32,000 nt of DNA. Source: Candidatus Saccharimonadota bacterium (GTDB taxonomy: Bacteria; Patescibacteriota; Gracilibacteria; UBA1369; 2-02-FULL-48-14). This document shows positions 1 to 32,000 of the stretch, piece by piece. Every line of letters begins with the position of its first letter. Positions within the stretch are counted from its first letter, which is position 1. Made by a program: the position numbers and the translations under genes. The stretch lies in NCBI GenBank assembly GCA_016699145.1, contig CP064962.1:1-32000 (forward strand), given 5' to 3'. The notes under the pieces are model-generated. The model did no database searches. It was not told the DNA's origin and saw only the letters and a program-made list of their open reading frames with translations.

Positions 1-15
1 CAGTCTAACAAGACC

Positions 16-1245
16 ATGAGCAATTAAAGACTCAAGCAAATTTTTCTTCATTGGCATCAGGCATTGGCATGAGTGGTCTCGCCCGTAACTTCTGAAGGCA
101 CAAGGCAAGGAGGTGACTGGGAGCGATTCCGTACGCAGTTCCACCATTGAAGGTTGCAGGAAAGGTTTCGCCATCGCCATCGGGCCGTGGTACATCACCT
201 CGATCCAGAAATCGACTGCGTGATTTACAACGGGGCCATTCCCGACACCAATCGTGAACTTCAAAAAGCCCGTGAACTCGATATTCCCGCACTCACTTAT
301 TTCCAAGCCCTGGGAGAAATGTCTCGCGACTACCGTGTGATCGCTATCGAAAGCAGTCGGCAAAACCACCACCACCGCCATGCTCACCCACATTTTGGAA
401 GCCGCCGATAAGAAGACCCCACCGTTATTGTGGGCGGCAAACTCAAGAATTCGGAAACAAAAAATGTGCGCGTGGGTGAGAGCGATTTATTCGTCGTGGA
501 AGCCTGTGAATACCGCCGCAACTTCATGAGTCTCAATCCCGACCTCCTGGGCATCACCAATATCGAACTCGACCATCTCGATTACTTCAAAGATCAAGCC
601 GATTATGAAAAAGCCTTCAATCAACTCGCTGCTCAAAGTGAAGAAGTGCTGTGGCCGGACGATTTCAGTGAATACGAAGGGGAGGTGGGAGTGCCCGGTC
701 AACACAATCTTGCAAACGCCGGCCTCGCCGCCGCGCTCGCGCGCCGGCTCGGCTGCCCCGAAGGCGCCATTGCCCAAGCCTTGAGCGACTACCAAGGCGC
801 TTGGCGCCGCTTCGAATTTAAAGGAGAAACCCTTTACGGAGCAAAAATTTACGACGACTACGCCCACCACCCCAGCGAAATCCGTGCGACCTTGGAGAGT
901 ACCCGAGAAAAATTCCCAGACGCTCGCCTCGTAGCCGTTTTTCAACCCCATCAATACAGTCGAACCGCAGCCCTGCTCGATGATTTTGCCGAAGCCTTTG
1001 AAGACGCCGACGAAGTGCTCATCCCCAATATTTATGCTGCCCGCGACACCGACGAAGACAGGCGCGCAGTTTCCGCCGAATCCCTGGTCGATGCCATTGC
1101 TCAGCATCACGACAACGTTCACCACGAAGCCGGCCTCGAAAACACCGCCTCTTACCTCGAAGACTCTCTCGAAGAAGGCGACGTGCTCATTGTGATGGGC
1201 GCAGGGGATGTGAACACGATCATTCCTTCTCTTTTAAACGGATGA
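16..1245 (+). pseudogene. murC: UDP-N-acetylmuramate--L-alanine ligase MurC. The 3' two-thirds is intact (ORF 430..1245); the 5' third is broken by about six frameshifts.
   Basis: MurC hallmarks are spread over three frames: GIGMSGLARN, LLKAQGKEVTGSDS, DPEIDCVIYNGAIPDTNRELQKARELDIP and the GKTTTTAMLTHILEAADK P-loop. The intact ORF then carries HNLANAGLAAALA, DDYAHHPSEI and FQPHQYSRT. Frame changes occur near 25, 59, 90, 150-190, 357 and 411. Confidence 0.85.
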
Positions 1246-1867
1246 AGCTTTATCTCTCTTCGTACAAACTGGGCAATGAAGCCGAAACCCTCAAAAGTGG
1301 TTATCTTCCACGCAAAAGCGAGTGGGCTACATTTCCAACGCGTTAGATTCCGCCGAAAACGACGAAGAGTGGCGAACTGAATTTACAGGCGAAGACAAAA
1401 AAGAACTTGAAAACTTAGGCTTGAAAGTCGAAGAACTTGATCTCAAAAATTATTTTGGCCAAAAAGAGAAACTGCGTGCAAAACTTCAGCAGCTCGATAT
1501 GCTATGGGTGAGTGGAGGCAATACTTTTATTCTAAGGCAGGCCATGAAACTCTCAGGTCTAGATGAACTTTTACAAGAACTTCGAGGGAATGCTTCTTTT
1601 GTTTATGGAGGCTACAGCGCAGCAGGCTGTGTTTTATCTCCAAACCTTGAACACCTACAAACGGTCGATGACCCCACCCAACACCCTTATGCGAATTTTA
1701 AAGAGACAATTTGGGAAGGACTTGCTTTTATCGATTATGCTTTTTTACCTCATTATGAATCCGACCATCCTGAATCGGCAGACATCGATAAAGAAGTCGC
1801 TTACTGTGAGCACAACAAAATCCCCTACCGTACACTTCGCGATGGGGAAGTGATCCTTCTCTTTTAA
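1242..1867 (+). pseudogene. S51 family peptidase (dipeptidase E-like) with one frameshift near its 5' end
   Basis: ATG 1242 overlaps the murC stop (ATGA). MKLYLSSYKLGNEAETLK reads in the frame of 1242, then KWLSSTQKRVGYISNALD continues in the frame of ORF 1322..1867. Family motifs are VSGGNTFIL and the GGYSAAG nucleophile elbow. The break is at the A4 run 1293..1296. Confidence 0.7.
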
Positions 1868-1885
1868 TAACTCACCACATACAAA

Positions 1886-2176
1886 ATGTCCCTCTTCTAC
1901 AACCGCACGGAGACCGCTAAAGAAATAACGATTGTTTATAAATACCAGGCTCTCAATTACATTGTAATTTTGGCCCTCATTTTCATGCCAGTATTAACAG
2001 AGCCCTTTCTTTCTCTCATTTTATTAGCAGTCATTTCCATAACCCTACTGGCACAAATTATAGGGAAGTGGTCTCCAAACCAAGAGATTAAACGGGCCAT
2101 GAAAGAGGGGTGCGTCAAAATGTCCGGTTCAAAATTTTCCCTCAAAAATCCACTGACTGTAAGAATTGAGAAATAG
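1886..2176 (+). CDS. hypothetical small membrane protein (two hydrophobic helices)
   Basis: A 96-aa ORF with two hydrophobic segments (YIVILALIFMPVL and LSLILLAVISITLLAQIIG). The local sequence is AT-richer by eye. I recognise no family. Confidence 0.4.
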   Translation: MSLFYNRTETAKEITIVYKYQALNYIVILALIFMPVLTEPFLSLILLAVISITLLAQIIGKWSPNQEIKRAMKEGCVKMSGSKFSLKNPLTVRIEK

Positions 2177-2379
2177 TTTATGTAAAAATCAAACTGAATG
2201 AAGCAGTAATCCTTATCTCCTAGCTCTCCCCGCTTTGACCCTTTATAGAATTCAAGAAAAAAAAGAAACAACTGGCGCAAATGTTCACGGAGCTCAATCA
2301 AGACGACGAAACTTTAGCCTTGGCAGAGGCAGGCATGGGGGATTACAAAGCACAACTCACGATCAACTAGAGCCCACCT

Positions 2380-3696
2380 CTAAATCCTCGGCCTCACTGT
2401 GCTCTCGTCTTTTTTGTCTTCCACGTCATAACCGAGCGCCGCGAGTTGATTGCGTAAATCGTCGCTTTTTGCCCAGTCTTTTCGAGCACGAGCGTCAGCA
2501 CGCTCAGCGAGCAAAACCTGCGCCTCTTCGCTCACGATAAAATCCACAGGCAAAACATGCAGCACTGCATTCACGGCCTCCAACGTGGCCTGTACCTTTG
2601 TGGGTTCGGCCTTCATCCATTCATAAATCACCGAAAGCGCGCCTGCCACATCCACATCGTTGTCCATTTTTTCTTTCAACGCCGCAATCAGGGTTACCTC
2701 CGCTTCAACCGAGCCATCCAAATGATTCAAATAAAATTCATCCATGCCTTTCAAAGCGCTGCGGGCTTGCTCCAGCATTTCAATCGAATATTCAATGGGG
2801 GAGCGGTAATGTGTGCCCAATAAAAAGAAGCGCACCACACGAGGATGATAACTCTTAAAAATTTCCTTCAGCGTGAAAAAATTCCCCAGCGACTTGCTCA
2901 TCTTTTCGCTGTCCACCGTGATGTAACCGTTGTGCATCCAAATGTCCGCAAGCAACTCACCGCTGGCCGCTTCACTCTGAGCCAATTCACATTCATGATG
3001 AGGGAATTTTAAATCCAGCCCACCGCCGTGGATATCAAAATGGTCGCCCAAAAGCGTAGAACTCATGGCGCTGCATTCAATGTGCCAGCCTGGACGCCCA
3101 TCGCCCCAAGGGCTTTTCCAAAACGGCTCACCTTCTTTCTTGAATTTCCACAGCACAAAATCTTGATGATTGCGCTTGTCTTTGCGTTCTTCCACTCGAG
3201 CCCCTGCATTCAATTCCTCCAACTTTTGATGAGACAATTTTCCATACGCAGGAAAAGTCGTGATATCAAAATACACACCGTCTTCCAAAACATAAGTGCA
3301 GCCTTTTTTTTCAAGCGTTTGAATGATGGAAATCATTTGCGGCACAAATTCAGTCGCACGAGGATTGTGCGTAGGGGCTTTCACGCCCAAGGCTCCGTAA
3401 TCGGCTTTGTATTCAGGAATGATACGCTCAGCCAACTCATCCACACGGATGCTTTCTTTCGCAGCCCTATCGATCATTTTGTCATCGATGTCAGTGGTGT
3501 TGAAAGTAAAAACCACTTCGTAGCCTGAAAACTCCAAAAAACGTCGAATCACATCAAAAGCCACGGCACTGCGTCCATGCCCCAAATGCGCAAAATCATA
3601 CACAGTGGGGCCACACACATAGATGCCCACTTTTTCACCAGGCTTTTTTTTAAAAGCCACTTTTTCACCTTTCAAACTGTCATAAAATTGAATCAT
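2380..3696 (-). CDS. cysS: cysteine--tRNA ligase
   Basis: The HIGH-type motif (FAHLGHGRS), the KMSKS motif ([10 protein letters not shown]) and WHIECSAM are present. The start was trimmed to [12 protein letters not shown] (ATG 3694..3696), which overlaps the yggT stop as ATGA. The ORF-track start at 3819 lies inside yggT. Confidence 0.93.
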
Positions 3697-3938
3697 AAAT
3701 AGGCATTGATGAGGGAACGGATGATTTGCATCAAAAGGAGCAAAATGAGCGGTGAAAAGTCCAGCATGCCCATTTGTGGAAGCACGCGTCGCAGCGGAGC
3801 TAAAAAAGGCTCCGTGCATTGGTTTAACAGTTGTACCAAAGCGCCTTCGGTTCTAAACCACGAAAAAATCACCCGCAAAAAAACAAGCACAATCAGCAGG
3901 TCGATGAGAATATTGAGAGTTTGCTTTAAAAAATCCAT
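3693..3938 (-). CDS. yggT: YggT family membrane protein
   Basis: An 81-aa protein with two TM segments and the YggT pattern (RVIFSWF...TEPFLAPLRRVLPQMGMLDFSPLI). Confidence 0.8.
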   Translation of the reverse strand: MDFLKQTLNILIDLLIVLVFLRVIFSWFRTEGALVQLLNQCTEPFLAPLRRVLPQMGMLDFSPLILLLLMQIIRSLINAYL

Positions 3939-3954
3939 ACAAAGATGTGCATGG

Positions 3955-3986
3955 ATATTAGAGGTTAAGTCAAAAAAAAACCAGAG
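3955..3986 (-). promoter_or_regulatory. copy 1 of a conserved motif of about 32 nt upstream of yggT-cysS (candidate promoter, TAATAT as the -10)
   Basis: The minus strand reads CTCTGGTTTTTTTTTGACTTAACCTCTAATAT and ends 16 nt before the yggT ATG. It matches 22716..22747 at 26 of 32 positions. Confidence 0.35.
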
Positions 3987-6125
3987 CTATGCGCGTGCAC
4001 GTCGTCTCAACATCACATAACCGAGCGCCCCCAAAGTGCTGAGCAGCACCAAGGCATTCATGGCCGGTCCCGTTTCAGGAGTTCGATCCACATCTTGATC
4101 CAGCGTCGTAGACACAGGGTAGGTGGGCACCGTACTGCTTGGAGCACTTGCGCCTTCTTTCATTTCAGGCACCCCAAGCACGGCTTCACCCGCTTCACTT
4201 TCATTGCCCTCCACATCCACCGCTGTCACGGTGAAATAATAAAGTTCATTGGAGAGCAAATCACTGATGGTCCAATGTGTGGAGGAATCGGTGGTTTCTG
4301 AAACGGCAAAGAGCGCCGCTGGGGAAGGTCCGTAATAAACACGATAATAAGCCAAAGGGAGCGTACTTTCAGGGGTCTCCCAACTCAAAGCCACTAAACC
4401 GGGTCCACCGGTCGCACTGAGATTGGTCACGCTGTTCACCATTTTTTCCAAAGCGGGTTCTTGAACGGGCTCCTCATCTTCCACAGGTTCTTCTTCCAAG
4501 CTCACTTTCAAAAGAGCTTCATCTCTATATTGCACCTCATTGCCTAAAGCATCCGCAAGCAGCACATCAATAGAATACTCTCCCTCCATTGAAGGAGCGA
4601 CAAGCAAAACTTCATATTTTCCAGGACTGCTGCTTTCTTCCATACCGTACACTTCACCTTCAAATATCACAGAAGCCTCTTCCAAATCGGCCTCGCTGAG
4701 CACCACCACTTTCACATTCCCCTCGGGTTCCACTCCATTTTCAGGATCCATGCTGAGGGAAACCAATTGAGGAGCAGTGCTGTCGATACGCACGCTCTCG
4801 TTGCTCGATCTTTCCACCAACGCACCCTCTTCATCTCGAATTTCTACATAAATTTCATAATTTCCATCCTCTAAATTTTGAAGAGTGTAGGCAAAACTGT
4901 TGTCGAATTCAATATCCGCTTCACCGGCTTCTTCTTCATTCACAAAAATAAAAGCATGGTGGCCGTATTCCGCTTCACCTTGAATTTCAAGTGTGCCGGA
5001 AGAGTAACTACCCGAAGCAGGACTGATGAGTTCAAAGTCTCCTTCGCGAGCAAAATCGGTGGTTTCAAAATCGGGGTTGTAATCGACGCTAGCGTCTTCT
5101 TCATTAAGCACTTCCGTGCTGGCTTCGCCGTTCACTCGCACGTTGTCGAGGTCAGTCACGCTCAAAGTTTGCTCCCCGAGAGTGACAAATTTAACGCCCA
5201 AACTGAAGGAGTGTTCGCCTTGGTCTTCCGCCAAAAAAGTATAATCGTTGGGCAAGTCGGCCTGTTCATCACTCGAAGAAAAACGAATGCTTCCCGTATA
5301 ATCTGTCACGGTGAATCCTTCTTCATCAATGGCTTTCACAGTCACACTCAAAGAGTCACCCGTGAGACTTTCATCGTCAAGCCCAAGAATCACAAAGGCA
5401 TCCACAGGCCCACTTTCAGCGAGTTGCACAGAAGGTTCTAAGAGCAAGCCCTCCGCAGCCACTTGAGCCGGACCCAAAATGGGCTGACCTAAAGTGGAGT
5501 CAAAGAGTTGAATTTGAGCAATGCCTTCCGAGGAACCCAGTACCGAAAAGTTCATTTGTCCTTTTTCATTGGTCACAAATTCCGAACTGAACACTTGGAC
5601 AGAAGGGGAGTCGGCAGTGGCATACAGGGCATGTCCCATCACAGGATTGCCATAGGCATCTTTCAAAAGCACGTTCATTAAAGTGCTTTGTCGACTGGAG
5701 AGGACACTGCTGCTGAAATGAATGCGAGACTGAGCAAGATCGGGTTCAGCCGCCACCACCTCAAAACTTTGGGCAGCAGTGAAAGAGTTTCGTTTTTTCT
5801 CATAACCCGCTTCCAAAGCATAAGTCCCAGCGCTTTGAAATTCATTGCCGGGCAGGGTTAAAGTTCCCTGACCTTTTTCGTCCAGTTCTACAAGATAAGT
5901 TTTTGCGAGTCCATTCACACTGGTCAATTGCACCTCCACGTCCGCTTGAGCTTCACCTTGCAAGATCACTTGTAAATCGCTCCCAGCCACGGTTTCATCC
6001 ACTTTGGCCAGGCGCAGTTCCTCCGCAGGATGCAGCATTTTCAAGCCCCCGAGCAGCGTCAAAACACCCAACACGACCGCAAGAAGGCGCAAAGTTTTGT
6101 TTTGAAGAAGGAAAGAAGCTGCCAT
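3987..6125 (-). CDS. large cell-surface protein with Ig-like/FN3-like repeats and a sortase-type C-terminal sorting signal (TPETG)
   Basis: N-terminal hydrophobic signal or anchor (MAASFLLQNKTLRLLAVVLGVLTLLGG). Beta-rich repeated segments follow, then an FN3-like region (LVALSWETPES..YYRVYYG..YYFTVTAVDVEGNES). The C-terminus is TPETG (4068..4082) plus a hydrophobic stretch plus RRRARA. The start is placed at the second Met (6125) because a TATAAT box overlaps the first ATG (6147..6149); the alternative end is 6149. Confidence 0.75.
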   Translation of the reverse strand: MAASFLLQNKTLRLLAVVLGVLTLLGGLKMLHPAEELRLAKVDETVAGSDLQVILQGEAQADVEVQLTSVNGLAKTYLVELDEKGQGTLTLPGNEFQSAGTYALEAGYEKKRNSFTAAQSFEVVAAEPDLAQSRIHFSSSVLSSRQSTLMNVLLKDAYGNPVMGHALYATADSPSVQVFSSEFVTNEKGQMNFSVLGSSEGIAQIQLFDSTLGQPILGPAQVAAEGLLLEPSVQLAESGPVDAFVILGLDDESLTGDSLSVTVKAIDEEGFTVTDYTGSIRFSSSDEQADLPNDYTFLAEDQGEHSFSLGVKFVTLGEQTLSVTDLDNVRVNGEASTEVLNEEDASVDYNPDFETTDFAREGDFELISPASGSYSSGTLEIQGEAEYGHHAFIFVNEEEAGEADIEFDNSFAYTLQNLEDGNYEIYVEIRDEEGALVERSSNESVRIDSTAPQLVSLSMDPENGVEPEGNVKVVVLSEADLEEASVIFEGEVYGMEESSSPGKYEVLLVAPSMEGEYSIDVLLADALGNEVQYRDEALLKVSLEEEPVEDEEPVQEPALEKMVNSVTNLSATGGPGLVALSWETPESTLPLAYYRVYYGPSPAALFAVSETTDSSTHWTISDLLSNELYYFTVTAVDVEGNESEAGEAVLGVPEMKEGASAPSSTVPTYPVSTTLDQDVDRTPETGPAMNALVLLSTLGALGYVMLRRRARA

Positions 6126-6147
6126 ACGTACTGAGTTCAATCCGTCC

Positions 6148-6176
6148 ATTATAGCAAAAAATAAGCAAAATCACAA
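6148..6176 (-). promoter_or_regulatory. sigma70-type promoter for the surface-protein gene
   Basis: The minus strand reads TTGTGA, then a 17-nt T-rich spacer ending in TGC (extended -10), then TATAAT. The -10 box lies 22 nt upstream of ATG 6125. Confidence 0.6.
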
Positions 6177-6177
6177 G

Positions 6178-6197
6178 TCTCTAGAGGCCTCTAGAGA
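6178..6197. repeat. perfect 20-bp palindrome TCTCTAGAGGCCTCTAGAGA (candidate operator and/or terminator stem)
   Basis: Read directly from the sequence. It covers the stop codon of the PP2C gene and ends 1 nt from the -35 box of the downstream promoter. As RNA it can fold into an 8-bp stem with a GGCC loop. Confidence 0.9.
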
Positions 6198-7327
6198 GTA
6201 GAACCCGCATTGTGCCAATCGGTAGAGGAAGTTTGAGTACTGGAGTTTTCACAATGTTTCAGCACAATCAAAGTCATGTCATCGAGTTGAACCTCTCCTT
6301 CCATAAAACGTCCCACATCGATGGCGATCTTTTCAAACAGTTCGTTGGGAGTGCTTTCTTCACTCGCTTGGTTTTGAATAAAATTCGAAAGACGAGCAAG
6401 TCCATACACTTCACCTGTCATGTTTTTAGCTTCCACAATTCCGTCGGAATAAAGCACCACAAAATCATTTTCTTCCAGCACCAAATTTTGTTCTTGCACA
6501 TAGGCCTTATTGTCCGCCAGCATGCCCACCGCAATCCCACCCGCTTTCAAACTTTGAATCTGCCCATTTTTAGGTTTAAAATGGATCAAATATTCATGAC
6601 CGGCACCACTCCATTTTAGAGTATGCTGATGAGGCAACCACTCCATTAAAATCATGGTCATGAACATGGTCGGTTTGAGATGAGGTTTCAAATATTTATT
6701 CAAGTTCACCAAAATATCCGTCAGCGAATTTTGAAGATCAATAAAGGTCTCAAGCAGTGCATCCACCATCACCATCACAATTCCCGCCGGAATGCCGTGC
6801 CCGGTGGAATCTCCAATATAAATGAAATAACGCTCACCCTTTTTATAAAAGTCAAAAGTGTCTCCACCAATTTCAGAGGCAGGACGAGTTTTGGCACTGA
6901 TGCAAAGCCCGGGAATGGCAGGGGCTTCTTTAGGGATCAGCAACTGTTGAATTTCTTGAGCCGAATCCAATTCTTTGCGTAAACGTTGATGGTTTTTGAC
7001 TTCACCCGAAATATTTTCAAGATTCCGCGTCACTTCGTTAAAGAAGTGAGCCAAAACACCCACTTCATTTTGCTTGGTGGTCATCACTCGATGGTAGGGC
7101 CTACCGGTGAGCAGCGCCTTCATTTCACGGATGATTTTTTTGAAAGGAAGCGCAATGAATTCATAAAAACCCAAGGCAGCCAGCACCGTAAAAAGACCCA
7201 AAGCAATGCCCAGACGTCCGCTCTCAGAAACATGTTCGGCAGTGAGAACCCAAATCGCCGCGCAAAACACACTTAAAATAAAGAGGAATAAGACATAAAA
7301 ACGAAAGAGGTGGCGGCGGAAGAACAT
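6191..7327 (-). CDS. membrane-bound HAMP-domain PP2C (SpoIIE/RsbU-type) Ser/Thr phosphatase
   Basis: Two N-terminal TM helices, a HAMP-like linker (EVGVLAHFFNEVTRNLENI) and a SpoIIE-type core (GGDTFDF, YIGDSTGHGIPAG, LYSDGIVEA, DDMTLIVL). Confidence 0.85.
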   Translation of the reverse strand: MFFRRHLFRFYVLFLFILSVFCAAIWVLTAEHVSESGRLGIALGLFTVLAALGFYEFIALPFKKIIREMKALLTGRPYHRVMTTKQNEVGVLAHFFNEVTRNLENISGEVKNHQRLRKELDSAQEIQQLLIPKEAPAIPGLCISAKTRPASEIGGDTFDFYKKGERYFIYIGDSTGHGIPAGIVMVMVDALLETFIDLQNSLTDILVNLNKYLKPHLKPTMFMTMILMEWLPHQHTLKWSGAGHEYLIHFKPKNGQIQSLKAGGIAVGMLADNKAYVQEQNLVLEENDFVVLYSDGIVEAKNMTGEVYGLARLSNFIQNQASEESTPNELFEKIAIDVGRFMEGEVQLDDMTLIVLKHCENSSTQTSSTDWHNAGSTL

Positions 7328-7328
7328 C

Positions 7329-7349
7329 GAACTCCATTATAAGGAGTTC
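7329..7349 (-). promoter_or_regulatory. hairpin that occludes the GGAG ribosome-binding site of the PP2C gene, with TATAAT in its loop
   Basis: The minus strand reads GAACTCC-TTATAAT-GGAGTTC followed by GATG. The stem is 7 bp and perfect. The 3' arm contains GGAG 4 nt before the ATG, and the 5' arm starts in the stop codon of the upstream gene. Confidence 0.45.
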
Positions 7350-9673
7350 TAATCCGTCGAATCAAGTACCTTTTGAACCTGATGGGCCTCGTGATGGGCT
7401 GAAATTTTGGAATAAAGCAGAGACAAAGTCTCCAAATGTTCTCGACTGAGGTCCTGCAAAGTCTTCCCTTGGTAGGGGGCTAAAATTTGATGAATGGTAT
7501 CTGAAACATAATGATGAAAGGCAAAATTCACCTCCGCTGCAAAGCGACTCGACAAAGAGCCCAGCACCGAATTCATTTCTTCAAACCATTCGTGACTGGG
7601 GTCCAAAAAACGATGGATGAGACTGGGAATCACCTCTACATCTTCCAATTGAGCCAAGGACAAAAGAGCGGCTTTTTGCAGATTTTTATCTGAGCTGGCA
7701 GTCAGCTCGTGCAAAAGACTTTGGGCCGGTTTATAAACCACTTCGCCGGCAGCAACAACGCCCGCTCGCACGAAATCTTTTTTGGGACTTTTGAGCATTT
7801 GCTCCAAATGATGTACTAGAGTGCTGTGCATAGATTCATCCTTCCACAAGGCCACCAAAGCCGCGGCTCGCACTTCAGGGTCTTTATCGTCCAAAGCAGG
7901 AGCTAAATAATATTTCAAATTGGGATCGCTGAACAATTTGAGCATGCGAATGAGCTTTGCCCGATGAGCAGAATCTTCGTTGAGTCCACGAAGTACAAAG
8001 TCCGTAAAACGCTCCGCATTCATGGTGAAGAGACAATCGACGAGCGCTTCCCTCACAAGAGCATCTTTTTCCAAAAGCAAATGCGCCTCCAAAGTGTGGA
8101 GCACGCGAGTGCGAGTGAAAGAATGAGTGAAGGAAGGCTTTTTTAAAATTTCAAAACCATTCAAAGCTTGAATCACGGCAAAACGCAGACGATCGGAGGG
8201 AGAATCGAGCAAAGTGAGCAAAGTCTCCACGGCTGTCACATCTTCTCTAAGCCCCAGGGTATGGATGATTTTTTCTTTGAGCACCAAGGGTTCTTGTGGC
8301 CGTTTCAAAATGCGTTGCAAAGAACTAGCCAACGGACCGTGGCCCTTTTGACCTAAAATTTCTACCGCATTGAGCCGAGTGGATAAATCCAATTTATGGC
8401 TGAGGTTGTGTTCACACATTTCGGTGTAATGGCCAGACATGCGGCGTAGGAAAAAGCCCATGGTGGCAGCAAAAATCAAAATCAAAACGTTGAGCCCCAA
8501 AACCATGCGAGCGTCCTGAAACAGCAGCGTAATGCCGAGCACGCAGCCGGTTCCCAAAAGAGCTCCTAAAGGCTTGATCAAACCTTGCAAGACTTCCTTT
8601 GCATCGTCTCTGAGTTCATGAGGAATGGCATAATAAGTGGAGTCGTAACCGTTTTTAAAGAAAATATTGGTGAATTCAAAACCTCCCTTTACAAGAGCCG
8701 CACTGGCAAAACTGTAATGATAAGTCATGGCGAGTACATTCAAAATCACTCCAATCGGGTGCAGTAGCATGCTCCAAACCACTCCCAAGGAAGTGAGCAC
8801 CCGGCTGGCCGCAATGAGCTGAATAAAAAGAGCCACTGAATAAAAAACCATGTGCAAAGTTCCCAGTCGAGTCGTGAGATCTTCTTCGTAATGTTCACTG
8901 TGAGCCACGGCATTTTGTAAAGCATTCGTGTATTGAAATTCCACAACATTCATCACGGCCAAATGCAAACACACCACAATCAAAAGTCCTTTCAAAAAAG
9001 GAATTTTCTTGAGTTCTCTGAGTCTATTCAATAATTTTTTAGGAGCATGCACTCGGCCCTGTTCCAATTTAGGCACTTCTAAAGTTCGAGGATTGAAGAG
9101 CAGCACTATGGGCACAATAAGGAGTAGCAAAATCACCCAAAGCACCATGAATTTGTAAGCCGGAAAACTGTGCGAAAAAGTGCTGAGCAAAAATCCACCG
9201 ATGATTCCTCCTAAAGTTTCAGCCGATTCAATCACGGGGAAAACACGTTGGCTTTCTAAGGGTGAAAACAGCTCTTCATTGAACAAAGAAATAAGAATGC
9301 TGAGCTGAGTGACAAACACCGCCTGGCCAATCATGTAAAAAACAAAAAATATGCTGTTGCCTTGAGGTAGAAATGCGACGGATGCAATCAAAAAAGCCGC
9401 AGAATAAAGCACGGTGTAAGTGATCAAAAGTTCCCGCCGTACACGGTGCAAAAGCGGGCGGTAAAGCACGGTGCCCAGCATGGCCAAAAGAGCATTCCCC
9501 AGAAAGAAAACCGGCAAAAGCTGAACCCCAATTTGACTCAAAAAAGTGGCTAAAAGAATGGTCGAACCAATAATAAAGCCGATGCGAGTCAAAAAAGTCA
9601 TGCTCCAACTCACCAAAAGGCGCGGCCATTCATGATTTTGCAGGTTGAGTATTCGATTGAGAGTGGCGAGCAT
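7349..9673 (-). CDS. polytopic transporter (MFS or TLC/nucleotide-transporter-like) fused to a C-terminal HEAT/PBS-lyase repeat domain
   Basis: The first ~430 aa contain about a dozen hydrophobic helices. The last ~340 aa carry HEAT-like repeats (SDRLRFAVIQAL, DPEVRAAALVALW, DKNLQKAALLSLAQL). Confidence 0.65.
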   Translation of the reverse strand: MLATLNRILNLQNHEWPRLLVSWSMTFLTRIGFIIGSTILLATFLSQIGVQLLPVFFLGNALLAMLGTVLYRPLLHRVRRELLITYTVLYSAAFLIASVAFLPQGNSIFFVFYMIGQAVFVTQLSILISLFNEELFSPLESQRVFPVIESAETLGGIIGGFLLSTFSHSFPAYKFMVLWVILLLLIVPIVLLFNPRTLEVPKLEQGRVHAPKKLLNRLRELKKIPFLKGLLIVVCLHLAVMNVVEFQYTNALQNAVAHSEHYEEDLTTRLGTLHMVFYSVALFIQLIAASRVLTSLGVVWSMLLHPIGVILNVLAMTYHYSFASAALVKGGFEFTNIFFKNGYDSTYYAIPHELRDDAKEVLQGLIKPLGALLGTGCVLGITLLFQDARMVLGLNVLILIFAATMGFFLRRMSGHYTEMCEHNLSHKLDLSTRLNAVEILGQKGHGPLASSLQRILKRPQEPLVLKEKIIHTLGLREDVTAVETLLTLLDSPSDRLRFAVIQALNGFEILKKPSFTHSFTRTRVLHTLEAHLLLEKDALVREALVDCLFTMNAERFTDFVLRGLNEDSAHRAKLIRMLKLFSDPNLKYYLAPALDDKDPEVRAAALVALWKDESMHSTLVHHLEQMLKSPKKDFVRAGVVAAGEVVYKPAQSLLHELTASSDKNLQKAALLSLAQLEDVEVIPSLIHRFLDPSHEWFEEMNSVLGSLSSRFAAEVNFAFHHYVSDTIHQILAPYQGKTLQDLSREHLETLSLLYSKISAHHEAHQVQKVLDSTD

Positions 9674-9692
9674 GGATGAAATAATTCATAGT

Positions 9693-9701
9693 ATTATAAC
9701 A
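9693..9701 (-). promoter_or_regulatory. extended -10 element (TGTTATAAT) for the transporter-HEAT gene, sharing an AT-rich core with a possible divergent murJ -10 (TATTAT)
   Basis: The minus strand reads TGTTATAAT, 19 nt upstream of ATG 9673. Only 42 nt separate the two divergent starts. Confidence 0.4.
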
Positions 9702-9715
9702 TATTTTTGACAGAA

Positions 9716-11281
9716 ATGGAAGGGCCGCCCTGTCCTTCTCCTCAAAACTTTGCTAAAATTCCAGACGTGCTTGCTTTCTTAAAAAAAGATCCAGTGCGTT
9801 TGGGGGTTATTCTTTTGGCCCTTTCTTCCTTAATCAGTCGTGCATTGGGGCTGCTCAGGGACTTGGTTTTTTCCTCGATTTTTGGGGTAGGAACACAGGC
9901 TGGTCCTTTGGCCCTGGATGCCTATTTTGTGGCCTTCAAAATTCCAGACTTTCTCTACACGCTGCTCATTTTTGGAGCCATGTCCGCCTCTTTCATCCCG
10001 CTTTACACGCAATTGCGCAAAAAAGAGGGACAAGACAAGGCCTTCGAATTCACCAGCCAAGTGCTCACCGGTTTGATGGGCCTTTTACTCTTTTGTTCGC
10101 TGCTCGGCTGGCTCACCGCTCCTTATCTCATTCCTCATTTGGCTTCCGGTTTCGACCCCCAGCTTCAATCCTTGGCCGTGACCCTGACTCGCATCATGCT
10201 TTTATCGCCTATTTTCATGGGACTCAGCAGCATTCTGCAAGGAGTCGAAAATGCCAATAAACGCTTTTACGGAACCGCTTTGGCTCCTGTTTTTTATAAT
10301 CTTAGCATCATTTTAGCTGCGCTCATTTTTGGCCGCACTCATGGAGTTTACGCTTTGGCCTATGGAGTGGCTGCCGGCGCTTTTTTACATTTTTTAATTC
10401 AAATTCCCGGTGTCTATGCCAGCGCTTACCGTTATCGTTTTCACTTCAAATGGAAGGACAAAGCATGGAGGGAATTTCTCGCCTTGAGCGTTCCACGCCT
10501 GCTCGGCATTTCTTCCATTCAATTGGCTTCCATTGCAGACGTTTTTTTAACAAGCTTTCTAAGCGTGGGGAGTCTTTCGGTTTACAACTACGCCTTCAAC
10601 TTGCAAAGTTTGCCCTATGGAGTGGTGGCCCTTGCCGTATCCACCGCCGTTTATTCCAGTTTGGCAGAGCAAGTCGATGAACCTCAGCAGTTTATAAACT
10701 CCTTGCGACAAAGTCTTTCTCAAATTCTATTTTGGGTTTTACCGGCAGTGCTGGGCCTATATTTGCTTCGAGAGCCATTGATTGAACTGCTTTTAGAACG
10801 CGGCGCTTTTGATGCCGAGGCCACGCAGCGCACTGCAGAAACTTTGAAAATTTTTGTTTGGACCGCCTTGCCACTCAGCTTCATTCCCCTGTTCACACGA
10901 GCTTTTTATGCCTTTAAAAAAACCTTTTTCCCGGCCAGCGTGGCTTGTGTATCGATGGCGGGAATCATCCTTTTCAACAGCCTGGGCATTTTCGTTTACG
11001 GAGGGGATTTAAAAACCTTAGCCCTGGGAAATGTGCTGGGAACGACTTTGAACGCCTTGCTGCTTGTTTTAGGTTTAGCACAGCACTTCAAACGATCCCC
11101 CTTGCATTTTTTGGATGCAAAAAAACTCAGCATTCAAATCACTTCCTTAGCCGTAATGATCGCGGTTTTGATGCAAAGCGAATCCCTGCCCTTACTCCTG
11201 CAAATAAGCCTGGCCGCGGCGACTTATTTGGGACTTGCACTCTTATTGAATACGGCCCTTCAAAAGAAGATCCGGACCTAG
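9716..11281 (+). CDS. murJ: lipid II flippase MurJ (MviN)
   Basis: The N-terminal signature SRALGLLRDLVFSSIFG is present and the protein is polytopic over about 520 aa. ATG 9716 is chosen over the track's TTG at 9707. Confidence 0.85.
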   Translation: MEGPPCPSPQNFAKIPDVLAFLKKDPVRLGVILLALSSLISRALGLLRDLVFSSIFGVGTQAGPLALDAYFVAFKIPDFLYTLLIFGAMSASFIPLYTQLRKKEGQDKAFEFTSQVLTGLMGLLLFCSLLGWLTAPYLIPHLASGFDPQLQSLAVTLTRIMLLSPIFMGLSSILQGVENANKRFYGTALAPVFYNLSIILAALIFGRTHGVYALAYGVAAGAFLHFLIQIPGVYASAYRYRFHFKWKDKAWREFLALSVPRLLGISSIQLASIADVFLTSFLSVGSLSVYNYAFNLQSLPYGVVALAVSTAVYSSLAEQVDEPQQFINSLRQSLSQILFWVLPAVLGLYLLREPLIELLLERGAFDAEATQRTAETLKIFVWTALPLSFIPLFTRAFYAFKKTFFPASVACVSMAGIILFNSLGIFVYGGDLKTLALGNVLGTTLNALLLVLGLAQHFKRSPLHFLDAKKLSIQITSLAVMIAVLMQSESLPLLLQISLAAATYLGLALLLNTALQKKIRT

Positions 11282-12241
11282 TTTTTTATGAGTCACCTCT
11301 TCAAGCGTGAAGGGCAAATCTTCGTCTAAAAAATCCAAAGCTTTTTGGCCCAAAAACACCGGAGCCATGAGCAATTGAACTTCATCCACTGCCTTGGCTT
11401 TTACAAAAGCCGTGAAGATTTTTTGCCCCCCTTCCACTAAAAGAGAATGCACATTCTGCTCCGCCAACACTTTCAAGATTTTTTTGATGGAATTTTCTTC
11501 CAAAACCAACACATTTTCGTCGCGAAAAATCTGCAAAGCAGAGGGGAGGGGACGATCATCTTTTAAAATCACACGCAAGGGGTCCCGTCCCGGCACCTCA
11601 CGCACCCCCAAATGAGGATCATCAGCGAGCACGGTGCCCGCTCCGACCAAAATGGCCTGATGTTCATGGCGCAAACCATGCACATAACGTTTGGCCGCCG
11701 CGCCGGTGAGCCAGCATTGTTCACCCCGTTTGACCGCAATTTTTCCATCCAAACTCAAAGCCGCTTTAAGGGTCACCCAAGGGCATCCCGTTTCATGGAA
11801 ATGATAAAAAAAGCGATTGAGTTCTCGCGCTTGTTTTTCCAAAAGTCCCACTTCCACTACGACTCCTGCCTCTCGCAAACGAGCCAGTCCTTTGCCCGCC
11901 ACTTTAGGGTTGGGATCTTCGGCGGCCACCACCATTCGCTCAATTCCACTCGCGAGCACCGCCTCCACACAAGGAGGCGTTTTTCCATGATGGCAACAAG
12001 GCTCCAAAGTCACATAAAGCGTTGCACCACGCGGATCCAGCCCCTTCGCCTCACAGTCTCGCAAAGCCTCCACTTCAGCATGAGCCGCACCGTACTTCGT
12101 GTGATACCCCTCACCGATGCGCTTCCCGTCTTTCATCAAAATCGCACCCACCATCGGGTTCGGCTCGGTCCAACCCCGCCCTTTTTCAGCCAAACGCAAA
12201 GCACGGTTCATCACCCACGCATCAGGAGGGATCTGGATCAT
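11243..12241 (-). CDS. ribD: bifunctional riboflavin biosynthesis deaminase/reductase RibD
   Basis: The CMP/dCMP-type zinc motifs HAEVEAL and [13 protein letters not shown] are followed by the reductase half ([18 protein letters not shown]). Confidence 0.92.
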
Positions 12242-13437
12242 ACGTGATTCAATAAATGACCCAATTTATCTTTTTTTGTTTTCAAATAGGCACGACTGCT
12301 GGCTCCAGGTTTAATTTCTAAAGGCACTCGCGCCGTCACTTGAAGCCCATGCCCCTCTAGACCCACGATTTTTTGAGGATTGTTGGTCAGCAAATGGATG
12401 GTATTTAAGCCCACATCTTTGAGCATTTGAGCTCCAATGCCGTATTCACGCAAGTCCGCTTTGAAGCCGAGTTTCTGATTGGCCTCCACCGTATCCATGC
12501 CTTTGCGCTGCAAAACATAAGCCTTGAGTTTATTGATGAGCCCAATGCCACGCCCTTCTTGTCGCAAATACAAAAGCACTCCTTCACCTTTGGCGGCAAT
12601 TTGCTTCAAAGCGGCATCCAATTGTGCTCCACAGTCACAGTGTTGTGAATGAAACACATCCCCGGTCATGCACTCGGAGTGAGCCCGCACGAGAACGTTT
12701 TCTTTTCCCTCCACCTCTCCTTTCACGAGCAAGATGTGTTCGCTGGCATCAATGGCATTGCTATACACCATGATTTTAAACTCTCCATAGTCGGTCTGTA
12801 TGAGCGTCTCCACTTCACGAGTCACCAAGTGCTCCTTGAGTCGTCGATACGCAATCAAATCTTGAATCGTGATCATCTTTAAATCATGAGCTCGAGCAAA
12901 TTCCAATAAATCGTCTCGGCGAGCCATTTCACCATCGTCTTTAATGATTTCACAAATCACACCTGCCTCCGAAAATCCTGCAAGGCGAGACAAATCCACG
13001 GCCGCCTCGGTATGGCCCGCGCGCACCAAAACCCCTCCTTTGCGAGCTCGAAGAGGGAAGAGGTGACCCGGCTTCACAAAATCGCGAGCAAAGCTTTCAG
13101 GGGAAGCAAGGGCTTGAACCGTCTTCGCACGGTCACTGGCCGAAATTCCGGTCGTGGTACCCGCCTTCACATCCACCGAAATCGTGAAGTTGCATCGGCT
13201 GGTCTCTGCTTCATCACCCGTCATGGGGGGCAAATCCAAACGATCGGCATCTTCGGAATTCATGGGAACACAAATCAGTCCGCGCCCAAACTTCATCATA
13301 AAATTGATGTGAGCTGGAGTACAAAGCTGCGCCGGCATCACCAAATCTCCTTCGTTTTCACGATCTTCGTCGTCCAGAACAATGAGCATTTTGCCCTGAC
13401 GGAGTTGGTCGAGTGCATCTTCAATGGAGGTCCACAT
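12238..13437 (-). CDS. ribBA: bifunctional 3,4-dihydroxy-2-butanone-4-phosphate synthase / GTP cyclohydrolase II
   Basis: DHBP synthase motifs ([21 protein letters not shown]) and GTP cyclohydrolase II motifs ([22 protein letters not shown]). It overlaps ribD by 4 nt. Confidence 0.93.
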
Positions 13438-13446
13438 AGGACGCCA

Positions 13447-14208
13447 CTATACCTCAAAGCGCCAAAACCCTTCAATCTTTTCACCGCTGAGCAAATCCTT
13501 AATCAATTTTTCAGGATTTTTTACAAAAGCTTGAGTCAAAAGGGCAAACTCTTCACGGAATTTCTTTTCCTTACCTTCCATGATTTTTTCGATGATGGCA
13601 TCGGGCTTGCCTTCGGCTTTGAGCTGTTCCGTCCAAATTTCCTTTTCCTTAGCAACGAGTTCAGATGAAATGTCTTCAGGGGAGAGGTTTTTGGGGTTCA
13701 TTGCGGCCACGTGCATGGCAATGTCGCGCACCGTTTCTTCGTCACCGCCACTGGCAGAAACAATCACTCCAATGCGGTTGTTCAGGTGGGTGTAAGCTGC
13801 AAGCTTGGGTCCACTCACCACTTTTTTGTCGCTGATCACCACTTTTTCTCCCATCGCCATTCCAAGTTCAGAAATGTCTTGGTCAAAATTGGCATCTTCC
13901 CCTTCACGGAGCAGTTTTTCAGCAAGCTCCTGAGCCCTTTTCAAGAAATCAGGGTTTTTCGCTACAAAATCGGTCTCACAACCGAGGGCAATCATCGCGG
14001 CTTTGTTGTCTTGTTGCACGATGGAAACCACTCCATTGGCCGTGGCACGATCGGCGCGTTCAGCAGCCTTGGCGGCTCCTTTTTTGCGCAAAATTTCAAT
14101 GGCCATTTCTTCATCGCCATTCGCTTCTTCTAAAGCGGACTTACATGCGGACATAGAGACCCCGGTTCGTTCACGGAGACTTTTGATTTGATCGATAGAA
14201 ACTGACAT
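13447..14208 (-). CDS. tsf: translation elongation factor Ts (short form)
   Basis: UBA-like N-terminus IKSLRERTGVSMSACKSALEEANGDEEMAIEILRKKG, followed by CETDFVAKN and AMHVAAMNP. Confidence 0.9.
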   Translation of the reverse strand: MSVSIDQIKSLRERTGVSMSACKSALEEANGDEEMAIEILRKKGAAKAAERADRATANGVVSIVQQDNKAAMIALGCETDFVAKNPDFLKRAQELAEKLLREGEDANFDQDISELGMAMGEKVVISDKKVVSGPKLAAYTHLNNRIGVIVSASGGDEETVRDIAMHVAAMNPKNLSPEDISSELVAKEKEIWTEQLKAEGKPDAIIEKIMEGKEKKFREEFALLTQAFVKNPEKLIKDLLSGEKIEGFWRFEV

Positions 14209-14228
14209 AGGTTTTTAAAATTCAAAAA

Positions 14229-14852
14229 TTAAACAGTAGGAGCAGCCGGAGGCGTAGGTTCAACAGGTTTAGGTGCCTCAGGTGCAGGCATCGGAGCTGT
14301 GGCCACGGGAGCTTCTGGGGCTTTCACAGCTTCGGGCATCGGAGCTGGAGTAGGTTCTGGGGTTGGAGCCGGCTCCACAGGAGTTGGAGTAGTCACAGGT
14401 TCAGGGCTTGGGGCTGGACTAGCAACAGAAATGCTGACAGCCACGGGGGTGACTACGGAAGCAGCTGGGGCAGCAGGGCTCTTATGAAACCACTTTTCAA
14501 GCGGAATCTTTTGACCGATTCCAGAAGCGAGAGGAAGCACGGCTTGTTTTCCATTCCAGGCTTGCCAAAGGGCAAACAGAGTCATGAGGGTCATCAGTAC
14601 ACGAGCTGCCCAGAAAATAAGACCAAAAAGGCCCAGCATGCCAATCGGCATGACAAAAGCAAGAATTTGAAGCACCAAATAAATCGCCACGTCCACCGCA
14701 AAAATGCCGGCAGCATTTTTAGCATGCCAAACATAAGAGGGATTGTCCCCGTGTTTCATCATGGTCCAAATGAAAAGAGGACCAATGTAAGCAACGAGAG
14801 CGTGACCATCCTTTGCAGGAGTGGGAGCAGGCATTTGTAAAGTTTCAGTCAT
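14229..14852 (-). CDS. membrane protein (DUF4870-like core) with a Pro/Ala-rich C-terminal tail
   Basis: About three to four TM helices (YIGPLFIW.., HAKNAAGIFAVDVAIYLVLQILAF..), followed by roughly 90 aa of PAPTPEP-type low complexity. Confidence 0.5.
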   Translation of the reverse strand: MTETLQMPAPTPAKDGHALVAYIGPLFIWTMMKHGDNPSYVWHAKNAAGIFAVDVAIYLVLQILAFVMPIGMLGLFGLIFWAARVLMTLMTLFALWQAWNGKQAVLPLASGIGQKIPLEKWFHKSPAAPAASVVTPVAVSISVASPAPSPEPVTTPTPVEPAPTPEPTPAPMPEAVKAPEAPVATAPMPAPEAPKPVEPTPPAAPTV

Positions 14853-14870
14853 AAAGCGTGGATTTAAGAA

Positions 14871-15569
14871 TTATTTACGGTTTTTTCGAAGCCCTTCTTG
14901 AACAGCACCGCCCAGTTCTCCAACAAAGAATTGGATAGCCTTGATGGCATCGTCGTTTCCAGGAATCACATATTGAATTCCATCGGGATCGGCATTGCTG
15001 TCCACCACACCCACGACGGTGACCCTCATTTTAATGGCTTCTTGCACAGCGATTTTATCGCGGTGGCAGTCGAGCACAAACACCGCATCAGGCATGCGTT
15101 CAAGAGACGCCACACCCCCCAGCGCGTTTTCCAATTTCTCAATTTGCTTGTTGAATTGAACCACTTCTTTTTTGGTGTACTTGTCGAAACCGCCGTTTTC
15201 ACGCTGTTCCTTGAGGTCGAGCATGTACTTCACACGAGAGCGGATGGTCTTGAAGTTGGTCAAAAGACCTGGAATCCACTTGGAAGTTACAAAAGGCATT
15301 CCGCATTTTTCAGCGGCCTCTTGCACAATTGCCGTGGCTTGAGGTTTGGTGCTCACAAAAAGCACTGTTTTTCCATTCATCGCTGCAGCGGTGAGGAATT
15401 CTTTGGCCGCCATCAAGCCTTGATAGCTTTGATTGAGGTCAAAAATATGCACTCCATTTTTTTTGCCGTAGAGGTAAGGAGCAACCTTAGGGTTCCACTT
15501 TGCGGTCTTGTGACCGAAGTGAACGGCATTTGCAAGCATTTCTTGCATGACTTTTTTCTGATCGGACAT
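14871..15569 (-). CDS. rpsB: 30S ribosomal protein S2
   Basis: MLANAVHFGHKTAKWNPKVAPYLYG, VLFVSTKPQA and VFVLDCHRDKIAVQEA. Confidence 0.95.
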   Translation of the reverse strand: MSDQKKVMQEMLANAVHFGHKTAKWNPKVAPYLYGKKNGVHIFDLNQSYQGLMAAKEFLTAAAMNGKTVLFVSTKPQATAIVQEAAEKCGMPFVTSKWIPGLLTNFKTIRSRVKYMLDLKEQRENGGFDKYTKKEVVQFNKQIEKLENALGGVASLERMPDAVFVLDCHRDKIAVQEAIKMRVTVVGVVDSNADPDGIQYVIPGNDDAIKAIQFFVGELGGAVQEGLRKNRK

Positions 15570-15676
15570 GGTTCCTTGGGGTTAACGCTTCGCACCGTCA
15601 CTTTCCACCGAGGATCCCCTCAAAGAGCAGGACAGGAAGGCAGAATCAGGAGCAAAACTGAGATAAATACACGCCG

Positions 15677-15704
15677 ATTATACTCATTAACTCCTGTTTT
15701 GCAA
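15677..15704 (-). promoter_or_regulatory. sigma70-type promoter for the rpsB operon
   Basis: The minus strand reads TTGCAA, a 16-nt spacer, then TATAAT. This implies a leader of about 100 nt before the rpsB ATG. Confidence 0.55.
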
Positions 15705-15741
15705 GTCCCCCTAGCATTTTCAAAAACAATGTGTTACAATT

Positions 15742-17814
15742 ATGAGATTTAAAACTTTAAAAGGTTCCACTCCTATGCCCGATCAAACAAAAAAAGAAAT
15801 TCCCATCAATGACGTTGAACGTATTACGAATACGGTCAATAGAATTCCAGTCGATCTAGATGTGAAGGTAGCTTTGGAAGGGAAACTAGACACCAAGGGC
15901 CTTGCCGATGTGAAAGCAAAGATAGGGATACCTGATACTTGCAAGCTTACACTTGTACAGAATGGAACCTTTACAAAGTTGCTCACCAAGGTGCTAGGGG
16001 AAGATGATTTCAGTCAATTGAATCAGAACCAAAAGTATTTTTTGGCAGTTTTAGAACTCATCCTAGAGCAGCAAGGCTTAAATGCGGGCAAAGTGCTTCC
16101 AGAAGACGAAATTTCTTTTGATTTCACTCGAGGAACTTTTATATGGACTAGAGGTGGAGAATACCTCGATGGAGGAGATTTACATCTAAAAAATCGCGCT
16201 GAAGCTATAAAAGCCACTTCCAGCGATATACAAGCTCTGAATGAAAAGTTGTTGAAAGAGGGAATACTCACCGAAGCCTTAATGGCATACAAGGACGACC
16301 CAAGTTTTCAAGCCAGAAAGAACTATCTAAAACAAGAAGGTTTTTGTGAACTAGTCAACGCATATTTACTCCATAAAAATCCGACTGCTCAAGCAATAAG
16401 CCCAGAAAATTATAAGGGCACGCCTGAACAAAATTTAGCCTATTTGCAAGCTTATTTGAATTTTGCAGAAAAATATCGCCTCCTTCCAAATACAGGAGGA
16501 GTTTCACCAATGTCTGCTCTAGAAGGCAAAGGAGAGGAAGTGCCAGTCATACGATTGGAACTAGGAGTTATTGAGGGCAAAGCCCCCGAAGTAGCAGTCC
16601 CCGAAGTAACAGTTGAATGGGAACCAAAGGAGGGACCATTCATTGAAATTCAGCCAGAGGATGTAGAGAAAGTAACAGACTTGGATGGCAATTCTTACAA
16701 AGAACCTGAGCCTAAGGGAAACGATACTAAACAAGAAGGAGAAGGGAAGAAAGATGAAGGGAAGAAGGGAGAAGGAACGGAGGGAGAAGAAAAGAAGGAG
16801 GAAACTCCTTCAGGTGAAACTCCTTCAGGTGAAACTCCTTCAGGTGAAACTCCAGAGGAACCCGAAGACCCTGAAGCCACTAGGGAAACTAGGAAAACAA
16901 CGAATGATGCAATACAGGCCCCATTTATTCTAGAAGAATTCGATCCATACGCAGACGAAGAGCAGTTACCCGTTGGCACTAAAGGGCAAAAAAAAACAAT
17001 TGTACCGGAAACTGCCGAAGCCATTGAAAGCATGAATCCACTGAAGGCAGAATGGGAAAGCATCACAGACAAGTTTAAGGAAAACTATCCTAATGCAGGG
17101 ATACAAGTAGCTTCTCTCGAAGAGGTACAATTGACCAAAGACCAATGGTCTGAGTTAGGAATTCAAAACTCTGAAAGAAACGGTATCGATAGAGAAAATT
17201 CAAAAGTAGTTCTGTTGAAAGGTTCTGGAGGAGAGCGCAAAGTCTTTATTATTGTTCAAGAAGGAGGGGCATCCTACCTCGACAAAGGAGTCACAGCCGT
17301 GATAGAACGAGGACCAATTCCCCCTCGATACATCCGAGGAAGTCAGGGAGAAACGATTACTTACCTCCAAGCCATGGAACAGATTTCAGAGACAGAAGGA
17401 TGGAGCGTATTAACCGGATTAAATCTGGCCGCTGAAGAATTGGGATTGGAAAGATCGCCTTCCGAAGGAGATCAAGAAGCTTGGGCAGATCCGTGGAAAG
17501 TCATCTCCAAACTGGAAGGTTATGCAATGGAGGCATATACTTCCCCCAGTGCAGGCCTGCTCCTAAGACTGGACGAAGCAAAAGAGGAATTAGAAAAACA
17601 TGAAGTCCAAGCAGCTTGGGAGAAAACATTGGGGGCAGATCTTGCCACACAGAAAAGAGAAGAAGCGCTCAAACTGATCAGACAGACGGAACTTCAACCT
17701 GCGATGCTTACTGTCAAAGCCGGCTCAACAATTTTCAATAAAATTGTTGAAAAAAGAATAGAAAGGGAAATAAATAAAGAAGATAAAAAGCCAAAACAAG
17801 AAAATGAACAATAG
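15742..17814 (+). CDS. orphan 690-aa acidic/Lys-rich cytoplasmic protein of unknown function
   Basis: A long ORF with no signal peptide or TM segment. It has a central E/K/G-rich low-complexity region with three perfect ETPSG repeats. Rare-looking codons (ata, cta, aga, agg) are more frequent than in neighbouring genes, by eye. An alternative start is ATG 15775, if the extended -10 TGTTACAAT at 15732..15740 is used. Confidence 0.6.
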   Translation: MRFKTLKGSTPMPDQTKKEIPINDVERITNTVNRIPVDLDVKVALEGKLDTKGLADVKAKIGIPDTCKLTLVQNGTFTKLLTKVLGEDDFSQLNQNQKYFLAVLELILEQQGLNAGKVLPEDEISFDFTRGTFIWTRGGEYLDGGDLHLKNRAEAIKATSSDIQALNEKLLKEGILTEALMAYKDDPSFQARKNYLKQEGFCELVNAYLLHKNPTAQAISPENYKGTPEQNLAYLQAYLNFAEKYRLLPNTGGVSPMSALEGKGEEVPVIRLELGVIEGKAPEVAVPEVTVEWEPKEGPFIEIQPEDVEKVTDLDGNSYKEPEPKGNDTKQEGEGKKDEGKKGEGTEGEEKKEETPSGETPSGETPSGETPEEPEDPEATRETRKTTNDAIQAPFILEEFDPYADEEQLPVGTKGQKKTIVPETAEAIESMNPLKAEWESITDKFKENYPNAGIQVASLEEVQLTKDQWSELGIQNSERNGIDRENSKVVLLKGSGGERKVFIIVQEGGASYLDKGVTAVIERGPIPPRYIRGSQGETITYLQAMEQISETEGWSVLTGLNLAAEELGLERSPSEGDQEAWADPWKVISKLEGYAMEAYTSPSAGLLLRLDEAKEELEKHEVQAAWEKTLGADLATQKREEALKLIRQTELQPAMLTVKAGSTIFNKIVEKRIEREINKEDKKPKQENEQ
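16801..16854 (+). repeat. perfect 15-bp tandem repeat, about 3.5 copies (GAAACTCCTTCAGGT), in frame and encoding (ETPSG)3
   Basis: Units at 16801, 16816 and 16831 are identical, and a partial unit follows at 16846. Confidence 0.95.
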
Positions 17815-18448
17815 AAAAGTAAAGCTTTGTAATCAAGCCCCCTGCCCCCTCCCCGCCACCATGGATCCACTCCCTCAAGAACTCGAACAAACGGTGCCTC
17901 AGGCTCAAAAAGAGCTGAGTACGGCCGAACAAATTCCTTTGGATGAACGTCCGACGGAGATTCGCATTGCCATTCCAACTCAAGCCTATTTTCTTTCGGG
18001 TATTCGAGATTTTGTAGTCAATTTGACCAAGAATCTTACGGGTTTTTCGTCTCAATGGGCTTATCGCTTTCAAGCTGGTGTGGATGAACTGTGCAACAAC
18101 GCCATCGAACACGGCAGCAAGGCTGGGGAGTTCATCAAAATCACTCTCATCAGCACCAAAAATAAATCGCTAGAAGTGATTGTAGAAGACACAGGCACGG
18201 GTAAAGACAAAATCACAGCAGAACAATTGACCGCTTTGCTTCAAGAGCGCCGTCAAATGATGGGCACTCAATACCTCGGTTTTCGCGGTCGAGGCCTGCC
18301 TAAAATCGTGGGGGAATGGACCGACGAATTGATTTTTGAGAACACCGCTGAAGGTGGAATTCGCGTAAAAGTAAAAAAATATTTACGAAAGGAAGAGGAC
18401 AAGGTAATCTCATCCCAGCAAAATTCTCCTAGCCATCTCTACGTATGA
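17804..18448 (+). CDS. RsbW/SpoIIAB-like anti-sigma-type Ser protein kinase (HATPase_c family)
   Basis: N-box ELCNNAIEHG, G1 EDTGTG and G2 GFRGRGLPKI. ATG 17804 overlaps the upstream stop by 11 nt; ATG 17861 is an alternative start. The stop overlaps the STAS start as ATGA. Confidence 0.8.
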   Translation: MNNRKVKLCNQAPCPLPATMDPLPQELEQTVPQAQKELSTAEQIPLDERPTEIRIAIPTQAYFLSGIRDFVVNLTKNLTGFSSQWAYRFQAGVDELCNNAIEHGSKAGEFIKITLISTKNKSLEVIVEDTGTGKDKITAEQLTALLQERRQMMGTQYLGFRGRGLPKIVGEWTDELIFENTAEGGIRVKVKKYLRKEEDKVISSQQNSPSHLYV

Positions 18449-18816
18449 CCGACGTTCAAATCACCATCGAAGATCTTTCAGGTGCCCCTCAAGGCAAAGT
18501 GCTCAAGTGGATTCGCATTGTGGGCCAATTGGATGAAAGCAACGTGGATGAAAAAGCCAAAGCCATTTATCAAATCATTGAAGGGGCGCCTCAAGGGCTC
18601 AGCTTGATTTTTGACTTCACAGGTTTGGAATACATGAACAGCAAATCCATCGGATACTTGACCGATTGGTACAGCAAAGTTTCTGCCAATGGAGGAAAAG
18701 TGGTGATCGCCGCTGCCCGAGAAAACATTCTCGATATTTTACAAGTGGTGGGACTCACTCAACTCATTCCCGCTTACGCCACGCTTGACGAAGCAAAACT
18801 GGCCGTGCTTCAGTAA
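18445..18816 (+). CDS. STAS domain protein (anti-anti-sigma / RsbV-SpoIIAA-like)
   Basis: A 123-aa protein. FTGLEYMNSKSIGYL aligns to the YMDS(T/S)GLG region of RsbV/SpoIIAA, with the Ser after Asn/Asp conserved. Confidence 0.8.
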   Translation: MTDVQITIEDLSGAPQGKVLKWIRIVGQLDESNVDEKAKAIYQIIEGAPQGLSLIFDFTGLEYMNSKSIGYLTDWYSKVSANGGKVVIAAARENILDILQVVGLTQLIPAYATLDEAKLAVLQ

Positions 18817-18822
18817 GCACCG

Positions 18823-19952
18823 ATGCAAGCTTCATTCGATTCATTAAAGGTTGCCTTGGTGTGCGATTGGCTCACCGTTTTTGCTGGAGCAGAGCGAGTG
18901 ATTTTAGAATTCCACGAACTTTTTCCAAATGCGCCCATTTACACCACGCTTTATAGCGCTAAAAATTGTCCTCAATTTGCCAAGGCTGAGGTGCGGGAAT
19001 CCTGGCTGCGCTTCATTCCAGGGGCACGCCGCTTTCATCGTCTCTTTTTGCCGTGGATGCCCAAAACCTTTGAGACCCTAGATTTGGATGGCTACGACTT
19101 GGTGCTTTCTTCCTGCCATTCCACTTCTAAAGGCATAGTCACTTCCCCTCGAACCTTGCACGTTTCGTATTGTCATTCGCCCATCCGTTATGTGTGGGAT
19201 CAATCGCATCGTTATCAAAAAGAATTCAAATCATTTGCTCCTTTTCGGTTTTTATTCTTGCCTTTTTTGAATCGCTTGCGCATCTGGGACCGTCTTGCTG
19301 CCGAACGGGTGGACGCTTACCTGACCAATTCCCAGTATGTGGCGCAGCGCATCCAAAAATATTACGGCCGCTCCAGTAAGGTCATTGCGCCTCCGGTGGA
19401 TCTCTTTAAATTTTCACCTTACGAAGGTCAAAGGCAAGATTATTATTTGGCCGTGGGACGACTGATTCCTTACAAGCGTTTTGATTTGATCGTAGACGCC
19501 TGTCGAAAAGCCGGTAAAAGTTTAAAAATCGTCGGGACAGGGCCTTCCTTAAAAAACCTTAAAAAACGTGGCTCGGAGCAAGTGGAGTTTTTAGGCAAAG
19601 TGAGTGACGAAGAGTTGAAAACCATTTATCAACATGCAAAAGCCCTCATTTTTCCTCAACTGGAGGATTTTGGCATCGTGCCATTAGAGGCCATGGCCTG
19701 TGGCACGCCTGTCTTAGCTTACAAAAAAGGAGGGGCGCTAGAAACCGTAACGGAAAATGTTTCAGGCCTGTTTTTGAGGAGCAAAATGTGGACAGCTTGG
19801 TGGATGCCATCCATCGTTTTGAAAAAAAAGAATGGAAGCCTGAAGAGGTGGCGAAAAGCGTGGAATCTTTTTCTTCTTCTCGATTCAAATCGGAACTTCG
19901 TCATTTTTTAGAAGCAGAATGGAATTCTCATCAGAGCCGCTTGCATGACTGA
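18823..19952 (+). pseudogene. GT4-family glycosyltransferase with one frameshift near its 3' end
   Basis: GT-B family features are present (EDFGIVPLEAMACGTPVLAYKKGGALETV). At the T5 run 19771..19775 the frame breaks. The +1-corrected frame reads GLFFEEQNVDSLVDAIHRFEKKEW...SRLHD and stops at 19950..19952, overlapping the next ATG by 8 nt. Confidence 0.8.
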
Positions 19953-21084
19953 ACCCCTCTGTATCGCCATCGATTTGAGACCTCTTTTGGATCCCAACGA
20001 AAGTGGAGTGCAAGTTTACGTGCGCAGCATTGTGAAACGCCTTCTTCAAGACAGGTCCATCGACTGGCTGCTCTTTTACCAAGCACGCAAACCTTGCCCA
20101 CGCATCCATACCTTGTTTCCACAAGTGCTGCACTTGCCGCATTCCAATAGCAAGTTTCATTTGGCCGCCGCGTTGCATTTTTCCAAACTGCCCAAAAAGT
20201 ATTTCCCAAAAACGCCCGACCTTTTGTGGATGCCCGACCGGCGCCCTTTTTACCGGTGCCCTTTCCCGGTCGTAATGACCGTGCACGATCGAATTCCAGA
20301 GAAAGACCGCAGCAGCCTTTCTTTAAAAAGTCGCCTTTGGCACCGCCTTTTCCCTTTAAAACGACTTTTAAAACTCAGCGATGGGCTCTTGTTCCCCAGT
20401 TTAACGGTGGCCCAAAGCCTCGCTTTCAAAGGTCCCAAGGAAGTGACTTACGAAGGAGTAGAACCTTTTGTAAAACCCAAACGTCCTCAAAGTTTATCCA
20501 GCGCCATAACGGCTAAAAATTTTTATTTGGCCCTCAGCCCCGCCGATCCTCGTAAACGCTTGGAATGGATCGCAAGAGCCGCCGCTCGTTTCCCAAAAAT
20601 GAATTTCGTAGTGGCTGGTTTGAAACCCAAAGACTCACGTTTTAAAAAGCTCGAACTCACTCGCCACAAAAACCTCCATTTTTTATCTTTTGTGAATGAA
20701 GAGGAGAAAACTTGGCTCTATAAAAACGCCAAAGCTCTTTTGGCCTTGAGTCGAGCCGAAGGGTTCGACTTGCCTGTCCTCGAAGCGGTGCGGGCCAAGT
20801 GTCCCGTTTTGCTTTCAAACATTCCTGTGCACCACGAGCTTTATAAAAATGCCGAGTGGATTCAAACAGAAGAAGATCTTTGGAAAGCCCTTTATTTGGG
20901 GCAAAAGGGCAAACTGAAAATCCCAACTCCTCGTGGCAACTACAACTGGGATTTCGCAGCTCAGCGCACTTTACTTTTCTTTTTGCGCGTACTCCGTCAC
21001 GAAGATGGAAAGCGTGGTCGCCACTGGCACAGCCATGATCATGCCCACGACACCCAAAGTTTCGAGCCCAATGAGCATCGCTAA
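19945..21084 (+). CDS. GT1/GT4-family glycosyltransferase
   Basis: EX7E-type region (EGFDLPVLEAVRAKCPVLLSNIP). The last ~35 aa read through the antisense strand of the convergent AI-2E transporter gene. Confidence 0.75.
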   Translation: MTEPLCIAIDLRPLLDPNESGVQVYVRSIVKRLLQDRSIDWLLFYQARKPCPRIHTLFPQVLHLPHSNSKFHLAAALHFSKLPKKYFPKTPDLLWMPDRRPFYRCPFPVVMTVHDRIPEKDRSSLSLKSRLWHRLFPLKRLLKLSDGLLFPSLTVAQSLAFKGPKEVTYEGVEPFVKPKRPQSLSSAITAKNFYLALSPADPRKRLEWIARAAARFPKMNFVVAGLKPKDSRFKKLELTRHKNLHFLSFVNEEEKTWLYKNAKALLALSRAEGFDLPVLEAVRAKCPVLLSNIPVHHELYKNAEWIQTEEDLWKALYLGQKGKLKIPTPRGNYNWDFAAQRTLLFFLRVLRHEDGKRGRHWHSHDHAHDTQSFEPNEHR

Positions 21085-22188
21085 AATAATGATGATGGGG
21101 TTGAGCCCAACGGCTTTTCGCATGACCAAAGGCACCAGAATGTGTCCTTCAATTTGTTGCAGCAGCGCAATAAGACCAATCATCCAAACAGCCAACCAAG
21201 GGGATTCGTTAAAGGCCACTAAAACGGCTGGAATTCCTGCGGCAACGGGGCCCACGACAGGCAAAAGTTCTGCAATACCCGTCATCATGGCCAAAGTGAG
21301 CGCATTGTCCACACCCAAAATCAAGAGTCCGATGAGACTCATGCCAAACATCAGAAACATGAGCGTGAGCTGTCCTTGCAGCCAAAATCCAACCTTATTT
21401 TGAACTGTTTTGATTTTGTGAGCAATGTAATCTCCATGCTTGGAAGGGAAGAGGGAGATAAAAAATTCGCTCACCGAGCGTTCGTTCACCACCAAGAAGA
21501 AGGTGAGCACCAAAACCATCACAAAGTTGATCACTCCATTGAAAATAACTTTAATCGCTCCGAAAGTATTGCCCGCCACAGCTTCCAATTGAGTGGAAAG
21601 ATTTTCCAAAGAACCTTTGATTTGGGCCACCACGGTTTCACGATCGATTTGATTCAAAAAGTCTTGAATGGCCGGTTGAATACTTTCTCCAAAAGGCAGA
21701 TCCAGTTCATTGCTGCTCAATTTGTCGAGAATGGTCGTCAAACTGTGTGCAAGCTCAGTGAGCTGGGTGGCCACCAAAGGAATGAGTTGCGAAATGAAGA
21801 ACACCAAGAGGAACAACAGTAGTAAATACATGCCCAAGACGCTGACCGCTCGAGGAACATGTCGTTTTTCCAAGAAATCCGCTGCCGGATTCAAGGCAGA
21901 AGCAAACAAAATGGAAATGAAGAACAATATAATAACAGAACTGATCTCTGCCAAAAACTTACTCAAAGCCATGAGCACCAAAACAGTAATGGTCGCTTTG
22001 GCCACGTTGCCAATCGAGAAGTAAATGAACGTTTCTCCTGGCTTCGCTTTTTTACTTTCAGGGGCATGAGGCTTTCGTACTGGATGCAGTTGAGCCTCAC
22101 GTTCATCCTTCAAATTCTTTAAAGTTTTTCTTAGACTTTTTAGATTTTTACTGGTGAATTGAATGAAGTTTGAAAGATTTTTTTCCAT
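20971..22188 (-). CDS. AI-2E family (PerM/UPF0118) transporter
   Basis: A polytopic protein with a family-typical C-terminal half (GIAELLPVVGPVAAGIPAVLVAF, LLQQIEGHILVPLVMRKAVGLNP). The start is set at MEKNLSNF (22188), 2 nt after the upstream gene's stop. Confidence 0.8.
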   Translation of the reverse strand: MEKNLSNFIQFTSKNLKSLRKTLKNLKDEREAQLHPVRKPHAPESKKAKPGETFIYFSIGNVAKATITVLVLMALSKFLAEISSVIILFFISILFASALNPAADFLEKRHVPRAVSVLGMYLLLLFLLVFFISQLIPLVATQLTELAHSLTTILDKLSSNELDLPFGESIQPAIQDFLNQIDRETVVAQIKGSLENLSTQLEAVAGNTFGAIKVIFNGVINFVMVLVLTFFLVVNERSVSEFFISLFPSKHGDYIAHKIKTVQNKVGFWLQGQLTLMFLMFGMSLIGLLILGVDNALTLAMMTGIAELLPVVGPVAAGIPAVLVAFNESPWLAVWMIGLIALLQQIEGHILVPLVMRKAVGLNPIIIILAMLIGLETLGVVGMIMAVPVATTLSIFVTEYAQKEK

Positions 22189-22190
22189 GG

Positions 22191-22697
22191 CTATTGGGTT
22201 ACAAGAAGAAGAAGAGCATTGACAATGAACCAAGAAACCAGCACCAAAACATAACCACCAATCGCATACGTAATAATGGTTTTTCCTTTTTCTTTGTCTT
22301 CAGTGACGGCGCCCAAAATATAATAATATCCACCCACCACAATCATCAGCACCACCAAAATACCCGCCACATTGATGACAAATTCCAGGGCATAATTGAT
22401 GAAATAAGGCAACATCCAAAATTGCATGTTCCCAGATTTGAGGGCGCAAGTGAGCATTTGCTCGGAACTTACGACAAAGCCATCAATCGTCTGAGACTCA
22501 GGCATTCCGTTATAACCATTTTCTGCATAGTCGGCAGTCCAAAGCTCCACCATGTCAAAACACTGCGCGATGCTTAAATTGTCCGCAACAGAATCGTCCC
22601 CTCCCGGCAAAAGCCCTGTTGCCGCTTGGCTGAGAGGAACTCCAAAAAGCATCAAAATAAAGACGGAAAGAGGAAGGAACTTTTTAAGAAAATTCAT
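22191..22697 (-). CDS. secreted/membrane protein of unknown function (signal peptide plus two C-terminal TM helices, a VirB2/TrbC-like topology)
   Basis: Signal peptide MNFLKKFLPLSVFILMLFGVPLSQA, a soluble segment of about 90 aa with two Cys, then two TM helices. The topology comparison is inference only. Confidence 0.45.
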   Translation of the reverse strand: MNFLKKFLPLSVFILMLFGVPLSQAATGLLPGGDDSVADNLSIAQCFDMVELWTADYAENGYNGMPESQTIDGFVVSSEQMLTCALKSGNMQFWMLPYFINYALEFVINVAGILVVLMIVVGGYYYILGAVTEDKEKGKTIITYAIGGYVLVLVSWFIVNALLLLVTQ

Positions 22698-22715
22698 GCA
22701 AGTGCGTGTGAATTC

Positions 22716-22747
22716 ACTTTAGAGGCTAAGTCAAAAAAAGACCAGGC
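22716..22747 (-). promoter_or_regulatory. copy 2 of the conserved ~32-nt motif, upstream of the 168-aa/AI-2E operon
   Basis: The minus strand reads GCCTGGTCTTTTTTTGACTTAGCCTCTAAAGT and ends 18 nt before ATG 22697. It overlaps the last codons of yggS. Confidence 0.35.
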
Positions 22748-23372
22748 CTTTGGGCAACCCTTCTTCAAAAAGCACCGTGCCCAATCGTAGCAAGGTGGCC
22801 CCTTCCTCAATTGCCAAAACATAATCTTGACTCATCCCCATAGAACATTCCGGCAAGGCTCCTTGCAAAGACTTTAAAAGCCGAAATTGCTGACGTGCAA
22901 GCTCAGGTTCACGAGTGGCCATGCCCATCACGCCTTCCACTTTGAGGCCCGGCAAAACCCAAGCAGCTTCCAATAAATCCTTAAAAGCTTCAGGGGAAAC
23001 TCCACTGCGTTGCGAAAGGCCCGACACATTCACTTCAATATAAATGCGCAGAGTTTTTCCCAGCTTCAACGCCGCATCCGAAAGTTTTTGTGCCTGCTCT
23101 AAATTTTCTACGCTTTGTACCCCATCAAAAAGTCGAGCCACGTCCTTAATCTTGCGCGATTGCAACTTGCCAATGAAGTATTTTTCAAGCCGCTCAAACC
23201 TGTCACCAAGCAAAATGCGTAGCTCCTCGAATTTTTCCGACGCCTCTTCCACCCGATTCTCTCCAATGCGAAAAAGCACGGGGTTTTCGCGCAGCAACTT
23301 CACAATTTCAGCCGCGCTGCGTCCTTTAGTCACGGCAAGCACCTTGTACCTGGAAGAAGAATCCGTTATCAT
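22731..23372 (-). CDS. yggS: YggS family pyridoxal-phosphate homeostasis protein
   Basis: LAVTKGRS (PLP-binding Lys), FIGKLQSRK and SMGMSQDY..EEGATLLRLGTVLF. The ATG is at 23372; the track's TTG is at 23378. Confidence 0.85.
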   Translation of the reverse strand: MITDSSSRYKVLAVTKGRSAAEIVKLLRENPVLFRIGENRVEEASEKFEELRILLGDRFERLEKYFIGKLQSRKIKDVARLFDGVQSVENLEQAQKLSDAALKLGKTLRIYIEVNVSGLSQRSGVSPEAFKDLLEAAWVLPGLKVEGVMGMATREPELARQQFRLLKSLQGALPECSMGMSQDYVLAIEEGATLLRLGTVLFEEGLPKGLVFF

Positions 23373-23381
23373 CTGCAATAT

Positions 23382-24860
23382 ATGTCAGCTGTCGTCGCCA
23401 TTGTAGGCCGCCCCAACGTGGGCAAGTCAACCCTCTTCAATCGTTTGGTCGGTAAACGCCGTGCCATCGAATCCAATATTCCCGGGACCACTCGCGACCG
23501 TCTTTACGATAAAACTCTCATCGATGATTATGAAGTTCTTCTGGTGGACACGGGGGGGCTGGAACTGGGTAAAGAAGGGGAAAGCATTGAGGCCAGCGTG
23601 CAAGAACAGTCCCACATCGCCATCGACGGCGCAGACGTGATTCTTTTTGTGGTGGATGTGCGTGAAGATCCCACGGCCGAAGATTTTCATGCCGCAGACC
23701 TTTTGCGCAAATCTAAAAAACCCGTATTGCTTGTAGCCAACAAATGCGACAACCCTCGTTTTGAGGAACAACGCTACAATCTTTACGAACTCGGTTTTGG
23801 CGAACCCATCCCTGTGACCGCGCTGCACTCTTTTGGCATTGATGAACTCGAGAGTCGCGTGGGCGACGAACTCAAGGATCAAGGCTTTGAACGCGATGAA
23901 AAAGCCGCAAAACCCCATGAAGAACGCATCCGCATCGCTTTTTTAGGCCGCCCCAATGTGGGCAAGTCCACCATGGTCAATGCCCTGTTTGGTAAAAAAA
24001 TGGTCGTGGTTTCAGATGTGCCCGGCACCACCCGCGACGCCACCGAAATCGACTTTGAATACAAAGATTTCAAATTCACCCTTGTGGACACCGCCGGCAT
24101 TCGCCGTCGCGGAAAAATTGAACAAGGCATCGAAAAATACAGCATCCTGCGCACCATGCAATCGGTCGACGAAGCCGACATTTGCGTGCTCATGCTCGGT
24201 TTCGACGAAGGCATCACCAACCAAGATTGCCACGTCAGCCAATACATCCTCGAACAGAAGAAAGGACTCATTCTAGTTGTAAACAAAATGGACCTCGTTG
24301 ACCCAAAAAAACGAGATCAAGGGGAGCACATGTTTGTGCACCGGCTCAAAACCAAAATGGCTTATTTGCCCTGGGCACCTGTCATTTTTGCCTCCGCGCT
24401 CGAACGTCGCAACATTTTCCAAGTGCTGGAACTCAGCGCCGAAATTTCAGAGGAGCGCCGAAAAACCGTTCCAACGAAAGATCTTCGTGTGTGGCTGCAA
24501 CTGGCGCTCGACAAACATCCACCCAACATGTCCCGAGGTAAGCACCGCTTCACCGTCTCCAGCGTAGAACAAGTCAGCACACAACCTCCGACTTTCGTCT
24601 TTCGCTGCAATTGGCCCGAAGTCATGCACTTTTCCTATGGACGTTATTTAGAAAATGGCCTGCGCGAAACCTTTGGCTTTGTGGGAACCGCCCTCAAACT
24701 CATTTTCCGCAAACCTGGGGATGAAGGCAAGCAGCACAGAAAGGATGAAGCTGCGGTTGAAGCCGACGACATTGTACTGACCGAAGAATTTGCAGGCAGC
24801 GAACTTCCCACCGAAGAAGAATTGGCTGAAGGGGAGGAGGATTTTTTTGAGGAGCAGTAG
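23382..24860 (+). CDS. der: ribosome-assembly GTPase Der (EngA) with an acidic C-terminal tail
   Basis: Two G domains (GRPNVGKSTLFN/DTGG/NKCD and GRPNVGKSTMVN/DTAG/NKMD) plus a KH-like domain, followed by an E/D-rich tail of about 45 aa. Confidence 0.93.
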   Translation: MSAVVAIVGRPNVGKSTLFNRLVGKRRAIESNIPGTTRDRLYDKTLIDDYEVLLVDTGGLELGKEGESIEASVQEQSHIAIDGADVILFVVDVREDPTAEDFHAADLLRKSKKPVLLVANKCDNPRFEEQRYNLYELGFGEPIPVTALHSFGIDELESRVGDELKDQGFERDEKAAKPHEERIRIAFLGRPNVGKSTMVNALFGKKMVVVSDVPGTTRDATEIDFEYKDFKFTLVDTAGIRRRGKIEQGIEKYSILRTMQSVDEADICVLMLGFDEGITNQDCHVSQYILEQKKGLILVVNKMDLVDPKKRDQGEHMFVHRLKTKMAYLPWAPVIFASALERRNIFQVLELSAEISEERRKTVPTKDLRVWLQLALDKHPPNMSRGKHRFTVSSVEQVSTQPPTFVFRCNWPEVMHFSYGRYLENGLRETFGFVGTALKLIFRKPGDEGKQHRKDEAAVEADDIVLTEEFAGSELPTEEELAEGEEDFFEEQ

Positions 24861-24880
24861 GGACTACGTCAAAAATTATG

Positions 24881-24909
24881 TTGACAGTAAGTGTAAGCTG
24901 TGCTTTAAT
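24881..24909 (+). promoter_or_regulatory. near-consensus sigma70 promoter for the orphan gene
   Basis: TTGACA (24881..24886), a 17-nt spacer ending in TGC (extended -10), then TTTAAT (24904..24909). It lies 42 nt upstream of ATG 24952. Confidence 0.65.
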
Positions 24910-24951
24910 AACAAACCCTAGCATGCGGCCCTGCATCAACTCAAAAATCCG

Positions 24952-25992
24952 ATGAACTCAACTAAAAACATTTACCACAATTTAGACCAAGCAAATGCAG
25001 CCCTAGCTATGAGCTTAGCTCCTATAAGAGGCGCTAGGGCTGAAGAGCCTTTTTATGAATGCTCTAGAGCATTCAACGCTCTCTTAAATGGAGCCATCCA
25101 AAATGCACCTCATGTTTTAGGTGGCGTGGAAGTAGAGTTTGTGGGCCTGGACAAAAGGGATAGTAATGTCCCTCGTTGGCTACAAGCCATTGAGCAAGAT
25201 GTGACTCAACCCGACCCTGTTCGTGAAGCTGCCAAAGAAGGCCGCGTCATCATGCCTTTGCCCTTGGTCGTCGTAACCAGTAGAGCAAGTCATGGTTCAG
25301 GAGTGAGAGCAGATGCCATGGCATCGTTCGAATCGATTAAAGCAGACTGGATCCACCGCTCTGGGGAGGGGCTTCCAGCCATGAGTCTAGCAATGGAGCC
25401 TCCTTTATTTGGCACAAAGCATACAAGCGTACCAATAGGTTCTGTAGAGGCTGTGCGCTTTCTTCCATTCGGGGAATTCAACTTTTCACCCGCTTTGAAA
25501 CCCTATGGTGGATTGGAAGATCGAGGCACTCCATTCACTTATTATATCAAATCGGTGGGCTTTAGGCCGATAAATGACACTACATTGAACCATCTTGACG
25601 ACACGGCGAAACCTATAGTGGCAAATTGGTTGACCTGTAGGCCAGGCAACTATCGTCAAGATCCCAGACCTAAAATGATTATCCTTCCCGGAGAAGAGTC
25701 CCGGTTGCTAACGCTTGATGAAACCATTAGTGACCTCAGAGATCCTCGTGGTATGGAGGTCCGCACAACAGTGGTGGACCAACTGGTACATGGTCAAAAA
25801 AACCGAATAGATGAGGACCTGGTCAATGAGATTCGTGACAAGGAAGGCCTGAAGTGGTCTACAATGACGCGCGAAGAAAAGAGCGCGCTTCTTGCGCCGT
25901 CTAGGAGCCCTGTCCACTCGGTTCAAACAGTTCAAGGGAAAAGAGAGATAGTGGAATACTTGTGGCGCAGTACGCGACAGTCTCTTGCCTAG
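24952..25992 (+). CDS. orphan 346-aa soluble protein of unknown function
   Basis: A clean ORF with its own strong promoter and no TM segment or signal peptide. I recognise no motif. Codon choice (ata, aga, agg, cta, tta) looks atypical for the window, by eye. Confidence 0.6.
   Translation: MNSTKNIYHNLDQANAALAMSLAPIRGARAEEPFYECSRAFNALLNGAIQNAPHVLGGVEVEFVGLDKRDSNVPRWLQAIEQDVTQPDPVREAAKEGRVIMPLPLVVVTSRASHGSGVRADAMASFESIKADWIHRSGEGLPAMSLAMEPPLFGTKHTSVPIGSVEAVRFLPFGEFNFSPALKPYGGLEDRGTPFTYYIKSVGFRPINDTTLNHLDDTAKPIVANWLTCRPGNYRQDPRPKMIILPGEESRLLTLDETISDLRDPRGMEVRTTVVDQLVHGQKNRIDEDLVNEIRDKEGLKWSTMTREEKSALLAPSRSPVHSVQTVQGKREIVEYLWRSTRQSLA
25056..25075. repeat. perfect 20-bp palindrome TGAATGCTCTAGAGCATTCA inside the orphan CDS
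   Basis: Read directly from the sequence; its reverse complement is identical. It shares the CTCTAGAG core with the palindrome at 6178..6197. Confidence 0.9.
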
Positions 25993-26099
25993 GTGGCTCC
26001 TGAAATGTTAAAATGAACTTGCCGATCCGCCCAGAGTCACCAGAGCTAGCCCCGTACTGAACAAATCGAGCTTAGCAAAGCCTTTGTCAAAAGTCTCTG

Positions 26100-26125
26100 A
26101 ATAAAACATGAATCGCAGATTCATG
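26100..26125 (-). terminator. candidate intrinsic terminator for the nucleotidyltransferase gene
   Basis: The minus strand reads CATGAATC-TGC-GATTCATG (8-bp stem, 3-nt loop) followed by TTTTATT. It lies 58 nt after the stop. The stem is AT-rich, so it is weak. Confidence 0.35.
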
Positions 26126-26182
26126 CAAGGGGCACCATCGAAGATGGTTTTGCTGAAATGATATTGTGCAGAATTAGCGGCC

Positions 26183-27106
26183 CTAAATCATCTTCTCCAC
26201 CTTCGCACGCCACGCCTCACGCACCTCAAGCCGTGCATCTTTGTCATGAAACTTGAGCATGGAGTCCGAAATCACCGTACCCCTTTTATCTTCCAGCTCA
26301 TGAAACTTCGCCAGCGCGCGTCCCCACTGTTTTTCCCGGCACCAACGTTCCACCTTGTCGGAGTCGAGAAGCCACTCAAGGAGGCGATGTGCAAGTTTAA
26401 CCCATCCGCGGCTTGCCCTAAAGTAGCGTTTGCGTCGAACAGGCGCAGCAAAATAAGTGGAAAGCCAAGGCCAATTGAGCGCAATAAAATCCTCATAAAC
26501 ACTATAATCTCCCGCCACAGGCTGTAAGCTTTGCGCCCAAAACCCTAAGTAAATGTCATAAGGTTTCAAGAGCAGGGGGCTCAAATCCAGCGCTTCTTCC
26601 GTCACATAAAAACTCAAACAAAAGCGCTCGCGAATTTTCTGTCCATGCCGCCGAAGTCCAAAAAGAGAAGTCAGTAGCGTCAAAGCCAGACGGGCCGTAA
26701 AAAGTCGCCCCGGCTCAGCCACCACAAACAAATCGATGTCGCTGTTTTTGCGCGTGTCGCCCATTGTCACGCTGTTGCACACCGCAACGAGTCGCACAAA
26801 AGGGCAGAGTTGAAAAAGCCACCGCCACCGTGCCACTTTCGCAAAAGCGGCTCGAGTGCGCGCCTGTTTTTCCTCCCACTCTTTCCAAAACTCAGGGTTC
26901 CAGTGAAAACTCAAAAAGCCCTCGCGACGCATCACATAAGAGCTGTCTTTTAAATAAAGATCCAGGGCTCGCTCATCTGGCTTCTGGAAAAGCAAATAGT
27001 CGCTGAGTTCCTCGCGCGTCAAGGGCACTTCAAAAAGATCAAAATAGGCGAGGGTCGCCAGCACCGACTGTTTCACCGTCAATTGTTTAGGAAGCTCCAT
27101 TGCCAT
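26183..27106 (-). CDS. Pol-beta-superfamily nucleotidyltransferase-domain protein of unknown function
   Basis: An NTase signature is present (NSVTMGDTRKNSDIDLFVV, i.e. [GS]-x10-DxD), with a helical N-terminal segment (VLATLAYFDLFEVPLTREEL) and a helical C-terminus. The start is set at MAMELPKQ (27106); the track start at 27160 would overlap uvrC. Confidence 0.6.
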   Translation of the reverse strand: MAMELPKQLTVKQSVLATLAYFDLFEVPLTREELSDYLLFQKPDERALDLYLKDSSYVMRREGFLSFHWNPEFWKEWEEKQARTRAAFAKVARWRWLFQLCPFVRLVAVCNSVTMGDTRKNSDIDLFVVAEPGRLFTARLALTLLTSLFGLRRHGQKIRERFCLSFYVTEEALDLSPLLLKPYDIYLGFWAQSLQPVAGDYSVYEDFIALNWPWLSTYFAAPVRRKRYFRASRGWVKLAHRLLEWLLDSDKVERWCREKQWGRALAKFHELEDKRGTVISDSMLKFHDKDARLEVREAWRAKVEKMI

Positions 27107-27135
27107 ACACGAGGTTCTTATTTTACCATGGGTAT

Positions 27136-29473
27136 ATGGCAAAGTCCCACATTGAATCACTTTTGGAAAAACTTCCGCAAACCCCGGGTGTGTATAAAAT
27201 GAAGGATGAGGAGGGGCGTATCCTTTACGTGGGCAAAGCCAAAAATTTGAGTCGTCGTGTGCGCTCCTACTTTCGCAAACAGCAAAATCGCCCCATGCGC
27301 ACGCAAAAATTGGTGGAGTGCATCGCAGACCTCGAATGGATCGAAGTGGGCAGCGATCTCGAAGCTCTTTTCCTAGAAACCAACCTAATCAAGGAATATC
27401 GGCCCAAGTACAACATCTTGATGAAGGACGACAAAACTACATCTACATCAAAATCACTAAGGAAGATTTCCCACAAATTCAACTGGTGCGGAAGGTGGAA
27501 AAGGATGGCGCGCGTTACTTTGGCCCCAAAACCGCCGCCGGCACCGTGCGCAAAACTCTCATGCTCCTGCAAAAACTATTCATGTTTCGCAGCTGCGACC
27601 TGGGCATCACCTGGACTCCCGACAGCGAATTTCCCGAAAAAGGCCTCGCCACCGTCACAAAAAAAACCATCGCCTACCCCTGTCTGGATTATCACATCAA
27701 ACGCTGCGCGGCCCCTTGCATCGGAAAAATCACGCCGGAGGACTATAAAAAATCCATCGACAAAATCAGCCTTTTCCTCGAAGGAAAATCCAGCGAAATC
27801 GAACAGCAACTCAAGGATCAAATGGCCCTCTGCGCCGCTGAAAAACAGTTTGAAAAAGCCGCGCTGCTCCGTGACAAACTCCTTGCGCTTCAAGAGCTCA
27901 TGGTGCCCAACAAACAGGTGGTCACTTCACCCGAACAGGACAGCATGGACGTTTTTGCCTTTGTGCTCGAAGGGGGAAAGGCCTATTTCAACCTCTTCAT
28001 GCTGCGTGAAGGCAAGCTCATCAATCAAGAAAACTTCATTGCAGACGCCTTTGGTTTTGAGCCTGGGGAGGAGGAGCAAGCCGTGGAAGTCATGGAAGCT
28101 TTTCTTTACCAATATTATGGCAAAGCCACCGATTTCCCCAAACGGTGCTGATTCCTCACGAATTCGAAGAGCCCGACTTTCTCGAAGATTTTCTCAGCAG
28201 CCAAGCCGACTGCCGCGTTTATGTAAAAGTGCCTGAGCGGGGTCGCAAGCACCAACTTCTCGAACTTGCCGAAAAGAACGCCCGCAGCTTTCAAAAGCAG
28301 CACAAAGCTCGCTGGGAAGGCTTTGAAGAACGCGATGAAGAAGCTTTGGAGGAACTGGCAAAATACCTCAGCCTCCCCAAAAAACCCAAGCGCATGGAAT
28401 GCTATGACATTTCCCACCTGGGTGGTTCCGACACCGTGGCGAGTATGGTGGTTTTTGAAAATGGAAAATCCAAAAAGAGCGATTATCGTAAATTTCATCT
28501 CAAATCTTTAGCAGAAGGGGAGATCGACGACTTCAAATCCATGAAAGAAATTTTGTATCGCCGCCTTTCTTATCTCTACCGGGCACCCGCCGGCCTCACT
28601 TTTAAAAAGGCCGCCAAAACGCACAAGGCGGGCATCGAAGAATTGCTCACGGAGTGGCGCAAAGAACCGCAAATCGTGGGCAATGAACTCAGTGAATTCA
28701 CAGTGGCGCTCAAAGATAAAAAAGTGATAGCTCTCCTTCGCCTCACCGAAAGCAGTCCAGCTTGCTACCTGCAAAAATCGCTTTACGTGCTGCCGAGCGA
28801 ACGTGAACAAGGCATTGCCAAAGCCCTAATGCGCTGGACCTTCGACCACAAAAAAGCCAAACGTGTTTACCTGAGCTGCGACGAAGATAGGTGCGCGTAC
28901 TACAAAGATTTTGGCTTCGAAGAAGTCAAAAAAATACCTGAAGAATTTCTACTCCAACTCGAGACTGAACCCTATATGAAGGTCAAAAAATACCTGCTGG
29001 CTTACGACCCCACCAAGCACAAAGATGCCTCTTTTGAATCTAAACCTGACCTCATTGTCATCGATGGGGGAAAGGGCCAACTCAGTCACGCTCAAGAGAG
29101 TGCCCAAGAACTCGCTTGCACCATCCCTATGATCGGTCTCGCCAAACGCGAAGAGGAGGTCTTTGTGCCCGGCAAACCTTTTCCGATTTTAATGCCGAGC
29201 GACTCCAAAGCTTCTTACCTTTTGCAGCGCATCCGCAATGAAGCCCATCGCTTCGCCATAACCTTCCAACGCTCCACCCGCAAACAACACCTCACTGAAT
29301 CCGCCCTGGATAAAGTGAGTGGCCTCGGGGACGTCGGAAAAATGAAACTTCTGGAATACTTCGGCTCCGTCGAACAGATCAAAAAAGCCAGTGAAGCCGA
29401 CATCGCCAGTGTGGTGGGCAAAAGTTTGGCAGGGAAGATTTTGGAGGAATTATATGAAGAGCTTGATGTTTAG
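27136..29473 (+). pseudogene. uvrC: excinuclease ABC subunit C (UvrC), split over three frames by two single-base frameshifts and carrying a GNAT-like insertion
   Basis: GIY-YIG domain (GVYKMKDEEGRILYVGKAKNLSRRVRSY, EYRPKYNILMKDDK). After the A4 run 27433..27436 the reading continues in the frame of ORF 27318..28151 (NYIYIKITKEDFPQ, UVR domain QFEKAALLRDKLLALQEL). After CCCCAAA at 28136..28142 it continues in ORF 28145..29473 (ECYDISH, IDGGKGQL, IRNEAHRFA, HhH GLGDVGKMKLLEYFGS). Confidence 0.9.
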
Positions 29474-29506
29474 TACTATTCATAGTACTATTCATAGTAT
29501 TATTAA
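29471..29506 (+). promoter_or_regulatory. tandem 12-bp repeats (TAGTACTATTCA x2 plus a degenerate TAGTATTATTAA), each containing the 8-bp palindrome TAGTACTA; candidate operator of the TA operon
   Basis: Read directly from the sequence. The array starts at the uvrC stop codon and ends 20 nt before the antitoxin ATG. A further AGTATTAT occurs at 29520..29527. Confidence 0.55.
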
Positions 29507-29525
29507 AAGCACTAAATACAGTATT

Positions 29526-29783
29526 ATGAATAACACCCTCACCGCACAAGAACTAAAAACCAAAGGCACACAAATTTTAAAGGAAAGGACGAAGAGATTT
29601 AAAGAAGCAGTTGTATCCGTCCGCGGGAAAAACACTTACGTGGTTTTAACCATAGAACATTACAATCACCTAAGGGAATGTGAATTGGAAGCTGCTTTAG
29701 CAGCAACTGAAAAAGATATCTCTGAGGGTAATTTTAAGATCAAGAGTATAGAAGATCACATCAAAGAATTGAGACATGCTTAA
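29526..29783 (+). CDS. Phd/YefM-like type II antitoxin
   Basis: An 85-aa protein directly upstream of the RelE-like toxin and overlapping it by 8 nt (VVSVRGKNTYVVLTIEHYNHL). The start is trimmed to ATG 29526, because the track ORF at 29391 runs back into uvrC. Confidence 0.65.
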   Translation: MNNTLTAQELKTKGTQILKERTKRFKEAVVSVRGKNTYVVLTIEHYNHLRECELEAALAATEKDISEGNFKIKSIEDHIKELRHA

Positions 29784-30048
29784 ATTACTTCTAACGGACT
29801 CATATCAAAAGAAGGCTAAGAAGTTTTTTGCAAAAAATCCTACAGTTCTCAATTCATATGAAAAAACATTAAAGCTTTTGTGCATCAACCCTAGACATCC
29901 TTCATTGAGACTCCATAAGCTCAAAAGAAATTTAGAAGGACTCTTCAGCGTATCAATAAATATTTCTTACCGACTTCTCATTTACTTTATTTTTAAAGAT
30001 GATCAAATTGTGCCGGTGGACATTGGCTCTCACGACGAAGTATATTGA
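29776..30048 (+). CDS. RelE/YafQ-superfamily type II toxin (mRNA interferase)
   Basis: A 90-aa protein. HPSLRLHKLKRNLEGLFSVSINISYRLLIYF...IGSHDEVY matches the RelE/StbE-type pattern HPSLxxHKLxGxLxGxxSxxIxxxYRxxxxxxxxxxxxxxIGxHDEVY. Confidence 0.8.
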   Translation: MLKLLLTDSYQKKAKKFFAKNPTVLNSYEKTLKLLCINPRHPSLRLHKLKRNLEGLFSVSINISYRLLIYFIFKDDQIVPVDIGSHDEVY

Positions 30049-30067
30049 AGGCAATTTAACCAATCCT

Positions 30068-30508
30068 ATGAACCTCACCGAACTCCAAGAAAACCTCAAA
30101 CAGGCCATGCTCGCAAAGGATGAGCTCAAAACCTCTGTGCTTCGCATGCTCAAGGCTGAAATCATGAAAATTCAAACGGATGGATCTGGCACCGAAATCA
30201 CCGAAGAAATCATTCAAAATACTCTCCAAAAACTGGTGAAACAACGCAAAGACGCCGCTCAGCAATTCAAAGATGGTGGTCGCCCCGAACTCGCTGAAAA
30301 GGAAGAAGCAGAAATCGCACTTCTACAAGCCTATTTGCCCGAGCAAATGTCCGAAGACGCCATTCGTGCGGAAGTCAAAGCCACCAAAGAAGCACTCGGT
30401 ATCACCGACAAAAGTGGCCTTGGAAAGCTCATGGGGGCTCTGATGGGCAAGCTCAAAGGCAAGGCGGATGGAGGACTCATCAAGAAGATTGTGGAAGAGG
30501 AACTTTAA
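30068..30508 (+). CDS. yqeY: GatB/YqeY domain protein
   Basis: LKQAMLAKDELKTSVLRMLKAEI, RKDAAQQFKDGGRPELAEKEEAEIALLQAYLP and GKLMGALMGKLKGKADG. Confidence 0.85.
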   Translation: MNLTELQENLKQAMLAKDELKTSVLRMLKAEIMKIQTDGSGTEITEEIIQNTLQKLVKQRKDAAQQFKDGGRPELAEKEEAEIALLQAYLPEQMSEDAIRAEVKATKEALGITDKSGLGKLMGALMGKLKGKADGGLIKKIVEEEL

Positions 30509-30768
30509 ACGTTCCTTTTAAGCCACACTTTTTTCACCGCAGGAATCGTGAGCGTCGACAAAAAGAATCCGACACTCGGCACGATGGCGTTCACGAAAAT
30601 ATTTCCAATCCCCGTCGTCCAAAACACCAATACCATCACGGTGTAGGTCAAAATCAAAACAAGCACTTTGCGCGTCCAACTCGTTTCCCATGCCTTATCG
30701 GCCTCCACTTTTTTATTGCGGGCCTTGAGTTGATCGATCTCAGACAGTAGGTCTTCTATCGTAGCCAT
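30505..30768 (-). CDS. hypothetical small membrane protein (N-terminal coiled segment plus two TM helices)
   Basis: An 87-aa protein starting at MATIEDLLSEIDQLKARNKK. The track ORF (to 30873) runs through the tRNA gene, so it is trimmed here. Confidence 0.5.
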   Translation of the reverse strand: MATIEDLLSEIDQLKARNKKVEADKAWETSWTRKVLVLILTYTVMVLVFWTTGIGNIFVNAIVPSVGFFLSTLTIPAVKKVWLKRNV

Positions 30769-30774
30769 AAGTTT

Positions 30775-30863
30775 TGGTGCCGAAAGTGGGGGTCGAACCC
30801 ACACTCCCGATGAAGGGAACGGGATTTTGAGTCCCGCGCGTCTGCCAGTTTCGCCATTTCGGC
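30775..30863 (-). tRNA. tRNA-Leu (anticodon CAA), type II with a long variable arm and an encoded CCA
   Basis: The reverse complement is GCCGAAATGGCGAAACTGGCAGACGCGCGGGACTCAAAATCCCGTTCCCTTCATCGGGAGTGTGGGTTCGACCCCCACTTTCGGCACCA. The acceptor stem is GCCGAAA/TTTCGGC. The anticodon stem is CGGGA/TCCCG with loop CTCAAAA. The T arm is GTGGG-TTCGACC-CCCAC. Confidence 0.93.
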
Positions 30864-30890
30864 ACGGGCGCAAAATTACAGCATTTTTCC

Positions 30891-30919
30891 GTGCAAAACA
30901 AGAAGCATTGTGCTATCTT
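30891..30919 (+). promoter_or_regulatory. candidate promoter for the DsbA-like gene
   Basis: GTGCAA, a 17-nt spacer ending in TGC, then TATCTT, 23 nt upstream of ATG 30943. A divergent TGCTGTAAT element on the minus strand (30875..30883) could drive the tRNA. Confidence 0.35.
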
Positions 30920-30942
30920 GCCCGCACACTTATCCACTCGCT

Positions 30943-31644
30943 ATGGCTTCAAAGTCCAACAACACTCAAACTCTTGTAATCGGTCTCAGTTTTTTGGCCG
31001 TCGGTCTCATCTTAGGCCTGATGCTCGCAAATAAAGTGGTCGTCGACAGTCAAAGCACAGAAAGTAACGAGACGGTGAATGTGGAACAACTGGAAACAGT
31101 TTCCGTCAGTGAAGACGATGACGCTTCCATCGGTTCTGATGATGCACCCGTAACCATTATTGAATTCAGCGATTTTCAATGTTACTGGTGTGGACGCTTC
31201 CATGCAGACACGCTTCCTTCTCTCCTTAAGAACTATGTAGATGCAGGCATTGTGCGCCTCGTGATTCGGGACTTCCCCGCGGGAAGCCACCCTGAAGCCA
31301 AGTTGGCCGCTCAATCGGCTGAATGTGTGAGGGCTTATACTATGGAGGAAGATCCAGACCTCGCGTACTTTGAAATGCACGATCTTTTATTCAACAATCA
31401 AACCGCTTGGTCCGGCAAATCCGACGCCAAGGAGCAACTCATTGCCTTAGCTAAAGACAATTTGGACGTCGACATTAAAAACTGTCTCGATACAGAAGAG
31501 ATGCAAGCAGAAGTGGAAGCCGATTATGTAGCGGGTAGGAGTTATGGCATAGGCGGTACGCCCACTTTCTTCGTGAACGGAAAGAAATTGGTGGGAGCTT
31601 GGCCTTATGAAACCTTCGAAACCGTGATCAAGGCCCTTCGCTAA
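30943..31644 (+). CDS. membrane-anchored DsbA-family thiol:disulfide oxidoreductase
   Basis: N-terminal TM helix (LVIGLSFLAVGLILGLMLA), thioredoxin-fold CxxC (FSDFQCYWCGRFH) and GTPTFFVNG. Confidence 0.85.
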   Translation: MASKSNNTQTLVIGLSFLAVGLILGLMLANKVVVDSQSTESNETVNVEQLETVSVSEDDDASIGSDDAPVTIIEFSDFQCYWCGRFHADTLPSLLKNYVDAGIVRLVIRDFPAGSHPEAKLAAQSAECVRAYTMEEDPDLAYFEMHDLLFNNQTAWSGKSDAKEQLIALAKDNLDVDIKNCLDTEEMQAEVEADYVAGRSYGIGGTPTFFVNGKKLVGAWPYETFETVIKALR

Positions 31645-31672
31645 ATCAAGATCAAAATTTAATCCGAATCTT

Positions 31673-32000
31673 ATGTTTTTCGATGAAGTGTCCCTAGAAT
31701 TGGAAGGAGGAAAAGGCGGCAATGGAGCCCTATTTTTTCACCGCGAAAAATACGTGGAAGCCGGCGGGCCTGACGGAGGAGACGGGGGCAATGGAGGCAG
31801 CCTGGTTTTAGAAGCGGATGAAAACTACAACACCCTCCAGCACTTCATGGGGAAGAAGCATTACAAAGCTCACAATGGAGAAAATGGCTTCAAAAACGAT
31901 ATGGCCGGCCATGCAGGGGAAGACTTGGTTTTAAAGGTGCCCGTGGGCACTCTTGTGCACGATAAAGAATCGGACGAAGTGATTGCAGATCTCGATAAAA
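31673..32000 (+). CDS. obg: GTPase Obg, N-terminal part (truncated by the window end)
   Basis: MFFDEVSLELEGGKGGNGALFFHREKYVEAGGPDGGDGGNGGSLVLEADENYNTL is the Obg fold's glycine-rich N-domain. The frame stays open to the end of the window. Confidence 0.9.
   Translation, partial: MFFDEVSLELEGGKGGNGALFFHREKYVEAGGPDGGDGGNGGSLVLEADENYNTLQHFMGKKHYKAHNGENGFKNDMAGHAGEDLVLKVPVGTLVHDKESDEVIADLDK

Follow-up and report, generated by a model that had tools for sequence, protein, structure and literature searches.

In the Pseudomonas aeruginosa SiaABCD system, the partner protein toggled by a small kinase and a membrane PP2C phosphatase activates a diguanylate cyclase, not a sigma factor. The Bacillus partner-switching genes are ordered antagonist, kinase, sigma factor. 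Chlamydia trachomatis, which has a reduced genome and no sigma-B, retains RsbW, RsbV1/RsbV2 and the membrane PP2C RsbU, and the primary sigma-66 is the reported target of its RsbW (PMC8256260). In Vibrio fischeri, a phosphorylatable single-domain STAS protein (SypA) and an RsbW-like kinase (SypE) are encoded within a glycosyltransferase cluster, the syp locus. Unphosphorylated SypA is thought to promote polysaccharide production via an unknown target, and the output involves no known sigma factor (PMC8256260, PMC4517449). In Anabaena PCC 7120, the kinase Alr3423 and HenR, a SpoIIE-like phosphatase, act on the STAS Ser of All4160, a polysaccharide-biosynthesis enzyme that is switched directly, with no sigma factor involved, by a mechanism regarded by its authors as largely cyanobacteria-specific (PMC13555669). 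Partner switching linked to glycans is already known, and the gene context described here, which the initial annotation did not recognize, has published analogues in the V. fischeri syp locus (PMC8256260) and in Anabaena All4160/HenR/Alr3423 (PMC13555669).

The window, that is, the whole 32 kb stretch of DNA that was analysed, contains the following features.

6191–7327, minus strand: membrane-anchored SpoIIE/PP2C Ser phosphatase, 378 aa (SpoIIE, PF07228, 150.9 bits)
7349–9673, minus strand: MFS-like membrane protein with a C-terminal HEAT-repeat domain (MFS–HEAT protein), 774 aa (HEAT_2, 79.2 bits)
14871–15569, minus strand: rpsB (ribosomal protein S2), divergent from the operon and its conserved upstream neighbour
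15733–15740, plus strand: extended -10 element, TGTTACAAT, putative operon promoter, conserved in relatives
15742–17814, plus strand: 690-aa ORF between the operon promoter and the kinase gene
17861–18448, plus strand: Ser kinase (GHKL ATPase, RsbW/SpoIIAB fold), 195 aa (Pfam HATPase_c_2)
18445–18816, plus strand: single-domain STAS protein of the anti-sigma-antagonist type, 123 aa, putative phospho-acceptor Ser66 (STAS, TIGR00377)
18823–19951, plus strand: GT1, a GT4-family glycosyltransferase, 376 aa after frameshift correction (Glycos_transf_1, Glyco_transf_4)
19945–21084, plus strand: GT2, a second GT4 glycosyltransferase, 379 aa (Glycos_transf_1, 58.1 bits)
20971–22233, minus strand: AI-2E family transporter (AI-2E_transport, 209 bits)

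The kinase, STAS protein and PP2C very probably constitute a genuine partner-switching module. The same three protein types make up the Bacillus SpoIIAB/SpoIIAA/SpoIIE and RsbW/RsbV/RsbU-P systems, in which the kinase and STAS genes are likewise adjacent, and the single-domain STAS protein has a Ser at the motif position of the phospho-Ser. In contrast to Bacillus, the kinase gene here precedes the STAS gene, there is no sigma factor gene in the operon or elsewhere in the 32 kb, and the score of the kinase is far short of the equivalog thresholds for RsbW and SpoIIAB. The phosphatase gene lies ~10.5 kb upstream of the kinase–STAS pair, beside the MFS–HEAT gene, and the pair is presumably co-transcribed with GT4 glycosyltransferase genes.

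The SypE/SypA pair is similar in its linkage to glycosyltransferase genes (here, a 6-nt gap, with GT1 following in 59/60 loci). However, SypE fuses kinase, receiver and PP2C domains, whereas the kinase (195 aa) and membrane-anchored PP2C (378 aa) are separate here, and the syp locus comprises 18 genes as against two or three. All4160 has its STAS domain fused to a Bac_transf phosphoglycosyl transferase, whereas the 123-aa STAS protein stands alone beside a GT4 enzyme; HenR carries a receiver domain, and the phosphatase here two transmembrane helices. As in Chlamydia, components are encoded at separate loci, but two STAS paralogues are found only in distant Peregrinibacteria, the lineage of this window having one STAS in 32 kb, and the glycosyltransferase linkage seen here has no chlamydial counterpart. 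SiaABCD also has a membrane-anchored PP2C; here there is no diguanylate cyclase, and the partner is a canonical STAS protein.

Kinase, STAS and glycosyltransferase genes

The kinase, first recognized from its N, G1 and G2 boxes, matches Pfam HATPase_c_2 above gathering in a profile search (36.3 bits against 27.4; ORF 17804/17861–18448). All three boxes (N, E76-x3-N80-A-x2-H84; G1, D110-T-G112; G2, G140-F-R-G-R-G-L-P147) are invariant or near-invariant in 25 orthologues. In the protein, a variable, probably disordered N-terminal region of ~30 aa precedes a highly conserved core, and the tail, KKYLRKEED, is conserved too. A start at 17804 was rejected, as the kinase is 100% identical to a 195-aa NCBI 'ATP-binding protein' and the orthologues are all 191–199 aa long and begin with 'MD'; the NCBI call and the orthologue lengths place the start at M20 (17861). 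With this start, the 11-nt overlap that the initial annotation described between the kinase gene and the ORF before it disappears, and the actual spacer is 46 nt.

In profile searches, the STAS protein matches both STAS (PF01740, 51.6 bits) and TIGR00377 ant_ant_sig (57.9 bits, cut-off 53.45). Its ATGA stop/start overlap with the kinase gene is present at 18445–18448, in agreement with the translational coupling first proposed. PDB sequence matches are to STAS/SpoIIAA proteins, including TM1442. The protein does retain a phosphorylatable Ser, as originally suggested: across 77 sequences Ser66, in YMNSK, does not vary, nor does the rest of N65-S66-K67 or G70, and in alignments Ser66 coincides with the phospho-Ser of STAS proteins of the TM1442/SpoIIAA type, in the DS(A/S)GLG motif of the solved antagonists. 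The adjacency of the two genes in 79/79 loci, the intact catalytic motifs and a conserved PP2C nearby suggest that the neighbouring kinase phosphorylates Ser66 and that the PP2C dephosphorylates it.

Two glycosyltransferases were correctly placed 6 nt downstream of the STAS gene on the same strand, and both belong to GT4, but GT1 (Glycos_transf_1, 97.9 bits; Glyco_transf_4, 41.2 bits) required correction. As read, it spans 18823–19911, with a 1-nt frameshift in a run of five Ts (19771–19775); three-frame translation recovers the continuation 'FEEQNVDSLVDAIHRFEKKEW'. Over its full length the corrected protein can be aligned with its orthologues (43–80% identity), and its gene ends at 19951, overlapping the start of GT2. 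The operon ends at the convergent AI-2E transporter gene, which overlaps the 3' end of GT2 by 114 nt.

Conservation across the Peregrinibacteria

Gene order was compared in 80 genomes, each representing a species, drawn from the 206 that encode a relative; denominators are loci with enough flanking sequence. The kinase–STAS pair is found across the Peregrinibacteria (CPR), in that order in 79/79 loci, and GT1 almost always lies downstream, on the same strand and within 2.2 kb (59/60). GT1 is missing downstream of the pair in a single species (L038). The gene upstream of the pair is rpsB in 60/65 loci, leaving five species without rpsB directly upstream. GT2 is weakly conserved (34/48 loci, 25–68% identity), and most relatives have a ~190-aa protein with two TM segments between GT1 and GT2, which is missing in this window. 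Thus, of the order orphan–kinase–STAS–GT–GT put forward for testing in relatives, the kinase–STAS–GT1 portion is maintained, while the orphan is absent and the second glycosyltransferase is found in 34/48 loci.

In an all-versus-all comparison of 66 species, mean pairwise identity was 65.7% for the STAS protein, 59.5% for the kinase and 56.1% for GT1, as compared with 57.9% for S2, 58.8% for EF-Ts and 51.4% for Der. The STAS protein is more conserved than S2 in 94% of species pairs, and conservation of GT1 is about equal to that of S2. Rate covariation in partial Mantel tests (kinase–GT1, r=0.43; STAS–GT1, r=0.32) does not discriminate, because unrelated control pairs score as high (Der–RibD, 0.61; GT1–Der, 0.53).

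The 690-aa ORF

According to the initial annotation, an orphan 690-aa protein encoded upstream of the kinase might be the output of the switch. The ORF, whose true start is probably M12 (15775), is on the same strand as the kinase gene, 46 nt upstream of it and downstream of the shared promoter, and is therefore probably co-transcribed with it in this strain. The description as an orphan applies in part. There is no match in Pfam, NCBIfam or PADLOC, the middle of the protein is acidic, Lys-rich and of low complexity, with (ETPSG)3, and the C-terminal half is unique. A word-indexed search returned only the protein itself, but exhaustive phmmer found about 19 other clusters with 25–36% identity to the N-terminal ~230 aa, all matches falling within residues ~16–306, and the one homologue examined has an unrelated gene context. 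In the AF2 model of the N-terminal domain, pLDDT exceeds 90 for most of residues 20–235, and the fold has no match in PDB or BFVD.

Searched with tblastn, none of 84 related loci matched the ORF, not even those whose kinases are 85–87% identical, where rpsB and the kinase gene are only ~200 nt apart. Its position is occupied elsewhere by an HTH protein, by chorismate mutase or by nothing. In the relatives, a conserved extended -10 element, which may function as a promoter, directly precedes the kinase gene, and the rpsB–kinase intergenic regions of two of them (L005 and L006, TGnTACAAT) align to 15570–15760 of the window, upstream of the ORF. A generic sigma-70 promoter scan gave no more sites than in shuffled sequences. 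Since the relatives' rpsB–kinase region aligns upstream of it, the ORF is interpreted as an insertion into the operon leader that is specific to this lineage. Absent from 84 loci and lying between the conserved promoter and the kinase gene, it is therefore not the switch output. Co-transcription would fit a role as output or partner, but a strain-specific partner cannot explain the strong phylum-wide constraint on the kinase and STAS protein, and the homologues share the N-terminal domain only; we regard such a role as extremely improbable, and have little doubt that the ORF is not part of the switch.

Phosphatase and MFS–HEAT protein

The phosphatase, a third component of the switch encoded in the same window, was not mentioned in the initial annotation. 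It consists of two N-terminal hydrophobic helices (segments 5–34 and 36–62), a linker of ~90 aa and a PP2C domain in which the metal-binding motifs are intact (GGD154, GDSTGHG172, SDG294 and DDMT349). No HAMP domain was found in a Pfam search, and matches to the SpoIIE and SiaA models are weak and partial (SiaA, 35 bits against a cut-off of 700). In 39/49 loci a SpoIIE phosphatase gene lies upstream, within 10 kb of the pair, and presumably the enzyme acts on STAS-P.

Directly upstream of the phosphatase gene, and co-directional with it, is the gene for the MFS–HEAT protein, which has multiple hydrophobic segments and a match to MFS_1 below gathering (25.5 bits); the adjacency is kept in relatives. 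In distant relatives within the Peregrinibacteria, a second phosphorylatable STAS gene lies between the two. The MFS–HEAT protein is a candidate co-sensor or alternative partner.

This arrangement would fit a switch directed at transport or at another envelope protein, not at GT1, with the STAS protein or the HEAT scaffold acting on the MFS–HEAT protein, the AI-2E transporter or the PrsW-family protease described below. STAS domains serve SulP/SLC26 transporters as regulatory modules (PMC8256260), and the AI-2E gene is conserved in 45/48 loci. However, in distant relatives the MFS–HEAT and AI-2E proteins (29 and 37% identity) are far less conserved than the STAS protein (64%), kinase (54%) and GT1 (49%). 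Moreover, of the five loci in which rpsB is missing upstream, the three with enough flanking sequence (L039, L045 and L065) also lack the upstream phosphatase/MFS–HEAT block and retain the kinase–STAS–GT1 order. A transport or other envelope target is thus considered improbable.

Output of the switch

Profile searches found no sigma-70 family domain in any substantial ORF of the 32 kb window, as had been claimed, and no sequence resembling RpoD region 2 or region 4 in 1.36 Mb of related loci (86 loci, ±10 kb, 80 species). This bears on the possibility of a classical anti-sigma switch, in which the kinase would sequester a primary or alternative sigma factor encoded elsewhere, dephosphorylated STAS protein would free it, and the glycosyltransferases would be mere neighbours or regulon members. 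Canonical modules are usually in an operon with their sigma factor gene. The closest PDB fold to the AF2 model of the kinase (pLDDT 74.8) is SpoIIAB complexed with SpoIIAA or sigma-F (1th8/1l0o; E 2e-7, probability 1.0, TM 0.73–0.75 on target), and the top NCBIfam and PDB-profile matches are RsbW and SpoIIAB. The sequence and profile matches are weak, however: the kinase is not an equivalog of RsbW (NCBIfam NF003144, 29.6 bits against a cut-off of 145) or of SpoIIAB (TIGR01925, 21.5 bits against 135), and RsbW reaches only E=0.063 in the PDB profile search. Housekeeping-level conservation of the STAS protein and kinase would fit a highly conserved partner such as RNAP or a sigma factor. Between the STAS gene and GT1, the far-clade loci examined carry a gene for a PrsW-family intramembrane protease, and the Bacillus PrsW family cleaves an anti-sigma factor. 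The two STAS paralogues and membrane phosphatase of distant Peregrinibacteria also recall Chlamydia RsbV1/RsbV2/RsbU (PMC8256260). Nevertheless, an RsbW-like fold is not discriminating, because it is shared by SypE and BtrW, the kinases of non-sigma switches (PMC8256260). On balance, we consider a sigma factor target unlikely, though less so than a transport target.

Control of GT1 and envelope glycosylation, by analogy with the glycan-linked systems, is the most likely reading of the output, and is put forward tentatively. The coupling of the genes supports it: the ATGA overlap, the 6-nt gap and the corrected GT1/GT2 overlap. So do the position of GT1 after the pair in 59/60 loci, kept even with the upstream genes rearranged, its conservation at the level of ribosomal proteins, and the lack of a sigma factor gene in the window and the related loci. 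Against it, the nearest structural and HMM relatives of the kinase are true anti-sigma factors, about half of the loci (30/59) have a STAS–GT1 gap of at least 500 nt, and GT1 is not downstream in L038. In addition, the adjacency of the pair and GT1 could reflect inherited gene order instead of function, because synteny across the phylum extends over all of the ~20 kb between SpoIIE and der.

In the reading preferred here, the kinase, STAS and GT1 genes would be transcribed together from the conserved promoter divergent from rpsB. The kinase (17861–18448) would phosphorylate Ser66 of the adjacent STAS protein, and the membrane-anchored PP2C (6191–7327), cued from the membrane or envelope, would strip the phosphate. 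Most speculatively, unphosphorylated STAS protein or the freed kinase may then bind GT1 or its complex, and as output the GT1-dependent synthesis of envelope glycan or glycolipid would be controlled post-translationally.

With regard to anti-phage defence, matches to Pfam GT4-conflict are marginal (28.3 and 26.7 bits against 26), far weaker than those to the generic GT4 families. No PADLOC defence model matches the kinase, the STAS protein, GT1, GT2, the 690-aa ORF or the PP2C; the one PADLOC match is to a HEAT-repeat model, in the MFS–HEAT protein.

Kinase, STAS protein and glycosyltransferases

The kinase ORF matches, at 100% identity, a 195-aa protein in NCBI from a 1,338,973 bp genome labelled Candidatus Peregrinibacteria bacterium; the proteins around it are QQR54958–QQR54970 (locus tags IPG41_000xx).

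Genes of the kinase–STAS region (coordinates, strand, assignment)
15742-17814, +, 690-aa ORF (the orphan), no Pfam or NCBIfam match
17861-18448, + (start first read at 17804), kinase, Pfam HATPase_c_2 36.3 bits (gathering 27.4)
18445-18816, +, STAS protein, Pfam STAS 51.6 bits, NCBIfam TIGR00377 57.9 bits (cut-off 53.45)
18823-19911 as read, +, GT1, GT4 glycosyltransferase (Glycos_transf_1 and Glyco_transf_4)
19945-21084, +, GT2, GT4 glycosyltransferase (Glycos_transf_1 and Glyco_transf_4)

Pfam and NCBIfam searches bear out the initial annotation of a kinase, a STAS partner and two glycosyltransferases, both GT4, and kinase and STAS do overlap by an ATGA stop/start, with 6 nt between STAS and GT1. 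The kinase start at 17804 is replaced by 17861: the database protein has 195 aa, orthologues begin at a conserved 'MD', and the 19 codons 5' of 17861 have no counterpart in any listed orthologue. With this start, the 11 nt overlap first described between the kinase and the upstream ORF disappears and a 46 nt spacer takes its place.

Across 25 orthologues the kinase retains the reported N, G1 and G2 boxes: N (D75-E-L-C-N-N-A-I-E-H-G-S86) and G2 (G140-F-R-G-R-G-L-P147) are invariant, and G1 (D110-T-G112) is invariant or nearly so. A single-sequence search of the PDB with the kinase gave no match and a profile search gave only marginal RsbW, MutL and SpoIIAB matches, while an AlphaFold model built from the 25-orthologue alignment (pLDDT 74.8) had SpoIIAB as its best PDB matches (E 2e-7, target TM 0.67–0.75). 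The serine proposed to be phosphorylated in the STAS protein, Ser66 in the loop Y-M-N-S-K-S-I-G, is invariant in 77 sequences and, in alignment, falls on the phospho-Ser loop of antagonists with solved structures.

As read, GT1 is truncated by a frameshift at a T5 run (19771-19775). With one T added it reads ...GLFFEEQNVDSLVDAIHRFEKKEW..., encodes 376 aa colinear with its orthologues from end to end, and finishes at 19951, overlapping the start of GT2. The UvrC gene of the window (27100-29473, +) is read as two overlapping ORFs (27100-28236 and 28145-29473), the break being a probable frameshift; relatives have it intact as one ORF of 696–763 aa (related loci L001, 17751-20021, and L002, 18339-20573). 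Together, the two breaks suggest that homopolymers are misassembled in this genome, although either gene may be a true pseudogene.

Gene order and sequence conservation in relatives

With one genome scanned per species, at least 206 species encode a relative of the kinase. Apart from a few MAGs that are probably mis-binned, all of them bear the label Peregrinibacteria or Peribacteria or a related CPR name. Gene order was compared, by tblastn mapping of the window proteins, in 80 loci with ±10 kb of flank and four metagenomic loci. The order first proposed, orphan–kinase–STAS–GT–GT, is found in relatives from the kinase onwards and lacks the orphan, which has a tblastn match in 0/84 loci. Among loci with room for the gene concerned, STAS lies directly 3' of the kinase in 79/79, GT1 follows co-directionally within 2.2 kb in 59/60 and GT2 is present in 34/48. 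A divergent rpsB is found upstream in 60/65, SpoIIE within 10 kb upstream in 39/49 and AI-2E downstream in 45/48.

Five species have an upstream neighbour other than rpsB, and kinase–STAS–GT1 is kept in all three with sufficient downstream sequence. The link between the pair and GT1 has thus outlived at least one rearrangement in which the link to rpsB was broken, with the caveats that the SpoIIE-to-der region is syntenic as a whole across the phylum and that in one species (L038) no GT1 follows the pair. The STAS–GT1 gap is at least 500 nt in 30 of the 59 loci, mainly in distant relatives (kinase below ~60% identity), and in the far-clade loci examined it contains a co-directional gene for a PrsW-family intramembrane protease, a gene that the window lacks at this position. 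The protease, found in ~30 far-clade loci, has 360–440 aa and a C-terminal extension (for example L057, 10987-12138; L084, 11561-12820; L064, 10981-12066).

Mean pairwise identity, all-against-all, in 66 species
STAS, 65.7%
RibBA, 63.1%
Kinase, 59.5% (somewhat inflated, since similarity of the kinase guided the choice of loci; no such selection applied to STAS and GT1)
EF-Ts, 58.8%
S2, 57.9%
GT1, 56.1%
Der, 51.4%
SpoIIE, 49.3%
AI-2E, 45.1%

The STAS protein exceeds ribosomal protein S2 in identity in 94% of species pairs. Constraint of this kind on the kinase and STAS protein is unusual for a signalling pair and suggests a partner that is itself core and slow to evolve; GT1 is conserved at that level. 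Rate covariation of GT1 with the kinase and with STAS (partial Mantel test, with S2, EF-Ts and RibBA distances as controls) was significant, at a level not above that of unrelated control pairs.

The 690-aa ORF and the rpsB–kinase interval

Two relatives whose kinases are 85–87% identical (L005 and L006) lack the 690-aa ORF, and their rpsB and kinase genes are only ~200 nt apart. This intergenic region aligns with 15570-15741 of the window, 5' of the orphan, and carries a conserved TGnTACAAT extended −10 element. The orphan is therefore an insertion between the operon promoter and the kinase, and is probably co-transcribed with the operon in this strain. The −10 element stops 1 nt short of the ATG at 15742, and alignments with homologues begin at residue ~12, so that translation more likely starts at 15775.

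Among 5.8 billion proteins, a word-indexed search matched the orphan only to itself. Exhaustive phmmer against 1.84 billion representatives gave 19 further clusters, matching residues ~16–306 only (25–36% identity), one of them in an unrelated CPR context. The orphan is no conserved part of the system, and the suggestion that it is the output of the switch is rejected, given its absence from the related loci and the unrelated contexts of its distant N-terminal homologues. The N-terminal domain itself (15775-16500, ~225 aa) occurs in ~20 clusters among the 1.84 billion, mostly N-terminally in proteins of 600–1500 aa; AlphaFold gives pLDDT >90 over most of residues 20–235. The domain falls in no Pfam family, and neither the PDB nor a viral structure library has a match for it.

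In other lineages, genes at the orphan's position encode an XRE-type HTH protein, an 85-aa AroQ-type chorismate mutase and other singletons. In 29 loci (L027–L034 and others; L028, 9662-9919, +) the chorismate mutase gene is co-directional with the kinase and lies just 5' of it, marking the rpsB–kinase interval as a variable insertion site. A chorismate mutase is odd here, given the sparse metabolism of these organisms.

Phosphatase and MFS–HEAT genes

6191-7327, −, SpoIIE/PP2C phosphatase, 150.9 bits
7349-9673, −, MFS–HEAT protein, 774 aa, MFS-like multi-pass membrane domain and C-terminal HEAT repeats

Scanned with Pfam, the window's remaining substantial ORFs yielded a phosphatase that is the third component of the partner-switching module and was overlooked in the initial annotation. 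It has two N-terminal hydrophobic helices and canonical GGD, GDxTGHG, SDG and DDxT motifs; a HAMP domain considered for the linker lacked Pfam support, and the segment is described as a linker only. The gene lies directly 3' of the MFS–HEAT gene, which invariably adjoins it and whose product may be a transporter-type co-sensor.

Distant relatives (L042–L084; for example L057, 2242-2607, −) have a second single-domain STAS gene between the SpoIIE and MFS–HEAT genes, encoding 115–125 aa with the motif F-I-N-S-E-S/G-I-G, in which the serine is kept. The window has only a 21 nt gap at this junction (7327/7349), without a second STAS gene, its lineage having lost it. A second STAS concealed in the C terminus of the window's MFS–HEAT protein was also considered and rejected, as only HEAT repeats are present there.

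Predicted output of the switch

A kinase/STAS/PP2C phosphorylation cycle, with the membrane-anchored phosphatase as its input arm, is a well-supported prediction. The phosphatase would receive the input, possibly jointly with the adjacent MFS–HEAT protein, and the switch would act on GT1-dependent synthesis of an envelope glycan or glycolipid. This output is favoured, tentatively, because the linkage to GT1 is tight, confined to one strand, almost universal and robust to rearrangement, because conservation of GT1 matches that of the pair, and because such modules have experimental precedents in polysaccharide synthesis rather than sigma factor control: SypE/SypA (PMC8256260, PMC4517449), and the Anabaena STAS-glycosyltransferase All4160 with the kinase Alr3423 and SpoIIE-like HenR (PMC13555669).

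The SpoIIAB-like fold of the kinase, the two-STAS architecture and PrsW neighbour of distant relatives, and the extreme conservation of the pair would also fit a classical anti-sigma function, with the sigma factor encoded elsewhere and possibly the primary one, as proposed in Chlamydia. This is the main rival reading and is held less likely than control of GT1; no sigma gene was found within 10 kb of the pair in any species examined. Pfam scans agree with the first reading that the window's substantial ORFs include no sigma factor; a search of related loci with RpoD region 2 and region 4 peptides, a weak negative without a positive control, also found none.

Control of GT1 could be direct. 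That a housekeeping-grade partner switch gates a core envelope GT4 at the protein level, with input from a membrane-embedded PP2C/MFS–HEAT sensor, throughout the Peregrinibacteria (ultra-small CPR bacteria with ~1.3 Mb genomes) is rather unlikely. If true, a sigma-independent, post-translational circuit of envelope homeostasis would be fixed across a whole phylum, and STAS control of a glycan enzyme, hitherto demonstrated in cyanobacteria alone, would extend to stand-alone STAS proteins and to CPR bacteria.

Partner switches without a sigma factor, and STAS switches linked to glycans, are already established. New here are the CPR/Peregrinibacteria lineage, the phylum-wide fixation and housekeeping-level conservation, and the split architecture, with kinase–STAS beside a GT4 and the phosphatase beside MFS–HEAT (and a second STAS in distant relatives). 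A literature search found no description of a kinase/STAS/PP2C module in CPR bacteria and no work connecting partner switching, STAS or sigma factors with CPR lineages; the Peribacteria genome paper does not mention sigma factors or glycosyltransferases and does not treat regulation (PMC4736985). Regulation in CPR/Patescibacteria is almost unexplored. The switch is probably central to the biology of these bacteria, since a phylum with reduced genomes keeps it in at least 206 species and it is as conserved as ribosomal proteins. Were its output the presumably co-transcribed GT4, partner switching would control an enzyme of glycan synthesis, and not transcription, in a second and independent lineage, giving a handle on surface remodelling by episymbiotic CPR cells; were it a sigma factor, there would be a parallel to Chlamydia.

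Other features of the region

An Rfam scan found a tRNA-Leu and no other RNA element, and generic promoter and terminator scans gave background levels only. A reading of the locus as a defence system (GT4-conflict) was rejected, with no PADLOC match. Most relatives have, between GT1 and GT2, a gene absent from the window (L001, 12097-12675; 29/48 loci with room) for a ~190-aa protein without a family match; its topology, with a hydrophobic transmembrane helix at each end, is reminiscent, by eye only, of polysaccharide co-polymerase/Wzz proteins.

The operon is bounded by divergent rpsB–tsf on its 5' side and by a convergent AI-2E transporter gene 3' of GT2. The 3' ends of GT2 and AI-2E overlap by 114 nt (20971-21084), and likewise in relatives (L001, 13640-13726). 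Two typical CPR surface genes are kept in the syntenic block: one for a small membrane protein of the T4SS_pilin family (PF18895; 22191-22697, −), adjoining AI-2E, and one for a 720-aa Ig-like/fn3 surface protein (3987-6149, −), adjoining the phosphatase. In UvrC, a GNAT acetyltransferase domain is inserted within the RNase H-like endonuclease domain.

Follow-up and report, generated by a model that had tools for sequence, protein, structure and literature searches.

The UvrC protein encoded in the window (the 32,000-nt stretch of DNA analysed here) carries a complete GNAT domain nested in the α1–β4 loop of its 5'-incision domain. The insertion left the nuclease fold and the DDH catalytic triad intact. 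It is ancient, is found throughout a lineage and is under purifying selection. The features of the gene, all on the + strand, are as follows.

27136–27436, + strand: uvrC segment 1 in frame 1, with the start codon and the GIY-YIG 3'-incision domain (translation MAKSHIESLL...NILMKDDK)
27433–27437, + strand: first frameshift site, where a base is missing in or adjoining an A run (gacAAAAct), seen as a 1-nt gap in blastn against the intact orthologue L001
27437–28144, + strand: uvrC segment 2 in frame 0, with the Cys-rich region, the UVR motif and the first (non-catalytic) RNase H-like domain, from Pfam
28136–28145, + strand: second frameshift site, lacking a base near ttCCCCaaacgg, seen as a 1-nt gap against L001
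28340–28576, + strand: N-terminal half of the RNase H-like 5'-incision endonuclease (β1–3, α1), with catalytic D88 at 28406–28408, from the first PF08459 stretch and the 2nrt alignment
28577–29041, + strand: nested GNAT domain of 155 aa in the α1–β4 loop, from Pfam (PF13508 and PF00583), AlphaFold2, Foldseek and dN/dS
28802–28819, + strand: GNAT motif A (predicted acetyl-CoA pyrophosphate-binding loop), R-E-Q-G-I-A, read directly from the sequence
28901–28918, + strand: GNAT motif B, Y-K-D-F-G-F, read directly from the sequence
29042–29269, + strand: C-terminal half of the endonuclease domain, with D307 (29063–29065) and H368 (29246–29248) of the DDH triad, aligning from 2nrt residue 84
29303–29452, + strand: (HhH)2 DNA-binding domain, Pfam HHH_5 (PF14520), 33.9 bits, ORF aa 387–436

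The GIY-YIG domain was recognized by Pfam PF01541 with 46.1 bits (cutoff 22.6) over 27136–27432. In the frame-0 segment, the UvrB-interacting UVR motif matched PF02151 with 25.1 bits (cutoff 21.5), and the first RNase H-like domain matched PF22920 with 45.4 bits. The uvrC domains that include the nuclease with its nested GNAT lie in the + strand ORF 28145–29473, which contains all the peptides quoted in a preliminary description of this DNA: ECYDISH, LYVLPSEREQGIAKALMRW, RVYLSCDEDRCAYYKDFGFEEV and VIDGGKGQL. The (HhH)2 domain also aligned to 2nrt and 1kft. That description had called the flanking UvrC motifs all intact. The motifs are present; however, the gene as sequenced does not run in one uninterrupted frame but is spread over three, with single-nucleotide deletions at two sites when compared with intact orthologues, as the 'repaired translation' mentioned there had implied. 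Neither uvrA nor uvrB was present in the window.

Adding one A at the first frameshift site restored DDKNYIYIKIT, matching the relatives P0001 and P0003, and repair of the second site gave DFPKRVLIPHEFEE, comparable to DFPQTILIPHEFEE in the relative L002. The repaired UvrC is 779 aa long and scored 547.4 bits against TIGR00194 (cutoff 285.45) and 539.5 bits against NF001824 (cutoff 451). Ten relatives were inspected, and uvrC was in a single frame in every one. The frameshifts are most likely sequencing errors, because murC, another gene of the window, has frameshifts too. We considered whether the insert is instead non-functional here, either as an artefact of assembly or because uvrC has recently become a pseudogene. 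Two frameshifts within the 2.3 kb of uvrC would agree with this, as would the intact state of CysS, MurJ, Der and other large genes of the window. However, the repaired protein retained 180 of 181 highly conserved columns and had no in-frame stops, both indels were 1-nt losses at or adjoining short A and C runs, and murC, at the window start, switched frame at least five times with its motifs perfectly conserved, a sign of local sequencing errors. A chimera is excluded because more than 100 independent assemblies have the same insert in frame. We therefore regard inactivation or artefact as very unlikely. Read-through of the TGA at 28149 under code 25 (UGA = Gly) was rejected: the downstream frame-0 translation was not UvrC-like, and the next frame resumed UvrC. 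The minus-strand ORFs 28508–28810 and 28576–28746, which overlie the insert, were likewise rejected, as they were without independent support and their matches in related loci were antisense within uvrC.

To delimit the insert, we aligned the protein to UvrC profiles and structures. The catalytic aspartates D88 and D307 (ORF numbering) are 219 aa apart, compared with about 62 aa in 2nrt (Thermotoga maritima UvrC), in agreement with the preliminary estimate of about 220 aa between ECYDISH and VIDGGKGQL against about 60 aa in canonical proteins. The 2nrt spacing follows from a phmmer search of the PDB, in which ORF residues 65–142 aligned to 2nrt 6–80 and residues 300–433 to 2nrt 84–216. The structures 3c65 and 8b0q split at the identical point; in the alignments to solved UvrCs, a gap of about 157 aa separates the aligned flanks. 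PF08459 scored 170.7 bits and was also split into two stretches, the first covering ORF aa 73–144 and profile positions 2–71. Across 121 sequences, D307 and H368 were invariant and D88 was nearly so. The insert between the endonuclease halves thus delimited comprises ORF aa 145–299 (nt 28577–29041), 155 aa; the preliminary description had located a GNAT insert correctly, although its extent, about 135 aa at 28580–29014, was too short.

The insert alone matched Acetyltransf_7 (PF13508) with 42.7 bits (E 7e-11, cutoff 27) and Acetyltransf_1 (PF00583) with 36.7 bits (cutoff 20.7), both above the gathering thresholds, a sequence match to GNAT that is well beyond chance. An AlphaFold2 model (pLDDT 91.8) placed a GNAT topology within an intact RNase H fold; the order of secondary structure in residues 151–287 was β1-α1-α2-β2-β3-β4-α3-β5-α4-β6-β7, and pLDDT in 10-residue blocks of the insert was about 88–98. 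Foldseek searches with this model returned 2nrt at 3e-17 and the endonuclease domain 2nrr at TMt 0.90 with a gap of about 165 columns, as well as the GNATs GCN5, PCAF, Ard1 and NAGS at E ~1e-6 and TMt 0.6–0.7. The GNAT-like character proposed earlier was therefore borne out by profile, model and structural comparison alike.

All modules of canonical UvrC (2NRT/2NRR from T. maritima, 3C65 from B. stearothermophilus and 8B0Q from D. radiodurans) are shared by the window protein, namely GIY-YIG, the Cys-rich region, UVR, the inactive RNase H-like domain, the DDH RNase H-like 5' endonuclease and (HhH)2. The difference lies in the α1–β4 loop, which has 3–9 residues in canonical UvrC and is replaced by the 155-aa GNAT here, and in total length, 779 aa compared with roughly 600 aa (NCBIfam UvrC models have 567–698 positions). 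That a nuclease of the UvrC family can gain a second enzymatic domain is already known from fusions of Cho/UvrC-like proteins with a DnaQ-type DEDD exonuclease, whose NCBIfam models (PRK07883) match the window protein in its N-terminal half. In those fusions, however, the extra domain is a nuclease located terminal to the GIY-YIG half, whereas here it is an acetyltransferase nested in the C-terminal endonuclease. Whole domains nested in a loop of an RNase H-like fold, with the catalytic core undisturbed, are known from the insertion domains of Hermes and Tn5, which are non-enzymatic helical or β domains aiding DNA binding; the window insert differs from them in having a recognizable cofactor-dependent enzyme fold. 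The insert resembles small stand-alone GNATs, mostly of unknown function (3D8P from S. aureus, SACOL1063 5JPH and ElaA 5Z6N), in its fold, its motifs A and B and its β5 'h-Y-L/V', and the insert-family profile matched 3d8p at E 7e-11. GCN5/PCAF, Ard1/Naa50 and NAGS share the structural likeness described above. Unlike the stand-alone GNATs, the insert is not a free protein, is unusually basic and has Lys at motif A position 4 in half of the family.

The preliminary description treated the insert as a feature of this genome; it is present here, but it is not limited to it and extends over the whole Peregrinibacteria/Peribacteria lineage. At least 111 full-length UvrC clusters, 40–68% identical, carry an insert at one shared loop. 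This set consists of 110 of the best 120 matches plus the repaired window protein, and nearly all of the best 120 matches had GNAT Pfam domains. The insert was 113–167 aa long among the 111 members and lost in none, and divergent representatives at 50% identity had it as well. The insertion point proposed for survey thus recurs in more than 100 relatives, and all named records with the insert belonged to Ca. Peregrinibacteria, Peribacteria or 'Gracilibacteria'. The insert had dN/dS values of 0.11–0.18, compared with 0.04–0.07 for the nuclease core. A single-sequence search with the insert alone against 1.84 billion representatives, too insensitive to serve as a census, gave 25 matches; the nearest were other UvrC inserts, and free GNATs appeared only at E ~1e-6. 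A profile of 24 insert sequences retrieved four fragments from a set of 5.8 billion proteins, a number that gives no measure of family size because the word prefilter evidently missed the family. A narrower insert alignment retrieved related loci but reached only the window's own subfamily. Among the genes neighbouring uvrC in related loci, none with a link to acetylation was conserved.

A recent mobile origin of the insert was rejected: neither inverted repeats nor target-site duplications were found around it, and its GC content is no different from that of the flanks. Copies of one weak direct repeat of 35 nt, 71% identical, were found inside the insert at 28922 and 28978; a variable loop may have undergone a small duplication in frame there.

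Motifs A and B in the window are those noticed in the preliminary reading, R-x-x-G-x-A and Y-K-D-F-G-F. Across the 111 members, the Arg of motif A was present in 95 and Gly or Ala occupied position 6 in 101; position 4 was Gly in only 32 and Lys in 56. Motif B kept its Tyr in 103 members, with Phe replacing it in only two, its Gly in 108 and a Phe in 99. The β5 Tyr was found in all 111. The rarity of Phe at the motif B Tyr, together with the invariance of the β5 Tyr, suggests that the hydroxyl groups matter. We take the motif B position to correspond to the general-acid Tyr of serotonin N-acetyltransferase (AANAT). Judging from these sequences, the GNAT domain probably still binds acetyl-CoA and is catalytically competent in most members, including that of the window.

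The main rival to a catalytic GNAT is that the insert is an exapted, essentially non-catalytic, GNAT-derived scaffold, kept by structural entrenchment or as a basic surface for binding DNA or a partner, with residual cofactor motifs kept for fold stability. Motif A or B was lost while the insert was kept in 14 of the 111 members (~13%), scattered among intact neighbours. In one relative, P0034, helices α1 and α2 are missing, and the remnant retains only the sheet, α3 and β5 at high pLDDT. These motif and helix losses indicate that catalysis is dispensable in some lineages. The invariant residues of the insert family include the junction motif D-x-S-F, and the frequent Lys at motif A position 4 also favours a scaffold. 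With a median pI of 9.5 and a net charge of +10, the insert is basic, comparable to the HhH domain, and is more so in a subclade lacking (HhH)2 (+10.5 versus +5), although this comparison probably represents a single clade, and the charge argument is weak because CPR proteins generally tend to be basic. On the other hand, both motifs were kept in 87% of members, and the motif A Arg and the seldom substituted motif B Tyr are not obviously needed by a pure scaffold. We consider the scaffold possible, though doubtful.

PanZ is a precedent for a GNAT that senses acetyl-CoA without transfer. A PanZ-like sensor of acetyl-CoA or CoA in UvrC could tune the 5' endonuclease allosterically through binding, linking incision to metabolism. 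The cofactor-binding motifs of the insert are conserved, nesting directly in the catalytic nuclease domain would suit allosteric coupling, and acetyl-CoA is a metabolic hub in Peribacteria (PMC4736985). However, the putative general-acid Tyr is conserved and would be superfluous for a pure sensor, the motif-less members are otherwise normal UvrC proteins, and the insertion loop, from the topology of the fold, would lie distal to the active site. A pure sensor is in our judgement distinctly improbable.

All NCBIfam matches of the insert to characterized GNAT subfamilies (RimI, ArsN2, AAC(6'), MshD, NAGS and others) fell far below cutoff; the best was ArsN2 with 22.9 bits (cutoff 125), and the close homologue P0001 matched RimI with 19.6 bits (cutoff 86.4). 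In the PDB, the best sequence matches, 3d8p and ElaA among them, were GNATs with a generic name only or with no known function. The weak, sub-threshold likeness to the ArsN2 and AAC(6') models, the tethering of the GNAT to a DNA-bound nuclease and its basic surface would fit an activity on something other than protein, either acylating a DNA lesion, a DNA end or a nucleotide, or detoxifying a small DNA-damaging molecule. Nucleic acids are known substrates of some GNAT-fold enzymes, such as TmcA/NAT10 and phage Mu Mom. Against such an activity, no specific family match reached its cutoff, the structural neighbours were mainly amino-acid or protein acetyltransferases (NAGS, GCN5/PCAF and Ard1/Naa50), a ranking that discriminates poorly, and nucleotide excision repair offers no precedent known to us. 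We attach hardly any probability to it.

The best explanation, which we hold with about as much confidence as doubt, is a bona fide uvrC of a Peribacteria-like bacterium (Peregrinibacteria, CPR), with an ancient nested GNAT that in most members would bind acetyl-CoA, be catalytic and be tethered to the incision complex. Since the GNAT, as we infer, binds acetyl-CoA and is catalytically competent, UvrC would deliver an acetyltransferase to the UvrB–DNA pre-incision complex. The α1–β4 loop, as judged by RNase H-fold topology, lies away from the catalytic face, so that the GNAT should not block cutting. The acetyl group would most likely pass to a protein amine, either a Lys or an N-terminus, belonging to UvrC itself, to a repair partner or to a nucleoid protein present at the lesion; acetylation there could modulate incision or hand-off. 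The central place of acetyl-CoA in the metabolism of Peribacteria (PMC4736985) also argues for a catalytic GNAT. The Lys at motif A position 4, the 14 members with motif losses, the lack of a match to a characterized subfamily and the lack of a conserved acetylation neighbour count against it. A further step, which we regard as unlikely, is a bifunctional UvrC in Peregrinibacteria, nuclease and acetyltransferase at once, that acetylates UvrB, HU, UvrC or another repair or nucleoid protein at the lesion.

Literature searches for a GNAT domain in UvrC found no paper describing one. The nested domain seems to have gone unnoticed because these proteins, made public no later than the 2015 CPR datasets, are nearly all labelled plain 'UvrC'; among the insert-bearing proteins, this was the annotation of all but one fragment. 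UvrC has among the most uniform domain layouts of bacterial repair proteins. A selected, cofactor-dependent enzyme domain in its 5'-incision module, throughout a candidate phylum, points to an unrecognized layer of nucleotide excision repair, possibly the acetylation of repair or nucleoid proteins or a metabolic gating of incision. The natural motif-loss variants are built-in controls for telling a structural role from a catalytic one. If the bifunctional reading is true, bacteria would have, in this UvrC, an equivalent of the nucleotide excision repair that acetylation assists in eukaryotic chromatin, with incision or complex turnover tied to acetyl-CoA availability in metabolically minimal cells.

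The window gene was shown to be a genuine uvrC whose product has a GNAT domain nested in its 5'-incision domain; this GNAT domain is ancient, lineage-wide and selectively maintained. The UvrC homolog lies at 27136-29473 (+) and is distributed across three reading frames:

27136 to ~27436 (+), GIY-YIG domain, frame 1 (Pfam, 46 bits)
27433-27437 (+), frameshift site 1, an A run
~27437 to 28144 (+), Cys-rich region, UVR motif and first RNase H-like domain, frame 0
28136-28145 (+), frameshift site 2, ttCCCCaaacgg
28145-29473 (+), catalytic RNase H-like endonuclease and (HhH)2, third ORF

When one base was added at each of the two sites, a 779-aa UvrC protein was obtained, which scored 547 bits on TIGR00194 (cutoff 285) and 539.5 bits on NF001824 (cutoff 451), both NCBIfam UvrC equivalogs. 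A blastn comparison with the intact orthologue of a related locus (L001) indicated a single-base gap at each site, in or beside short A and C runs, and UvrC was in one frame in 10/10 related loci. The repaired protein agreed with the family at 180/181 columns of at least 90% conservation, and at 13/13 such columns within the GNAT insert. Most of the large genes of the window were intact; a murC-like Mur ligase gene, 1-1245 (+), was spread across all three + frames and changed frame at least five times within its first ~500 nt. It keeps its signature motifs (GIGMSGLA, GKTTTTAM and others) despite these switches, suggesting that the sequence here is prone to error, not that the gene is decaying. 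Thus, the single-base gaps, intact relatives, kept conserved columns and murC frame switches make local sequencing or assembly error the most economical cause of the uvrC frameshifts; that uvrC is a very recent pseudogene in the window, or that the insert is an artefact, is less likely.

A preliminary description had placed a GNAT-like insert at 28580-29014, between catalytic-Asp motifs about 220 aa apart. The four peptides it quoted were all found in the sequence, and the distance from D88 (ECYDISH) to D307 (VIDGGKGQ) in the third ORF was 219 residues. In phmmer searches of PDB sequences, third-ORF residues 65-142 aligned to residues 6-80 of Thermotoga maritima UvrC (2nrt) and residues 300-433 to 84-216, and the alignments to 3c65 and 8b0q were split in the same way. 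Therefore, the solved UvrCs have a few-residue loop at the insertion site, whereas the window protein has ~157 residues there. The Pfam PF08459 match was broken at profile position 71/72. These alignments placed the insert at third-ORF aa 145-299, nt 28577-29041 (+); its presence was borne out, and the earlier bounds were slightly too narrow. The insert alone scored 42.7 bits on Acetyltransf_7 (gathering threshold 27, E 7e-11) and 36.7 bits on Acetyltransf_1 (gathering threshold 20.7) in Pfam, in agreement with the proposed GNAT likeness.

We modelled the 442-aa third ORF with AlphaFold2, using a 121-sequence alignment (mean pLDDT 91.8, pTM 0.79). The predicted elements of the insert, b1 (151-155), a1 (158-172), a2 (181-184), b2-b4 (185-215), a3 (224-235), b5 (240-245), a4 (247-256) and a final strand (283-287), follow the GNAT order in the model. 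The top Foldseek PDB matches were UvrC C-terminal halves (2nrt, E 3e-17), followed by the GNATs N-acetylglutamate synthase, Rv2747, GCN5/PCAF, Ard1 and Naa50 (E ~1e-6, TMt 0.6-0.7). Against the isolated endonuclease domain 2nrr, a 139-residue target, TMt was 0.90 over 307 alignment columns, indicating that a ~165-column excursion leaves the nuclease fold intact; the structural check suggested in the preliminary description thus found both folds. The insert sits in the alpha1-beta4 loop of the endonuclease domain, a loop which, by standard RNase H topology, would lie at the sheet end opposite the catalytic carboxylates.

The GNAT-UvrC layout is not unique to the window. A search with the third ORF gave at least 120 hits. 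Among the matches listed, identity was 40-68%, nearly all were 700-775 aa with PF13508 or PF00583 alongside PF08459, the named ones were plain 'excinuclease ABC subunit UvrC' of Ca. Gracilibacteria, Ca. Peregrinibacteria or Patescibacteria group, and one fragment was titled 'GNAT family N-acetyltransferase, partial'. The orthologue survey that had been proposed found the insert at this site in 111/111 aligned full-length sequences (113-167 aa, median 150), and loss of the whole insert in none of them. Divergent 50%-identity representatives from a search with the insert alone were also UvrCs interrupted at the same place, the named ones being Peregrinibacteria or Peribacteria records (KKR06977.1 among them). 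Among GTDB species representatives, the subfamily of the window was found in Ca. Peribacteria and Peregrinibacteria MAGs; the nearest locus was CALRCE010000002 (insert 67% identical).

Related loci kept the order der, a 325-aa minus-strand gene, uvrC, yqeY, tRNA-Leu and a dsbA-like gene; in those of the window's subfamily, no acetylation-related gene was found near uvrC. The 325-aa ORF, 26183-27160 (-), is divergent from uvrC and had no Pfam match; it adjoins uvrC in 9/10 related loci, and the remaining one (L002) starts inside uvrC. ORFs at 15742-17814 (+), 690 aa, and 24952-25992 (+), 346 aa, also had no Pfam match. Between uvrC and yqeY, at 29500-30048 (+), GC falls to 0.31-0.37 (~0.5 elsewhere). 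This low-GC stretch holds a YafQ/RelE-type toxin gene (PF15738, 29.6 bits, slightly under the cutoff of 30) and a short putative antitoxin-like ORF that had no Pfam match. Because only tens of bases separate uvrC from yqeY in several relatives (L005, L006, L008) and the gene pair had no match in any of L001-L010, the pair seems to have been inserted in the lineage of the window specifically. The tRNA-Leu (anticodon CAA) at 30775-30863 (-) is overlapped by a 122-aa ORF, 30505-30873 (-), part of which is an artefact of translating the tRNA region. A type IV secretion pilin-like protein (PF18895), 22191-22697 (-), and a 720-aa protein, 3987-6149 (-), with Big_13 and fn3 above Pfam cutoffs and weaker Ig-like Big_1 and Big_3_3, are surface or attachment candidates of a kind typical of CPR.

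The insert evolves faster than the rest of UvrC: its median identity to the window was 30%, vs 63% for the nuclease core. Nei-Gojobori dN/dS was 0.11-0.18 in the insert, compared with 0.04-0.07 in the core, and the least saturated pair, L001 vs L002, gave 0.114 at dS 0.81; purifying selection still acts on the insert. Its key positions were as follows.

Conservation of insert positions in 111 sequences
Motif A Arg: R in 95/111
Motif A position 4: G in only 32/111, Lys in 56/111
Motif A position 6: G or A in 101/111
Motif B Tyr: Y in 103/111, F in 2/111
Motif B G-F: G in 108/111, F in 99/111
Beta5 Tyr: Y in 111/111
Junction D-x-S-F: invariant or almost invariant

In the window, motif A reads R-E-Q-G-I-A, 28802-28819 (+), and motif B reads Y-K-D-F-G-F, 28901-28918 (+). 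Since Tyr is used near-exclusively instead of Phe, the conservation pattern suggests that the hydroxyl groups are required, which fits catalysis; the motif B Tyr occupies what we take to be the position of the general-acid Tyr in AANAT. The window insert is ~9 aa longer than the ~146-aa inserts of relatives such as P0001-P0012. A weak 35-nt direct repeat, 28922-28956 and 28978-29012 (+) (71% identity; EVKKIPEE vs KVKKYLLA), lies in its variable C-terminal loop; it may reflect a minor in-frame duplication that accounts for the additional residues, or could be due to chance.

Judged from its motifs, the GNAT domain would probably still bind acetyl-CoA and be catalytic in most members, including the window. 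Chief among the alternatives is an exapted scaffold or a DNA- or partner-binding module, which is favoured by repeated motif loss without insert loss and by the basic charge of the insert. Motif A or B was absent in 14/111 members, and because their closest neighbours are mostly intact, the losses probably arose independently. Eight members (P0034, P0036, P0037, P0043, P0077, P0094, P0105, P0111) have shortened inserts of 113-143 aa without motif A, several also without motif B; all retain the beta5 Tyr and D-x-S-F junction, are scattered among intact relatives, and would be natural 'catalytically dead' variants. In the AF2 model of the most reduced, P0034 (113-aa insert, pLDDT 88), the sheet, a3 and b5 are retained and a1, a2 and motif A are gone; Foldseek detected a weak GNAT remnant only (E ~2e-3, TMt 0.4). 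The insert is basic (median pI 9.5, net charge +10), similar to the HhH domain. Twelve members (P0014-16, P0019, P0022, P0024, P0035, P0039, P0041, P0042, P0060, P0070) lack the DNA-binding (HhH)2 domain, as do loci L006, L008 and L009 (uvrC ending near locus position 4702). They form a Peribacteria subclade whose UvrCs terminate directly past the EAHRFA helix. The inserts of the twelve are more basic, with a median net charge of +10.5 vs +5 in HhH-bearing members of the same subfamily, a contrast that probably reflects one clade.

No NCBIfam equivalog came near its cutoff for the insert (ArsN2, 22.9 bits vs 125), and the close homolog P0001 scored 19.6 bits on the RimI equivalog (cutoff 86.4). 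The best matches of the insert-family profile were small GNATs, generically named or of unknown function (3d8p, 7e-11; SACOL1063; ElaA), which share the beta5 'h-Y-L/V' signature with the insert family. The sequence therefore gives no pointer to the acceptor. For a catalytic GNAT, the preferred putative acceptor would be an amine of a partner protein in repair or in the nucleoid; a nucleic acid or small-molecule substrate is less likely, as is a PanZ-like acetyl-CoA sensor.

Public domain annotations show the architecture, with nearly every record titled plain UvrC. No description of a GNAT in UvrC was found in full-text searches of the literature on UvrC/excinuclease, acetyltransferases, Peribacteria and CPR, including the Peribacteria genome paper. 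Peribacteria make acetyl-CoA via PFOR and direct carbon towards it (PMC4736985). With a catalytic GNAT, UvrC would bring an acetyltransferase to the pre-incision complex, a layout that would surprise a nucleotide-excision-repair specialist and is directly testable.
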